The notes beneath the pieces are model-generated. The model did no database searches. It had not been told where the DNA came from and worked only from the letters and a program-made list of their open reading frames with translations. Below are positions 1-64,000 of a stretch of DNA of 64,000 nucleotides, piece by piece. Position numbers and translations under genes: made by a program. Source of the stretch: Nitrosopumilus sp. (lineage in GTDB: Archaea > Thermoproteota > Nitrososphaeria > Nitrososphaerales > Nitrosopumilaceae); NCBI GenBank assembly GCA_965223425.1, contig OZ245003.1, forward strand, positions 1,024,001 to 1,088,000. The letters are read 5' to 3'. Position 1 is the first letter of the stretch, and the number at the start of each line of letters is the position of its first letter.

Positions 1-901
1 CCTCTAATACTACATTGTCTGCTTTGATTGCTTTGGGAATTTTTTCAATAATATCTGGATAATAACTTGAAATATTTTCCAGGCTTCTAGAAAACAACAC
101 AACTTTCCCCCCCTCGATGTGAAGTTGTACTCTTTCCCCATCCAATTTGTATTCTGCTGAAAACTCGACTCCCAATTTTTCAATCGCCTCTTCTTTACTT
201 TTTACCCTGTCTGCAAGCATCGGCCTAATTGGATTAAACAAAATGATTTCAAACTTTTCCACCCCCTCCAATCCTTTGATTGCTACGGTTTCTGCAACTT
301 TGCCCAAGTCACTTGATACATTGTATGCATGCTCCAAAACTTTTCTGTTGTCTTTATTCCCAGAAAATGCTATTGCCAGTGCATCCATCACTGTATTTTC
401 TGCAACTCCCAGCCTTAAAGAACCAAGTAGAATTTTCAAAATATAACTGGCTTCTAATGGATTTGCGTCGTTTAGCAAACTCGAAATGTATTTCATCTTC
501 ATGTCTTGCGAACGAGAACCTTCCAGCTTGGCGATTTTAAATAATGTCTCATAGACTCTTTCTACTGTAATGTCTTCTACAAGAAAGGTAGTCTGGGTTT
601 TTTGCTCCAGTATGGTTGATGCAGCATGTCCTAAATCTCCGCCTTTCCTGTATTCCTCTTCAATTTTTTTAATTGGAATTCCAGATGATTTTGAAATTGC
701 TCTTATTGCAAGTTTTTCTGCAACACCTAACTCTACTCCTTCAAAATCTGGCCTTAGTTTTCCTTGTAAGAGATAAGCAATCTTGGACATAACTTCATGA
801 GGAGTGTTCTCAAATAATTCTACTAGGAATTGTGTTAACTCTAACCTTTTTCTAGTTGATTCCATTTTGTTAAAAGATTCAGCTAAAATAGAAAATTTCA
901 T
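1..901 (-). CDS. lig: ATP-dependent DNA ligase, N-terminal part (runs off the window edge)
   Basis: Manual translation from ATG at 901: MKFSILAESFNKMESTRKRLELT...YLLQGKLRPDFEG...PMLA...AEYKLDGERVQLH (KxDG adenylation motif). Confidence 0.95.
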   Translation of the reverse strand, partial: MKFSILAESFNKMESTRKRLELTQFLVELFENTPHEVMSKIAYLLQGKLRPDFEGVELGVAEKLAIRAISKSSGIPIKKIEEEYRKGGDLGHAASTILEQKTQTTFLVEDITVERVYETLFKIAKLEGSRSQDMKMKYISSLLNDANPLEASYILKILLGSLRLGVAENTVMDALAIAFSGNKDNRKVLEHAYNVSSDLGKVAETVAIKGLEGVEKFEIILFNPIRPMLADRVKSKEEAIEKLGVEFSAEYKLDGERVQLHIEGGKVVLFSRSLENISSYYPDIIEKIPKAIKADNVVLE

Positions 902-934
902 TCTAATCCAGTTATCCTAGATAAAAGCTTGAAA

Positions 935-1348
935 CTAAATGTATCTGAAAATTGTTGGTTTTTCTGATTTTGGGTTCTCAGAAACAAGTGCAAAATTGTA
1001 TAATGGATACTCTTTTTTGTATTGTTTCATAAAACTCCACGCCACATCATGCGTTTTAAATTCAGTTCTAATGCCGTCAATCTGGCTCTTTTTTCCAAAC
1101 ACATCAAAGACTACCACTGAATATTGTTTAGGACGATTGTGAGGTTTTGCTTTAAGAAACCATGCAAGTGCAAAAACAAAGACTGATCCTAAAATTACAT
1201 ATTCTCCGGCTACTTTGAAAAATGCCATAACAACTCCTGGTATGGTTTGTCCAAACAGAACTGCCATAAAATTTGAAAATGAAATAACTGCTAGTGCTGT
1301 TATGATGTACGTTTTCCAATTAAAGACTTTTTGAAAAATATTTGGCAT
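935..1348 (-). CDS. Hypothetical membrane protein
   Basis: 137-aa ORF with two hydrophobic N-terminal segments and host-like composition. Confidence 0.75.
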   Translation of the reverse strand: MPNIFQKVFNWKTYIITALAVISFSNFMAVLFGQTIPGVVMAFFKVAGEYVILGSVFVFALAWFLKAKPHNRPKQYSVVVFDVFGKKSQIDGIRTEFKTHDVAWSFMKQYKKEYPLYNFALVSENPKSEKPTIFRYI

Positions 1349-1391
1349 CTATTTTTAATGGATCTTTTTTGATTTAACTATTTCCCATGAA

Positions 1392-2682
1392 GGTTCTGTG
1401 AAGTTATCGGGAGTTAACCCCTATAACTCGACTTTGACATATCGGCTATTCGGATTGCCAATGGTGTGCCGGATTCCGTCATCGCCGGCTCAAAAGTGCC
1501 GGACTGCGCTTCACATATGTCATCTCTACTGCCCCTAAACCTGGGGGGCAGCTTGCGTGATATGTTGTTCATGGCAGCGACAATATCCCTGTCCATAAAC
1601 AAACCGCAATTATTACACGACAGTTTACGATGCTGTTGCATGTCCTCTTGGAGTCTCTTTCCGCATTGCGGACACTGCGTGCTCGTGTTTCTTGGGTCTA
1701 CATATTCGACTGGCGGGAGCCCGACCCATCGGGCTTTGTATTCTATTTGGCGTTGCAGCTCGTAGAATTGCCACCCGTTCAATCTGCGCCTGTACTTGTT
1801 GCCCTGACCATTTCCTTTTTTGTAGAGTTTTCTAACTCCTTTCAGGTTTTCTAGAACGATTGCAGCCTTTTCTTTGACGGCATTATCCACAATATCCTTT
1901 GATATTCTGTGGATGTACTGCCTTGCTCTGTCAGTCATTCTTCGCTGTTTTATCTTCCAGAACTGGTTTTTCTTCCTGCGGTCATTTCTGTGGAAGCCTG
2001 CCCTGGCGTGTACTGTGTTCTCCTTTATGGATAACAGTTTGTTTGTCTTGCAGACTGTCACCCCTTCCTCGCTCCCACACGTCACATTTCTTAGGTTTCT
2101 GTCTATTCCAACTTTCTTGGTGCACTCTATCTCTTGTACTTTTTTTGAAACACAAAGACTGATGTTGAGGGCAGTCAGTGAAAACGAGCGCACCGTCAGG
2201 GCGGGATCAGACAGGATTTTTTGGGTGTGATCGTTGAGTAAGATGTTGATTGTGTTGTGTTTCTTGTATGGGATTGTTAGTAGTGCACCGTTGTGTTTTA
2301 TGCCGTAACAGTTTGTCATAAAGGGATTTTTGACTATTGGGTCTCTTATTCTGACGCCTCGTTTGACTGATTGTTTTCTGTTTGATAATATGCCTGCAGC
2401 TCTTGATATTGCACATATCTTGTATGACGATAAAATGCCATAGTTACGCAATTCGTGACAACATAACATGGACAGCCTCTTCATATTGTGAGTGTCTTCT
2501 TTCAACCCTATCTTGATGCAATGATTGGCCATCTTTGTGAATGTAGCCGCCATATCCATTAGGTCAGAGTTTGGCGCATATTTCTGTGATATTGGCTTTA
2601 TCGCCTTCAGCGAATATCTTGCGGTTTGGAGGCTTGTACATTTTGGGAATTGACATGTAACTCCCGATAACTTCACAGAACC
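1392..2682. mobile_element. Non-autonomous TIR-bounded element carrying tnpB
   Basis: Perfect 25-bp TIR GGTTCTGTGAAGTTATCGGGAGTTA (1392-1416) and its reverse complement (2658-2682); flanks CCCATGAA (1384-1391) and CCTATGAA (2683-2690) form an 8-bp TSD with one mismatch. Confidence 0.9.
1414..2610 (-). CDS. tnpB: TnpB (IS200/IS605 OrfB-like RNA-guided endonuclease); start uncertain
   Basis: RuvC-I GIDRN, RuvC-II VLENL, zinc finger CPQC..CNNC, RuvC-III DRDIVAAMN. The track ORF start at 2712 lies outside the TIR, so the true start is placed internally (~2610 or a downstream ATG). Confidence 0.9.
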   Translation of the reverse strand: MKAIKPISQKYAPNSDLMDMAATFTKMANHCIKIGLKEDTHNMKRLSMLCCHELRNYGILSSYKICAISRAAGILSNRKQSVKRGVRIRDPIVKNPFMTNCYGIKHNGALLTIPYKKHNTINILLNDHTQKILSDPALTVRSFSLTALNISLCVSKKVQEIECTKKVGIDRNLRNVTCGSEEGVTVCKTNKLLSIKENTVHARAGFHRNDRRKKNQFWKIKQRRMTDRARQYIHRISKDIVDNAVKEKAAIVLENLKGVRKLYKKGNGQGNKYRRRLNGWQFYELQRQIEYKARWVGLPPVEYVDPRNTSTQCPQCGKRLQEDMQQHRKLSCNNCGLFMDRDIVAAMNNISRKLPPRFRGSRDDICEAQSGTFEPAMTESGTPLAIRIADMSKSSYRG

Positions 2683-2708
2683 CCTATGAATAAAAATACG
2701 TACGACAG

Positions 2709-3845
2709 TCAATCTGGATCTTCGTAATTTTCTTTCTTTTCGCCGCTGGAGGTACTCCCCCTCATTGGCTTCATCTTGCTTTTAAGAACATCCATTCTGG
2801 CTCTGTATCCTTCAGCATATTCCAGTTCTGATGGAACAAGTGTAGCCGGATGAATGAATCCCTGGCTTCTAATTGCCATCGCTTTCTTCGTTGCAATCTC
2901 TCTTATGTAGTCCCAGTCCGGAGTTGAGAATCCATCAAATGGACCTGTAAACTTTCCATTATGCATGCTAAACACCAATGACTCAACAATTGGAATGCAG
3001 AAATTTATAGTTGCAGCAGAATTTAGTTTTACAGGCATTAGTGGCATGTTGTGACTGCCTCTTGTATTTCCTGCTACATAATGGGGATTGTTAAAGACGC
3101 TGCCAACTTCTTCTGTTGCTGGAAATTTCTTTTGTGTTCTAACTAAACAGACTGGATCGTCTTTTCCAACATATGTTCCTGCAATGTTGTGCAGTCTGTC
3201 AGTTGATGCTGCAAGAATTGGCTCTCCATCTTTGGTGGTTACTGAGTCTACAACATATCTTCCCGGATACATTAATGCTGCCTCTATTGTTGGCTTGTCT
3301 TGCCATAATTCAAGTTCTGCAACCTTTCCCTCTTCAACATCCATGATGTTCATTTTTACGCCGCCTGCAAGACTCTTGTTAACAATCAATCCTGTATTGC
3401 TTAGCGAGTCTACAAACATTCTATAAATTGGATAATTGAATGCGCCCGGCTCTGTCTTGTCTGCTGCAAATACTGTAAATGCCTCGTTTGGCCTTTCCTC
3501 AAACTCCATTTCCGCAACTCCGGGACCCATCCCTTTTACGTTTCCCGAAAAAGAGTCTTTTAACAGGTCTTGTCCTGCGCCATACAGGCCCTCCTCTTTT
3601 GCGACTTGGGTTCCTGCCATGAATGCGTCCCATGCCAGTTTGTGAATTTGTTGATTGTCTACTCCATGTGTGTGAGACATTACAATATGTGTGTCATCTC
3701 CGCAATAACCAATGTAATAATCAATTAGCAAATCTGCTGAATTTTTAACGGTGCTTCTAACTGCATCAAGCAGTCTGTCACTTGGTTTTGTGTGACCTCC
3801 AACTCCTCCCACATCTGCTTTGATAACTGAAACTGTAATCTTCAT
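2709..3845 (-). CDS. fbp: Bifunctional fructose-1,6-bisphosphate aldolase/phosphatase
   Basis: IKADVGGVGGH, GLYGAGQDLL, ADKTEPGAFN and YVGKDDP motifs. Confidence 0.97.
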   Translation of the reverse strand: MKITVSVIKADVGGVGGHTKPSDRLLDAVRSTVKNSADLLIDYYIGYCGDDTHIVMSHTHGVDNQQIHKLAWDAFMAGTQVAKEEGLYGAGQDLLKDSFSGNVKGMGPGVAEMEFEERPNEAFTVFAADKTEPGAFNYPIYRMFVDSLSNTGLIVNKSLAGGVKMNIMDVEEGKVAELELWQDKPTIEAALMYPGRYVVDSVTTKDGEPILAASTDRLHNIAGTYVGKDDPVCLVRTQKKFPATEEVGSVFNNPHYVAGNTRGSHNMPLMPVKLNSAATINFCIPIVESLVFSMHNGKFTGPFDGFSTPDWDYIREIATKKAMAIRSQGFIHPATLVPSELEYAEGYRARMDVLKSKMKPMRGSTSSGEKKENYEDPD

Positions 3846-3975
3846 AATTCACATTTTTGCTACTTTGATTTATGTGCTTTTAGGAAAATAATGTGATCTG
3901 CAATTAGTTGAAAAAAATTTGATTTTTTTTCAAAAATCCATAACAGTAATAAATGCCCTCAAATAGGCACTTGTT

Positions 3976-5274
3976 ATGGCAGACAAACCCCACCTGAACC
4001 TGATTGTTACAGGCCACATTGATAATGGAAAATCAACGACCATGGGCCATTTCTTGATGGATCTAGGCGTTGTAGACGAGCGAACAATTGCAGCACATGC
4101 TGCTGAATCCGAAAAGACAGGAAAAGGTGATACCTTCAAGTACGCATGGGTTATGGATAACATTAAAGATGAAAGAGAGAGGGGCATTACAATCGATCTG
4201 GCTTTCCAAAAATTTGAGTCTCCAAAGTACTTCTTTACTTTGATTGACGCCCCCGGTCACAGGGACTTTATTAAAAATATGATTACTGGTGCCTCTGAAG
4301 CAGACGCAGCCATTTTGGTATTATCAGCAAAAGAAGGTGAAACTGACACTGCAATCGCTGCAGGCGGACAAGCAAGAGAACACGCATTCTTGCTCAAGAC
4401 ACTCGGTGTGGGCCAACTAATCGTTGCAATTAACAAAATGGATGATAGCAACTACTCTGAGGATGCATTCAAAGCAGCCAAAGAAAAGGGTGAGAAATTA
4501 GTAAAATCTGTGGGTTACAAACTAGAAAACGTACCGTTCATTCCAGTTTCTGGATGGAAAGGTGACAACTTGGTCAAAAAATCTGAGAACATGTCATGGT
4601 ATGCCGGTAAAACGCTGCTTGAAGCATTTGATGACTTTACTGTGGCAGAAAAACCAACTGGCAAGCCGCTACGCGTTCCAGTTCAAGATGTTTACACCAT
4701 TACTGGTGTAGGCACAGTTCCTGTAGGTAGAGTTGAGACAGGAGTTATGAAAGCAGGTGACAAAATTGTTGTTATGCCTTCAGGCTCTCCTGGTGAAATC
4801 AAATCTATTGAAACCCACCACACAGAGATGCCATCTGCAGAGGCAGGTGATAACATTGGTTTTAACTTAAGGGGCGTTGAAAAGAAAGATATCAAGAGAG
4901 GTGATGTACTTGGAACTCCTGATGCGCCACCAAATGTTGCAAAAGAATTCAAGGCACAAATTATAGTCATTCACCACCCAACAGCAATTGCTCCTGGTTA
5001 CACGCCAGTCATGCACGCACACACAGCACAAGTTGCAGCAACTGTTACAGAGTTCCTCCAAAAGATCAACCCGGCAACTGGTGCAGTTGAGGAAGAAAAT
5101 CCAAAGTTCCTTAAAGTTGGAGATTCAGCAATTGTCAAAATTAGGCCGGTGAGGCCAACTTGTATCGAAACCTTCCAAAATTTTCCTGAAATGGGCAGGT
5201 TTGCCCTTAGAGATATGGGCGCAACTATCGCAGCAGGTATTGTTAAGGAAATTACCGAAGAATACAAACCATAG
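3976..5274 (+). CDS. tuf: Translation elongation factor EF-1 alpha
   Basis: GHIDNGKST, ERERGITID, DAPGHRDF, NKMD. Confidence 0.99.
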   Translation: MADKPHLNLIVTGHIDNGKSTTMGHFLMDLGVVDERTIAAHAAESEKTGKGDTFKYAWVMDNIKDERERGITIDLAFQKFESPKYFFTLIDAPGHRDFIKNMITGASEADAAILVLSAKEGETDTAIAAGGQAREHAFLLKTLGVGQLIVAINKMDDSNYSEDAFKAAKEKGEKLVKSVGYKLENVPFIPVSGWKGDNLVKKSENMSWYAGKTLLEAFDDFTVAEKPTGKPLRVPVQDVYTITGVGTVPVGRVETGVMKAGDKIVVMPSGSPGEIKSIETHHTEMPSAEAGDNIGFNLRGVEKKDIKRGDVLGTPDAPPNVAKEFKAQIIVIHHPTAIAPGYTPVMHAHTAQVAATVTEFLQKINPATGAVEEENPKFLKVGDSAIVKIRPVRPTCIETFQNFPEMGRFALRDMGATIAAGIVKEITEEYKP

Positions 5275-5283
5275 GCGGATTTC

Positions 5284-5592
5284 ATGACGCAGACTGCCCG
5301 TGTAAAACTTACTTCCACGAGTCTACTGAAACTAGATGGTGTCTGTGGAGAGATCATGGGAATTGGTAAAAAAACCGGTGTTAAAGTAAAAGGCCCAACT
5401 CCGTTGCCTGTAAAAAGGCTACATGTTGCAACTAGAAAGTCCCCTTGTGGCAGTGGCACTGAAACTTATGAGAAATGGGAAATGAAAATGCATAGAAGAA
5501 TAATCAACATTAATGCTGATGATAAAGCCATAAGACAGTTAATGAGACTAAAAATCCCTGATGATGTCTACATTGAGTTATCCCTGACATAA
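5284..5592 (+). CDS. rps10: 30S ribosomal protein S10
   Basis: GPTPLP, RKSPCGSG, WEMKMHRR; follows tuf. Confidence 0.98.
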   Translation: MTQTARVKLTSTSLLKLDGVCGEIMGIGKKTGVKVKGPTPLPVKRLHVATRKSPCGSGTETYEKWEMKMHRRIININADDKAIRQLMRLKIPDDVYIELSLT

Positions 5593-5629
5593 TTGGTATC
5601 CTTAAATTATGGAAATTTTGACGGTAAGC

Positions 5630-5824
5630 ATGGCTGAAGAAACCTTTGATTCTGTTGAAGAGAACGCTACTGAAACATTTGATGTAGTCTATTCATGTCT
5701 TAGGTGTGGAACCAATGTTTCTAATACTGAATTGTCTCGTTTACCTGAAATCAAGTGCATCTGTGGGTTTAGAGTATTTACCAAAGCAAGGCCACCTGTT
5801 GTAAAAACAGTAGACGCAATCTAA
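5630..5824 (+). CDS. rpoP: RNA polymerase subunit Rpo12 (P)
   Basis: YSCLRCG...IKCICGFRVFTKARPP zinc ribbon. Confidence 0.88.
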   Translation: MAEETFDSVEENATETFDVVYSCLRCGTNVSNTELSRLPEIKCICGFRVFTKARPPVVKTVDAI

Positions 5825-6022
5825 TTACCTGTCTTTTTTGTAGCTATGTTCTCTTTGTAAATGGGTTCTCATGTCTTCCATGTTTGAAAAATATTTGTTG
5901 CATTCCCTGCAATCATATTGTAAATCTTTGCCATGAACAACCTGTTTATGGTTCATCATTTCTTCTTCTTTTGAAAATTTTTTACCGCAACTATCACATG
6001 TAATTTTTTTAAAAAATCCCAC
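5825..6022 (-). CDS. Two-C2H2 zinc-finger protein
   Basis: CDSC..HKQVVH and CREC..HLQREH. Confidence 0.85.
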   Translation of the reverse strand: MGFFKKITCDSCGKKFSKEEEMMNHKQVVHGKDLQYDCRECNKYFSNMEDMRTHLQREHSYKKDR

Positions 6023-6024
6023 TT

Positions 6025-6435
6025 TTATCCAAACTCTGCTTTCTTTTCATCCCAACATTTTCTGCAAAGCTGGCCTTCAATCCCCCATTTTCCCTTTGGG
6101 TTGTATCTGATCAATCCCATCCTTCCTCCGCACAATGCACAAAAGTTTTTTTTCTTTCCATGATCTTCTTCTTTTTTGTCAAAACATGTTTTGCATAGTA
6201 AACCTTCCATGTCCCACTGCCATCGTGGTTCCCACAAATCTGTAATCTTTTGGGTTGCCCCACATTCAACACATGGCTGTCTTACTTTTCCTTCATAGTA
6301 TTCCTTTGATTTATCAAAATGGCAATCGCCACAAAGTGAGCCCTTGATGTTCCATTCCCTTTTTGGCTTGTGCTTGTGGACCAGTTCTCTGTTGCAAATC
6401 GTACAATACTCTGCTTTCTTGCTAAACAGGCCCAT
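6025..6435 (-). CDS. Cys-rich (repeated CxxC) hypothetical protein
   Basis: Three CxxC...W.I.G.LCxxC modules. Confidence 0.8.
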   Translation of the reverse strand: MGLFSKKAEYCTICNRELVHKHKPKREWNIKGSLCGDCHFDKSKEYYEGKVRQPCVECGATQKITDLWEPRWQWDMEGLLCKTCFDKKEEDHGKKKNFCALCGGRMGLIRYNPKGKWGIEGQLCRKCWDEKKAEFG

Positions 6436-6499
6436 AGTATCCCTGGCTCAACGTTTCATTAAAAATGATTCTAGATACAAACACACAAGGAACAGACTA

Positions 6500-6625
6500 T
6501 TAGGCGTCATTAAGAATTTTCTCAATTGCTTGACTTGTGTTTAACATACCGTGCTCTTTTGCAAACTCTTCGATCATTTTGTACTGCTCATTTGTAAAGC
6601 AAATTGGCATTGAACGCCTTATCAT
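6500..6625 (-). CDS. Small (41 aa) ribbon-helix-helix-like protein
   Basis: Manual translation MIRRSMPICFTNEQYKMIEEFAKEHGMLNTSQAIEKILNDA; below the ORF-track cutoff. Confidence 0.6.
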   Translation of the reverse strand: MIRRSMPICFTNEQYKMIEEFAKEHGMLNTSQAIEKILNDA

Positions 6626-7060
6626 GCATCACCTTGTTGCTGTCATTTAATATGCTTTATCTTTGATCGGGCTGTGTCCTACGGGCATATGCCGTGACCC
6701 TGCGTTGATGGCATGGGTTGTCCTGTGGGACAGCGCGATATACACATACATTTAGTCTGTTTCGTAACTCATTTCAAGCACGAAATTTACCTTGCTTTTC
6801 ACAGTTTAGGCAGGATTGCGCAACAGCTAAGCCAAACCAAATTTATAAATACCATCTTAAAAACATCTTGTTGTTGAACCACACCTTTCAGTTATCTACT
6901 TTCAAGAAGCCGTCGCTAGCCGTATTGCGCCTCTGTCATTCCTGTAGTAATCTTGCCTTCCCTGACACAATGTTGCCTGACATCGGGGGGGGGGGGGGTG
7001 GAGGAAGGATTAGCAGCAGTAATGGCATTGGGAGAAGGAGAGTACAGGAGAGTCTGATAG

Positions 7061-10000
7061 TTGCAACGATTGATAAAACCACCATTGCTTGCAACAGTAG
7101 CAGCAGCAACAGCGCTTGTTCTTCTGATTCCACTTTGCATCCCCTTTGCTGATGCCACGATAGATTCGCCTGTTCCAGTAGCCTCTGTCACTGACGGCCA
7201 GACCCATTCCAACGGCCAGACATTTGACGAGCTTGCAGGCGCACGTGCCATCACCACCGTAAAGATAGGCACCAGTATCTATGCCCTGGTTGCAGCATTC
7301 GATGACCACGGCGTCCAGATAATCAACATCACTAATCCCGCAAACCCCGTTCCGACTGCCTCCTTTGATGACGGGGATCGCGTTACAGTCGACGGGACAA
7401 CCAAGACATTTGACGAGCTTGGAAGCGCCACTTTCATCACCACAGTAAAGATAAGTTCCAACACGTACGCCCTGGTTGCAGGAGGCCTTGACAGAGGCGT
7501 CCAGATAGTCGACATTACAGATCCCGCAAACCCCGTCCCAACAGCCTCCTTTGATGACGGGGACACCGTCACAGTCGACGGGACACCCAAGACATTTCAC
7601 GAGCTTCGCGACATAAATGGCATCACCATCGTAACTATCGGCACCAGTACGTACGCCCTGGCCACAGCAGGCATTGACGACGGCGTCCAGATAGTCGACA
7701 TTACAGATCCCGCAAACCCCGTCCCGACTGCCTCCTTTGATGACGGGGACACCGTCACAGTCAACGGGACACCCAAGACATTTGACGAGCTTAACGGCGC
7801 ACGGGCCATCACCACCGTAACTATCGACTCCAGTACGTACGCTCTGGTCGCATCAGGCGATGACGACGGCGTCCAGATAATCAACATCACTAATCCCGCA
7901 AACCCCGTCCCAACAGCCTCCTTTGATGACGGGGACACCGTCACAGTCGACGGGGAAACCAAAACATTTGACGAGCTTAACGGCGCATGGGACATCACCG
8001 CCGTAAAGATAGACACTAGTATCTATGCCCTGGTCGCGTCAGACGATGACCACGGCGTCCAGATAATAGAAATTACTAATCCCGCAAACCCCATCCCGAC
8101 TGCCTCCTTTGATGACGGGGACACCGTCACAGTCGACGGGACACCCAAGACATTTGATGAGCTTCGCGGTGCAGAGGGCATCACCACCGTGAAGATAGGC
8201 ACCAGTACGTACGCCTTGGTTGCAGCATGGAATGACGACGGCGTCCAGATAATCAACATCACTAATCCCGCAAACCCCGTCCCGACTGCCTCCTTTGATG
8301 ACGGGGACACCGTCCCAATCGCCGGGGCAACCAGGACATTTGACACGCTTAAACGCGCATATGGCATCACCACAGTAACTATCGGCTCCGGTACCTACGC
8401 CCTGGTCGCAGCAGAAGCTGATCACGGCGTCCAGATAGTCGACATCTCGGCAAGAACTATTCCAGGCCAGACCACGCCAGTAATCAAACTTTTCGGTGTG
8501 AACCCGCACCTGATGGAGCTTGGCGGCGCCAACTATACAGAGTCCGGGGCCACGTGTAATGATGCAGACGGCACCGATCTAACAAGCAAAGTCATCATAA
8601 ACAGCGACAGTGTCAACAGGCTTGCCGTGGGGGAGTACCAAGTTACCTACGACTGTGCAGCAGATGACAGCGGCAGCGACAGCAGCAGGGCCGACACCAT
8701 GATCCGCAAAGTCGCAGTCCGCGACACCGTAAAGCCCGCATTTGTAGTCGATGAGCACGACGCAGACTATACCACCACCATAAACCTTGGGGGCATATAC
8801 GTTGCAGGCACGATCCTAAACGTGACTGACCGCGACCAGTTCACCCAGAGCACAGAGAACGCCGAGACAGTCAACACGGACAGTCCTGGAACCTACTACG
8901 TCACATACACCGTCACTGATGCCTCTGGCAACTCGCACACAATAACTGAGACCGTAATAATATTTGATCCAAGGCCCCCCGCAATCACGCTAAACGGCGA
9001 CAACCCGTACTTTGTGGAGTGGGGCTCCGGATACGACGAGCCGGGTGCCGTATGCATTGACGGTGCAGGCGATGACACGCTCTCCCCGGAGAACCTCGTG
9101 ATAAACTTTACCGCACCAGTTGACGCACTCACCGTGGGCTTCTACGAGGTCAGCTACTACTGTACGGATCCAGACACCAACATTCACACAGGCCCCGTGG
9201 TCCGCCCGGTTACAGTCCGCGATACGGTGTCACCCGTAATTGTTGATGCCTCCATGCTCGGGGCAGGCACCATAGTCCTGACCTACAGCGAGCCAGTCGA
9301 CGTAAAGTCCGATGCGACTGACGGCTCCGGGTTCGGGCTGTCTGACGGAGGTGGAACAGTACATTTCAACTCGGATCCCGCAGGCGCCGCCAACAAGATA
9401 ACGCTTGGCATCTCCGGGCGTAACGGCTCCACTGCCGATCCGCCTGACATCACGTATGATTCTGAATCCGGAGGAAGCGTGGAGGACACCAACGGGAACG
9501 CCGCGCACACGGGGACCTTTGATGGAACCATAGATATGGCGCCCCCCATACCAAAGTCTGCCCGCACGTCCAACTCCACTGCCATTCACATCGGGCTTTC
9601 AGAGGCAGTAGCTGACGCCGGTGTCGCTCCCGGCGACTTTGCGCTGTCTGTGGCCCCCTCAGCAGTAACGCCTGTTAATGCTACTGTGCATGCAGGTGAT
9701 GATGATAATCTCCACGCTGCCCCGCATGTCACCTCCGTGTCAGTTGACGGCTCCCGCATCACGCTCCTCCTAAACGGCACGCTGCACGGAAACCAGGACG
9801 TCAAGGTCTCATACCAAAAGGGCGGCTCCATCGGTACGGGCACCGGTTCAGGCGGCACCATAAACGACCTCTCAGGGGGCACCACGCTTGCCGGCTCTGT
9901 TCCGATCGGCCAGCAGGCAGACTTTCCAGTCGCCATGACCCTCTCCAAGGACGGCACAACAATTTTTGTGCTTGACTTTTTTAACAGCCTGCACGCATAC

Positions 10001-13000
10001 GGTTTGCCTGCCCCGTGGGACACATCCGGCGCATCCCACGCATACACCACCCCGCTGTCATCGCTGATACCGCCCGTTCCAGTCAACAGCACCGTCACGG
10101 TGAACCCCGAAACTTACATGGCGGGCCTGACCTTCTCTGATGACGGCACCAGGCTGTTTGCCACAGACGCGCTGGACGGCTCTGTCATCCACGAGTTTGC
10201 GTTCTCCTCCCCGTGGAACGCCTCTGCTGAATCCTTTTCCTCGTACACTGCCCACTCTTTATCCCTGTCCGGCATCGGGCCCAACACGGATCTGCGCGGC
10301 ATTGACTTCTCGCCGGACGGTACCACCATGTACATCGCAAGTGACCTCAACGACCAGATACACGAGTTTTCCCTTACTGATGCGTGGAACGCCTCCTCTG
10401 CCTTCCCGACGCCGCACAGCATCTCTGCGCAGGGCCCCCGGGCAGACGCTGCAGATGTCACTGCAGGCATCGCCTTCTCCGCTGACGGCTCCCGCATGTT
10501 CGTGGCAGTGCCTGATAAAAACCTCATAAACGAGTTTGCGCTTTCAGAGGCCTGGAACATCTCAAGTGCCGCACACGCGGGATCATTCAGCCCAGGGCCG
10601 TCCGTATTCAGCGTCCTCCCCCCCGGTTCCCTGTCCTTTGTTGACGTGGAACTGCCGTTTGAGCCCTCTGACGTGGCCTTCTCCGCTGACGGCACCAGCA
10701 TGTTCGTGCTAGATGAGAGCGCAGGCGATGACTTTCCTGATTCGGTATCCGGCCTGACGCCCGCAGTAAAAGGGTACGCTCTGGCGCCCCCTGCCAAACC
10801 CTTTGATCCCGGGGCCCTCCCAAACCAGCTCGGGTCATTTGGGCTGCGTGAGGTCCAAAACACCCTGCCTGTGGCAAGGGCAGGCCCTGACGTCTTTGCA
10901 TATACGAACACGGCAGTGTCCCTTGACGGCACCGGCTCGTATGACGCAAACGGCGACACCCTGGCATACCTGTGGGAGCAGACTGGAGGCCCGGGGAACG
11001 TGGCACTGGATGATCACACCCTGCAAAAACCGGCGTTCATAGCACCTGCAGTGGCAGACTCGGGGCCCCCCATCGTACTGGAGTTCACGCTGACGGTAAG
11101 TGACGAAACAGGCAACGCAGACCGTGACACGGTGGCAGTAACGGTGCTTGCAGGCGTGGGTACGCCTGCTATAGTGTCTGCCAGCGTGGTCAGTGCGACG
11201 CAGTTTGAAATAGTGTATAACAAGGCAGTACACGGAAACAGCACCGATTACACCAACCTTGTAATTGACGGCAGGGGGCAGACAGTCGGTGTGGTGGCCG
11301 GCACCGGGACTGCAACTCACACCGTCTCATATTCCCCCTCTGATACAACGGCAACAACAACAACAGCGACTGATGCGACAGGCACCGTGGATATCGGCGC
11401 GGGAATTACCGATGCCCACGTGCCTGACATCTCGCTGGTTCCAGTTGTCGGCCAAACGCTGTCTGACGGCGTTGCCCCTACGCTGGTTTCTGCCAGGACG
11501 GGTCCTGCCTCAAACCAGATAGACGTCACCTTCTCTGAGGCTGTCCGCAGCGGCGCCTCTGATGACTTTGTCGGCTGGAGTGTATCGCTGGGAGACAACA
11601 ATGACAACTACAACACAGTCATTACAGTCACCGGCCTTGACGGTACCGGCAGCACTGCAACCCTGACGCTGCAAAAACCGGTCATGCCCAGTGACGCAAC
11701 GCCTGACGTAACGTACGATGCCGCTGCGGGGAGCGTCTCAGATGCGGCAGGCAACCCGCTGGCAACTGCAACTGTCACCGCTACTGCGGGACATCCTGCA
11801 GGTCTTCACATCCACCTGATCGGCGATGCCTTCCTATACCACCCGTACGGGGAACCGTACACCGACAAGGGCGTCCTGTGCCATGACGCAGACGGAAACG
11901 ACATAACTGACACCGGCGACTATGAAACCCTGCCATACCTGCAGCAGCTAAACAAGACCAACGTCAACCTTCATAAAGATACCGTTCTTAATTTTACCCA
12001 CCAATCCCAAAACGAGTACCGCCCATTTGATCCGCAGGAGGTAATATACAGGTGTGTCACCCCGCTTGGATCCGTAGAGGAGGGCAGGACCGTAGCCCTG
12101 CGTGATGAAACCCCTCCTGAAATCCGACTAAACGGGCCACGCGACGTGGATCTGGAGATAGGCAAGACATTTGATGAGACTGCCACGTGCACTGACGCTC
12201 CTCTCAAATACCAGAGAGAACGTCTAACCGGTGCCTTTTATCTGACTTTTACCATCTCTTCCCTCCCTGACGGGTACCAGGACACCGCAGGAGAGTACAC
12301 GATAAGCTACACATGTTCGGACTCTAAAGGCAACGACGCAGAGGATACAAGCAGGACGCTTCATGTAGGCACGCCTGACAACACGCCACCCGTGCTTGCA
12401 GTCAACCCCGGTGTGGTGACCACCCTGGAGAACGGCACGCATACCGTACGGCAGGATGTCGGCTTTGCAGCAGCAGGTGACGGCGGCCTGCAGACAGCAG
12501 TATCCTGCACGGACAACAGGGATGATACCCCCGCAATCACCCTTGATCCTGCCACGGTGGACACCTCGTCTGCTGGCACCCACGCCGTAACGTACTCCTG
12601 CACGGATGCTGCCGGCAATCCATCTAATACAGTCACAGTCACCTGGGATTTCGGTCCTGCAGCCCCCGTGCTTGCAGTAACGCCCGCAGACACCGCAGTC
12701 ACGCTTGCAATCAACGCATCATACAGCATCCCCACAGCATCCTGCACAGACCACAAAGACGGTGATATCACCAACACCGGGATTCTAACTGCCATCTCGT
12801 CTGGAGGCCAGTCAGTCGACGAAATAGACACCTCCTCTGCAGGCACCTACGATATAACGTACTCCTGCTCAGACTCTGACGGCAACACAGTAGAGCACAA
12901 CGTGACAGTCACAATCCGGGCTGCCACAACTGACAACACGCCGCCTCACATAGTGCTAAAGTCGCCGCCCCTGACACTGTTTGTTCCGGCCGGAGCCGCC

Positions 13001-15679
13001 TTTGCAGATGCCGATCCCGGCGCCTTCTGCATTGATGGCCAGGACGGACGCACAGACGAGGGAATCGACGTGGATGCCACCGCACTTGACACGGCCGTTC
13101 TTGGCAACCACACCGTGACGTACTCCTGCACGGATTCTGGCGGCCTCCGGTCTGACACCATATCAAGGCCAGTCAGCGTGTACGGATTCACCGTAAACGG
13201 GAACATCGCCGACTTTGCAACTGACATCACCACCTCTGATGTCTACGAGCCATACGCAATCCTAGACATTACGAATATCAAGAATGCGTCACCCAGCAAA
13301 AAGTATTACGATACAGACGGGCAAGACACTGCCCCCTTTAACGGAACAACGCTCCAGGCGGGAACCTGGAGCGTGACGTATGCCGTCTCTGGCCGCGACG
13401 ACGTGTCAAATCCGATCAACTTTGCAATCGAGGAGACCATAACCGTGGCTACTGCGACTGCACCGCCGGATGACAACGTCACCCCGACTGCGAGAATCAG
13501 CGCGCCTGCCACCGCAGACGAGGGAACACTGGTAACCCTTAACGGCACCGGCTCGACAGACACTGACGGCACCATATCATCATACGCATGGACCACCAAC
13601 GACACGTCCATCACAATAACAAACCCCTCTCAGGCAACTGCATCATTTACGGCGCCTAATGTCACAAAAGACACCCGGCTAGTCATCACGCTGGATGTAA
13701 CTGACAACAAAAACGCTCCAGGCTCTGCACAGCACACCATGACCATAACCAATGTAAACCAGCTACCGGACGGTACACCTGACACCACGCCTCCAACCTT
13801 TACGGTAAACGGCAACGCAGGCGACTTTGCGACGTCCCTAACAGAAGGCCAGACCTACACGGAGGGCACGATAGGCAACATCATAGAGGCTGACAGCCCT
13901 CCGACCGACCAGGGGACAAGGTACTATAACGGCACCGGCGATGCTGCCACCATCATCACTGCCGAAAACGAGATCGACTCCATTAACGGTACCCAGCCTG
14001 CAGTCGGAAGCTACACCGTACAGTACAGCGTCTCTGACTCGGCCGTTCCGCCAAACACCCACACAATCACAGAGACGGTAACTGTGGGTGAGGCATCAGT
14101 GATTGCACCACCTCCACCACCTTCTCCTCCTCCTTCCAACACGCCACCAACCATTACGCTTAACGGCAATTCCACAGTAACGGTAAAAGAGAGTCTACCG
14201 GGGGAGGAGGATCCACTGTACGATGATCCCGGTGCCACCTGCACGGACAGCGAGGACGCCGACGCTGAAGGCTATCCTGAACTGAAGACAGGCGGCGACA
14301 CCGTACGCACCTCCGTCCCCGGCACATACGCCATCACGTACTACTGCCTGGACTCTGACGGAGACAGGTCAGAGACCCTGACCAGGGAAGTCACAGTCAC
14401 AGAAGAAAAGCCCAAGCTCGCACTTGACGGCCCTAACCTCGTATCCCTGCCAATTGGGGCGTCATCTGACATGATCAATAACATAAACTTGAACGCCACC
14501 TGCACGGATCCGCAGGAAGGCACCATTAATGACAGAATCGAGGTGCAACTGCTGTTCGGCAACCAAACGTCAATTGATACGGTAAATGACATATCGGACA
14601 TATCGGATATACGGAACCAAATCAAGACCGACCAGCGCGTCACCTACGAGATAGAGTACTCCTGCACAGATCGCAACGACGGACGCTCAGCCGAACCTGC
14701 CATCATAAAAGTCGAGGTGGGCAGATCCGGCGGCGGCGGTGGCAGCAGCGGAGACGTCTCTGCCCCCTCAATCCGCACGGGCTTTGATGCGGGCCAGTAC
14801 CCCCTGGTATACGACGGGGTAAAGTACGGCCCTGACACGATTGACTCGCCCCACACTGCCACGATACGCGCAGGCAGCGGCGAGAGGCTTCTCAGCACCC
14901 TCACAGTATACGAGAACGGCGGGGCGCAAAACGTACAACACGTCGACATGTTTGTCGCACACGACGGCAGGACAATACACAACGACGGCACGGAAACCCA
15001 CGTGACATACGATTCGGGCAACGTCCGGATAACTGATCCGCACGGCCTGATTGCCAGCGCCACTGTGGATGCGTCTGCCCTCGACGCCACAAAGGCGCAG
15101 TTTGAGTTTGCCATAACCTTTGCCAAAAAGGTCCCGCTCTCTGACGTGCTGTACCGCCTGTGGGACACCGGCAGAAACGCGCTTTACATCCACCTTGAGG
15201 ACGCCCTTGTGGTGTCTGAGGGAAGGAAAGGCGGAGGCGGAGGTAGCAGTGGCGGCAGCAGCAGCGGTAGCAGCAGCAGCAGTGGCGGAGGCGGAGGCGG
15301 CGGCGGCAGTAGCAGCAGCAGTACTGCCACCCCAGCCACCGGCAGCGGCAACGGCACAACCACAACAACCACCACCACCGCTGGCAACGGCACCGCAGCT
15401 GACACTGCAGACAAACAGCAACCACAACAACAACAACCCCTACAAGGCTTTACCGCAGAACAGCTTGACACCCTAAAGCAGTGGGGCGGATTTGCGTCCC
15501 AGTCCGCATCTGACTCGCAGCTTTTAGCCCAGTTCGGAATAGAGGGCACCAGCATACCCCCATACTTTAAGCAGACAGCAAAGTGGTTCCTTGATGCAGA
15601 TGACGGCGGTGACGGCCTGACTGCGCAGGAGTTTGTCGCAGCGCTGTCGTACCTTGGGCAGCGCGGGCTGCTAAACTAG
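7061..15679 (+). CDS. Giant secreted/surface protein (LVIVD-like propeller, DUF5011/HYR-like Ig repeats, second propeller, PKD-like domains, thaumarchaeal C-terminal domain)
   Basis: 2872-aa ORF with signal peptide; 7x GVQIxxIT.PANP; repeated DTxPP.I.L.G..YxEPGAxC modules; ARAGPD..LDGTGSYD PKD-like motif; C-terminal IPPYFKQTAKWF...EFVAALSYL; visibly GC-richer than its flanks. Confidence 0.9.
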   Translation: MQRLIKPPLLATVAAATALVLLIPLCIPFADATIDSPVPVASVTDGQTHSNGQTFDELAGARAITTVKIGTSIYALVAAFDDHGVQIINITNPANPVPTASFDDGDRVTVDGTTKTFDELGSATFITTVKISSNTYALVAGGLDRGVQIVDITDPANPVPTASFDDGDTVTVDGTPKTFHELRDINGITIVTIGTSTYALATAGIDDGVQIVDITDPANPVPTASFDDGDTVTVNGTPKTFDELNGARAITTVTIDSSTYALVASGDDDGVQIINITNPANPVPTASFDDGDTVTVDGETKTFDELNGAWDITAVKIDTSIYALVASDDDHGVQIIEITNPANPIPTASFDDGDTVTVDGTPKTFDELRGAEGITTVKIGTSTYALVAAWNDDGVQIINITNPANPVPTASFDDGDTVPIAGATRTFDTLKRAYGITTVTIGSGTYALVAAEADHGVQIVDISARTIPGQTTPVIKLFGVNPHLMELGGANYTESGATCNDADGTDLTSKVIINSDSVNRLAVGEYQVTYDCAADDSGSDSSRADTMIRKVAVRDTVKPAFVVDEHDADYTTTINLGGIYVAGTILNVTDRDQFTQSTENAETVNTDSPGTYYVTYTVTDASGNSHTITETVIIFDPRPPAITLNGDNPYFVEWGSGYDEPGAVCIDGAGDDTLSPENLVINFTAPVDALTVGFYEVSYYCTDPDTNIHTGPVVRPVTVRDTVSPVIVDASMLGAGTIVLTYSEPVDVKSDATDGSGFGLSDGGGTVHFNSDPAGAANKITLGISGRNGSTADPPDITYDSESGGSVEDTNGNAAHTGTFDGTIDMAPPIPKSARTSNSTAIHIGLSEAVADAGVAPGDFALSVAPSAVTPVNATVHAGDDDNLHAAPHVTSVSVDGSRITLLLNGTLHGNQDVKVSYQKGGSIGTGTGSGGTINDLSGGTTLAGSVPIGQQADFPVAMTLSKDGTTIFVLDFFNSLHAYGLPAPWDTSGASHAYTTPLSSLIPPVPVNSTVTVNPETYMAGLTFSDDGTRLFATDALDGSVIHEFAFSSPWNASAESFSSYTAHSLSLSGIGPNTDLRGIDFSPDGTTMYIASDLNDQIHEFSLTDAWNASSAFPTPHSISAQGPRADAADVTAGIAFSADGSRMFVAVPDKNLINEFALSEAWNISSAAHAGSFSPGPSVFSVLPPGSLSFVDVELPFEPSDVAFSADGTSMFVLDESAGDDFPDSVSGLTPAVKGYALAPPAKPFDPGALPNQLGSFGLREVQNTLPVARAGPDVFAYTNTAVSLDGTGSYDANGDTLAYLWEQTGGPGNVALDDHTLQKPAFIAPAVADSGPPIVLEFTLTVSDETGNADRDTVAVTVLAGVGTPAIVSASVVSATQFEIVYNKAVHGNSTDYTNLVIDGRGQTVGVVAGTGTATHTVSYSPSDTTATTTTATDATGTVDIGAGITDAHVPDISLVPVVGQTLSDGVAPTLVSARTGPASNQIDVTFSEAVRSGASDDFVGWSVSLGDNNDNYNTVITVTGLDGTGSTATLTLQKPVMPSDATPDVTYDAAAGSVSDAAGNPLATATVTATAGHPAGLHIHLIGDAFLYHPYGEPYTDKGVLCHDADGNDITDTGDYETLPYLQQLNKTNVNLHKDTVLNFTHQSQNEYRPFDPQEVIYRCVTPLGSVEEGRTVALRDETPPEIRLNGPRDVDLEIGKTFDETATCTDAPLKYQRERLTGAFYLTFTISSLPDGYQDTAGEYTISYTCSDSKGNDAEDTSRTLHVGTPDNTPPVLAVNPGVVTTLENGTHTVRQDVGFAAAGDGGLQTAVSCTDNRDDTPAITLDPATVDTSSAGTHAVTYSCTDAAGNPSNTVTVTWDFGPAAPVLAVTPADTAVTLAINASYSIPTASCTDHKDGDITNTGILTAISSGGQSVDEIDTSSAGTYDITYSCSDSDGNTVEHNVTVTIRAATTDNTPPHIVLKSPPLTLFVPAGAAFADADPGAFCIDGQDGRTDEGIDVDATALDTAVLGNHTVTYSCTDSGGLRSDTISRPVSVYGFTVNGNIADFATDITTSDVYEPYAILDITNIKNASPSKKYYDTDGQDTAPFNGTTLQAGTWSVTYAVSGRDDVSNPINFAIEETITVATATAPPDDNVTPTARISAPATADEGTLVTLNGTGSTDTDGTISSYAWTTNDTSITITNPSQATASFTAPNVTKDTRLVITLDVTDNKNAPGSAQHTMTITNVNQLPDGTPDTTPPTFTVNGNAGDFATSLTEGQTYTEGTIGNIIEADSPPTDQGTRYYNGTGDAATIITAENEIDSINGTQPAVGSYTVQYSVSDSAVPPNTHTITETVTVGEASVIAPPPPPSPPPSNTPPTITLNGNSTVTVKESLPGEEDPLYDDPGATCTDSEDADAEGYPELKTGGDTVRTSVPGTYAITYYCLDSDGDRSETLTREVTVTEEKPKLALDGPNLVSLPIGASSDMINNINLNATCTDPQEGTINDRIEVQLLFGNQTSIDTVNDISDISDIRNQIKTDQRVTYEIEYSCTDRNDGRSAEPAIIKVEVGRSGGGGGSSGDVSAPSIRTGFDAGQYPLVYDGVKYGPDTIDSPHTATIRAGSGERLLSTLTVYENGGAQNVQHVDMFVAHDGRTIHNDGTETHVTYDSGNVRITDPHGLIASATVDASALDATKAQFEFAITFAKKVPLSDVLYRLWDTGRNALYIHLEDALVVSEGRKGGGGGSSGGSSSGSSSSSGGGGGGGGSSSSSTATPATGSGNGTTTTTTTTAGNGTAADTADKQQPQQQQPLQGFTAEQLDTLKQWGGFASQSASDSQLLAQFGIEGTSIPPYFKQTAKWFLDADDGGDGLTAQEFVAALSYLGQRGLLN
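7163..8449 (+). repeat. Seven tandem ~186-bp (62-aa) intragenic repeats
   Basis: GGCGTCCAGAT recurs at 7310, 7496, 7682, 7868 and onward with a 186-bp period. Confidence 0.95.
15230..15440 (+). repeat. Low-complexity trinucleotide tracts encoding a G/S/T/Q linker
   Basis: GGC/AGC/ACC/CAA runs. Confidence 0.85.
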
Positions 15680-15747
15680 GGACGCCAATAACAACGACAC
15701 CCCGCCCAATCAAGGACAGAACGGCCAGCTGCACGGCTAACTGCCAG

Positions 15748-16212
15748 GTGAGATTGGAGAATCTTCAACGTATCCGGATCCTGCAATTGCGACCAGGGCC
15801 TGGTGTTATAGCTTTTGCAGTCGGTCATGACAGTATTGCTGTTTTCAATGTGCCTGGAGGTGATGACACATCTCAAATGAGAATGATTCGGGAACCCTCT
15901 TGCCATATCCTGAATTTAATGCCAAAGAAACAAGCCGTCCTCCCATCTGACACCGTAACCCACGAGCTGGTGCGGGCATACAAGACAAGCGACGTGCGGA
16001 CTGACCAGTTCGGTTACACCTGGACGAAAAACTCGTACGGCACGTGGTACTACCTTGAGGGTCCCACACCCCACACCGGCACTGCCTGCACTGACGTCAA
16101 CAACAGGCTGTGCGACGCGTTTGCCGCAAAGATGGCAGGGCACACGGCGCTCATGGAGCAGCTGCGCGATGCGGAGTACGGTGCTGACGTGTACAAAGGC
16201 GGCAAAAGATAG
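15748..16212 (+). pseudogene. Probable remnant of another GC-rich gene (3' half coding-like)
   Basis: From ~15935 the codon style matches the giant gene (TDQFGYTWTKNSYGTWYY...); the 5' part is AT-richer and starts at GTG. Confidence 0.45.
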
Positions 16213-16246
16213 CAGTAGCGGTAGCTTTTTGCGTTTTCTCAAAAAA

Positions 16247-16326
16247 TAGTCTGTTGCACAACCACGCCTAAACTAGTAAAAACAACGAGATTTTTGTACT
16301 TGAAATTGAAGTTATGCAACAGACTA
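16247..16326. mobile_element. 80-bp MITE-like element
   Basis: TAGTCTGTTGCACAAC ... GTTATGCAACAGACTA inverted repeats (15/16). Confidence 0.75.
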
Positions 16327-16375
16327 CTATATTATAAAGTTTAATATACTGAGTTTTGATTCGATCGATCGGATT

Positions 16376-18493
16376 ATGGTTACAGTTAAGAAAATTTTTG
16401 ATGAAACTATCCAAACTGATCACAAAGTCATTACTGAGGAATCATCCAAATCTATTCTCAAAACTTATGGTGTTAAAGTTCCGCCTTTTGCACTAGTTAC
16501 ATCTGCTGAAGAGGCAGCAAAACAGGCAAAGAAAATTGGTTTTCCACTTGTAATGAAAGTAGTTTCACCACAAATCTTACACAAAACTGATGTTGGTGGG
16601 GTTAAAGTTGGATTAGACAATGTCAACGATGTAAAAAAGACATTCAATGACATGTATGGCCGCCTTTCAAAAAAGAAGGGAGTTCAAGTCAAAGGAATTC
16701 TTCTTGAAAAGATGGTTCCAAAAGGTGTTGAACTAATTGTAGGTATTCAAAACGACTCACAATTCGGTCCAATCATTATGGCAGGACTTGGAGGAATTAT
16801 GACAGAAGTTATGAAAGATGTTGCATTTAGAATGCTTCCAATTTCTACATCTGATGCAAAGTCTATGATAAACGAACTCAAAGGTTCGAAACTTCTCAAA
16901 GGATTCAGAGGAAGCGAGCCAATTGATCTCAATATGGTTGCAAAAATGTTGGTACAAATTGGAAAACTAGGCGTTGATAATGCTGATTATATCAACAGTA
17001 TTGACTTTAACCCTGTCATCGTATATCCAAAATCACACTATGTTGTAGATGCAAAAATCATACTAAATAACAAAATAAAAAAGAATTCTATTTCAAAAGC
17101 AAAACCAAACAAGGAATCTATGGAGAAATTTTTCACTCCAAAGTCCGTCGCACTGGTAGGGGCATCTGCAACTCCTGGAAAGATTGGCAATTCTGTATTG
17201 GATGCTCTTGGAAAACAAGATTACAAAGGTAAAGTGTATCCAATTAATCCTAAACAAAAGTCAATTCTTGGAATCAAATGTTATCCGTCATTGGATGCAA
17301 TACCTGCAAAGGTTGATCTGGTTGTTGTCTGTATTGATCTTGCAGAATGCGGGCCTATTATGAAAATATGCGCTAAAAAAGGAATCCATAATGTTGTAAT
17401 AGTCTCTGGTGGCGGCAAAGAGCTTGGCGGTGACAGAGCTGCAATGGAGGCTGAGGTAAGAGAATTGTCTCTAAAGCACAAAATCCGCGTGGTTGGCCCT
17501 AATTGTATTGGGATGTTCAACGCTGCAAACCGTCTTGACTGTGCATTCCAAGGACAAGAAAGAATGGTACGTTCAAAATTAGGAAATGTTGCATTTTTCT
17601 CACAAAGTGGAACCATGGGAATTAGCATGTTAGAAAGTGCCGACGTGTTTGGCTTGTCAAAAATGATCAGTTATGGCAATCGCTCTGACGTTGATGAAGC
17701 AGATATGATATGGTATGCGGCAAGTGATCCCCAAACAAAAGTAATTGGATTATACGTTGAAGGCTTTGGAGATGGAAGAAAATTCATCAAAACTGCAAAG
17801 CGTGTAATGAAAGAAAGGAAGAAACCAATCGTTATTTGGAAGAGTGGAAGAACCGCTCTTGGTGCTAAACAGGCAGCATCACATACAGGCTCTCTTGGTG
17901 GTTCAAATGCAATCATTATGGGCACATTCAAACAGGCAGGAATTATCTCAGTTGATAGTTATCAAGAACTGGCTGGAGTCTTAAAGGCACTAGCATGGCA
18001 GCCTCCTGCCAAGGGTAATCGCGTTGCTATGACTAGTAATGGTGCCGGTCCGATGATTGGCGGAATGGATCATTTAGAAAGACTGGGTCTTACAATAGGA
18101 AAGCTGTCACCACAACTTCTCAAAAAAATGAAGGCTCGTTTTCCACCAACTGTTCCTATTCATAGCGGTAATCCAGCAGATGTAGGTGGTGGCGCAACTG
18201 CCGATGACTATAGATTTGTCATTCAGCAGTTTTTTGATGAAAAGAATATTGATATTGCCATGCCATGGTTTGTCTTCCAAGATGATCCACTTGAAGAAAC
18301 AATTGTCGGTCATCTAGCTGATTTCTCAAAGAAAAAGATGAAACCGCTTGTAGTTGGCTGTAACGGCGGCCCATATACTGAAAAAATGATAAAATTAGTT
18401 GAGAAACACAACGTTCCAGTTTACCAAGACCTTCGAACTTGGGTTGCAGTTGCGTCTGCATTGGCCCAATGGGGCAAAGTACGCGGAAAATAG
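16376..18493 (+). CDS. ADP-forming acyl-CoA synthetase, likely 3-hydroxypropionyl-CoA synthetase of the 3HP/4HB cycle
   Basis: ATP-grasp N-terminus (HKTDVGGV), CoA-binding region (GPNCIG, SQSG, ASHTGSL phospho-His); lies near an enoyl-CoA hydratase, like the known Nitrosopumilus gene pair. Confidence 0.85.
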
Positions 18494-18659
18494 AGAGTTC
18501 TGCGTAATCTACGTTTGGCAATTCTTCGTGTTTACTTTTGTTTGGTGAATGTGATGACTAAAACATTATCTAATTGTAAATTCTGGAACCTTGGCAATAC
18601 CCTGAACTAGCATTGTATATACCGTCAATTTTTGTCATGGTTACAAAACATGCTACCGT

Positions 18660-19013
18660 CTAGTTTTTCATTTTTGTCTTCTTCTTTTGCAATTGCCCGT
18701 CAATTCTTCGTGAGGCAATTGCAGAAATCAGCTTGTCAATGTATGCTGCCTGAGTTGATTTCATGTTAAATTGAAACATTGTGGCATTGCCTATGATTCT
18801 AGTCTGTGTTACTACGTCTTGGGACTCTAACTTTTTGATTCCAGACAATGCAGTCTTGAATGACACGCCGGAGTTTTTTGCAATATCTGATACAGAGTAA
18901 TCCCATTCCTTGTAGGTGGATAGAAAATCTAGGATCTTGGAGCTGGCAACTGGAAACATGCTCTCTAGTGGTCCATCCGGCATTGCTTTGTTCTTTGATT
19001 TTGTTCTTATCAT
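18660..19013 (-). CDS. Winged-helix transcription regulator
   Basis: KILDFL..DYSVSDIAKNSGVSFKT..IKKL..TRIIGNATMF. Confidence 0.8.
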   Translation of the reverse strand: MIRTKSKNKAMPDGPLESMFPVASSKILDFLSTYKEWDYSVSDIAKNSGVSFKTALSGIKKLESQDVVTQTRIIGNATMFQFNMKSTQAAYIDKLISAIASRRIDGQLQKKKTKMKN

Positions 19014-19116
19014 GTCTTATGCACACTAGTATGCCATACTATATTATATTAAATTACTGTTTACTATATAATTTACTACATATACTTCTTATATGCAGTT
19101 TTCGTATAGTGAAGCT

Positions 19117-19368
19117 ATGAGGCAAAACAACATCCCGGTTTGGATTCTGCAAAAAATGTTTAGAAACAGAATCATCTGTGCAAAACACATATCGCTAGAA
19201 GATCTAAAGACTGGATTGCCTTCACATGTAAAGGATGGCATCGGTAAGGAATTAAAAAAACTAGTCAAACCAAACCTGCTGCTGACTCATCCCACATCTT
19301 ATGGCATGCAGTATCATCTAAACCCTCAAAAAATCAATGAAATCAAAAAGATTCTAAAAATCTCATGA
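19117..19368 (+). CDS. Small basic wHTH-like hypothetical protein
   Basis: KHISLEDLKTGLPSH..KELKKLVK..HPTSYGMQYHLNP; start uncertain. Confidence 0.65.
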   Translation: MRQNNIPVWILQKMFRNRIICAKHISLEDLKTGLPSHVKDGIGKELKKLVKPNLLLTHPTSYGMQYHLNPQKINEIKKILKIS

Positions 19369-19533
19369 TGTCTTCCTTCTGTTGGCGTGTTTGCCCATCT
19401 TTTCCATACAAGTCAAGATGGGTGAATATGCCTTGTATTTGGATCTGCTTGATCGTGTTTTGTTCTTAAAATGATCAGTTTGGCCTATTCAAAATATACA
19501 ATCCCATCTACTGCAAATAGAGAGAACATTTAA

Positions 19534-20319
<786 letters not shown>

Positions 20320-20411
20320 CCATTCCCTTTCTATTTTATTTTTTTATTTTATTTTTTTATTTTACAGTAACTAATTCAACTATCCACGGATGGAATGAGC
20401 AGAAGTAATTG

Positions 20412-20783
20412 TAGACTTTATGCATGATTGAATCATAAAAATTTTTCCGAAAGACTTGGATCTATTTTGATCGCCGCAACAGGTAATGGAATCTCCAGAA
20501 CAGGCGATACGCAGGCTGCAAAGGGGCTCAAGCAGAACAACGCAGCAATCAAGCAGAGCAACAGAGCAACCAAGCAGAAGGACACAGAAATCAGCAGGTG
20601 CGAGAAGACAGTCGGCTTGCTACGCGAGCAGCAGCTGCTGCGCGAGGACAGCCTGTAGGCCGCTACAGATGCAGGCCGCTCTGATACGGACACGTCGCCG
20701 CCGCTGCCGCCGCACAGCAGGGTGGTGATCCGCGGCATACTGCATAGCAGCGCAAAGCTTGCAGGGATTACCGTATGACCTTG
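20412..20783 (+). mobile_element. Truncated left end of IS element E (ISL2/IS5-like)
   Basis: Starts with TIR TAGACTTTATGCATGATTGA; closely matches the reverse complement of ~37140-37548, frameshifted. Confidence 0.85.
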
Positions 20784-20898
20784 GAGGCAGATATCAATGA
20801 TTGACGGCCATGACAAAAAGCGACATGATTCTCGTATAATACACCGTGTGGGATGGGTGAAAAGCTTATTATAATTTGAGCCAGCTTTTTTGTTTATA

Positions 20899-21249
20899 AT
20901 GGCAACTGAACAAACACAAAAGATGATCACAGTCACTGCAAAAGCAGCTGAGAAAATCAAAGAATTCATGAAAGAAGAAGCAGAGGCCCCTGAATACCTT
21001 AGGGTATACGTTCAAGGTGGCGGCTGTTCTGGCCTGTCTTACGGAATGGGCTTTGAAAAAGCGCCAGAAGAAGATGACATCGTCATGGAAGAAAACGGGG
21101 TAAAACTCCTAGTTGACAGCTACAGTGTTGACCATCTACAAGGTGCAAACGTAGACTATATTGAAAGCCTGATGGGATCTGGATTCAAGATCAACAATCC
21201 AAATGTTACAAAATCCTGTTCATGTGGTCACTCATTTAGCACTGAATAA
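20899..21249 (+). CDS. iscA: A-type Fe-S carrier (HesB/IscA/ErpA family)
   Basis: GGGCSGLSY ... NPN...SCSCGHSF. Confidence 0.95.
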   Translation: MATEQTQKMITVTAKAAEKIKEFMKEEAEAPEYLRVYVQGGGCSGLSYGMGFEKAPEEDDIVMEENGVKLLVDSYSVDHLQGANVDYIESLMGSGFKINNPNVTKSCSCGHSFSTE

Positions 21250-21402
21250 GCAACTATTATTTCTCATTTTTAGATTTCTCTAGCGACTGCTATGCACTCA
21301 GATTACTTGAAAAATTTTGTATTTTTAGTGCAAATTTTTGCGATACCCTCATATACCGAAAGCAGAAACCACAATTATGATAATTAAGGAGATGAATAGT
21401 TT

Positions 21403-22545
21403 ATGCCTCAATCGGGAATTGTCAAATATCATGTTAAACTTTCCTATGAAGTTGATGGGCTCGTTGAAAGAGCAGATATAATCGGAGCCATCTTTGGCCA
21501 AACAGAAGGACTGTTGGGCCCGGAGATGAATCTAAATGAACTGCAACGAGTTTCCAAAGTGGGCCGTATCGAGGTCAATGCAAAGTCTACAGCTAACACC
21601 ACATCTGGTGATGCTGTCATACCAATGAGTACTGATATTGACACGTGTGCATTGATTGCTGCTGGAATTGAAAGCATCGACAAGGTAGGTCCGTTTGACT
21701 GTAAATTCAGATTAGATGCTATTGACGATGTAAGAGCTGCAAAAAAAGATGACATTGTAAGGCGTGCAAAAGAAATCAAGCAAAAATGGGCGACAAAAAC
21801 CGTCAGTGAAGGAGAAACAATGCTAAATGATGTCCACCAAGGCGATACCGGAAAACTGTCTACATACGGCCCTTCAAAACTTACTTGTAGTTCCGGCGTG
21901 TTTGATTCTAACTGGATTATCCTAGTTGAAGGCAGAGCTGATGTGATTAATCTTTTAAGAGCAGGATATGATAATGCCCTTGCCATCGAAGGTGCAAAAA
22001 TAGATGAATCTATCAAAGAGCTATGTGATTCTAAAGACACTATTGTAGCATTTCTTGATGGAGACAGAGCAGGTGGATTTATTCTCAAAGAACTCGCATC
22101 TGTTGTTTCAGTAGATTATGAACTTAGGGCAGACAATGATGTCGAAGTCGAAGAATTGACTCCACAAAGAATTGATGAAATTCTCAAACCAGTTGCTGAT
22201 GAAATTAAAGATGGAAAACCAGCTCCTACACTCACAAACGAAGACGATAAACCACTTGCTGATATGGTCTCAAAGGTTTTCCCAAACCTAAATGAAACCC
22301 TTGAAGCAATTGCACTAGACGATGATCAAAACGAAATTTTCAAGGTTCCAATCAGCGAGGTTGTCAGCAAACTATCCACACAGTCAGGAATCAAATACCT
22401 TCTACTGGATGGAATCATTACTCAAAGACTTTTAGAAGGTGCCAAAAATGCAGGTATTCAGTGTGTTGTTGGCCATAGAATTGCTAAACTATCAAACTCT
22501 GATGGAATGACACTGAAAACATTTGGTGACTTGGGCATATCCTAG
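21403..22545 (+). CDS. dnaG: Archaeal DnaG-type TOPRIM protein
   Basis: GAIFGQTEGLLG, VEGRADV, FLDGDRAG. Confidence 0.95.
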   Translation: MPQSGIVKYHVKLSYEVDGLVERADIIGAIFGQTEGLLGPEMNLNELQRVSKVGRIEVNAKSTANTTSGDAVIPMSTDIDTCALIAAGIESIDKVGPFDCKFRLDAIDDVRAAKKDDIVRRAKEIKQKWATKTVSEGETMLNDVHQGDTGKLSTYGPSKLTCSSGVFDSNWIILVEGRADVINLLRAGYDNALAIEGAKIDESIKELCDSKDTIVAFLDGDRAGGFILKELASVVSVDYELRADNDVEVEELTPQRIDEILKPVADEIKDGKPAPTLTNEDDKPLADMVSKVFPNLNETLEAIALDDDQNEIFKVPISEVVSKLSTQSGIKYLLLDGIITQRLLEGAKNAGIQCVVGHRIAKLSNSDGMTLKTFGDLGIS

Positions 22546-22553
22546 GATTCTAG

Positions 22554-23237
22554 ATGACTGAACTAAAGATTCAGCACATCTTAACTCTCTCTTACTTGTT
22601 ATCTAAAGGGGCAAAATACAATTACGTTACTATTACCACTTCCTCACTTGGAAAGAATATCAAAAGGTCACAACAGGCTGCATCAAAACATTTGCTCGAA
22701 TTAGAACAAAATCAATTCATTGAGAGAATCATCAGTGGAAGGAATATCTCTGTAAAAATTACTCCCAAAGGATTCTCTGAAATGGTAAAACTGTCATCTG
22801 TTTTACAAAAAAGTCTAGATTCCTCCCCTTCCAGTGTTGAGCTAAAAGGATCTCTGGTTTCCGGAATGGGTGAGGGCGCATACTATATGGGGTTAAAAGG
22901 ATACACAAAACAGTTCAAAGCAAAAATAGGATATGTTCCATTTCCAGGAACTCTTAACGTTAGACTAGATAAAAAAATTCATCAAGAGGCAATCAAACAA
23001 TTTGAAACTTTAGAAGGCATCAAAATCAAGAGCTTTTCAGATGGCAAGCGAACCTATGGCTGGGTAAAATGTTTTCCTGCCAAACTCAACGGCTCAACAA
23101 ATTGCCAACTAATCATACTTGAACGAACTCATCATGATGACTCGATAATTGAGCTGATATCCAAAGTTTGTATAAGAAAATCTGAAAAACTAAAAGATGG
23201 CTCAAAAGTTTCAATCAAAATTCCAATCCCTTCCTAA
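22554..23237 (+). CDS. ribK: CTP-dependent riboflavin kinase with N-terminal wHTH
   Basis: SQQAASKHL, SGMGEGAYY, PFPGTLN. Confidence 0.93.
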   Translation: MTELKIQHILTLSYLLSKGAKYNYVTITTSSLGKNIKRSQQAASKHLLELEQNQFIERIISGRNISVKITPKGFSEMVKLSSVLQKSLDSSPSSVELKGSLVSGMGEGAYYMGLKGYTKQFKAKIGYVPFPGTLNVRLDKKIHQEAIKQFETLEGIKIKSFSDGKRTYGWVKCFPAKLNGSTNCQLIILERTHHDDSIIELISKVCIRKSEKLKDGSKVSIKIPIPS

Positions 23238-23854
23238 ATTCCATGGATTGATTTGCCATACTCTTTTTCTATTTTAGAGCTGGAGCTTTCAGGTATTGGA
23301 GACTGTAATCTTGCAACCTTTGCATCTAGGTTGATCCTTTTGCATCCGTCTGTGATGAATTTTTCTTGATGGACCTGATCATACCCTAACGCAATAATTT
23401 GCGGCCTTGCCCGATCGACAGTTTTGAATATGTCATCTTCCTGTCCAATTAGACAGAGATCTACAACTGAGAGTGAGTTTACTAGTTCCTGTCTCTGCTC
23501 TTGGTTGTGTAACGGACTCCGTTTCTTCATTTTTATTGTTGTGTTGTCTGTTGCAACAACAACAACCAAAACATCCCCGAGTGCTTTTGCTGCGTTTAAT
23601 GTATGGATATGGCCCGGATGAATAATGTCAAAAACCCCCCCTGCTAATACAACATGTAGCGAGTTTCTTCCAATCTCTGTAATGGTATTCCTGTCCTCGT
23701 TAACAAGTTGGTTCTTTACCAATTCATCAATTTTTGCGTTAATTACTTCTTCAGAAAGCATACTTTGCCTCATTATTTGTTCGATCGGTGATTTTCCATT
23801 AATCTGACATACATACATGGCAGAAAGAATTGCTTTTTCACTTAGTTCCAACAT
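23234..23854 (-). CDS. ribL: FAD synthetase/cytidylyltransferase family
   Basis: GGVFDIIHPGH, ALGYDQ, SSSKI; adjacent to ribK. Confidence 0.82.
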   Translation of the reverse strand: MLELSEKAILSAMYVCQINGKSPIEQIMRQSMLSEEVINAKIDELVKNQLVNEDRNTITEIGRNSLHVVLAGGVFDIIHPGHIHTLNAAKALGDVLVVVVATDNTTIKMKKRSPLHNQEQRQELVNSLSVVDLCLIGQEDDIFKTVDRARPQIIALGYDQVHQEKFITDGCKRINLDAKVARLQSPIPESSSSKIEKEYGKSIHGI

Positions 23855-24334
23855 TCTTCTTATTTCTAGACCCTCTCTTTAATTCATCGCTAAAGGGTTC
23901 TGATCACATGTAAACTACCAGCTTATAGTAGTGGTGTTGGCTGACCCCTTGTGTTACTCCAGTCGGTGTGTGCGGGTCATGGCGTTGTCTGTCTCAGCAG
24001 ATGAAAATGTACTCTTGACTCTCCTAGGATCCAAGTTTTAAACCAACTATGAAAACAATTCAGACAGAAAAAGCAATTGATCAGCGCCTCTGTTGTTCCT
24101 TATGTATGACCAAAAAGATCAACTGGGACACCATCTCGATACGGCAGACAAGGCATTTAAAATGTTGCCTGGCATTGAAGTTGTTGCGTAACTCGTGCCC
24201 GTGTCTGTTTTTATCAAAATCGTTGACGATTTTATCTACATCACGCAGTGATTATGGCAGATAAGCGCCCATGTTGGATTCTTTCTAGTGTCATGCGTAA
24301 TCTTTTTGATCGTTTTTCAATCCAAATTACTATG

Positions 24335-24979
24335 TCACAGATCAAGATCCCTCTTGATCTGCTCGTACTCCTCTTTGCTGATCTCACCAGTGGCGTACCT
24401 ATGCTTGAGGGTTTCTAGCGGGTTGGATTTGCGGTTATGAATCTGCTCGTACTCCTCCTTTGTTATCTCACCAGCTGCGTATTTGTTCTTCAGATCAGTA
24501 AGCTCAGATGAAAACGACTCGTCCACAACATGCTCTTCTAGGACATCATGGATCCTGTTGAATGCATCTGCCATCTTATGGTCGTATCCGGTTACTCCGG
24601 CAGAATACCCCTCATAGGTTGACTTGAAGGTGGTTTGGTTCCCGATTGCTTCCTTCAGGTAAAATTTCATGTACCGACTTTTGGATCCGTAATGGTCAGC
24701 GGCGGCTCCTAGACCCATTGTTATCATTCCATACGCGGCCTTTACCTTCTTGCTACTGCCACGTCCCCCGTAGGCCGTGATCCTTTTGTAGGGAACGGTT
24801 TCATCATTGACGATAGTGAATGTGGTTTTTCTCTTGATTCTGTCAATTATTATCTCATAGACCTCCTTAGGGCTGAGGTTAAGCAGGACATTGTCCCATG
24901 CTTGGAGTCGATCCATTCCCGCAGGAGCCTTTTCACCCTTGTTTACATCTGACCCGAAATTAGGTATAAATCGTATCAT
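24335..24979 (-). CDS. Protein with two C-terminal SHOCT domains
   Basis: LKNKYAAGEITKEEYEQ and LKHRYATGEISKEEYEQ. Confidence 0.8.
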   Translation of the reverse strand: MIRFIPNFGSDVNKGEKAPAGMDRLQAWDNVLLNLSPKEVYEIIIDRIKRKTTFTIVNDETVPYKRITAYGGRGSSKKVKAAYGMITMGLGAAADHYGSKSRYMKFYLKEAIGNQTTFKSTYEGYSAGVTGYDHKMADAFNRIHDVLEEHVVDESFSSELTDLKNKYAAGEITKEEYEQIHNRKSNPLETLKHRYATGEISKEEYEQIKRDLDL

Positions 24980-25492
24980 AGACGGTAAAAAACAAGACGT
25001 TCTCGCTTATTATTATATCGGTTTTCAGCTAAGCGAAATGTGTCCCAAGCCTGAGATCATGTAGGCGGTTTGGACTGGCGTATGGGAAGTGATTCCAGCT
25101 GCACCCTAAACGTCAGCATGGTCATGGCACTGCCTTTCAGTGCCGTCAGAAAGCATTGCCCTGACAATTATCCATTCATTGTACAATACCAGAGAATGGT
25201 AAAAGCACAGCATCCGCGATTCCATGTCTGTGATCCGTGTCTTGGCCCCGCACTCCTCGATTTTGCCGTACTCATCTCTATCCCCCATCTTTTGGCATAG
25301 ACCTCGGTCCTGACTGCGGGATGGTTTGTTGCAAACCCGATGTACCTCCTTCTGGGCCATCAGAGTCTTTGGCCTTTTTCCTGTCAGTTATTATCATGGA
25401 ATATTCAGCAGAACCCAGGTTGTTTTCAATTACGTTCCCTGAGATCTTTCCTTCTCTTCCCCTGTGCAAACTCTTGCAGGCGGCCACCACGT

Positions 25493-26864
25493 CAGTAGTT
25501 CCCAGATGTAGATTTACCGCAACCGCAACTGGCATCGGTTCTACTTGCCTCGATCATTGACAAACAACTCGTTTCTGCTTGTAATGTACACGATAAACAG
25601 CGCCATGGTGAGTTTTTTTCCCGCAGAAGACGCTCTTCCGTGCCTCTTTCCCGCATCAAGGCAGAACCTGGCAATCCTCCACAGGTTGTACAGCAGCAGC
25701 GGCAGGTAAAACATCAGCAGCCTCACAGACAGGGAGTTGCTGCATGTCCTGCCCATGATCTCCTTTATGACGCGAAACCCCGTCTCGATGCCCCATCTTG
25801 CGGTACTGCTCCGGTATGATGCCTGTCATGGCTCTGGCGCTCCTGATGGGAATGTTTGTTGCAAACGCAATGTATTGCTCCTCCCCCTCCTCTTCCCCCT
25901 CCCCCTTTTTCTTCTTCTTCTTCCTGTCTCTTTTGACAATTACAAGGTTGTAGGTCACAGTTACGCCGTCTTTGTTGGTCATTGACTGCTGCGATACCTG
26001 GCTTGCCTTTCCGTCCTTGTACATCTTGACTATCCTCTTGATCTTGGAGTTCATGATGACAGGCATAATGTAGCGGCACCCGCCCTTTCCTGCCTCTGTC
26101 ATGCAGTCAACGTTGTAAAAGGCGCGGTCGTACAGGAACACAATCTTTGAGTGTGCGCCCCCCCTCTGAGGATTTTCGTGCGTGTTTTGGCTATAAAATC
26201 GGCCAGTTTTTCCTTTGCCGGCAGCAGCTTCGATTCCAGGACAACCTGCGAGGAGTCCCTGCCGACTCCGTGCACTGCGACATACGAGAGAAACGTGGAT
26301 GTTCCTGCCCTTGGACGCGACTTTCTTGTATGCTCCTGCAGCTGCTCCCCATGGTATGGTATGTCCGTAACGTCTATTGCAATGGCGTCGATGTCCTGCA
26401 GCATTCCTGCACGGCGGGCGTGCCGCACCGTGCGTGCCAGCGTCCTTGCACACCAGGCCTGCACGTCTGCCGGTTCGACGCCACGGACTGCAGACATGAC
26501 CAGGTCTGCATCAGGCGTACGTGCACCCGTGTCTTGAAGCCTGTTGTGCCGTACGAGGGATTCTACAAACGTGTTTCTCTCAGACGCCTTGATTAGCACG
26601 TCCAGTATGTCATTGCATCCGTATACGGCGTTGTGCCTCTCAGACATTGGCATGCCAAGCTTTTGAAACGACGAGCGCAGGATTTTAAACCGGTTTGATG
26701 TTATATTGTACTGGCGTGCGATCAGTTCGTCATGTAATTCGACTTTCATGACATATTGCACGCCGTAGCCTAATCTGGATCTTTGCATTGCAGTTATGCG
26801 GTAACGCACCGGCATCTGGGCATAAACCTACATCTAGGCACAAATCTACATCTGGGAACTACTG
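25493..26864 (-). mobile_element. Element B copy 1: ISH3-like IS with frameshifted transposase
   Basis: TIR CAGTAGTTCCCAGATGTAGATTT, ACGT TSD; ORFs 26099-26815, 25656-26453 and 25541-25756 are pieces of the 422-aa protein of copy 2. Confidence 0.93.
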
Positions 26865-27453
26865 ACGTTGTACGTGTTCTTGCACGGCATCAGAAACTTT
26901 ACGTTGTTTTCCTGCAGCCTGCTTATCGCATCAACTGAGAAGAACTCACGGTCAAGCAACGCCAGGTGTATCCTGATGCCCCCATCCCTGCCATGGTTTT
27001 GAGGACGGCATCCACGTAATCAGGCACGGATTCGAGCATCTTCAGGTATGATGCGGCAAGAACGATACGCATCTTGTCATTTACGCACTGGACTGTCATG
27101 TAGCGCTCAAGTATTTGGTTCCGTTCTTGTATTTGGAACGTGTCAGCTCCGCCCCCGGTACCCTGTCATAGCGCGGTATGAGGTGCATGTCGATTGCCAT
27201 GTCCAGTCCTTTTTTTGGAACCCTGCCCAGTCTTTTGAGGGTTTCAAGATGCCTTGCTATCTGGCCTTCAAGCGTGTGCTGGATTGCATCCTGCTCAATT
27301 CCCCTGATTGCCGATGCAATCCACCTGTCAGACGGGGCATTGCAGCCCTTGCGCCTTTGCGCCTTTGCGCATCCGCCCACAGAGGAATCCATGGTGGCAG
27401 CCTTTAGCATGCCGCAGTTCAGATCATCTGATCCAAACGTTGCGTTGTACCTG

Positions 27454-28595
27454 TAGTTAGCACATTAAATAATTGAACATTTTCACAGGCAGGATCTCCT
27501 TTCTGGCAAACAGCTTGCGTACTGACTGCTCCATCTCATCTAGCGTGCCAAACACTTTTGCAGACAGTACCCGTTTTATCACCCTCCACTGCATCTCAAT
27601 GGGATTAAGCTCCGGCGTGTACGGCAGCAGGTACTCCAGAACTATCTCGCCGTTGTATCTTTCCAGAAACTCCCTTGCCTTTTTGGATTTGTGATATGAC
27701 GCATTGTCTACAAACAGCAGCACCTTGCCGAATCTTTTGTGAACCCGTTCCAAAAAGCTGCAAAAGCTGTCGCTGTTTGACTTTTCATAAAACATAAAGT
27801 AAAATGCGTTTGCCGCCAAAGCTCCAAAGATGTATCTTCTTTCGCGTGACAAAACAGAGGGGGATGTGGCGCGCTTGCCGCGCCTTCTCCACCCGTAGCC
27901 GGGCCTGTTTGATGCCTTTTGAATCGAGGATGCATCGCCGGCCAGTACGGTGTATCCCTGCGCCGACTTTTCTGCAACGAGTTTTTTTGCCCGCTCCTGA
28001 AACTCTTTTTGCTTTCTTTTTGAGGCTGATCTTGGGTTTTTTGGACGCGCCTTGCTCCACGAAAAGCCCATCTCCCTGACCAGCTGCAGCGCGCCTGTCT
28101 TGCTGTACTGCACGCCGAACTTTTTCTTGATGTGCAGCCTTACCAGGTTGGAATCCCACAGGCTGCTCTCAAAGCCGCATGACTCCGGGCCCGCATCCAG
28201 GTCTGCTGCAAGCTGTCTTGCCTGCGGCCCGCCTATCAGGTGCTTTCGTCCCCTGCCGCTGCGCTCGAACCTTGCGCGTATTCCCTCGTCCTGTGCGCGG
28301 TTGAGCCATGCAGATATGGTGGACTTGGGCCTTCCCAGCATCCCTCCGATCCTGTCTAGCGGCACGCCGTCCTTGCGCTGCATGTACGCAAGCAGCCTGT
28401 CGCGCCTTCTGGGATCGGTCTCTTTTTTGTATGCCCTTTTGAGGTCTGCAACGCTGGTGTTTGGCAGAAATTTTGCCCCCCTTGCAACCTGTCTCTTTTT
28501 TTGTTTGTACATGCAGTGTGTGCGGTATGGCCGGTCTTGGATCTTTTGGCCAAAAATAATTGTCAAAATGGTTCAGGTTTTTTATGTACTTACTA
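27454..28595 (-). mobile_element. Element C copy 1: IS630-family IS, 1142 bp
   Basis: Imperfect TIRs TAGTAAGTACATAAAAAA / TAGTTAGCACATTAAATAA; TG on both sides on the + strand. Confidence 0.93.
27457..28566 (-). CDS. IS630-family transposase (intact)
   Basis: HTH region, AGDAS, FVDNASYH, LPYTPELNPIEMQW. Confidence 0.95.
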   Translation of the reverse strand: MTIIFGQKIQDRPYRTHCMYKQKKRQVARGAKFLPNTSVADLKRAYKKETDPRRRDRLLAYMQRKDGVPLDRIGGMLGRPKSTISAWLNRAQDEGIRARFERSGRGRKHLIGGPQARQLAADLDAGPESCGFESSLWDSNLVRLHIKKKFGVQYSKTGALQLVREMGFSWSKARPKNPRSASKRKQKEFQERAKKLVAEKSAQGYTVLAGDASSIQKASNRPGYGWRRRGKRATSPSVLSRERRYIFGALAANAFYFMFYEKSNSDSFCSFLERVHKRFGKVLLFVDNASYHKSKKAREFLERYNGEIVLEYLLPYTPELNPIEMQWRVIKRVLSAKVFGTLDEMEQSVRKLFARKEILPVKMFNYLMC

Positions 28596-28641
28596 TGTCT
28601 GATGTGTTGGCGCATGCAAGCATGTTTTTGGCGCCGTCTGC

Positions 28642-29867
28642 GGTGCTGTCCAAATTTTTCCCGGAAATTTCCAGAAAAGCTTATAGATCATGACGAAATC
28701 CTGCTGCAAGGCTTTTGGATCACGGGCTTGGCACCATGTCAATGTCAAAACGACGAAAAAAGGGCAGGAAAAACGGACAGCATGACGCCCACGTCCGAAG
28801 GTACAGGATCCAGATGTGCCGGAACTATTCAGCATACGAGAAGAAGCGGAGGGGCGAGGGCAACAAGATAGTGACGAGGATCAAAAAACTCAAAGAAATG
28901 ATCCCCGCCGTCTTGGAGGGCGCCTCCAAGGACGAGACATCGGCACTATTGTGCGTGCTGGACATGGTGTTCCGTAACCACTCGTACAGGGTTCACGTCA
29001 CGTACATGGAACTGCACCCGGGTACGGTAAACGCCTACGGCCTAAAAAGGATTCCATCAAAATCGTCACTGCACAACATGGCAAAAGCGCTGTCAGGGAG
29101 GATCGAGCAGCTCGCAGGACTGCTTCTGGCACAGGCAGGAGACGACGCGCGCGGCACCGTCATAGGCGACTCGTCTGGGTTCTCCATCATGAATTACGTG
29201 GACTGGGAGGACGCCAAGAAAGGACTCGTCTCAAGGCGCGAGTTTGACAAGCTGCACGTGCTGGTGGCCCCGCACGGCATGATATCTGCGTGCGAGGTGA
29301 CGTACGGCAGAAAGCACGACTCGCCGGTGTTCTGCGACATGTACGGGAGGATCCCGCACGGCGACACCGGCGGCCACGTCCTGCTGGATGCGGCATACCT
29401 CTCAAGGAAGAACTGCCGTATCATTGCAGACAGCGGAAGGGAGCCGGTCATATGTCCCAAGAAGAACTCTGTTCCCAGGGGGTTTAACCCCATGGGAAAA
29501 ATGCTTCGCTGGCACAGGGACGACCCGTGCGGGTTTGCAAAGGCCTACGGCCAGCGCAGCCTGGTGGAGAACACGTTTTCTGTCATGAAGGAGAGGTTCG
29601 GCGCAGTCGCCCGTGCAAGGACGGCATCCATGAGAAGGCTGCAGCTTGTCCTAAAGTGCATCTGCTACAACCTGGTCGCATAAGACTGCCGTAATGCGGA
29701 GAGGGCTTTCCCAGCGTAAGCTGTACTCCTGCTTGCCATTCTTTGGGACAAGGCACCTGATGACGGTGTCACCGGTATTCTTCTGGCATGGGCAGCACCG
29801 ATGCTTGCCTGTTTTTGCGCAAAAATCACGAAACATGTGATCGAAATCAGTCAATTTGGACAGCACC
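28642..29867 (+). mobile_element. Element A copy 1: IS5-like IS, intact
   Basis: TIR GGTGCTGTCCAAATT at both ends; perfect 9-bp TSD GCCGTCTGC (28633-28641 / 29868-29876). Confidence 0.93.
28715..29683 (+). CDS. IS5-like DDE transposase
   Basis: IGDSSGF, KLHV, HDSPVF, LLDAAY, YGQRSLVENTFSVMK. Confidence 0.92.
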   Translation: MDHGLGTMSMSKRRKKGRKNGQHDAHVRRYRIQMCRNYSAYEKKRRGEGNKIVTRIKKLKEMIPAVLEGASKDETSALLCVLDMVFRNHSYRVHVTYMELHPGTVNAYGLKRIPSKSSLHNMAKALSGRIEQLAGLLLAQAGDDARGTVIGDSSGFSIMNYVDWEDAKKGLVSRREFDKLHVLVAPHGMISACEVTYGRKHDSPVFCDMYGRIPHGDTGGHVLLDAAYLSRKNCRIIADSGREPVICPKKNSVPRGFNPMGKMLRWHRDDPCGFAKAYGQRSLVENTFSVMKERFGAVARARTASMRRLQLVLKCICYNLVA

Positions 29868-30033
29868 GCCGTCTGCAACATCTTCATATATGCGTGGGTT
29901 GTTTAACAGTTCGCGGCCCTGTCTGGTTTTTTGTCTCAACAACAGAAATCATGGGGTCGTACCCTCATTGATCTGTTTGCATTTTGTAGCCGATTTGGCC
30001 CGAATTAGAGCATATTTCGCTTAGCTGCCAATA

Positions 30034-30071
30034 TGGAAAACATTAATACCATGTGGAAATATTATTTACCA
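30034..30071 (+). promoter_or_regulatory. Two tandem imperfect palindromic boxes, putative autoregulatory operators
   Basis: TGGAAAACATTAATACCA (30034-30051) and TGGAAATATTATTTACCA (30054-30071) immediately before the HTH-MNT ATG. Confidence 0.5.
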
Positions 30072-30074
30072 TAC

Positions 30075-30680
30075 ATGAAACTGCACGGATATCTGGAACA
30101 ACTGCTTGGCAGCAAGGCCTCAATCAGCGTACTTCGTACCCTAGTAAGACACAAGGGCAAGATATTTACCATAAGGAGACTGGCACACGATGCACACGTC
30201 TCACATCCCAGAGTGTCCAAAACAGTCAAGGGATTGGACAAGCTTGGGGTTGTGCAGATCCAGCCAATAGGCAGATCCCATCAAGTCTCACTGAATGAAA
30301 AAAGCCACATCCTCAAAAGGATCATAGTGCCGATGTTTGAGGCCGAAGAGCGGACACTTGACCAGATGATCTTGGTTCTCAAAAGATACTTGGGTGCGGA
30401 AAAAAATACCTCGGCTGCAATCTTTGGAAGTGTTCCAAAAAGTCAGGAGAAGGAAGGTAGCGACATTGACGTCCTTATCATATCAGATGATTTTGACGGC
30501 GCCATCGCCGCAGCATCAGATGCCGGTGAGGAGATATTTGCGAAATTCCACGGCAGGATCTCCCCAATTGTCTTCTCAGAGTCCGAATTAAGGTTAAAAA
30601 AGAGAAGCGGTCTTGTATGTTCCATACTGGACAACCATACTATGGTATATGGGAGGAATCTGGAGGATCTATTGAAATGA
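30075..30680 (+). CDS. wHTH-fused minimal nucleotidyltransferase (MNT antitoxin-like)
   Basis: N-terminal HTH (IRRLAHDAHVSHPRV), IFGS...SDIDVLII. Confidence 0.88.
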   Translation: MKLHGYLEQLLGSKASISVLRTLVRHKGKIFTIRRLAHDAHVSHPRVSKTVKGLDKLGVVQIQPIGRSHQVSLNEKSHILKRIIVPMFEAEERTLDQMILVLKRYLGAEKNTSAAIFGSVPKSQEKEGSDIDVLIISDDFDGAIAAASDAGEEIFAKFHGRISPIVFSESELRLKKRSGLVCSILDNHTMVYGRNLEDLLK

Positions 30681-31063
30681 GAGACGTTGATCCCAGTGAG
30701 GCGACAAACTATCTCACAAAATCAGAGGAGTTTTTGGAGATGGCCAAGCTTGCAGCACAGAATGCAAAGTACAACAGCACAGTGACTGGTGCCGTGCACA
30801 GTGCCATCAGTGCGCTGGATGCGCTGACCACATCGTACAAGGGAAGACGCGCCTCAGATGACCACACCCAGGCGCTGTCACTTGTCAAGGGGATATTTTC
30901 CCCGCAGGAGTACCGTGAGATCAAGAGACAGTTTACCTCATTAATAGACAAAAAGAATGCAGCAGAGTACCAGCCAGATCTCATGGAACCAAAGGATGCC
31001 CAAGACTCTGTAAAGTGGGCAGAAAGAATCGTTAGCAGAGTCAAAAAGAGACTGGATCCGTAA
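30677..31063 (+). CDS. HEPN-domain protein
   Basis: YLTKSEEFLEMA..AVHSAISALDAL..KKNAAEY; ATGA overlap with the MNT gene. Confidence 0.85.
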   Translation: MRDVDPSEATNYLTKSEEFLEMAKLAAQNAKYNSTVTGAVHSAISALDALTTSYKGRRASDDHTQALSLVKGIFSPQEYREIKRQFTSLIDKKNAAEYQPDLMEPKDAQDSVKWAERIVSRVKKRLDP

Positions 31064-31238
31064 GCCCATGTACTTAATTTGATGTATTGGACCGACGGTG
31101 CTGTCCAAATTGACTGATTTCGATCACATGTTTCGTGATTTTTGCGCAAAAACAGGCAAGACGGCGGTGCTGCCCATGCCAGAAGAATACCGGTGACACC
31201 GTCATCAGGTACTGCCTTGTCCCAAAGAATGGCAAGCA

Positions 31239-32380
31239 TAGTAAGTACATAAAAAACCTGAACCATTTTGACAATTATTTTTGGCCAAAAGATCCAAGAC
31301 CGGCCATATCGCACACACTGCATGTACAAACAAAAAAAGAGACAGGTTGCAAGGGGGGCAAAATTTCTGCCAAACACCAGCGTTGCAGACCTCAAAAGGG
31401 CATACAAAAAAGAGACCGATCCCAGAAGGCGCGACAGGCTGCTTGCGTACATGCAGCGCAAGGACGGCGTGCCGCTAGACAGGATCGGAGGGATGCTGGG
31501 AAGGCCCAAGTCCACCATATCTGCATGGCTCAACCGCGCACAGGACGAGGGAATACGCGCAAGGTTCGAGCGCAGCGGCAGGGGACGAAAGCACCTGATA
31601 GGCGGGCCGCAGGCAAGACAGCTTGCAGCAGACCTGGATGCGGGGCCGGAGTCATGCGGCTTTGAGAGCAGCCTGTGGGATTCCAACCTGGTAAGGCTGC
31701 ACATCAAGAAAAAGTTCGGCGTGCAGTACAGCAAGACAGGCGCGCTGCAGCTGGTCAGGGAGATGGGCTTTTCGTGGAGCAAGGCGCGTCCAAAAAACCC
31801 AAGATCAGCCTCAAAAAGAAAGCAAAAAGAGTTTCAGGAGCGGGCAAAAAAACTCGTTGCAGAAAAGTCGGCGCAGGGATACACCGTACTGGCCGGCGAT
31901 GCATCCTCGATTCAAAAGGCATCAAACAGGCCCGGCTACGGGTGGAGAAGGCGCGGCAAGCGCGCCACATCCCCCTCTGTTTTGTCACGCGAAAGAAGAT
32001 ACATCTTTGGAGCTTTGGCGGCAAACGCATTTTACTTTATGTTTTATGAAAAGTCAAACAGCGACAGCTTTTGCAGCTTTTTGGAACGGGTTCACAAAAG
32101 ATTCGGCAAGGTGCTGCTGTTTGTAGACAATGCGTCATATCACAAATCCAAAAAGGCAAGGGAGTTTCTGGAAAGATACAACGGCGAGATAGTTCTGGAG
32201 TACCTGCTGCCGTACACGCCGGAGCTTAATCCCATTGAGATGCAGTGGAGGGTGATAAAACGGGTACTGTCTGCAAAAGTGTTTGGCACGCTAGATGAGA
32301 TGGAGCAGTCAGTACGCAAGCTGTTTGCCAGAAAGGAGATCCTGCCTGTGAAAATGTTCAATTATTTAATGTGCTAACTA
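31239..32380 (+). mobile_element. Element C copy 2: IS630-family IS, 1142 bp
   Basis: Near-identical to C1; CA on both sides. Confidence 0.94.
31268..32377 (+). CDS. IS630-family transposase (intact)
   Basis: Protein identical to 27457-28566 in the ORF track. Confidence 0.95.
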   Translation: MTIIFGQKIQDRPYRTHCMYKQKKRQVARGAKFLPNTSVADLKRAYKKETDPRRRDRLLAYMQRKDGVPLDRIGGMLGRPKSTISAWLNRAQDEGIRARFERSGRGRKHLIGGPQARQLAADLDAGPESCGFESSLWDSNLVRLHIKKKFGVQYSKTGALQLVREMGFSWSKARPKNPRSASKRKQKEFQERAKKLVAEKSAQGYTVLAGDASSIQKASNRPGYGWRRRGKRATSPSVLSRERRYIFGALAANAFYFMFYEKSNSDSFCSFLERVHKRFGKVLLFVDNASYHKSKKAREFLERYNGEIVLEYLLPYTPELNPIEMQWRVIKRVLSAKVFGTLDEMEQSVRKLFARKEILPVKMFNYLMC

Positions 32381-32857
32381 CAGGAGTACAGCTTACGCTG
32401 GGAAAGCCCTCTCCGCATTACGGCAGTCTTATGCGACCAGGTTGTAGCAGATGCACTTTAGGACAAGCTGCAGCCTTCTCATGGATGCCGTCCTTGCACG
32501 GGCTACTGCGCCGAACCTCTCCTTCATGACAGAAAACGTGTTCTCCACCAACTGCGCTGGCCGTAGGCCTTTGCAAACCCGCACGGGTCGTCCCTGTGCC
32601 AACGAAGCATTTTTCCCATGGGGTTAAACCCCCTAGGAACAGAGTTCTTCTTGGGACATATGACCGGCCCCCTTCCGCTGTCTGCAATGATACGGCAGTT
32701 CTTCCTTGAGAGGTATGCCGCATCCAGCAGGACGTGGCCGCCGGTGTCGCCGTGCGGGGGATCCTCCCGTACATGTCGCAGAACACCGGCGAGTCGTGCT
32801 TTCTGCCGCACGTCACCTCGCACGCAGATACCATGCCGTGCGGGGCCACCAGCACGT

Positions 32858-34223
32858 CAGTAGTTCCCAGATGTAGACTTGTGCCCAGATGTAGGTTTAT
32901 GCCCAGATGCCGGTGCGTTACCGCATAACTGCAATGCAAAGATCCAGATTAGGCTACGGCGTGCAATATGTCATGAAAGTCGAATTACATGACGAACTGA
33001 TCGCACGCCAGTACAATATAACATCAAACCGGTTTAAAATCTTGCGCTCGTCGTTTCAAAAGCTTGGCATGCCAATGTCTGAGAGGCACAACGCCGTATA
33101 CGGATGCAATGACATACTGGACGTGCTAATCAAGGCGTCTGAGAGAAACACGTTTGTAGAATCCCTCGTACGGCACAACAGGCTTCAAGACACGGGTGCA
33201 CGTACGCCTGATGCAGACCTGGTCATGTCTGCAGTCCGTGGCGTCAAACCGGCAGACGTGCAGGCCTGGTGTGCAAGGACGCTGGCACGCACGGTGCGGC
33301 ACGCCCGCCGTGCAGGAATGCTGCAGGACATCGACGCCATTGCAATAGACGTTACGGACATACCATACCATGGAGAGCAGCTGCAGGAGCATACAAGAAA
33401 GTCGCGTCCAAGGGCAGGAACATCCACGTTTCTCTCGTATGTCGCAGTGCACGGAGTCGGCAGGGACTCCTCGCAGATTGTCCTGGAATCGAAGCTACTA
33501 CCGGCAAAGGAAAAACTGGCCGATTTTATAGCCAAAACACGCACGAAAATCCTCAGAGGGGGCGCACACTCAAAGACTGTGTTCCTGTACGACCGCGCCT
33601 TTTACAACGTTGACTGCATGACAGAGGCAGGAAAGGGCGGGTGCCGCTACATTATGCCTGTCATCATGAACTCCAAGATCAAGAGGATAGTCAAGATGTA
33701 CAAGGACGGAAAGGCAAGCCAGGTATCGCAGCAGTCAATGACCAACAAAGACGGCGTAACTGTGACCTACAACCTTGTAATTGTCAAAAGAGACAGGAAG
33801 AAGAAGAAAAAGGGGGAGGAGGAGGAGGAGGAGGAGCAATACATTGCGTTTGCAACAAACATTCCCATCAGGAGCGCCAGAGCCATGACAGGCATCATAC
33901 CGGAGCAGTACCGCAAGAGATGGGGCATCGAGACGGGGTTTCGCGTCATAAAGGAGATCATGGGCAGGACATGCAGCAACTCCCTGTCTGTGAGGCTGCT
34001 GATGTTTTACCTGCCGCTGCTGCTGTACAACCTGTGGAGGATTGCCAGGTTCTGCCTTGATGCGGGAAAGAGGCATGGAAGAGTGTCTTCTGCGGGAAAA
34101 AAACTCACCATGGCGTTGTTTATCGTGTACATTACAAGCAGAAACGAGTTGTTTGTCAATGATCGAGGCAAGTAGAACCGATGCCAGTTGCGGTTGCGGT
34201 AAATCTACATCTGGGAACTACTG
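32858..34223 (+). mobile_element. Element B copy 2: ISH3-like IS, intact
   Basis: TIR CAGTAGTTCCCAGATGTAGA; ACGT TSD. Confidence 0.94.
32907..34175 (+). CDS. ISH3/IS4-like DDE transposase
   Basis: AIDVTD, LYDRAFY, FATN, YRKRWGIETGFR; start may be a downstream ATG. Confidence 0.92.
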   Translation: MPVRYRITAMQRSRLGYGVQYVMKVELHDELIARQYNITSNRFKILRSSFQKLGMPMSERHNAVYGCNDILDVLIKASERNTFVESLVRHNRLQDTGARTPDADLVMSAVRGVKPADVQAWCARTLARTVRHARRAGMLQDIDAIAIDVTDIPYHGEQLQEHTRKSRPRAGTSTFLSYVAVHGVGRDSSQIVLESKLLPAKEKLADFIAKTRTKILRGGAHSKTVFLYDRAFYNVDCMTEAGKGGCRYIMPVIMNSKIKRIVKMYKDGKASQVSQQSMTNKDGVTVTYNLVIVKRDRKKKKKGEEEEEEEQYIAFATNIPIRSARAMTGIIPEQYRKRWGIETGFRVIKEIMGRTCSNSLSVRLLMFYLPLLLYNLWRIARFCLDAGKRHGRVSSAGKKLTMALFIVYITSRNELFVNDRGK

Positions 34224-34868
34224 ACGTGCAGCTTGTCAAACTCGCGCCTTGAGACGAGTCCTTTCTTGGCCTCCTCCCAGTCCACGTAATTCATGATGGA
34301 GAACCCAGACGAGTCGCCTATGACGGTGCCGCACGCGTCGTCTCCTGCCTGTGCCAGAAGCAGTCCTGCGAGCTGCTCGGTCCTGCTGACAGCGCTTTTG
34401 CCATGTTGTGCAGTGACGATTTTGATGGAATCCTTTAGGCCGTAGGCGTTTACCGTACCCGGGTGCAGTTCCATGTACGTGACGTGAACCCTGTACGAGT
34501 GGTTACGGAACACCATGTCCAGCACGCACAATAGTGCCGATGTCTCGTCCTTGGAGGCGCCCTTCAAGACGGCGGGGATCATTTCTTTGAGTTTTTTGAT
34601 CCTCGTCACTATCTTGTTGCCCTTGCCCCTCCTCCGCTTCTTCTCGTATGCTGAATAGTTCCGGCACATCTGGATCCTGTACCTTCGGACGTGGGCGTCA
34701 TGCTGTCCGTTTTTCCTGCCCTTTTTTCGTCGTTTTGACATTGACGTGGTGCCAAGCCCGTGATCCAAAAGCCTTGCAGCAGGATTTCGTCATGATCTAT
34801 AAGCTTTTCTGGAAATTTCCGGGAAAAATTTGGACAGCACCGAAATGCTAAAAAAATTTTATAATGTT

Positions 34869-34886
34869 AATTATGCATAAGGTCTA
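34869..34886. mobile_element. Orphan TIR of the element E family
   Basis: AATTATGCATAAGGTCTA versus AATTATGCATAAAGTCTA at 37531-37548. Confidence 0.65.
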
Positions 34887-34912
34887 ATGATGATATGCAG
34901 CATTTGTAAAAA

Positions 34913-35173
34913 TCATTTTTTGTAGATTTGGGAGCGATGTTTTATTTTGAATACATGCAAAATGAGTTTGTCATTTATGACATGCACAATCCCCCGATAT
35001 TGCCCAATACGAAATTTGTAAAATGGTGAGTTTGTCATCTTTTCAAGCAACCCATACGGATCCAGTGCAATTTCATCCATCAACAAGATTACTTTTTTTG
35101 CAATGTCTGGATGAATGTGATCCAGATCTTTTTGGGCTTTGTCAGAATAGATGACCTTCCAAACAACTGTCAA
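34913..35173 (-). CDS. RelE/ParE-family toxin
   Basis: WKVIYSDKAQKDL..YKFRIGQYR..HRSQIYK. Confidence 0.9.
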   Translation of the reverse strand: MTVVWKVIYSDKAQKDLDHIHPDIAKKVILLMDEIALDPYGLLEKMTNSPFYKFRIGQYRGIVHVINDKLILHVFKIKHRSQIYKK

Positions 35174-35174
35174 A

Positions 35175-35411
35175 TTACAATCCGTATTTTTTTTTCATCT
35201 GCTCTTGAGTCATGTAGTTGCCTTGTTCAATGTCTGCAACTGATGCTTTTATCTCAGCAATGTCATTTTCTGTAAGTAGTTCTTCATCCTCTTCTTTCTG
35301 GTGTTTTAGAATTCGATTAATCATGTTCTCCATTGATTCACCAGGATAATTCTTGAACTTCTCCCACTCTTCTTTTGACTTTTTTGATACGGCAATACTG
35401 GTTTGTTCCAT
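35175..35411 (-). CDS. Cognate antitoxin (RHH-like N-terminus, acidic C-terminus)
   Basis: TSIAVSK..ESMENMINRIL..DIEQGNYMTQEQMKKKYGL; directly upstream of the toxin. Confidence 0.85.
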   Translation of the reverse strand: MEQTSIAVSKKSKEEWEKFKNYPGESMENMINRILKHQKEEDEELLTENDIAEIKASVADIEQGNYMTQEQMKKKYGL

Positions 35412-36092
35412 GTATACCTATAGATAGACATATTATTTAATGATTTTTTGGAAAAAATCTGTTTTGCGCCTAAAGTCTAAACACCTTTTATCAAAGTCAA
35501 ATTTCAGGCACAAAATCAGTTTGCCAGATTACGGATTTAGTTTTTGGGAATGACACAAATTCTCTTGTAATGTTTTGTGCAGATGGCATGGTAGTATTAC
35601 AATTGCATTATACAGTTAGGCACGATCGTTAAACTATCCTATGATTTTGAGAATTTTTGAGAAAAGCAAATGATGCCTGATGTTCGTGGAATATTTTTGG
35701 GATTTAGCTGTTATGTGTTGGTGTTAAACCCCTCTAACTTGGTAAAAATACAGCTCATCAAATGCACTATCTAGCCGGAAATAAACACAGTCAGTCTTCC
35801 CAGAAGTACCTCGAAAATAGTTTCTAAACAGTAACAGATCAATTAGGGCAGTCCCAGAAGGCCTTCATGCACCACCAAAAAGACCAACTGGGACGTGACA
35901 TGCTTAACAATCCACGCATATATCAAGATGTCCTAGAGACAGTAAACTTTATGCGTAATTGACCCGTCAAATTTTTTCTGCAGCATACATTACCAAGACA
36001 CACAAAGCCAGTCCAGGAAATTATTTAATTTTGACGCAAAAGGCCGTGTAAATTCGCAGAAATTAGAAATCCGTGCGCACTCTTGCGATGCG

Positions 36093-36126
<34 letters not shown>

Positions 36127-36700
36127 GCACCCTGTATCGTACCGTCAATAACCAAGTGACGGCCGCTTTCTTTTCGCATCCCACAGCAGTTGAAAGTTCG
36201 CAAGGCCGGTACACACAGCCAGCTCCTCGCGAAACTCCTCTACCGTGCCGTCATACGGGTCTGTCATCCTTGCCCACTGCTTTATTCTTCCGATGGCGTG
36301 CCCCGCCTTTACCCTCTTGGCGCTGATCCTTTTGTTGGAGTCCTTTTGCTGCTGCGTCAGCTCCGTCCGCGGCCTCTTTTTTCCGGCATCTCAAGTGCTA
36401 TTCCCGTGTAGTGATTGGCATCCCTGGTATCCCTTGTCTGCAAGTACTCGTATCCTGTCCTTTTCCGGAGTGTCCTTTTTGTACATGGATTCAGACCACC
36501 TGCCAAAGTCTATCGGATCCTCTCTTATCATGGCAAGATCGTGCGTCCCGCCCTCAAAGGACCTGCCTGCTGCAAGTATCAGGCCTGCCCTGTTTGTTGT
36601 TATGGCGGTGTTAATCGTAAAGCGCTTCTTTTTGCCAGAGTACGTGTTTTTTCTTTTATCCTTGTCCTGCGGACGCTGCCTTGGCACCACCTCGGTGCCG

Positions 36701-36788
36701 TAGTTCACACACAAAATTTTGGAATGAAAATCTGGTTTTTTACGAATGAAATTCATGCTAAATGTTCCAAAAATTTATGTGCTTACTA
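36701..36788. mobile_element. 88-bp MITE related to element C
   Basis: Ends TAGTTCACACACAAAATTTT / AAAATTTATGTGCTTACTA; CG on both sides; splits IID|GTE of the E transposase. Confidence 0.85.
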
Positions 36789-37303
36789 CGTCAATTATGA
36801 TGGTTCTGTCCGGCATTAGCTGCTCTAGCTGCTCTGATGTCTCGGCCTTTTTTACCAGACGGGTCATCCTGTCTGCAGTAGGCAGGATCCCTGCCAGCAC
36901 GGAATCTGCGAACCGGAGGTACCTGCACACGGTGGACTGATCCACATCAAACAGCACTCCCAGTGCATCCTGCGTCACGTTTGAGCGCCTGCGGAACAGC
37001 GCCATGAGCAGAACAGATCTGCGGCCAGGCAGGCAGCGGTTTCCGGGATCCGGTGTCCCGTCCTCTGAAAAGAGCGGCGCGTCTTTGTTGTGCCTCTTTG
37101 ACTCTACCACAAAGTCATTGCAGATGTAGTCAAACTGGTCAAGGTCATACGGTAATCCCTGCAAGCTTTGCGCTGTTGTGCAGTATGCCGTGGATCACCT
37201 CCCTGCTGTGCAGCAGCGACGTGTCCGTATCAGAGCGGCCTGCATCTGTAACGGCCCACAGGCTGTCCTCGCGCAGCAGGCCAATCGTCTTCTCGCGCCT
37301 GCT

Positions 37304-37428
37304 GATTGCTGCGTCCTTTTGCTTGATTGCTCTGTTGTTCTGCTTGATTGCTCTGTTGTTCTGCTTGATTGCTCTGTTGTTCTGCTTGATTGCTGCGTCC
37401 TTTTGCTTGATTGCTGTGTCCTTTTGTT
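37304..37428 (-). repeat. 21-bp tandem repeats encoding heptads (AIKQNNR/AIKQKDA)
   Basis: TGCTTGATTGCTCTGTTGTTC repeated, with variant units. Confidence 0.9.
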
Positions 37429-37639
37429 TGAGCTCCCTTTGCAGCCTGCGTATAGTCTGTTCTGAAGATTCCATTACCTGTTGCGGCGATCAAAATGGAT
37501 CTAAATCTTTCGGAAAAATTTTTATGATTCAATTATGCATAAAGTCTATTGTATCATGTCTTTGATTGCAGAATGTTGCCAAAACCACCGCCACCGGTGC
37601 TGCCGTGAGGTACTTTTGGGAAGACTGTACAGCTAAAGG

Positions 37640-38677
37640 CTACATCTTTGGATCAAGGCCTTTTGCCAACCTTAGCGCGTCTACAAGTCCATCTGCATAC
37701 CCGATACTCAAAATTGCTACCTCGTCTTGGCCATCTTGCAGGAATTTTTCTGCATCTTGTATGTACGACCCTGCATTTTCTAAAACCCCTTGGAATTCTT
37801 TTTGATCCTTGTAGTGTGGCTCAACTTCTTCAAGTGCCTCTCTGACCATTGGAACGTACTTTTCTATCATCTGAATTGAAATCTTTTTTGTTTTTTCAGA
37901 ATTATCAAATGGCTCATCAATACATTTGCCCAGTATTTTTAAAGCGTCTGACTCTGTAAAGTGCAATTTACCAGGTATTATCACTGTGTGTGGGGGCTTT
38001 CCGAAATTTTTCTTCTTCAAACTAGATATCTTACCTGAAATAATTGACTGGTCTCCGAATCCGACTCTTGATGCCACTATGGCATAAGTAGTTGAACTTG
38101 TGACCTTTCTTCTTTGCCCTTTCTCTGTCTCTAATAGCCCGCTTAACGCATCCTTGGGATCCAAGAAAAAATCCCTGTCTTGATCATACTCTAAAAGAAG
38201 TACGGTGTGATTTCCTTCGATGATATTCTTGTAAATTATGTAATATGGCGTTGTAAGTGATTTTGCCTCACTCATTATTGTTGCAATTCTTCCAACTTTG
38301 TAAAAATGTAAACCACATTCACCTATCATCGAAGTAAGCGATGATGATGCATGAATTGAATACGTCTTTATTTTTTCTTCCATCGCTCTTGTTCTTAATT
38401 CAATATGCGTTGTTGCAATGTAGGGATCTCCATATGAAAGCAAAACAACTTTTTTCTTTTTTGCGTTTTGTAAAATCTCATTTCCGTCTTCTACCAGCCA
38501 TCTTTTTGCAGGTTTGAATTCCCCTTTTGTCGCATTTTTGATTTTAGCTAAATCAGGCTTTCTGATGGGACTGGTAAACTGCTCAAGATATACAATGTCT
38601 GCTTTTGATAAGATGTCTAATGCTGTATTGGGAATTGATTTGAATCCGGAAATTCCTAGTCCCACAAACCAAAGCAT
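37640..38677 (-). CDS. dph5: Diphthine synthase with C-terminal DUF357-like domain
   Basis: WFVGLG, YLEQFTS, GDPYIATTH, GLHFYKVG, HTVLLL. Confidence 0.93.
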   Translation of the reverse strand: MLWFVGLGISGFKSIPNTALDILSKADIVYLEQFTSPIRKPDLAKIKNATKGEFKPAKRWLVEDGNEILQNAKKKKVVLLSYGDPYIATTHIELRTRAMEEKIKTYSIHASSSLTSMIGECGLHFYKVGRIATIMSEAKSLTTPYYIIYKNIIEGNHTVLLLEYDQDRDFFLDPKDALSGLLETEKGQRRKVTSSTTYAIVASRVGFGDQSIISGKISSLKKKNFGKPPHTVIIPGKLHFTESDALKILGKCIDEPFDNSEKTKKISIQMIEKYVPMVREALEEVEPHYKDQKEFQGVLENAGSYIQDAEKFLQDGQDEVAILSIGYADGLVDALRLAKGLDPKM

Positions 38678-39804
38678 TACTGCACCTTTCTGTCATGAAG
38701 TCTTTTTAAATGCTGAATAGTTTTCTTGAAAACTTCTATTCCCCTTAGATACTCATCGATTGAAACTTTCTCGTCTATCGTGTGAGCTTCGTGAGGATCC
38801 CCCGGACCATACGTGACTACGGGGATCTTCCATTGGTTTCCAAGAACGTTCATGTCGCCTGTTCCTGTTTTTCGAATTAGCGTTGGTCTTGAATGCTCCA
38901 CGTCCATGATTCCAAGAGTAAATGCCCTGACTAGCGGTGAATTATGTGGTGCCTCAAATGGCTCTGTTTCATCAAGGATTGAATAAAATGCCTCTACCCC
39001 TCGCCTCCCTGCAATCTCTTTTACCCAAGTCTCAATCTTTTGTTCAGTTGATTTACAGTTCATATCAACTGGAATTCTAATGTCAAAAATAGTTTCACAT
39101 TCTTTTGGAGTTACATTGTGGCTGATACCCCCTTTGATTTCAGTCACAGTTGCAGTCAACAACATTCCTTTGGTTTTGCCATCTTGATTTTCTTCTAGTC
39201 TCTCTTTGAGTTCTTTTGCAAAAACCATCGACTCTTCAATTGCATTTTTTGAAAGCCAAGGCGCACTTGCATGAGAACTATCCTCTACGCTGATTTTGAG
39301 ATTAATGGCCAGTCTTCCTTTGTATGCAATTGTAACCTGTTTGATCCCGCTTGGCTCTCCAAAGACTGCATAGTCTATGCCCATCTCTTTTTTTACAAGA
39401 TTTTTTACTCCCGTTGCAGTTCCTTCCTCATCTACAGCTGCTACAAAAATTATAGTTCCGTTGTTGTTTTGAATTGATGATGCGGCAAATAGCATTGCAA
39501 TTAATGGCGCCTTTGCGTCTGATGCCCCGCGTCCGTAGAGCGAATCCCCCTCCTTTCTAACCTTGACCTTCCCTGGAACAACGTCCATGTGTCCACATAA
39601 CATAATTTTTGGAGAGCCTGATCCTTTCTTTGCAATCACGTTTCCCACTTCGTCAATTTGAATATCTTCAAACCCCAAGTCATCACATTTATCAACTAAA
39701 AAATCTGCCATTGGCTTTTCACTGAGAGATGGCGTGTATAGCCTGAGTGCCTTTTCAAGTGTCTTCACTGCAAAACTTGGCGTTACTATAAAATGACTAG
39801 TCAA
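38677..39804 (-). CDS. lysK: [LysW]-lysine/ornithine hydrolase (M20)
   Basis: GHMDVV, GRGASDAK, VDEE, KTGTGDMN, AHTIDE. Confidence 0.92.
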   Translation of the reverse strand: MTSHFIVTPSFAVKTLEKALRLYTPSLSEKPMADFLVDKCDDLGFEDIQIDEVGNVIAKKGSGSPKIMLCGHMDVVPGKVKVRKEGDSLYGRGASDAKAPLIAMLFAASSIQNNNGTIIFVAAVDEEGTATGVKNLVKKEMGIDYAVFGEPSGIKQVTIAYKGRLAINLKISVEDSSHASAPWLSKNAIEESMVFAKELKERLEENQDGKTKGMLLTATVTEIKGGISHNVTPKECETIFDIRIPVDMNCKSTEQKIETWVKEIAGRRGVEAFYSILDETEPFEAPHNSPLVRAFTLGIMDVEHSRPTLIRKTGTGDMNVLGNQWKIPVVTYGPGDPHEAHTIDEKVSIDEYLRGIEVFKKTIQHLKRLHDRKVQ

Positions 39805-39807
39805 TTC

Positions 39808-40650
39808 TTACCTGCCCATTTTCAGTGCATAATCAAGCATTAATGAAGGAATGTCTGTTTCACACACCCTCACTGTATTCTTGTATTCTGTTGTATTGTT
39901 AACCTCATGAACCACTAATCCTTTCTCATCACTTTCCATCAAATCTACACCTACGATATCTCCCTGAACTGCATTTTTTGCCTTAATACACATTTCTTCC
40001 ATCTCTGGTGTGGCCCTGCATGGTTCTGCCACTCCTCCAAGTGCCATGTTAGTTTTCCAATGGTCTGAATTTCTGTAAATTGCTGCAACTATTTTGTCTC
40101 CTACCATTATGGCTCTGATGTCTCTTGGAGGTCTTTTTACAAATTCTTCCAAGTAATGAATGTGGTAAATTGGATACATGTTTTCCCTGCTCTCAATAAT
40201 TCCTTCAGCAGAATCTTTGTCATTTAGTTTTGAGATTAGTCTGCCCCAACTGCCAACTGTCGGTTTGATTACTTTGGGGAATCCCTGCGTTTCTAGTGCT
40301 TGCACAGCTGCTTCCTTTGAAAACGCAACTGTTGCATCGGGAGTTGGCACTCCAAATTTTTTCAATAACATGTGTGTGAACAATTTATTTCCCGCAAAAA
40401 CACCTGTGTTAAGACAATTAATTACCTTGACTCCCAACCCTTCAAGAGCTGCAGTTGAATGCAAATTTCTATAGTAGCTTACACATCTCTGAATAACTAT
40501 GCCGTAATCTTCAGGCTTTTTTTCTAAATCCAGCGCTAATCTCTTACAATCAACCATCTGGATGTTGACATTCTTTTTTTTACCAGCTTCTAGTAGAGCT
40601 TTTTCTTCCCAACGGATGGTATCATAAAGAATGGTAACGTCAGGATTCAC
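39808..40650 (-). CDS. lysX: LysX ATP-grasp ligase
   Basis: RWEEKAL, QRCVSYYR, KPTVGSWGR, HEVNNTTEYK; GTG start overlaps the lysW stop. Confidence 0.93.
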   Translation of the reverse strand: MNPDVTILYDTIRWEEKALLEAGKKKNVNIQMVDCKRLALDLEKKPEDYGIVIQRCVSYYRNLHSTAALEGLGVKVINCLNTGVFAGNKLFTHMLLKKFGVPTPDATVAFSKEAAVQALETQGFPKVIKPTVGSWGRLISKLNDKDSAEGIIESRENMYPIYHIHYLEEFVKRPPRDIRAIMVGDKIVAAIYRNSDHWKTNMALGGVAEPCRATPEMEEMCIKAKNAVQGDIVGVDLMESDEKGLVVHEVNNTTEYKNTVRVCETDIPSLMLDYALKMGR

Positions 40651-40814
40651 TGTCCCCAATCCTCGCCAACCGTTTGGGCAGGCTTTAGATCGAAACCGTC
40701 TGAACCTTTAGCTAATTCAAAACTTGCACCACATTCTGGACACGTTACAATCTCCCCTTCAAGTGCGTCGCCTGGTATGGAAATATCTGCATCGCATTCT
40801 TCACATTTTGACAT
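40647..40814 (-). CDS. lysW: LysW-family carrier protein ending EDWGQ
   Basis: Manual translation MSKCEECDADISIPGDALEGEIVTCPECGASFELAKGSDGFDLKPAQTVGEDWGQ. Confidence 0.92.
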   Translation of the reverse strand: MSKCEECDADISIPGDALEGEIVTCPECGASFELAKGSDGFDLKPAQTVGEDWGQ

Positions 40815-40836
40815 ATTTTCTCTTCACTTTTTCTTT

Positions 40837-42003
40837 CTATTTATCATTAATTATCTTTTTTTCAAGCCTGTCTTCAAGTGGAATCTCGATAAGATCCCCC
40901 ATTCTGAGACCCTTTAACCCAGCTGCAACTGCTTTTGCGCCTTCATCATCTTTGTCAAGCCCCAATAACGACATTAGATAGGCAGCCCCTGTCTTTCCTG
41001 CTAGTTCCCCAAAAACAATCCTTCGCCTATTTCCGACTGCTCGCGGTGGAATGGGCTCATACGCTGCAGGATTTCTGAGAATTGCAGCCAGGTGGGTTCC
41101 TGCTTTGTGTTTGTATGCCGATGATCCTACGATTGGTTTTGAGTCATATGGCTTGATTGATGTGTATTCTTCAATTAGTCTGGACAGATCCAGTAGCATG
41201 TCTAGCCTAAAATCATTTGGTGATTTGTATAGGTAGGCAAGTGCCACTGCAACTTCTGCAAGAGGTGGAATCCCTGTCCTTTCCCCAATCCCGTCAATAG
41301 TGGTGTGAATTTGATCCACTCCTGCATCACATGCTGAAAATGCGTTTGCTACTGCAAACCCTATGTCATTGTGAACATGTGCATCTAACGGAACATCTAC
41401 TACATCTCTAACTTTTTTGACAAAATTATACATTCCAACCGGACGCAAAATTCCAACTGTATCTGGAAGACTGATTCTATCAACACCTGCCTCTTCAATT
41501 GCCTTGCACATTTTTAGTAAAAATTCAGGTTCTGTCCTGCTCCCGTCCTCTACTGTGAATCTAATTTTAAGACCGTGAGACTTTGCATACTCTACAGTCT
41601 CTACAGCTCTGTCAAGTGCTTCTTCCCTTGATATGCGCAGTTTGTCTTTTAGATGAATATATGAAATCCCTAAATATGCAGCACACCATTTTGCATCACA
41701 ATCTAACGAAGCATCAATATCTTCTTTGAGTGCTCGTCCATGAGAAACGATATCTGCCATTAATCCTTGCTTGATGATTGTTTTAGTCGCTTCTTTGTGA
41801 TCCCTAGATACAACTGGGGATATTTCAATTTGATCTACTCCAAAATAATCTAACATCCATGCAATCTGGATTCTTTGTTTGTTTGTAAATGAAACACCGG
41901 GATGTTGTTCCCCTTCTCTTAAAGTGCTATCTAGCACTCTGATCTTCTTTGGGGTTTTGTCATATGCATTGTAGATGTTTGCATAGTGATTCGGATCTTT
42001 CAT
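40837..42003 (-). CDS. Homocitrate synthase (LeuA/DRE-TIM family)
   Basis: DSTLREGEQ, HVHNDIG, GIGERTG, HKAGTH; within the lysine cluster. Confidence 0.85.
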   Translation of the reverse strand: MKDPNHYANIYNAYDKTPKKIRVLDSTLREGEQHPGVSFTNKQRIQIAWMLDYFGVDQIEISPVVSRDHKEATKTIIKQGLMADIVSHGRALKEDIDASLDCDAKWCAAYLGISYIHLKDKLRISREEALDRAVETVEYAKSHGLKIRFTVEDGSRTEPEFLLKMCKAIEEAGVDRISLPDTVGILRPVGMYNFVKKVRDVVDVPLDAHVHNDIGFAVANAFSACDAGVDQIHTTIDGIGERTGIPPLAEVAVALAYLYKSPNDFRLDMLLDLSRLIEEYTSIKPYDSKPIVGSSAYKHKAGTHLAAILRNPAAYEPIPPRAVGNRRRIVFGELAGKTGAAYLMSLLGLDKDDEGAKAVAAGLKGLRMGDLIEIPLEDRLEKKIINDK

Positions 42004-42119
42004 TGCTAAAATCGTTGGTCAAAATTGAGAATATAAACATATTCGTACTATGTTCGTTGATAATAACTAATAATGATCCTAATCTAGTTTTGATTTGAAA
42101 TTATAATGCGAATGTCGTT

Positions 42120-42539
42120 TTAGATTACTTTTTTCAAAATAATCACTGTGTTTGTATCAACTACGCCCGGAATTTTTCTTAACGCATCAATACTGCTATT
42201 GATTTTGGCAATTGTTTCTGCGCTAATGATAGTTGTAATGTCGTATTGGCCTGTAATTTCATAAACTGTTTTTACTCCTTCTAGTTTCGTAAGTTTTTGA
42301 GAAACTTTGGACGTATCTGTTGCAGAATCTACAGAAACTAAAACAACGGCACTGGTTGCATTTTCTTCACCAAGTTCTAAAGTGAATTTTTTGATTGTCC
42401 CGCTGTCTACTAAATTTTTAACGCGTCTTCTTACTGCTGATTCAGAAAGTTTCAGTTTTTTTCCAATGTCTACAAATGATTCCCTGGAATTCTCTTTTAG
42501 ATATCCTATGATTTTTTGATCAACACTATCCTTGTACAT
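42120..42539 (-). CDS. lysM: Lrp/AsnC regulator LysM
   Basis: LSESAVRRRVKNL, YEITGQYDI. Confidence 0.88.
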   Translation of the reverse strand: MYKDSVDQKIIGYLKENSRESFVDIGKKLKLSESAVRRRVKNLVDSGTIKKFTLELGEENATSAVVLVSVDSATDTSKVSQKLTKLEGVKTVYEITGQYDITTIISAETIAKINSSIDALRKIPGVVDTNTVIILKKVI

Positions 42540-43713
42540 TGCGTTTTTGCTCCTCTTCAGTTAGTATGGAGTCAAGAGCATGTAAAACTTTTGTTATGTC
42601 TTCTTCAGATATTACGAGAGGTGGGAGAATTCTTAGTATGTTTCTTCCAGAGTATAACATTAGGACACCTTCTTTTATTAACCCCATTAGAATATCCCTG
42701 ACTTCGAACTTCATCTCTATTCCTATCATGAGTCCCTTTCCACGAACTTCTCTAATTATGGTGTGTTTTTCTTTTAGTTTCTCCAATCCCTCTCTGAAAA
42801 TTTTGCCCATCTTTTCGGAATTTTCAATCAGCCCGTCTTCTGTTAGTGCCTTAAGAGCTGCATTTCCTGCTGCACAAGATACGGGGTTTCCTCCAAACGT
42901 AGAAGAATGCTCTCCCTTGCTCATTGAAGCTAAAATGTCTGGTCTGACAAGCGTTGCACCCATTGGCACCCCTCCAGCTATTCCTTTTGCAAGGCACATA
43001 ATATCTGGCACAGTATTCCAATGATCACAGGCCCATAATCGCCCGGTCCTGCCTAAACCGGCCTGTATTTCGTCAAAAATTAGCAAGATTCCTTTTTCAT
43101 CACAAAGCTTTCTTACTTTTTGCAAAAATCCTTCTGGTGCGACAATAATTCCACTTTCACCTTGAATCGGTTCTAAAATCACAAAAGCTGTATCATCATC
43201 TACTGCCAAACGAAGCGATTCAATATCTCCAAAAGACGCAAAAGAGACTTTGTCCACAAGTGGCCCAAATGCTTTTTTGTACTTTGGATTAAATGTTAAT
43301 GATAGGGCTCCAAAAGATTTTCCATGGTAAGATCCTTTCATTGCAACCATCCCTTTCTTACCAGTAAATTTTCTAGCAAACTTTATTGCAGCCTCTACTG
43401 CCTCTGCTCCGCTGTTGTTTAGATGAACCTGCGTGAGTCCCTTAGGGGCCAGTCCGATAAGCGTCTTCAAAAACTCTTCCCTTGTTTTGTTGTATAACGA
43501 ACTATGAACAGTAATGATCTTATCAATTTGTTCTTTTATCGCATTGTTGACTCGTCGGTTTTGATGGCCTACCAACGCAACGCCGTATCCTCCCATACAA
43601 TCGATGTATTCTTTTCCATCAGCATCCCATACGTGGGCCCCTGCCCCTTTTTCAACCGTAACTGGAAATCTCTGATAGAGATTCCCCATAAATTGATCTT
43701 CACTCATGCTCAA
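42526..43713 (-). CDS. lysJ: [LysW]-aminotransferase class III (LysJ/ArgD)
   Basis: NSGAEA, EPIQGESG, FDEIQAGLGRTG, AKGIAGG. Confidence 0.93.
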   Translation of the reverse strand: MSMSEDQFMGNLYQRFPVTVEKGAGAHVWDADGKEYIDCMGGYGVALVGHQNRRVNNAIKEQIDKIITVHSSLYNKTREEFLKTLIGLAPKGLTQVHLNNSGAEAVEAAIKFARKFTGKKGMVAMKGSYHGKSFGALSLTFNPKYKKAFGPLVDKVSFASFGDIESLRLAVDDDTAFVILEPIQGESGIIVAPEGFLQKVRKLCDEKGILLIFDEIQAGLGRTGRLWACDHWNTVPDIMCLAKGIAGGVPMGATLVRPDILASMSKGEHSSTFGGNPVSCAAGNAALKALTEDGLIENSEKMGKIFREGLEKLKEKHTIIREVRGKGLMIGIEMKFEVRDILMGLIKEGVLMLYSGRNILRILPPLVISEEDITKVLHALDSILTEEEQKRNVQG

Positions 43714-44503
43714 TTACCGTACAGTTATCATGTGCTATTGCAGCAGATATTGGATTTTCTCTCTGACCATTTGCAATTAACGCTTGTTTTACGCCCATAT
43801 CCAGAGCTTCTGTTGATGCTAAAACCTTCTTTTCCATTCCCGGTCCTATTTTTGGCCTAATTTCCTTTGCTTCTGCCAGTGTTAGTTTGGGAACAACTTT
43901 GCCATCCATTAATAATCCATCAACATTTGTGATGAATAATACTTTGTCACTGCCGACTTTTCCGGCAACATATGCTGCGGCTCGGTCTCCATCTACATTG
44001 AGAAATTCTGATTCTTCACTGATTGCTATTGGTGAAATAACAGGCGTGAGTCCCTGTTCTAAGAGCGATTTGATAAATCCTGCATTTACATTAGTAATTT
44101 TTCCGGTATACCCTCCATCTATTGCCTGTTTTCTACCTTTTTCATTAACTATGAGGAGTTTCTTTTTCCTATCCGCTTCTATAGTTTTTGCATCAACTCC
44201 TGAAAGACCAATTGCATTAATGCCATTTTTTTGAAGCATCTGAACAATTGTTTTGTTTATTCTACCAGACATTACCATGGTAAAAATTTCTGCAGTTTCT
44301 TTATCAGTGTATCTGCTCTTAATTCCACTAGGTGATGTTACAAACTTTGGTTCTTTTCCAAGTTGTTCACAAACTTTCGTAACTTCGTTTCCGCCACCAT
44401 GAACTAAAATTAACCCCTCTGACTCTCCAATTTTTTTAATGTCGGCAATTGTAGATGGATGCAAGTCATCTACAACACTTCCGCCAATTTTGATTGTGAT
44501 CAT
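43700..44503 (-). CDS. lysZ: [LysW]-aminoadipate/glutamate kinase
   Basis: IKIGG, VHGGG, SRYTD, LNVDGDRAA. Confidence 0.94.
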   Translation of the reverse strand: MITIKIGGSVVDDLHPSTIADIKKIGESEGLILVHGGGNEVTKVCEQLGKEPKFVTSPSGIKSRYTDKETAEIFTMVMSGRINKTIVQMLQKNGINAIGLSGVDAKTIEADRKKKLLIVNEKGRKQAIDGGYTGKITNVNAGFIKSLLEQGLTPVISPIAISEESEFLNVDGDRAAAYVAGKVGSDKVLFITNVDGLLMDGKVVPKLTLAEAKEIRPKIGPGMEKKVLASTEALDMGVKQALIANGQRENPISAAIAHDNCTVIEHE

Positions 44504-44505
44504 TT

Positions 44506-45552
44506 CTAAACAGGAGTTAATGGTGTGTATCTAAGTCCGTTCATTTCATCAAAACCACACATAACATTCATGTTTTGGATGGCAGAACCTGCTGCACCCT
44601 TCATCAAATTATCTGATGCAGACAGTGCAATCAATCTGTGATTATCTTCATCTAAATCAAATCCAATATCACAAAAGTTTGAACCTACCACGAATTTTGG
44701 ATCTGGAAATTTGTATAATCCTTTTTTATCTCGAATCAGTCTGACAAACTTTTCTTCACCATAAGTTTGACGATATAACTTCCATAATTCTTTTTCTTCC
44801 ATGTCCTTATTCATGAAAGTATGATTTGTACATAAAATTCCACGAACTACGTCAACTGCATGTGGACTCATTGAAACATGAATTTTCTTTCCCGCAATTT
44901 CACTAAGCTCTTGTTCAATCTCTCCGGTGTGTCTGTGCTTTGCTGGCTTGTATGGCCTGATCACTCCTGCCCTCATTGCATGTGCTGTTCCTGCGCCAGA
45001 ACCTGCGCCAGAAGAACCAATCTTTGAATCAACTACAATGTGTTCTGTATCGACAATGTTATTTCGAATCAATGGAGCAAGGGCTAACATTGATGTGACT
45101 GCCATGCAACCTGGACAAGACACAAGTTGCGCTTTTTTGATATCCTCTCGGTGTAATTCAGGCACTCCAAAAACTGATTTTGACAAGTAATCAGGATGTG
45201 GATGCTCCCAGCCATACCATTTGTCATAAGCTTCTTGATCATGTAGTCTGTAATCTGCACTCAAATCAATTACCTTGACTCCTCTGTCATAGAGAGCTTT
45301 TACAATTTCAGTTGCAGTACCGTGCGGAACCGCTGTGAAAACCAAATCACACTTGTCAGTTAGTTTATCATAGTCTAGTTCTGAGAAAGTAAGATCAGTA
45401 AAGCCCTTCAAACTTGGCTGCACTCTATGTAGATATTCACCGACATGCTGTCTTGATGTCACCATGGTGATCTCAACATCTGGATGGTTTACAAGAAGAC
45501 GAAGCGTTTCTCCCCCCACATAACCTGATGCTCCTACCACGCCTACTTTCAT
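44506..45552 (-). CDS. lysY: [LysW]-phosphate reductase (LysY/ArgC)
   Basis: GASGYVGGE, DLSADYR, PGC, DNLMKGAAG. Confidence 0.94.
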   Translation of the reverse strand: MKVGVVGASGYVGGETLRLLVNHPDVEITMVTSRQHVGEYLHRVQPSLKGFTDLTFSELDYDKLTDKCDLVFTAVPHGTATEIVKALYDRGVKVIDLSADYRLHDQEAYDKWYGWEHPHPDYLSKSVFGVPELHREDIKKAQLVSCPGCMAVTSMLALAPLIRNNIVDTEHIVVDSKIGSSGAGSGAGTAHAMRAGVIRPYKPAKHRHTGEIEQELSEIAGKKIHVSMSPHAVDVVRGILCTNHTFMNKDMEEKELWKLYRQTYGEEKFVRLIRDKKGLYKFPDPKFVVGSNFCDIGFDLDEDNHRLIALSASDNLMKGAAGSAIQNMNVMCGFDEMNGLRYTPLTPV

Positions 45553-45579
45553 GTTAAACCTCCTCGTAAAGAAGTATAT

Positions 45580-46437
45580 TTATTTCCTAACGTAGTTTAG
45601 AGTAAATTCTATCATTTCTTTTGGAATATTTCGTTTTGCAACTCTTGCCAACCCTTTGAATTCAACTGTATTGTTGACTTCGTGTACAACCAGGCCTTTA
45701 TCTTCATCTTCCATCATGTCCACTCCTAAAATTCCGCCTCCCATGGCCTTTGATGCTTTTGCAGCCATGTCTTCCATCTCTTTTGTGATCTCGCAAAGTT
45801 CTGGATCTGCCCCAAGTGCAAGGTTTGTCTTAAATCCGCCTGATGATTTTCTGTACATGGCCGCAATAGGCTCGTCTCCTACCGTAATTACTCTGATATC
45901 CCTTGGTGGCCTCTTGATTAGTTCTTGCAAATAGTAAATTCTGTCATGTGGACTATCTGTGATGTCTCTTACTTCGATGATTGCATCCATCGTGTCTTTA
46001 TCTTTGATTGGAATTACGCCTCTTCCCCAACTTCCAATTACTGGTTTGATCACTAGTGGATATCCAACTTTTTCTAAATTCTCTGCTGCACTGTCACTTG
46101 AAAACGAAAAGTATGTCTTTGGTGTTGGAATATTGTTTTTTTTCAAAAGTAAACTCATGAACATCTTGTTTCCACAAACCCTTGCAACTTCAAATTTGTT
46201 CAGAACTGGGACATCCAAAAATTCTAGACTTGCAGTAAAGTGAAGTCCTCTAATATAACTAACACATCTCTCTAAAACGATATCTCCAAAATCATAGTCT
46301 TCTTTTTTGCTATCTGTATTGACTTGGGTTATTTTTGCATCCAACATCACTGCATCATGACCCAGTTCTGATGCTTGTTTTTGAAGCATCTTTTCTTCAG
46401 ATCTTAAACGATCAAACACAATACAGACTTTTGACAT
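45580..46437 (-). CDS. argX: ArgX/LysX-family ATP-grasp ligase
   Basis: Paralogue of 39808-40650; follows argG-lysW; substrate inferred from position. Confidence 0.85.
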   Translation of the reverse strand: MSKVCIVFDRLRSEEKMLQKQASELGHDAVMLDAKITQVNTDSKKEDYDFGDIVLERCVSYIRGLHFTASLEFLDVPVLNKFEVARVCGNKMFMSLLLKKNNIPTPKTYFSFSSDSAAENLEKVGYPLVIKPVIGSWGRGVIPIKDKDTMDAIIEVRDITDSPHDRIYYLQELIKRPPRDIRVITVGDEPIAAMYRKSSGGFKTNLALGADPELCEITKEMEDMAAKASKAMGGGILGVDMMEDEDKGLVVHEVNNTVEFKGLARVAKRNIPKEMIEFTLNYVRK

Positions 46438-46604
46438 TACTCTCCCCAGTCTTCGCCTACGGTTTCTGCTTGCTTGAGCTCTACATTTGATCCGTCTTTT
46501 TTTGCGATTTCAAAGTCAGCGCCACAATCAGGGCAGGAGACTATTTCTCCAACTGAGGCATCGTCTGGAATGTTTAATGCTGCGTCACATTCTGGGCAGT
46601 TCAT
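46437..46604 (-). CDS. lysW: LysW carrier protein ending EDWGE
   Basis: Manual translation MNCPECDAALNIPDDASVGEIVSCPDCGADFEIAKKDGSNVELKQAETVGEDWGE. Confidence 0.95.
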   Translation of the reverse strand: MNCPECDAALNIPDDASVGEIVSCPDCGADFEIAKKDGSNVELKQAETVGEDWGE

Positions 46605-47800
46605 GTTTTTGTTGACCTTTTCTTTTGTAATTTATTAGCTTCTGTTGACTGCATTCCCCACAATTCTACAAATCCTTTGGCTAATCTTTGATCAAATGTT
46701 GATTCTGATCCATAGGTGGCAATATCATGGCTATACAATGAGTTCTTGGATTTCCTTCCGACCACCCTCAGACTTCCTTTGTACAGCTTTAGCCTTACAG
46801 TTCCTGATACTGGTTTTTGTGATCTTTCTACAAATCCATCCAAATCTGCCTTGAGGGGGTCTTGCCAAAGTCCTGAATACACCAAATACGCCCATTCATC
46901 ATCTATTAGAGACTTGAATTTGTTTTCGTGTTTGGTGTGGATCATCTTTTCTAGATCTGCATGCGCCTCAATTAGGCAAGTTGCAGCAGGAGTTTCGTAA
47001 ACTTCACGAGATTTAATTCCGACAACCCTGTCTTCAATGTGATCAACTATTCCAACACCTGCATTTCCTGCTTTTTTGTTAATGTATTCAATCAATTTTT
47101 GAGGCTCCATTGGTTTTCCGTCAACTCCGACTGGAATTCCTTTTTCAAATTTAATTTCCAGATATGCTGGTTTATCTGGCAAGTTTTTTGTTTTAACCCA
47201 AATGAAGGCATCAGCAGGCGGCTCATTGTATGGATCCTCTAATGCCCCCCCTTCAATTGCACGTCCCCACAAGTTTTGATCAATACTGAATTTTTTTGCT
47301 ACAGAATCAACCTCAATTCCGTGTTTCTTTGCAAATTTTAACTCTGTAACCCTGTCCAAATTTTTATCCCGAATTGGAGCTATGATTGGAAGGTTAGAAC
47401 CAGAACGTAGTGTTATGTCAAATCGAACCTGATCATTTCCTTTACCTGAGCACCCATGTGCAAGTGATGTTACTTTTTCTTTTTTTGCAATATCTAATAC
47501 CTTTTGCGCAATTAGTGGTCTTGCAAGTGCTGTTGCAAGACAATATTTTTTTTGATATAACGCGTTGGCCTTGATGGATGGAAAAATGTAATCTTTGACA
47601 AATTCCTTTTTTGCATCAATGTTGTAGTGTTTTTTTGCACCTAGCTTTTTTGCTTTATCTGCAATTTTTTTATTATCGTCTCCTTGTCCAACATCTACTG
47701 TTACTGTGATGACATCCATGTCATGTTCTTCTTGCAGATATTTCACAACAACTGATGTATCTAGCCCTCCAGAAAATGCAAGAATTCCTTTTTGAGTCAT
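46601..47800 (-). CDS. argG: Argininosuccinate synthase
   Basis: AFSGGLDTS, HGCSGKGNDQVRF, GIKSREVYE. Confidence 0.97.
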   Translation of the reverse strand: MTQKGILAFSGGLDTSVVVKYLQEEHDMDVITVTVDVGQGDDNKKIADKAKKLGAKKHYNIDAKKEFVKDYIFPSIKANALYQKKYCLATALARPLIAQKVLDIAKKEKVTSLAHGCSGKGNDQVRFDITLRSGSNLPIIAPIRDKNLDRVTELKFAKKHGIEVDSVAKKFSIDQNLWGRAIEGGALEDPYNEPPADAFIWVKTKNLPDKPAYLEIKFEKGIPVGVDGKPMEPQKLIEYINKKAGNAGVGIVDHIEDRVVGIKSREVYETPAATCLIEAHADLEKMIHTKHENKFKSLIDDEWAYLVYSGLWQDPLKADLDGFVERSQKPVSGTVRLKLYKGSLRVVGRKSKNSLYSHDIATYGSESTFDQRLAKGFVELWGMQSTEANKLQKKRSTKT

Positions 47801-47935
47801 AAAACATCTTTTTGGTTGCATTTTGGAATTTATCTTTTGTGATAGGCTGGAATCCAGAAATTTTTTCCGAAAAATCTCTGGCTAGCTTGAGCTAAAATTC
47901 GATGATTATTTAACCGCCAAATATAACGCTGTTTT

Positions 47936-48961
47936 ATGAAAACTATGAAGGTAATTTCTGCAGGAATTGCTGGAATTATCTTGTTATCCGTACTTGGAAT
48001 TGCTCTAAATTTCAGTGACACTACACGTGAAAATAAAATCCGTGTTGCCTATTTTCCTAACATTGGACATGCCATTCCAATTGTGGGGGTAGAGAAAGGA
48101 TTTTTTGAAGAAAAAATTGGGGGGCAAACTAAAATTGAAACTAGAGTTTTTGATAGTGGGCCGCAAGCAATCGAGTCTCTGTTTGCAAATTCAGTTGATA
48201 TTGCATATGTGGGGCCTGGCCCTGCAATAAACGGATTCTTGAATTCAGAAAATAACAATGTAAAGATTCTTGCCGGTGCTGCAAGCGGTGGAGCAAGTTT
48301 TATTGTTCATCCAAATTCTGAAATTAATTCAGTTTCAGACTTTGCAGGAAAAAAAATAGCAACACCTCAAATTGGAAACACCCAAGATGTATCACTGCGC
48401 CATTATCTTTCTGAAAATGGATTAAAACCTGCCGAAAAAGGAGGCTCTGTGGTTGTTTACAATATACCTAATCCTGATATCTACACTCTTTTTGTAAAAG
48501 GGGATATTGATGGCGCATGGGTTGCAGAACCCTGGGCTACAATTTTAGAAACTGAACTTGATGGAAAGAGACTATTCCATGAAGAAGAACTTTGGCCTGA
48601 CAGAGAATTTGCATCTGTTTTGTTAATAGGAAATGTAGATTACATTAAAGACAACCCAGCAACTGTTCTCAATTTTTTAAATGCTCATCACGAAACCACA
48701 CTTTGGATTAATGAAAATCCTGAAGAGACCAGAGATGTTTTCAATAATTTTCTTGACTCGTACTTGGGACAGTCCCTGTCTGACAATGTTGTAGATGTTG
48801 CATTGTCTAATCTGGTAATCACCGCAGATCCTCTGCCTGACTCTGTTTTTTCCTTTGCTGAAAAAGCAGATGCGCTTGGATATCTTGGAAGAAATGGATA
48901 TGATTTGTCTGGAATTTTTTACTACTTTGATACAAATTCTTTAGAGGAGGCCAGAACTTAG
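47936..48961 (+). CDS. NitT/TauT/SsuA-type ABC substrate-binding protein
   Basis: N-terminal anchor, YFPNIGH, YVGPGP, PQIGNTQD, EPW. Confidence 0.9.
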   Translation: MKTMKVISAGIAGIILLSVLGIALNFSDTTRENKIRVAYFPNIGHAIPIVGVEKGFFEEKIGGQTKIETRVFDSGPQAIESLFANSVDIAYVGPGPAINGFLNSENNNVKILAGAASGGASFIVHPNSEINSVSDFAGKKIATPQIGNTQDVSLRHYLSENGLKPAEKGGSVVVYNIPNPDIYTLFVKGDIDGAWVAEPWATILETELDGKRLFHEEELWPDREFASVLLIGNVDYIKDNPATVLNFLNAHHETTLWINENPEETRDVFNNFLDSYLGQSLSDNVVDVALSNLVITADPLPDSVFSFAEKADALGYLGRNGYDLSGIFYYFDTNSLEEART

Positions 48962-49726
48962 ATGACCAAACTAGAGGCCAAAAATATTGTAAAATATTTT
49001 GCTCATGATTCCCACAAACTCAAAGCACTTGGTGGCATTGATCTCAAAGTTGAGGCCGGCGACTTTGTGTGCTTGGTGGGGCCCTCCGGGTGTGGAAAAT
49101 CCACCTTTTTACGCATAGTTGCAGGTTTGGAGACGCCAGATGAGGGTCAAATTCTGTTTGATGGCCATCCTGTTTCTGAAACTGGTCCTGAGAGAATTAT
49201 GGTATTCCAAGAAGGTGCTTTGTTTCCATGGCTTAAGGTTCAGGATAATGTGGAGTTTGGATTAAAGATGGCCGGTATTCCAAAAGAGGAACGAGCTAAG
49301 ATATCCAGCAGATATCTCGATATGATGCAGTTGACAAAATTTGCAGATTCATACACTTACCAACTTTCAACTGGAATGAAACAGCGTGTAGCTATTGCCA
49401 GAGCACTTGTAATGGATCCTGATGTGTTGCTAATGGATGAACCATTTGCAGCACTTGATGCACAAACTCGTGACTTGTTGTTAGTTGAGATGCAGCTGAT
49501 TTGGGAAAAAACAAAAAAGACAATTCTGTTTGTAACCCATAATGTTGCAGAAGCTGCAGTACTTGGAACCAAAGTAGCTGTGTTTAGTAACAGGCCGTCT
49601 ATTATTAAAAAAGAAGTCAATAATAATTTTCCGCGACCTAGAGTTACTGAGGACGAATCACTACTCAAGTTCCAACAAGACATCTTAACAGAGCTTAGAC
49701 CTGAGGTAAAGAAAAGCAAAGAGTGA
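48962..49726 (+). CDS. NitT/TauT ABC ATPase
   Basis: GPSGCGKST, LSTGMKQR, LLMDEPF. Confidence 0.95.
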   Translation: MTKLEAKNIVKYFAHDSHKLKALGGIDLKVEAGDFVCLVGPSGCGKSTFLRIVAGLETPDEGQILFDGHPVSETGPERIMVFQEGALFPWLKVQDNVEFGLKMAGIPKEERAKISSRYLDMMQLTKFADSYTYQLSTGMKQRVAIARALVMDPDVLLMDEPFAALDAQTRDLLLVEMQLIWEKTKKTILFVTHNVAEAAVLGTKVAVFSNRPSIIKKEVNNNFPRPRVTEDESLLKFQQDILTELRPEVKKSKE

Positions 49727-50490
49727 CTGTTATGGCAAAAAATTTTACGCCTCATAGAATGGCATTTTACATTGGAATCGTTGTAGTTTGGCAAATTATT
49801 TCCATGGGGGGAGTTTGGCCTGATAATATTTTTCCGTCCCCATATGAAGTGGCTGAAGATTTGGGATACGGTGTTGCCGATGGCAGTCTAATTTATGGAA
49901 TTGCAACTAGCATGTGGAGATTATCTATTGGATTGGCAATTGCAATTGTTGGCGGCATTGTACTGGGAATTTTCATGGCAAGAGTTGAAGTTGTCAACCA
50001 AACTGCTGGTTCTTTAGTGTTGGGACTACAGTCAATCCCTTCGATTGCATGGGTTCCGCTTGCAATTTTGTGGGTTGGGTTCACAGATGGTGGAATAATT
50101 TTTGTTACTGCGATTGGGGCAATCTTTGCCGTTACAATCAACACCTACACTGGAGTCAAAAACATCGATCCACACTTTATTGAGGCTGCAAGAAACATGG
50201 GCGCAAAAGGTAGTCAGCTAGTTACTGCCGTCTTGATTCCGGCAGCATTCCCATACATGATTTCTGGCTTTAAACAAGGATGGGCATTTGCTTGGAGAGG
50301 CTTAATCGGTGCAGAACTACTATTTTCCTTCCTAGGGCTAGGCTTCTTGCTAAACGCTGGTCGTTCTCTAAATGATGTATCCCAAGTAATTGCTATAATG
50401 CTGGTGATAATGGGAATTGGTCTTGTAGTGGACGGTATTGTTTTTAAACGACTAGAAAACAAAGTAATGTCTAGATGGGGATTAAGATAA
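49723..50490 (+). CDS. NitT/TauT ABC permease
   Basis: IPSIAWVP, EAARNMGA, LIGAEL. Confidence 0.94.
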   Translation: MTVMAKNFTPHRMAFYIGIVVVWQIISMGGVWPDNIFPSPYEVAEDLGYGVADGSLIYGIATSMWRLSIGLAIAIVGGIVLGIFMARVEVVNQTAGSLVLGLQSIPSIAWVPLAILWVGFTDGGIIFVTAIGAIFAVTINTYTGVKNIDPHFIEAARNMGAKGSQLVTAVLIPAAFPYMISGFKQGWAFAWRGLIGAELLFSFLGLGFLLNAGRSLNDVSQVIAIMLVIMGIGLVVDGIVFKRLENKVMSRWGLR

Positions 50491-50603
50491 CCAATAATTC
50501 TCCAAGCAAACTACATGCAACACAATACTAAAAAGAAAACTTCAATCGCAGTAACGCCAAGTATGCCTAAAATTATTAAAACAAGATTTTTGTCCATTTT
50601 GCC

Positions 50604-51365
50604 TCAAATTGATCTTTGGTGTTTATACAATGCGTAAATCATAATCAATGACGATGCAGTCCACAGGACAAATGAAGAGTCGCTAAAACTGTAAATCCCC
50701 AAAGTTGATGTATAGTTATAAAAGATATCTCCAATCGTTCCAACTGCCATTCCAATTAACAAGACAAACCATGCCGAAGTCAAAGCAGTTTTTCTAAACA
50801 GAGTAAAAGCTACAGTTGCCAATCCTAGTACAATTGATGAGACTGAAACAAACGACAAATGATAGTAAAAATCATTCTCATTTTCAAGTGTGACTCCTGC
50901 TAAAACCATAGAATACACAAGAATTATCCCTACTGGAATTGCCACTAGGAGTAATTTTTGATAGACCTCTAGTTTTTCAACAAAATATCTTATATTGATG
51001 GCAATGTGGGCCATCATGAAAAGATAGGATAAATATATCAGAATATCACCTAATGCGCCATACTCATCCAGGCCTAGCGAATCTACATGGTAAAAAAATA
51101 CCAACTCTCCTACAAACGTTACAAAAAACCCTAATCCCAAAAGCAGGTATGATTTTCCAAAAATTTTGGAATAGCCATAGTGCTTTGATACTAGAATAGA
51201 ATAGACTGCAACTGCCAAAGGAGTGACAACTATAGAAACTCTGGTAAAAATTGACAGGTCTAGCGGCTGTGCTAAAATAGTTATAACATAAAACGAAACA
51301 CTTGCTGCAAAAATTATCAATGGTATCTTGTATGATTTTTTTAATTCATGAGAAAATGTTAACAT
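50604..51365 (-). CDS. Multi-pass membrane protein (possible sensor domain)
   Basis: About 8 hydrophobic segments; co-oriented with a wHTH regulator. Confidence 0.75.
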   Translation of the reverse strand: MLTFSHELKKSYKIPLIIFAASVSFYVITILAQPLDLSIFTRVSIVVTPLAVAVYSILVSKHYGYSKIFGKSYLLLGLGFFVTFVGELVFFYHVDSLGLDEYGALGDILIYLSYLFMMAHIAINIRYFVEKLEVYQKLLLVAIPVGIILVYSMVLAGVTLENENDFYYHLSFVSVSSIVLGLATVAFTLFRKTALTSAWFVLLIGMAVGTIGDIFYNYTSTLGIYSFSDSSFVLWTASSLIMIYALYKHQRSI

Positions 51366-51374
51366 ATAATCCCC

Positions 51375-51986
51375 TCACGATAAATAAATGGAATTGTATG
51401 CATAGCTGTCTTTGAGAAATTTATTTTGAACATTTGCATTAATTGAAATATTTTCATCTTGAATCTCAAAGACGGTCTTGTTAAATGTAGTTGCATATTC
51501 GTTTACCTTTCTGCCATCAGCAGCATTTGTAAAACCTACCATGGTTAACAATCCTTCTCCAATTAACTCTTTTATTCTGTTGTAAGTTGATGCTTTTGGT
51601 AGTTTTGATTTTGCTATGGCCTCAGGAATTGATTTTGATTCATGTAGTAGTAAATCTAAGATTATTTTTTTTGCGGGATCTCCATAAGCTTCAAAGACAG
51701 TTTTTGCAATATTAGGATCTTTTATGGTAATTATGGATTCCGTCTTTGTGTTGTTTTTCACTGATAATATTTTTTTGAATATTTTAGATTCAATGTTTGC
51801 TGTGTGCTTGCCAAAAAACTTACGCAATACTAGATCTAGTTTTGAAAAATCACTTACTGCTTCTAAAATTGATATGCAGTATACATCAAATACTTCTTTC
51901 TCTATCTTCTTGTATGTTGATTTGCCCAAATCCTCTTCTAACACCGCCCTTACACCCTTTGCTACAATCCTATCTAGGGAGTTCAT
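51375..51986 (-). CDS. Transcription regulator with C-terminal wHTH
   Basis: GDPAKKIIL..SIPEAI..LPKASTYNRIKEL..DGRKVNEY. Confidence 0.8.
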   Translation of the reverse strand: MNSLDRIVAKGVRAVLEEDLGKSTYKKIEKEVFDVYCISILEAVSDFSKLDLVLRKFFGKHTANIESKIFKKILSVKNNTKTESIITIKDPNIAKTVFEAYGDPAKKIILDLLLHESKSIPEAIAKSKLPKASTYNRIKELIGEGLLTMVGFTNAADGRKVNEYATTFNKTVFEIQDENISINANVQNKFLKDSYAYNSIYLS

Positions 51987-52091
51987 ATTGTAGTTGTGTA
52001 GGCATAAAATATAAAATCTACTTTTATTAGAATTAGTACATTATTTCTATATTTTAAGAAATAATAAATAATACGGAAACTATACTGTACC

Positions 52092-52349
52092 ATGGATAGA
52101 AAAACTGCCTGGATAGCAGGAATTACAACCATATTTGCCATAGGCATGATCGCAACATCGGTAACATTTACTGAGGTTTCCGGTGAGATTGTACAAAAAC
52201 CAACAGTTCCTAGATATTCAGAAACTTGTGCACATGGCCATAATGGGTTTTCTTGCAACACCTTCCAATACAAAATAGATATTTCAGAGTTGCAAGAAAA
52301 GACTGCTGAATTGGAACAACGTATAACATCACTTGAGACTTTGCGTTAA
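52092..52349 (+). CDS. Small exported hypothetical protein
   Basis: Signal-like N-terminus, Cys pair, C-terminal coiled coil. Confidence 0.65.
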   Translation: MDRKTAWIAGITTIFAIGMIATSVTFTEVSGEIVQKPTVPRYSETCAHGHNGFSCNTFQYKIDISELQEKTAELEQRITSLETLR

Positions 52350-52365
52350 CTCCAATTATTTTTCT

Positions 52366-53466
52366 TTATTTTCTAATCTTCAGCGATACTGCAAACGCAC
52401 ATACAATAATTGCAACTGCAAAATACATAACTGCAACATAGTCAAATGCAAATGCAATGCTTCCTGCAATTACAGGACCGACTACTGTTGCAATCGATAA
52501 TGTGGAGCTAAAAATTCCAGTCGATGTTGAACGTGGATTGTTTTCCATGAGATGAAAGTTCCCACCAATGAACAAAAATGCCCAAGTTCCACCAACAAGC
52601 GCCATAAATGGCATTGCCATCCACCAGTCTGTGATTGTTGCCAATCCCACAAAAACAAGTGTGGTACATCCAATTCCAATTTTGAATTTTGTAACATTTG
52701 AGAGATTGATTTTGCTTGCCATCAAATTCATCAACACAAATGCTGTCAACGTGTTTGCAACGTATACAATTGATATCTGATAGAGCTCTGCCCCTAATTT
52801 CTCCATTAGCATTATTGGAAGTATGGTCCAGACAGATGTGGCACCAATATGTCTTAGCAGTAATGACAGAAACAGAAACCTGTTTTTTGAAATAACTTTT
52901 TTTGTGGTTCCTGATTCTAACTCTTTTTCTTGCATTGGATTTGGTAATTTTACTGTAAATAGCAATCCGATGATAAATGAAGCCGAGCTAATTAAGAAAA
53001 TCAGCTTTAGATCATTTGCAAATCCAGCTGCTGCAATTCCTGCAAGCCATCCTGACGCATGAAACGAAATTACGGTAGCTGCCCTCTTTTTATCAACATT
53101 TGCCTCATACGTGTATGCAATCATTGCAGGAATCATAATCCCACTTGCAATTCCGGCCCCAATTCTTGCTAGAAACAGCAAAGTAATGTCATCTGCAAAA
53201 TAGTGTAATCCAAAGGCAGCAGCACACCCAATGAAACCTATTCTGATGAATTTGAGCCTGGTTCCTTTCTTGTCTGAATGCCTGCCAAAATAGATTTCAG
53301 AGAGAATCTGTGCAAAGCTAAATGATGCTACGACAAGTCCTATTTCAAAAACAGAATCTGTAACCCCTTTTGCAATAATAGGCATGAATACAAAGACAAT
53401 TGAGATTCCAGCGTGTTGAAAAAAGGTTGCACCACGAACTAGATTGTTTACTTGAGGCTTTTGCAT
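52366..53466 (-). CDS. MFS transporter
   Basis: ~12 TM segments, FGRHSDKKG motif A. Confidence 0.9.
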   Translation of the reverse strand: MQKPQVNNLVRGATFFQHAGISIVFVFMPIIAKGVTDSVFEIGLVVASFSFAQILSEIYFGRHSDKKGTRLKFIRIGFIGCAAAFGLHYFADDITLLFLARIGAGIASGIMIPAMIAYTYEANVDKKRAATVISFHASGWLAGIAAAGFANDLKLIFLISSASFIIGLLFTVKLPNPMQEKELESGTTKKVISKNRFLFLSLLLRHIGATSVWTILPIMLMEKLGAELYQISIVYVANTLTAFVLMNLMASKINLSNVTKFKIGIGCTTLVFVGLATITDWWMAMPFMALVGGTWAFLFIGGNFHLMENNPRSTSTGIFSSTLSIATVVGPVIAGSIAFAFDYVAVMYFAVAIIVCAFAVSLKIRK

Positions 53467-53578
53467 AAATGTACATTGGATTGCTTTTCACCTAATTTCA
53501 ACATACGTTTCTATCACCCAAATGCCGGTGGATTTTTTTGAAAAGAGTTAAACTCTTCTAAGGCTTTTTGAGATTAAA

Positions 53579-54541
53579 TTGGCAGAAAAAGAACCGTTCT
53601 TAGACGCATTGCAAAACCGAGTCTTACTTTTTGACGGTGCAATGGGAACTGAAATTCAAAAGTATGATCCAAAGCCAGAAGACTTTCCAAACAATCAAGA
53701 TGGGTTCAATGATGGCTTGGTCCTAACACATCCTGAATGGATCAAACAAATTCACAGAAGTTATTTGGATGCAGGAGCTGACTGTGTTGAAACAAATTCT
53801 TTTGGCTCAAACAAAATAAAACTTGATGAGTATGGGTTTGGTGATAAAACAATTGACTTTAACAAAAATATTGCACAACTAGCATCTGAAGTTTGTACAG
53901 AGTATTCTGATAAACCGCGATATGTGGTCGGTTCGATGGGCCCATCAGGTTTTCTTCCAAGTTCAAATGATCCTGACTTGGGACAAAAACCTCTTGACGA
54001 AATACGAGAAGCATTTGAACTACAAGCAGAGGGATTGATCCTTGGAGGTGTAGATGCCTTACTTGTTGAAACAAGCCAAGACATCTTGGAAGTAAAATTA
54101 GTAATTGAGGCATCTCAGAATGCTAAAGAAAAGACTGGAAAGAAAATCCCTGTCATCGCAAATACAACCTTGGATCAATACGGTAAGATGTTACTTGGAA
54201 CAAATATCCAAGCTGCATACACAACTGTTTCTGATATGGGGATTGATGTATTTGGATTGAATTGCTCAACTGGCCCTGTAGAGATGGCCCCCAGTGTTAG
54301 GTGGCTTGATGAACAAAATGAGCATAACCTCTTGGTAGTTCCAAATGCAGGAATGCCTGAAAACCAAGGCGGTCAGGCAGTCTACAAAATGACTCCTGAG
54401 CAGATGAGTGCAGCGTTAGGTGATTTCCTTAATCAGTATCAAAAAGTTCGAATTATTGGTGGTTGTTGCGGAACAAACCCTGAACACATCAAAGCACTAA
54501 GGAAAGTAATTGACGAAAAAGCTAACTCTCTCAAGGGTTAA
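53579..54541 (+). CDS. metH: Methionine synthase, homocysteine-binding module
   Basis: DGAMGT, GLNC, PNAG, GGCCGT. Confidence 0.94.
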   Translation: MAEKEPFLDALQNRVLLFDGAMGTEIQKYDPKPEDFPNNQDGFNDGLVLTHPEWIKQIHRSYLDAGADCVETNSFGSNKIKLDEYGFGDKTIDFNKNIAQLASEVCTEYSDKPRYVVGSMGPSGFLPSSNDPDLGQKPLDEIREAFELQAEGLILGGVDALLVETSQDILEVKLVIEASQNAKEKTGKKIPVIANTTLDQYGKMLLGTNIQAAYTTVSDMGIDVFGLNCSTGPVEMAPSVRWLDEQNEHNLLVVPNAGMPENQGGQAVYKMTPEQMSAALGDFLNQYQKVRIIGGCCGTNPEHIKALRKVIDEKANSLKG

Positions 54542-54573
54542 GTTTTTAGAAAAACTGGGGTGATTTTACAATA

Positions 54574-57081
54574 TTGACTGTTCCTAGGGTAAGTTCTGCA
54601 TTAAAAGCAGTAGATCTCAAGCAACTTCCGGCCCCGCTGATAATCGGGGAGAGAATCAACACGCAGGGTTCGCGTAAAGCAAAACAACTCGTCCTAAATG
54701 ATGATTATGACGGTCTAGTTGATTTGGGTAGAATCCAAGTAGAAGATGGTGCACACTGTCTTGATGTCTGTGTAGCCACTACTGAACGCTCTGATGAGCG
54801 AGATTTCATGTTGAATCTAGTAAAAAGGCTGAGCTTAGAAATTGATGCGCCGCTTGTAATTGATTCGACTGATCCACAAGTCATTGAAGCATCAGTAAAA
54901 CAAATTCCAGGCCGCCCAATTATCAATTCAATTAATCTTGAAGGAGATGGCAGTAGATTTGAAAAACTAGCTCCCATAATGGCCAAGTACGGCTTACCGT
55001 CGATTGCACTATGTATTGGCCCAAATGGAATGGCTAAAACTCCGCAACAAAAAGTGGAAACTGCTGAATTGCTTTATGAAACTGGAAAAAAATATGGATT
55101 AAAAATTGAACAATTTATCTTTGATGTCCTTACATTCACTTTGGCAACAGGCGAAGATGAATTTCTTGATGCAGGAAAAAACACCCTGGAAGGAATTCGC
55201 CTTGTTAAAGAAAAGTTTCCTAATTCATTTACTACGCTAGGCCTCAGTAACATCAGTTTTGGTTTATCCCCATATGCAAGAAAGGTTCTCAACTCTGTCT
55301 TTTTGTACCATGCCGTAAAGGTTGGACTTGATACTGCCATAATAAATGCCAAAGAGATTATTCCTTACGGTGAAATTGATGAGAAAGAAAAAAAACTTGC
55401 AGAGGATCTAGTCTTTAATGCTCACCCAAATGCATTATCTGAACTAATATCGTATTTTGAAAAAGCAGGCCCACAAAGCAGCACTGCCTCTAAAAAAGTA
55501 GACGTTGATCCTTCCTGGCCTCCTGGAAAGCGTGCTAATTTTAGAATTGTAAACAGGCTCAAAGATGGAATTCAAAATGATGTTGTATCTGCAATTGCAG
55601 AAAAGCTAGGCAAAAATGAAATCCTAAAAGACACTAATGGAATCTTGTCACTGGATGCTACAAAAGAAATCACTCATGATGGCGCAATTAGAACGCTAAA
55701 CGAAGATCTGCTTCCTGCAATGAAAGAAGTCGGCGACAAGTTTGGTGCAGGAGAATTGATCTTGCCATTTGTGCTCAAATCAGCAGAGTGTATGAAAGCA
55801 GCAGTTGGTGAATTAGAAAAATATCTGTTTAAAGAAGAAGGCGCAAGCAAAGGCAAGCTTGTTTTGGGAACTGTATATGGTGACGTGCATGACATTGGAA
55901 AGAACCTTGTAAAGACAATCTTTCAAAATAATGGCTATTCTGTTTATGACTTGGGAAAGCAAGTTCCTTTACAGAAATTCTTAGAAAAAATTGACGAGGT
56001 CAATCCTGATGCTATAGGACTGTCTGCGTTATTGGTTTCTACATCAAAGCAGATGCAGTTTTTCGTAGAACATGCTAGAAAAAATAATATGAATATTCCA
56101 ATTCTTTGCGGTGGCGCTGCCATTAACAGCAACTACATTAACAGAATTGCAAAAGATGCTGGAATCTACGAACCTGGCGTATTTTATTGTAATACCATGT
56201 TTGAAGGACTCAAGACAATGGATGTTTTGGTTTCAGATGACAAACCCAGACTTTTAGCTGAATGGAAAGAAAAGCTGGAAAACTGGAAGGACAAATCTGC
56301 AGCGGCAGCAGCAGCAGTAGATCCTGATGTCCTTCCTAAGAGCAACATCAGGCCTGTTGAGGCTCCAACTCCTCAAAACGTTGGAGGGCCAATTCACCTA
56401 GACAAAGAACAAATCAAAATGGACGAGGTTTGGCAGATGATTGACAAAAAATCACTATTCAAGCTATCGTGGGGTCTTAGAGGCAAGGCAGGTTCTGAGT
56501 CAGAAGCTGATCATGAACAACTGCTAAGTCAATGGAAGGTTCGAATAGTTAGAGAGAGGCTCTTTGAGCCTGGAATTGTTTATGGATACTTTAGATGTCA
56601 CAGCAAAGAGAGAAAATTGCATGTTGAGAATCCTCACGGGGATGATGTAGAGTTTGATTTTCCACGTTCTACAAAACCAGAGCATCTGTGTCTGACTGAT
56701 TATTTTGGTGAGAATGATGTCGTTGCATTTCAATCAGTAACTGTAGGAAACAGGGCATCTGAAACTATAGATCGATGGAACAAAGAAGACAAGTATGCTG
56801 ATGCATACTACCTGCATGGATTAGCAGTTGAAGTAGCAGAAGCCTTGGCAGAATGGACAAACCGAAAAATAAAATCTGAATTGAATTTGGAGAAAGGCGG
56901 ATTGCGATACAGCTGGGGATTTCCCAGCTGTCCGGATGTCTCACAGCATCGATTAGTTTGGAAACTACTGCAGCCTGAAAAGTCTGGAATGACTCTCACT
57001 GAATCAGGCCAAATAATTCCTGAGCAATCAACTGCCGCAATTGTGGTTCATCATCCCCAAGCACAATATTTTGTGCTTTAA
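54574..57081 (+). CDS. metH: Methionine synthase, pterin/B12/reactivation modules
   Basis: IGERIN, GDVHDIGKNLV, RYSWGFPSCP. Confidence 0.95.
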   Translation: MTVPRVSSALKAVDLKQLPAPLIIGERINTQGSRKAKQLVLNDDYDGLVDLGRIQVEDGAHCLDVCVATTERSDERDFMLNLVKRLSLEIDAPLVIDSTDPQVIEASVKQIPGRPIINSINLEGDGSRFEKLAPIMAKYGLPSIALCIGPNGMAKTPQQKVETAELLYETGKKYGLKIEQFIFDVLTFTLATGEDEFLDAGKNTLEGIRLVKEKFPNSFTTLGLSNISFGLSPYARKVLNSVFLYHAVKVGLDTAIINAKEIIPYGEIDEKEKKLAEDLVFNAHPNALSELISYFEKAGPQSSTASKKVDVDPSWPPGKRANFRIVNRLKDGIQNDVVSAIAEKLGKNEILKDTNGILSLDATKEITHDGAIRTLNEDLLPAMKEVGDKFGAGELILPFVLKSAECMKAAVGELEKYLFKEEGASKGKLVLGTVYGDVHDIGKNLVKTIFQNNGYSVYDLGKQVPLQKFLEKIDEVNPDAIGLSALLVSTSKQMQFFVEHARKNNMNIPILCGGAAINSNYINRIAKDAGIYEPGVFYCNTMFEGLKTMDVLVSDDKPRLLAEWKEKLENWKDKSAAAAAAVDPDVLPKSNIRPVEAPTPQNVGGPIHLDKEQIKMDEVWQMIDKKSLFKLSWGLRGKAGSESEADHEQLLSQWKVRIVRERLFEPGIVYGYFRCHSKERKLHVENPHGDDVEFDFPRSTKPEHLCLTDYFGENDVVAFQSVTVGNRASETIDRWNKEDKYADAYYLHGLAVEVAEALAEWTNRKIKSELNLEKGGLRYSWGFPSCPDVSQHRLVWKLLQPEKSGMTLTESGQIIPEQSTAAIVVHHPQAQYFVL

Positions 57082-57815
57082 CGAACAGAGTTTTCTAAAA
57101 ACTCATTCAAGCCGCTAAAGTCACTCGGTGATGTAATTAACACCTCTCCTGTAATATTATGTGCTTTTTTTACAAACCCCTCAAAGTCTTGACTGTATGT
57201 TGCCAGATCTAAATTCAAAAACTTTGCCGATTTTTTGTTTTTTTCTGAAGGAAACAAAATAGTCGGTATTACTGAAAATCCTTTTAGATTGTCAAAAAGA
57301 TTTTGAACTTGATCAAGATTTTGAACCACCTGCGTCATGAATCCTTTGGGCTTTGCTTCTAGTTTTTTTCCAATTTTAGAAAAATCAGGCTTGTTTGAAA
57401 TTGAAAGATACAAATCAATTTTTGAGTTAATGCCCTGTTCTTTTAGCTTCTTTACAGTGGTGCTTGGAATTTCACCCGAATCTGGTTTCCAAGTTTGAGA
57501 CGGATCTCCCATCAACACCAAAATCCCTGAAAAACCAATTGAGATACAGCTATCTACAAACTCTGAGATCTCTTTTTCATTCTTATCTCTGACTCTGAGA
57601 CTAGCTGTAACTGGCAAATCTGGAATTTCATTTTTAACTATCTTTCCAACTTCAATTGGGGAAACCCTTTGATATCCTAACACATTTTCAGTTACATGGA
57701 TTGCATCACATTTTTTTGAAATAATTTTTATTTTTTTAATAAATTTTGCAATCGATTCATTTGTGTCAACGCCTGGCAAAATCTTTGGTGGATTAGCTTC
57801 GTATCTAACAGTCAT
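57078..57815 (-). CDS. metF: Methylenetetrahydrofolate reductase-like protein
   Basis: YEANPPK, LRVRDKN, LMGDP, FMTQ; adjacent to metH. Confidence 0.75.
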   Translation of the reverse strand: MTVRYEANPPKILPGVDTNESIAKFIKKIKIISKKCDAIHVTENVLGYQRVSPIEVGKIVKNEIPDLPVTASLRVRDKNEKEISEFVDSCISIGFSGILVLMGDPSQTWKPDSGEIPSTTVKKLKEQGINSKIDLYLSISNKPDFSKIGKKLEAKPKGFMTQVVQNLDQVQNLFDNLKGFSVIPTILFPSEKNKKSAKFLNLDLATYSQDFEGFVKKAHNITGEVLITSPSDFSGLNEFLENSVR

Positions 57816-57888
57816 ATTGTGATTTTTTTATTCTTGGTTAAAACCTTTGAATATCAAAACACATGTGGAATAGTAGGAAAGAAACAAG

Positions 57889-58437
57889 ATGTTATTGGAT
57901 GATTTAAAATCAATACTTTCAAGTCCCATCAATCCCAAAATAGAGACTGATGGAAATTACAAATTAGCATCAGTGCTTGTGGTAATCTATGGAAACGAGC
58001 CAATTGTTGTGATGACTGAAAAACCCAAACACATGAAATTTCATGCCGGTGAAGTTTCATTCCCTGGAGGTAAACTAGATGTTAATGATCAAGATCTTTT
58101 AGAAACAGCGCTACGTGAAACTAGTGAAGAAATTGGTCTAACAATCACTAAAGAACAAGTAATCGGTCAACTAGAACCTGTAATTACTCTGAATTCTGGC
58201 TTTTTGATTTTACCGTTTATCTCAATTATTGATAAAATTCCGCCACTTGCTGCAAATGCTGAAGTTGAAAAAATTTTCCGCATTCCATTGGATCCATTTT
58301 TAAAGACAATCGCAAAAGATCCAGATCCTTCTCATAACATTATTCAAGAAATGTATACTTTTGAACATCAAAACCAAATTGTGTGGGGTGCCTCAGCTAG
58401 AATACTAAAACAAATACAAACTCTCCTAAAATCCTGA
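57889..58437 (+). CDS. Nudix hydrolase (CoA pyrophosphatase-like)
   Basis: HAGEVSFPGGK..ALRETSEEIGL, VWGASA. Confidence 0.9.
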   Translation: MLLDDLKSILSSPINPKIETDGNYKLASVLVVIYGNEPIVVMTEKPKHMKFHAGEVSFPGGKLDVNDQDLLETALRETSEEIGLTITKEQVIGQLEPVITLNSGFLILPFISIIDKIPPLAANAEVEKIFRIPLDPFLKTIAKDPDPSHNIIQEMYTFEHQNQIVWGASARILKQIQTLLKS

Positions 58438-58474
58438 GATTCATTTAAAAAGAGCTCACCGTGCCTGAAAATCT

Positions 58475-58633
58475 ATGGCTGCACGCAAGTCTTCTCCAAG
58501 GAAAATACGTCTGTTAAAAAAGACAAGACAGACATCGCCAGTACCAGCTTGGATAATTCTCAAAACAAAGAGATCTGTTAGAACAAACCCAAAACGCAGA
58601 GCTTGGAGATCAACTGATGTGGAGGTAGGATAG
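58475..58633 (+). CDS. rpl39e: 50S ribosomal protein L39e
   Basis: Manual translation MAARKSSPRKIRLLKKTRQTSPVPAWIILKTKRSVRTNPKRRAWRSTDVEVG. Confidence 0.95.
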   Translation: MAARKSSPRKIRLLKKTRQTSPVPAWIILKTKRSVRTNPKRRAWRSTDVEVG

Positions 58634-59338
58634 TTGTCTCAGGAGTTAGAAAGAGTTTATACAATTAATCTAGGTAAAGTTTTGCTTTCACAATCCCAAC
58701 ATAGAGCTGTTAGAGCAATTAACATGATTAAAGAATTTGCTAGACATCACATGAAAGTAGAATCAATTAAAATTGAAGAAGAATTAGCTCATCAAATTTG
58801 GGCAAAAGGAGTTAGAAGTCCTCCAAGAAAAATTAGAGTTAGAATGAGTAAAACTGATGAAGGTTATGTTCTTGTCTCTCAATATGATGAGGAAATAGAA
58901 TCTAAGGTAATTCCTGAAAAGGAAGCACCAAAAGTAGAAGAAGCACCAAAAGTAGAAGAAGCACCAAAAGTAGAAGAAGCACCAAAAGTAGAAGAAGCAC
59001 CAAAAGTAGAAGAAGCACCAAAAGTAGAAGAAGCACCAAAAGTAGAAGAAGCACCAAAAGTAGAAGAAGCACCAAAAGTAGAAGAAGCACCAAAAGTAGA
59101 AAATAAAGTTGAAGATAAAGTAGAGGAACCAACTGCGAAAGTTCCTAAAGTTGAATATAAAGTAGAGGAACCAAAGAAAGAATCTCCAAAAAAGAAGGTA
59201 GTAAAGACGGATACTAAAGAAATTTTAGAAGAAGCAACAGCACCAAAGAAAGAAAAACCAGCTAAGGAAGAAGCAGCACCAAAGAAAGAAAAACCAGCTA
59301 AGGAAGAAGCAGCACCAAAGAAAACATCAAAAGAGTAA
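58634..59338 (+). CDS. rpl31e: 50S ribosomal protein L31e with long charged C-terminal tail
   Basis: ERVYTINL, RAVRAI, IWAKG..PPRKIRV. Confidence 0.95.
   Translation: MSQELERVYTINLGKVLLSQSQHRAVRAINMIKEFARHHMKVESIKIEEELAHQIWAKGVRSPPRKIRVRMSKTDEGYVLVSQYDEEIESKVIPEKEAPKVEEAPKVEEAPKVEEAPKVEEAPKVEEAPKVEEAPKVEEAPKVEEAPKVEEAPKVENKVEDKVEEPTAKVPKVEYKVEEPKKESPKKKVVKTDTKEILEEATAPKKEKPAKEEAAPKKEKPAKEEAAPKKTSKE
58922..59101 (+). repeat. Ten perfect 18-bp tandem repeats (EAPKVE)
   Basis: (GAAGCACCAAAAGTAGAA)10. Confidence 0.97.
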
Positions 59339-59359
59339 ATTTCTTTTAAAAAATTATTT

Positions 59360-60310
59360 TTATTCTAATTGGTATAAATCTAACTTACAATCAATACTGC
59401 AATCTGGCGTAGACCAATCAAGCGTATCTTCTTGTGGAATCATTCCAAGTGGATCATAGTTATCAAATTTTGTCATACCTTGAATAGAAGACAGCATTAC
59501 AACTTTGGATTCTTCAGAGGTTGATGCCGTGTCTATTTGTGAATTACTCTCACTTAGAATTCCACTTGTAAGACTTGTAATTGAATTTAACACTCCAACT
59601 GGAATGTTACTTCCGCCAACTACGTACAACATTGAACGTTTTACTGCATTTGGTGGAGCATTTTCATAAAGCATTTTTAGTGAATCTCTGAGCAAATCCT
59701 CAATATTTTGTCCCTCTTTACTTGTTGTGAGTATGCTTGTATCTGCAGGCATTTCTGATGTGTTTAATGACTTTACTACATGCATAATTGCAGAGTTTGC
59801 AATATCATAACATGCTTTAGGACTCAAATCTGGATTGCTTTCAAGTAACGAGTCATTATCAAGTACTACAGTGCATTCTGAGTTTTCTCTAACTCTTTTT
59901 AGCGATACTCCTGAGTTGAAAATTCTGTCCTTTTCATATCTGAAAGGCATTACTGCAAACGAAATCACTCCCTTATCGGATTTTTTACACATGTCCGAAA
60001 CTACTGGTGCCATGGCTGAGCCTGCTTTTCCAGCTAAATTACTCATCAAGATTACTGTGGAGTAGCCTGCAATCTTTGATTTTATTTCATCTTCTACATT
60101 GTATGTTGAGCCTCTAATCAACTGAACAGATGGATTCACTACAGACTCTGTAGAAACATGAACAGATGGATTCTCTGATGAGAAATCTTTTGCGTCATTA
60201 CTAATTAGTAAACAATCAGAATTAATGGAATCTTTAGCCTTAACTGCTAATTTTGAGCCTACGCCACCTATGCCTATGACTAGAACTGGTTCTTTTACTT
60301 GAAAATCCAT
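59360..60310 (-). CDS. ftsZ: Divergent thaumarchaeal FtsZ/tubulin-family protein
   Basis: VIGIGGVG, MPFRYE, VLDND; degenerate tubulin signature LAGKAGS. Confidence 0.85.
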   Translation of the reverse strand: MDFQVKEPVLVIGIGGVGSKLAVKAKDSINSDCLLISNDAKDFSSENPSVHVSTESVVNPSVQLIRGSTYNVEDEIKSKIAGYSTVILMSNLAGKAGSAMAPVVSDMCKKSDKGVISFAVMPFRYEKDRIFNSGVSLKRVRENSECTVVLDNDSLLESNPDLSPKACYDIANSAIMHVVKSLNTSEMPADTSILTTSKEGQNIEDLLRDSLKMLYENAPPNAVKRSMLYVVGGSNIPVGVLNSITSLTSGILSESNSQIDTASTSEESKVVMLSSIQGMTKFDNYDPLGMIPQEDTLDWSTPDCSIDCKLDLYQLE

Positions 60311-60383
60311 TTCAGATTCTATTCATTGATTTAGATAAAAAACCTTCTTACGTTTTTTTAATCAAATTCTAGATCTAAAAAAT

Positions 60384-61652
60384 TTAGCTTGCGATCTCTC
60401 CAAGAAGACTGTTTACAGTAATATCTGTTATCTCAACTGTGTGGTACTGACCAATGTCTACTTGATCATGCACAAATACAGGCTTGTATGCAAAGTTTCT
60501 GCCTTTGATTCCCTCACCTGTTTTTTCATCAAATAGAACTTTGCCTGTCCAACCGATCCACTTTTTGTTGTTCTCCATTGATATTTTGCTGATCTGTTCA
60601 AAAATCATCTTACTTCTTCGTTTTACTTCTGTAACATCAATCTGTTCCCGTTTAGCTGCCTCTGTGCCTGGTCTTGCGCTATATCTTGACAGGTTTACCA
60701 CATCTGGCTTTGTTTCATCAAGCAGGCCTACTGTTTTTTGAAAATCCTCTTCTGATTCTGAAGGAAAACCAACTATGACATCAGTTGAAATAGTAAAGTC
60801 TCTGAATTTTTCTTTTATCTTTTTCACAATATCTCTATAAGTGCCAGCAGTATGGCCTCTTTTCATATCATTTAGTACTTTATCACTGCCACTTTGCACT
60901 GGTATGTGGAGAAATTTGAAGACTTTGTCGCTATCAAATGATTCTATCAGGCCTTCTTTGATTCTTGGCATGTACATTGGATTCATCATGCCAACTCTGA
61001 TCATGAAATCATCTGGAATTTCTGCCACTGTGTTTACAAGTGACGGTAGGTCTGTTCCAATATCAAACCCATAGCATCCATTATCTGTAGATGTTAACCA
61101 AACTTCTTTACAGCCATCTTTAACTTCTGTTTGGACTTGCCTTACAATGTCTCCTAATCTATAGCTTGAAAGATCCCCTTTGGATAATTTTGTCTGGCAA
61201 AATGTACATTCACTCATACACCCACTTGCAATCTCTACGATCCCAACTATTGGATTCAGTCTAACCTTTGGCAGTCCCACCTTTGACAAGTCTGAGTCCT
61301 CCAACGCAATCTGTTTTCTGCCATTTAGTGTTGAATCAATTACTTGGAGTGTCCTTCCAAGTGAGTTAGGTCCAAGCAAGCTAGCATTTTCTGAAAACTT
61401 TTCAACCGTGCCTTGCTCTGCCTTTGGAAGACACCCAGCTACTACCAGCGGTTTTGATTTTAATGATTTTATTCTATGAATCATCTTGTTTGCAGTTGCA
61501 TCCTTGACAGAGCATGTAACTACAACGTTTAGATCAGAATCTGAGGAATTATCTACCAAAGTATGGCCTCCATTTAGAACTAGTCCTGAAATCATCTCTG
61601 AATCTGCAAAACTAGCAGAACATCCGTAGGCCTCCACGAAAATCTTTGCCAT
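60384..61652 (-). CDS. mtaB: tRNA methylthiotransferase (MiaB/MtaB-like radical SAM + TRAM)
   Basis: YGCSAS, TCSVK, AGCL, CMSECTFC, HIPVQSGS. Confidence 0.9.
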   Translation of the reverse strand: MAKIFVEAYGCSASFADSEMISGLVLNGGHTLVDNSSDSDLNVVVTCSVKDATANKMIHRIKSLKSKPLVVAGCLPKAEQGTVEKFSENASLLGPNSLGRTLQVIDSTLNGRKQIALEDSDLSKVGLPKVRLNPIVGIVEIASGCMSECTFCQTKLSKGDLSSYRLGDIVRQVQTEVKDGCKEVWLTSTDNGCYGFDIGTDLPSLVNTVAEIPDDFMIRVGMMNPMYMPRIKEGLIESFDSDKVFKFLHIPVQSGSDKVLNDMKRGHTAGTYRDIVKKIKEKFRDFTISTDVIVGFPSESEEDFQKTVGLLDETKPDVVNLSRYSARPGTEAAKREQIDVTEVKRRSKMIFEQISKISMENNKKWIGWTGKVLFDEKTGEGIKGRNFAYKPVFVHDQVDIGQYHTVEITDITVNSLLGEIAS

Positions 61653-61655
61653 AGT

Positions 61656-63017
61656 CTATCCAAACAGAGAATCTATCTCTTTGCTGCCCAGTAGTTTCTT
61701 TGAAACAACCAACTCCCTGATGGTTTTTCCAGTCTTTAATGATTCTTTGAAGAGTTCTGCAGATTTCAGATATCCTATTTTTGGAGTCAGTAATGTAACG
61801 ATCACTGGGCTATTCTCGATGTCCTTGCGCAACTTGTTTTTATTTGCAGTTAATCCGTCAATTAGATTTGCCGAAAATATCGGCAAGAAATTCTTGAGCA
61901 TGTCTGTTGATTCTAGCATACACTTTAGCATGCCAGGCAACATGACGTTTAGCTCAAACTGTCCGCCCTGCACTGCATAAGAAACTGCAGTATCGTTTCC
62001 AATTATATTAAAACAAACCATATTCATACATTCAGCTAAAGATGGATTCACTTTTCCAGGCATGATGGATGACCCTGCATGTACTGCGGGAATTCCAAGT
62101 TCGGCTAATCCTGCAATTGGGCCTGATGCCATTAGTCTGATGTCATTTGCAATCTTTCCAATTTCTAGTGCCAAGTTTCGTAGCGAGCCTGACAAGTTTG
62201 CAACTGCAAATTTACTTTGTAAACCATGCTGCATATCTTTTTCAGGTTTTAGCGGAAGTTTAGAAATTTTTCCAAGTTCAGATATTGCAATTTTTCTGTA
62301 GCCTCTTGGGGTATTTGCTCCAGAACCAACAGCTGTCCCACCAAGTGCAACATTTTGCAGCTCCTTTTGTGACGCTATGATTTCGTTTCTTGCTTTAGTA
62401 ATTGATGTTACATAAGCAGCAAATTCATTACCTAGTGTTACTGGTAATGCATCCATTAGATGGGTTCTTCCAATTTTTTTGTAAGATGAAAATTGTTTTG
62501 CTTTTTTAGATAATGATTTTATTAAAATATCAATAGCTGGAATTGCTCCCTTGAGATTCATCAAAATTGCAACATGCATAGCAGTTGGATATGTATCGTT
62601 ACTTGATTGCGACATATTTACATGATCATTAGGATGTAAGAATTGATACTGCCCTTTCTTTTTATGTAGTATTTCTAATGCAACATTTGCAATAACCTCG
62701 TTTGAATTCATGTTAAATGCGGTTCCAGCACCCGAGTTTATCATATCTACCACAAACTGATCCACAAATTTTCCTGCCAAGATTTTATCACATGCAGAAA
62801 CTATTGCCCTTCCACGCCTTGTATCAATTGCCTTTGTCTTCATATTTGCAACTGCCGCAGAACGTTTTATCATTACAAACGACTTGATCAAATTTTCATG
62901 GCTTTTATTGCCAGTAACATGGTACTGCTTGATTGCTCTTCCAGTAAATGCCCCATAATACGCATCAGATGGGATTTTGACTTTGCCCAGTGAGTCCTGA
63001 TCTAATCGAAATTTCAT
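61656..63017 (-). CDS. fumC: Class II fumarate hydratase/aspartase family
   Basis: HPNDHVNMSQSSND, GRTHLMDA, GSSIMPGKVNP. Confidence 0.88.
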   Translation of the reverse strand: MKFRLDQDSLGKVKIPSDAYYGAFTGRAIKQYHVTGNKSHENLIKSFVMIKRSAAVANMKTKAIDTRRGRAIVSACDKILAGKFVDQFVVDMINSGAGTAFNMNSNEVIANVALEILHKKKGQYQFLHPNDHVNMSQSSNDTYPTAMHVAILMNLKGAIPAIDILIKSLSKKAKQFSSYKKIGRTHLMDALPVTLGNEFAAYVTSITKARNEIIASQKELQNVALGGTAVGSGANTPRGYRKIAISELGKISKLPLKPEKDMQHGLQSKFAVANLSGSLRNLALEIGKIANDIRLMASGPIAGLAELGIPAVHAGSSIMPGKVNPSLAECMNMVCFNIIGNDTAVSYAVQGGQFELNVMLPGMLKCMLESTDMLKNFLPIFSANLIDGLTANKNKLRKDIENSPVIVTLLTPKIGYLKSAELFKESLKTGKTIRELVVSKKLLGSKEIDSLFG

Positions 63018-63094
63018 GTTGATTTTATAACAAATTATCTCCTATTATTCATTCTTTTTTGGGTGATTTAATAATTTCATAACATGCAGAATGC

Positions 63095-63408
63095 GGCGTG
63101 TTGCATAATTTGTATTCCTTACGCCGATTTTTTTGCAGACTGAATCCTGGCCTCGACGGCATCTTGCAGTATTGTGGATATCCAAGGCCGTCTAGTGGAA
63201 TATATCAAAGTAATCTCCAAGAAACAGTCTTGTCTGGGGATTCCCTTCTATGATGATTCTCCAGTCCGGAATTTTGTGTGTATGTCCGGTATTATGAGGA
63301 TTTTGGCGTCGTGTACCATGCTATGATTGACACATGTGCGAATCTGTGTCCATCTACGCCATGCGGGATACTCCCAGCAATGCGCTAGGCGCAATTATGC
63401 GACACACC
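63095..63408. mobile_element. 314-bp MITE-like insertion in the fumC-nirK intergenic region
   Basis: GGCGTGTTGCATAATT / AATTATGCGACACACC inverted repeats (14/16); interior GC-richer than flanks; no clear TSD. Confidence 0.6.
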
Positions 63409-63454
63409 AACGGAATGGAAATTATTATATGGAGATCAAAAGTCACGATTGAAC

Positions 63455-64000
63455 ATGAATAAGCGTGTTAGCATGCTCTTTACAATTACAGCAGTAGCTG
63501 TGATGGGCGCAACCTTATTCGGAAGCACATACACACAAACCCAGATTGCTGGACAATCACTTGATGCATCTAAATTAGATGTTGACGTGCTTGAACAAAT
63601 CCATCAAATGGGAGGTTTACAGCTAGTAATGCCTCAAGCATTCGCAGAAACTGATTGTGGTGCACTTGAATCATCTGGACGCACTGTCGTCGAGTTTGAT
63701 CTTACTGGTGAAAGCGTTGAACTTCCAATTATGGGAGGAAAGACATACAACGCCATGACCTTTAGTGAACAAGTCCCAGGACCAACACTAAGAGTTACAC
63801 AAGGCGATGTCGTAAAAATGACACTTTCAATTCCAGCTGATGAAGTTACTGCTCACGGTAACGACATGCACTCATCACAAATATCTGCATTGGCTTTTGA
63901 CTCCGTTAATCCTGGAGAAACAAGTCAATACTGTTACATTGCTGAATCCGCAGGAGTTTTCAAATACCATTGCTCTGGTGTTCACTTGGTTGGAATGGAC
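63455..64000 (+). CDS. nirK: Copper nitrite reductase-like multicopper protein, 5' part
   Basis: Manual translation: signal peptide, YNAMTF..QVPGPTLRVTQGD, HGNDMH, GVFKYHCSG. Confidence 0.9.
   Translation, partial: MNKRVSMLFTITAVAVMGATLFGSTYTQTQIAGQSLDASKLDVDVLEQIHQMGGLQLVMPQAFAETDCGALESSGRTVVEFDLTGESVELPIMGGKTYNAMTFSEQVPGPTLRVTQGDVVKMTLSIPADEVTAHGNDMHSSQISALAFDSVNPGETSQYCYIAESAGVFKYHCSGVHLVGMD

Follow-up and report, generated by a model that had tools for sequence, protein, structure and literature searches.

A tnpB element with IS6-type ends, 8-bp target duplications and an omega-RNA-like scaffold in a Nitrosopumilus-like archaeon

TnpB is generally held to restore a transposon once it has been excised, without a scar, by a Y1 or serine transposase. 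The IS1341 group of IS200/IS605 (e.g. ISDra2-type TnpB) carries a single tnpB with an omega-RNA scaffold that lies over the 3' end of the gene and reaches the right end of the element. IS200/IS605 elements have no inverted ends, make no duplication and move as single strands by means of a Y1 transposase that selects a motif (PMC13565253; this review, PMC10691335, PMC7986276, PMC6807381 and PMC10821844 are cited throughout for the accessible parts of their text). TnpB has also been published from DDE transposons with inverted repeats: IS630 (PMC10691335) and ISL2, IS630 and IS1031 (PMC13565253). In the DDE-1 to DDE-6 groups and solo TnpBs of Altae-Tran et al. 2023, TnpB is inside inverted terminal repeats and the 3' end of tnpB is near the transposon end; trans mobilisation was proposed for the solo TnpBs (PMC10691335). 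A 2026 review argues that the logic of restoration transfers poorly to DDE transposons and calls such associations rare and unexplained (PMC13565253). Fanzors, the eukaryotic homologues of TnpB, are also RNA-guided nucleases in inverted-repeat, duplication-making DDE transposons (Mariner/Tc1), and their 5' duplication is reportedly read as part of the motif (PMC13565253). They are eukaryotic or viral and are often found in autonomous elements whose short duplications are fixed (TA, TTAA).

The other family that matters here is IS6/IS26. Its transposition in bacteria is replicative and the donor copy stays in place. Members duplicate 8 bp of their target as direct repeats and end in short inverted repeats (14-20 bp) that have GG at the tip and contain a cTGTt motif; one passenger-carrying member and two MITEs have been listed (Varani et al. 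2021, PMC7986276). We present a mobile element of about 1.3 kb from a Nitrosopumilus-like archaeon whose only cargo is tnpB and a guide-RNA scaffold. It lies in a window of 64,000 nucleotides. We believe the best overall explanation, at a probability of roughly 0.7, is a tnpB element mobilised in trans by an IS6-type enzyme, with an omega RNA, with TTR as its candidate target-adjacent motif and with homing as a possible way of spreading.

A preliminary description of this DNA claimed perfect 25-bp inverted repeats, an 8-bp target-site duplication around them and a tnpB stop codon inside the repeat. A search for inverted pairs over positions 1000-3200 recovers two 25-nt arms that are 100% complementary, one at 1392..1416 (the right end, at the 3' end of tnpB) and one at 2658..2682 (the left end, upstream of tnpB); the runners-up are at most 26 nt long at 73%. 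The inverted ends start with GGTTCTGT. The 25-mer has 26 matches in the genome at three mismatches or fewer, against 0 for a reversed-pattern control, and the right arm does include the TAA stop at 1414-1416. Just outside the arms lie the two copies of the duplication, CCCATGAA at 1384..1391 on the right end and CCTATGAA at 2683..2690 on the left. They agree at 7/8 positions, and the right copy differs by a single T>C from both the left copy and the empty sites of relatives.

The earlier suggestion that relatives should hold one 8-mer between fbp and its neighbor gene is borne out in 13 of 14 same-genus loci, where a 137-aa gene and fbp are adjacent, the inverted repeat is missing and the site is present as a single copy. 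Four of the 13 read ...gatttaactatttCCTATGAT..., and the fourteenth locus (L131) is rearranged. A perfect 25-bp inverted repeat together with an 8-bp duplication verified on empty sites is foreign to IS200/IS605 with its subterminal hairpins, including its IS1341 group, and the presence of both inverted repeats and duplication is foreign to IS607 as well, a family with a serine recombinase TnpA and GG-linked insertion. The element further differs from IS200/IS605 in that the duplication lies between the candidate motif and the left end, and in that no Y1 gene was found in its genome.

The element is one member of a copy family. The genome has about 15 copies, with 13 paired ones, eight of which have an exact length of 1291 bp, and type-A ends are intact at 25/25 in 16 of 22 cases. 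Further copies with the same repeat and distinct 8-bp duplications had been predicted, and eight copies here are flanked by 8/8 duplications, every 8-mer being different. Relatives of the element occur in records of Nitrososphaerota and Bathyarchaeia. A GGTTCTG-anchored repeat matching at least 15/25 is present at 49 of 72 loci from public genomes, and these 49 include 28 perfect duplications and 2 at 7/8. More distant TnpBs (29 loci, a set that left out locus L145 of the unpublished genome G324) have such repeats in 11 cases and a duplication of at least 7/8 in 8. Over the compiled set, 42 of 62 elements have a target duplication of 7-8/8, the kind of 8-bp direct repeat expected of IS6/IS26. 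The copies are 96-99% identical in this genome and 92-99% identical in the copy-rich genome G041; no pair is identical, so nothing points to recent movement. Two copies, at C1:1325308 and C1:1451399, show a reciprocal exchange of flanks. This fits an inversion between two copies or intramolecular replicative transposition of the IS6 type, a described source of such rearrangements (PMC7986276), and ordinary recombination accounts for it equally well.

A single long ORF lies between the arms, 1414-2712(-). We place the coding region at 1414..2610 on the minus strand, counting from the position at which relatives have their start codon (TTG or ATG). This start is putative: the present copy has CTG at that codon, as do all 8 full-length type-A copies in the genome, and the frame stays open upstream as far as an in-frame GTG in the left inverted repeat (2674-2676). 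The ORF matches Cas12f1-like_TNB in Pfam (E 2.1e-20), and the protein scores 73.1 bits against PF07282 (cut-off 26.3) and 115.7 bits against guided_TnpB, NCBIfam NF040570 (cut-off 100), which places it in that family. The preliminary description said that all three RuvC acidic residues and the zinc finger are present in this sole cargo gene, and an alignment of nine sequences agrees, with D170, E254 and D342 (DRD motif) and Cys313, Cys316 and Cys332 all invariant. Copies compared within this genome give a dN/dS of 0.37 and those within G041 give 0.29; between the two genomes it is 0.23. The gene is catalytically intact and under purifying selection. Its nearest solved relatives by sequence include the 422-aa chain 7wju_A (E 1.1e-9), which we take to be AsCas12f1.

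We also built an unrooted FastTree tree of 68 TnpBs, labeling each row for a detected repeat pair (16/25 or better) or the lack of one, and leaving out rows whose match contains stops or whose flanks are short. The label changes 18 times, against a shuffled mean of 22, and repeat-bearing rows are found on either side of the deepest split. Several rows labeled 'no repeat' do show a single recognisable tip, or sit just below the threshold, so the label is too noisy to separate one origin from many.

It could be argued that the copies are immobile relics and that TnpB is retained because it serves the host, for instance in RNA-guided regulation or defense, and not for the spread of the element. 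Persisting purifying selection fits this idea, as do the lack of identical copies in either genome, a cognate transposase that is apparently dead or absent, and the fact that published TnpB clusters are mostly immobile (PMC10691335). We still find it improbable. There are many copies per genome, at unrelated sites and with the intact ends counted above; the catalytic residues are preserved, unlike those of the known nuclease-dead domesticated forms; and the one-sided motif discussed below is hard to explain without a role at the level of the element.

The omega-RNA-like scaffold occupies 1392..1621 on the minus strand, overlapping the 3' end of tnpB and reaching the tip of the element. It consists of three covarying helices and a terminal hairpin, and the 3' arm of this hairpin is the inner part of the right inverted repeat. 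RNAalifold on an alignment of 28 elements gives 13 pairs, 11 of them with compensatory changes. In the model 89.0% of the cells are paired, against 33.8-40.5% in slid controls, and none of 500 shuffles reaches the covariation score. The right-end hairpin forms in 28/30 folds and the left-end hairpin, our control, in 13/30, so the contrast between the two is only moderate. No relevant Rfam family was found in a scan of 1200-2900, where the sole match was a lncRNA model at E 0.26.

TnpB takes its guide from the DNA immediately outside the right end (PMC10691335, PMC13565253). By analogy with this biology the guide template would be 1372..1391 on the minus strand, the 20 nt past the right end in the sense of tnpB, and it would start with the right-end copy of the duplication at 1384-1391. 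The scaffold RNA is presumably transcribed and would end in the flank. Contigs of one RNA run cover 17 of 30 bins, all within the element, and such contigs reveal neither transcription nor RNA ends. Word depths in the RNA run are higher over 1392-1749 than over 1892-2594, though contig depth cannot rank the parts of a gene. Contigs from four public runs break at 1392 and 2682 and enter several different flanks, as is expected of a repeat. One contig in run X5 connects 1413 to 2661 (side 22).

The question of what moves the element can be approached by exclusion and by likeness. Homologues sitting beside Y1 or serine transposases were not seen, and a profile search found neither family (PF01797, PF00239) in this genome, which is 99.99% complete. 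There are three full-length IS6-like DDE transposases in it, all intact. Each of the three genes lies in an element whose tips are GGTTCTGT or GGTTATGT and whose 8-bp duplication agrees at 7-8/8, and the likeness to IS6-family ends remarked on in the preliminary description is real. The transposases score 52.7 and 44.8 bits against Pfam DDE_Tnp_IS240 (cut-off 27), the IS240-type DDE domain shared with IS6/IS26, and their best NCBIfam family is IS6, at 121.9 and 111.2 bits, just under its cut-off of 125. Long members of the family are known to be extended at the N terminus by a zinc finger (PMC7986276; Harmer and Hall 2019, PMC6807381). It is important to realize that membership of archaeal 'IS6' is disputed: Harmer and Hall consider that archaeal and zinc-finger 'IS6' may be separate families for which there are no experimental data (PMC6807381), so replicative transposition here is extrapolated from bacteria. 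The tnpB element itself has the short inverted ends, GG tip and cTGTt motif of IS6/IS26, and its GGTTCTGT tip is found on the IS6-like transposase elements too. It differs from the family in the length of its repeats, 25 bp, and in having tnpB alone between its ends, with no DDE transposase of its own. It is therefore at most a non-autonomous derivative of IS6/IS26.

The hope for an autonomous partner with the same repeat was disappointed. Neither in this genome nor in G041 was an intact transposase with an identical inverted repeat found, and the ends of the intact IS6-like elements match the type-A repeat at just 18-19/25. A degraded fourth transposase (C1:793069-793977) has an end that agrees with the type-B tnpB repeat at 24/25. 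In G041, 0 of 61 matches to the 18-nt tip lie within about 5 kb of any of the 8 PF13610 matches, compared by eye. Among 89 loci of relatives none has a full transposase within 4 kb of tnpB, fragments are present at 2, and in no case are tnpB and a DDE gene found together within inverted ends; here our elements part from the DDE-associated TnpBs of Altae-Tran et al. 2023. A PF13610 match is present in 6/7 relatives with TnpB and in 11/34 without, in genomes that are related and so not independent.

The GGTTCTGT ends of 25 bp and the 8-bp duplications, as in the IS6-like elements of the same genome, make an IS6-like mover likely. Taken with the degraded match and the absence of Y1 and serine transposases, these shared marks support, and do not prove, the earlier proposal of a non-autonomous element mobilised in trans by a DDE transposase. 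We infer from them that the tnpB element transposes, and we think it probable that its mover is an IS6-like DDE transposase that has a zinc-finger region at its N terminus and acts from another locus. A different enzyme (IS630-like, IS4/IS5-like or unrecognised) might instead be responsible, the tip being convergent or borrowed. The missing intact partner with an identical repeat speaks for this, and the window does hold IS630-like (DDE_3) and DDE_Tnp_1 transposases. We regard it as very improbable, because all of the intact IS6-like genes lie in elements with these tips and duplications, the degraded IS6-like copy shares nearly its whole end with type B, the published signature of IS6 is precisely an 8-bp duplication with GG...cTGTt tips (PMC7986276), and IS630 duplications are TA (PMC13565253).

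The insertion sites have a short motif beside the duplication. In this copy it is at 2691..2693 on the minus strand, reading TTA in the sense of tnpB (TAA on the plus strand), directly 5' of the duplication. Among the 42 elements with a duplication of at least 7/8, position -2 is T in 41 and position -1 is A or G in 40. The motif is one-sided: T followed by A/G directly 5' of the duplication, for the most part as TTR, is found in 40/42 on the left-end (tnpB-upstream) side and in 6/42 on the right-end side (Fisher p 8e-15). Ten TnpB-less IS6-like elements of this genome have it on 4 of 20 sides (p 2e-9), near the genome background of 0.13 for TR. In 19 rearranged copies without a duplication, the left end still has T in 16 and A/G in 17. 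Only two to three bases of the motif are informative. Eight elements of the distant group have the triplets TAT, TTA, TTC, TTG (twice), TTT (twice) and GGA, and the distant TnpBs give no clean second motif class apart from one sub-lineage, with the same kind of ends, where TAT is found in 3/3; the motif may thus track the nuclease and not the ends.

Whether TTR is the motif recognised by TnpB, a candidate target-adjacent motif, we judge to be about an even call. The alternative is that the transposition complex itself prefers its targets asymmetrically, or that the motif is something the flank must supply for tnpB to be expressed, such as part of a promoter. The shortness of the motif favors this alternative, and the TnpB-less control sample is small. 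The start of tnpB is near the left end with no obvious internal promoter, and the upstream flank is T-rich at -12..-9 (19-21/42) and A-rich at -8..-7 (21 and 25/42), which could be a TATA-like signal. A target preference has to contend with repeat arms that are identical over 25 bp, so that a DDE complex has little to orient by, and with TnpB-less elements near background. The motif is also fixed at the base adjoining the duplication, which is the geometry required of a target-adjacent motif; TAT in the distant sub-lineage with similar ends is a further point against target preference or expression, as is the use of NTTR as the PAM of the related AsCas12f1 (PMC10821844). On balance this alternative is unlikely. 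If TTR is instead recognised by TnpB, selection by homing, acting alone, must be strong to yield the motif in 40/42.

We can now say how such an element may work. It would be a non-autonomous insertion sequence with a TnpB nuclease gene that is predicted to work and the structured part of the guide RNA (omega RNA) as its cargo. It would move unlike IS200/IS605 or IS607, with an IS6-like DDE transposase from another locus acting on its ends. The right end would have an apparent dual role, as a transposon end and, through its inner half, as the last hairpin of the RNA. A transcript leaving the element would carry the guide, the duplicated 8 bases first and the flank next. Since the motif lies directly upstream of the duplication, and on the tnpB-upstream side only, the unoccupied site reads TTR, 8-mer and flank, which would be a target-adjacent motif followed by an exact guide match; as in IS200/IS605, where the candidate motif is likewise on the left-end side, the empty site recreates motif and match. 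At an occupied site the left end would break the guide match after 8 bases. The nuclease would then cut alleles without the element, and repair templated by an occupied copy would propagate or preserve the insertion. If movement is replicative as in bacterial IS6, the outcome would be homing into naive alleles and not restoration after excision.

The preliminary description was right to be cautious about novelty, since TnpBs with inverted ends, both DDE-associated and solo, have already been published (PMC10691335), and our element fits the category of solo TnpB with the same ends. In a whole-word search the terms 'IS6', 'IS240', 'IS26' and 'TSD' are absent from the main text of PMC10691335, whose supplement may name the families of DDE-1 to DDE-5 and could include this clade, and its accessible text does not describe the geometry of a motif next to the duplication. 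In contrast to Fanzor, the duplicated 8-mer varies here and has the motif outside it. What appears to be new are the ends of IS6 type and the geometry of the motif. A transposase is never in the element, so a survey of gene neighborhoods could miss the link.

The lineage contributes small TnpB proteins (about 400 aa), for which a short motif is predicted and the RNA scaffold is defined. Dozens of its natural insertions have an empty site that is known, and in them the geometry of motif, 8-bp duplication and end can be read from sequence. The concrete prediction is that the unoccupied allele should be cut in a TTR-dependent way. The lineage also means that gene-neighborhood surveys can miss transposase partnerships that act solely in trans. 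More tentatively, at odds somewhat short of even, we suggest that an archaeal lineage of TnpB/omega-RNA modules was refitted to a duplication-making, probably non-excising IS6-type transposon. Its inverted repeat would double as the last hairpin of the guide RNA, TTR would sit one duplication-length from the left end, the RNA would target naive alleles only, and TnpB would be a natural allele drive uncoupled from excision. If that is true, such a drive would have left its footprint in the TTR that nearly all fixed insertions have beside them.

The preliminary description claimed perfect 25-bp terminal inverted repeats around tnpB alone, an intact RuvC acidic triad and zinc finger, and a stop codon inside the repeat, and all of this holds. 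The arms (1392-1416 and 2658-2682) are 25 nt long and 100% complementary in an inverted-pair search of 1000-3200, where no rival pair exceeds 73% over 26 nt. They enclose one long ORF, 1414-2712 on the minus strand, whose TAA stop falls within the repeat, and the element is flanked by CCCATGAA and CCTATGAA at 1384-2690. The ORF matches Cas12f1-like_TNB in Pfam (E 2.1e-20) and guided_TnpB in NCBIfam (115.7 bits, cut-off 100), and the solved chains nearest to it by sequence are Cas12f and TnpB. D170, E254, D342 and three cysteines of the zinc finger do not vary in an alignment of 9 relatives.

Relatives verify the insertion and its duplication, because the flanking genes abut in 13 of 14 same-genus loci, with no repeat and one copy of the site. 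This empty site, which the preliminary description had called for together with further tnpB copies bearing distinct 8-bp duplications, reads ...gatttaactatttCCTATGAT... in 4 same-genus loci. The left (lower-coordinate) duplication copy in the window changed from T to C after insertion; the window copy scores 7/8. The further copies exist as well: perfect 8-bp duplications flank 8 elements and all the 8-mers are mutually different. The window lies at C1:1024001-1088000 in a 2.64-Mb genome, which has TnpB protein matches at 22 places and 26 occurrences of the 25-mer repeat at no more than 3 mismatches, against 0 for a reversed control. From it 13 paired copies were extracted, 8 of them exactly 1291 bp and 2 with insertions. 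Two copies belong to a variant, type B, with a protein about 80% identical and an inner repeat different from that of the window element (type A). Identity between copies is 96-99% here and 92-99% in G041, a second genome rich in them, so the movement is not recent.

Some copies have a more complicated history. Those at 1325308 and 1451399 carry each other's flanks, reverse-complemented; either an inversion between the two or IS6-type intramolecular replicative transposition, as the IS6 review describes it (PMC7986276), would leave such flanks. The copies at C1:654737 and 785206 have the same altered left tip, ACGTCTGT in place of GGTTCTGT, and a common 15-nt flank in opposite orientation, which suggests a duplicated or inverted segment rather than two independent insertions. 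Contig C2 (123 kb) has only weak TnpB matches (24-26% identity) and no 25-bp repeats.

Which enzyme moves the element? It lacks the defining features of IS200/IS605 and of IS607, as claimed, and has the ends and duplication of IS6 without a transposase of its own. Association with Y1 or serine transposases would have spoken against DDE movement, but a genome profile search gave no match to Y1 (PF01797) or serine recombinase (PF00239). The IS6-type DDE domain (PF13610) matches 8 times, and tblastn finds three full-length IS6-like transposases and many fragments. Both IS6-like proteins tested have an N-terminal zinc-binding region and pass Pfam DDE_Tnp_IS240, and among NCBIfam families IS6 scores best by a wide margin, at 121.9 and 111.2, just below the cut-off of 125. 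Each of the three intact genes sits in an element that is tipped by GGTTCTGT or GGTTATGT and flanked by an 8-bp duplication matching at 7-8/8, and many small repeat-only elements of the same genome have GGTTCTGT/GGTTATGT-type tips. The IS6 review lists an 8-bp duplication, a GG tip and a cTGTt motif for the family (PMC7986276); the status of archaeal and zinc-finger members is described as disputed and experimentally untested (PMC6807381). We believe these matching tips and duplications, with no Y1 or serine enzyme, make mobilisation in trans by a candidate IS6-like enzyme the best-supported reading. The proposed resemblance to IS6 ends is thus confirmed and the proposed DDE enzyme encoded elsewhere is supported.

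The proposed autonomous partner with the same repeat was not found in intact form, here or in G041. The ends of the intact transposases agree with the type A repeat at 18-19/25; a transposase with an internal deletion (C1:793069-793977) has a terminal repeat equal to type B at 24/25 bases. The best non-TnpB ends against type A are those of small repeat-only elements (21-22/25) and of a transposase fragment (20/25). No transposase hit lies near any type-A tip in G041, and a transposase fragment is within 4 kb in only 2 of 89 relative loci. PF13610 hits occur in 6 of 7 related genomes with TnpB versus 11 of 34 without, these genomes not being independent.

Other mobile elements deserve mention. 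The window has an IS cluster made up of a pair of identical IS630-like (DDE_3) transposase ORFs on opposite strands, 27457-28566(-) and 31268-32377(+), and two DDE_Tnp_1 ORFs, 28715-29683(+) and 32907-34175(+); none has GGTTCTGT-type ends. The string caattatgatGGTTCTGTCCGGCATTAGCTGC recurs at about 25 C1 places (e.g. window 36802) with identical left context, so the GGTTCTGT there belongs to the interior of a different repeated element and does not mark an IS6-type end. An IS6-like element at C1:915423-918405, with an 8/8 duplication CAATAGAG, has a 345-aa transposase and a 446-aa ORF that, judged by eye, resembles a DNA methyltransferase with an HNH motif fused to it. A second, at 256390-260474, contains a nested DDE element and an ORF with an HNH-like motif at its end. 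Only one passenger-carrying member appears in the IS6 review (PMC7986276). The window also encodes a 2872-aa protein with Ig-like and PKD repeats (7061-15679, plus strand), likely a giant surface protein.

The caution about novelty was warranted. PMC10691335 reports TnpBs carried by DDE transposons that have inverted repeats, and also solo TnpBs that share the same ends and are proposed to move in trans; PMC13565253 names IS630, ISL2 and IS1031 as DDE families with TnpB. We found no literature combining TnpB with Nitrosopumilus and, judging by title and abstract, none relevant naming TnpB with the IS6 family. The whole words IS6, IS240, IS26 and TSD are absent from the main text of PMC10691335, from which its supplements could differ.

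With one genome scanned per species, 207 TnpB relatives turned up and 78 loci were kept, from records titled Nitrosopumilus, Nitrosotalea, Nitrosotenuis, other Nitrososphaerota/Thaumarchaeota and Bathyarchaeia; a single Nitrosopumilus record yielded more than 35 loci. A GGTTCTG-anchored repeat pair (at least 15/25) is present in 49 of the 72 loci examined, with a perfect duplication in 28 of those and 7/8 in 2. TnpBs from elsewhere in the order, at only 30-33% identity, have such ends and duplications too, and a wider draw of distant loci has such ends in 11 of 29, one locus from an unpublished genome being left out. In a quick tree the deepest split has repeat-bearing TnpBs on either side of it, and the repeat-detection label is too noisy for counting origins.

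The dN/dS of tnpB is 0.37 among copies here, 0.29 within G041 and 0.23 between genomes. Relatives start with TTG or ATG. At that codon (window 2608-2610, minus strand) CTG stands in all 8 type-A copies of full length in this genome, and their frame continues upstream without a stop as far as a GTG within the left repeat (2674-2676, minus strand), so the start may have moved into the repeat; G041 has the TTG and a frame that is closed upstream of it.

In 28 diverse elements, an alignment of the final 230 nt reveals nucleotide blocks that are conserved more than coding requires. RNAalifold on this alignment gives 13 pairs, 11 with compensatory changes, and a third helix was added by eye before the pairing statistics. 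Over three helices, 89.0% of 465 cells pair, against 33.8-40.5% with slid partners; both sides change in 155 cells against 14-34, and none of 500 shuffles attains the covariation score. When the last 64 nt are folded, 28 of 30 elements show pairing between a subterminal segment and the repeat's inner half, with about 6-10 nt (ACAGAACC) of the tip left single-stranded; at the left end the count is 13 of 30. Rfam has no family matching the scaffold region, which by its expected place and form is a putative omega RNA. A 344-bp derivative at C1:1199933-1200276, a candidate stand-alone omega-RNA element, has both inverted ends, the last ~90 tnpB codons (the scaffold region), and a perfect duplication (GGATAATT) with TTG on the left-end side.

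A one-sided pattern lies directly outside the duplication. Elements were oriented by tnpB, and the 42 whose duplication matches at 7/8 or better were compared. Upstream of tnpB, 41 of them carry T at position -2 and 31 carry T at -3, while -1 is occupied by A (19) or G (21). The window copy reads TTA. The two exceptions (TAT, TTT) are the two most distant TnpBs, and the distant L038 sub-lineage has TAT in 3 of 3. T followed by A/G occurs on the left-end side in 40 of 42 and on the right-end side in 6 of 42, compared with 4 of 20 sides of 10 TnpB-less IS6-like elements of the same genome and 13% of genome positions. The motif persists at the left end of the 19 copies that have lost their duplication, with T in 16 and A/G in 17, and in the 344-bp deletion derivative, which retains the RNA region and both ends.

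Since the repeat arms are identical, a transposase has little to orient the element against a one-sided motif. An unoccupied site reads TTR, then the 8-mer, then the flank, so the motif is followed by a match to the guide that transcription past the right end would supply; the occupied left junction would match this guide for 8 nt only. This geometry is what TnpB needs, and the PAM of AsCas12f1 is given as NTTR (PMC10821844). On these grounds we read TTR as a candidate target-adjacent motif of TnpB, at about even odds. Its near-universality would then come from nuclease-dependent spread or retention of insertions landing beside it. Bacterial IS6 elements transpose replicatively. If this element does the same there is no excision, so the target would be naive alleles. 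Such targeting is named non-restorative homing in PMC13565253, where it is unexplained for DDE transposons. The mechanism proposed here for the tnpB element is concrete and testable.
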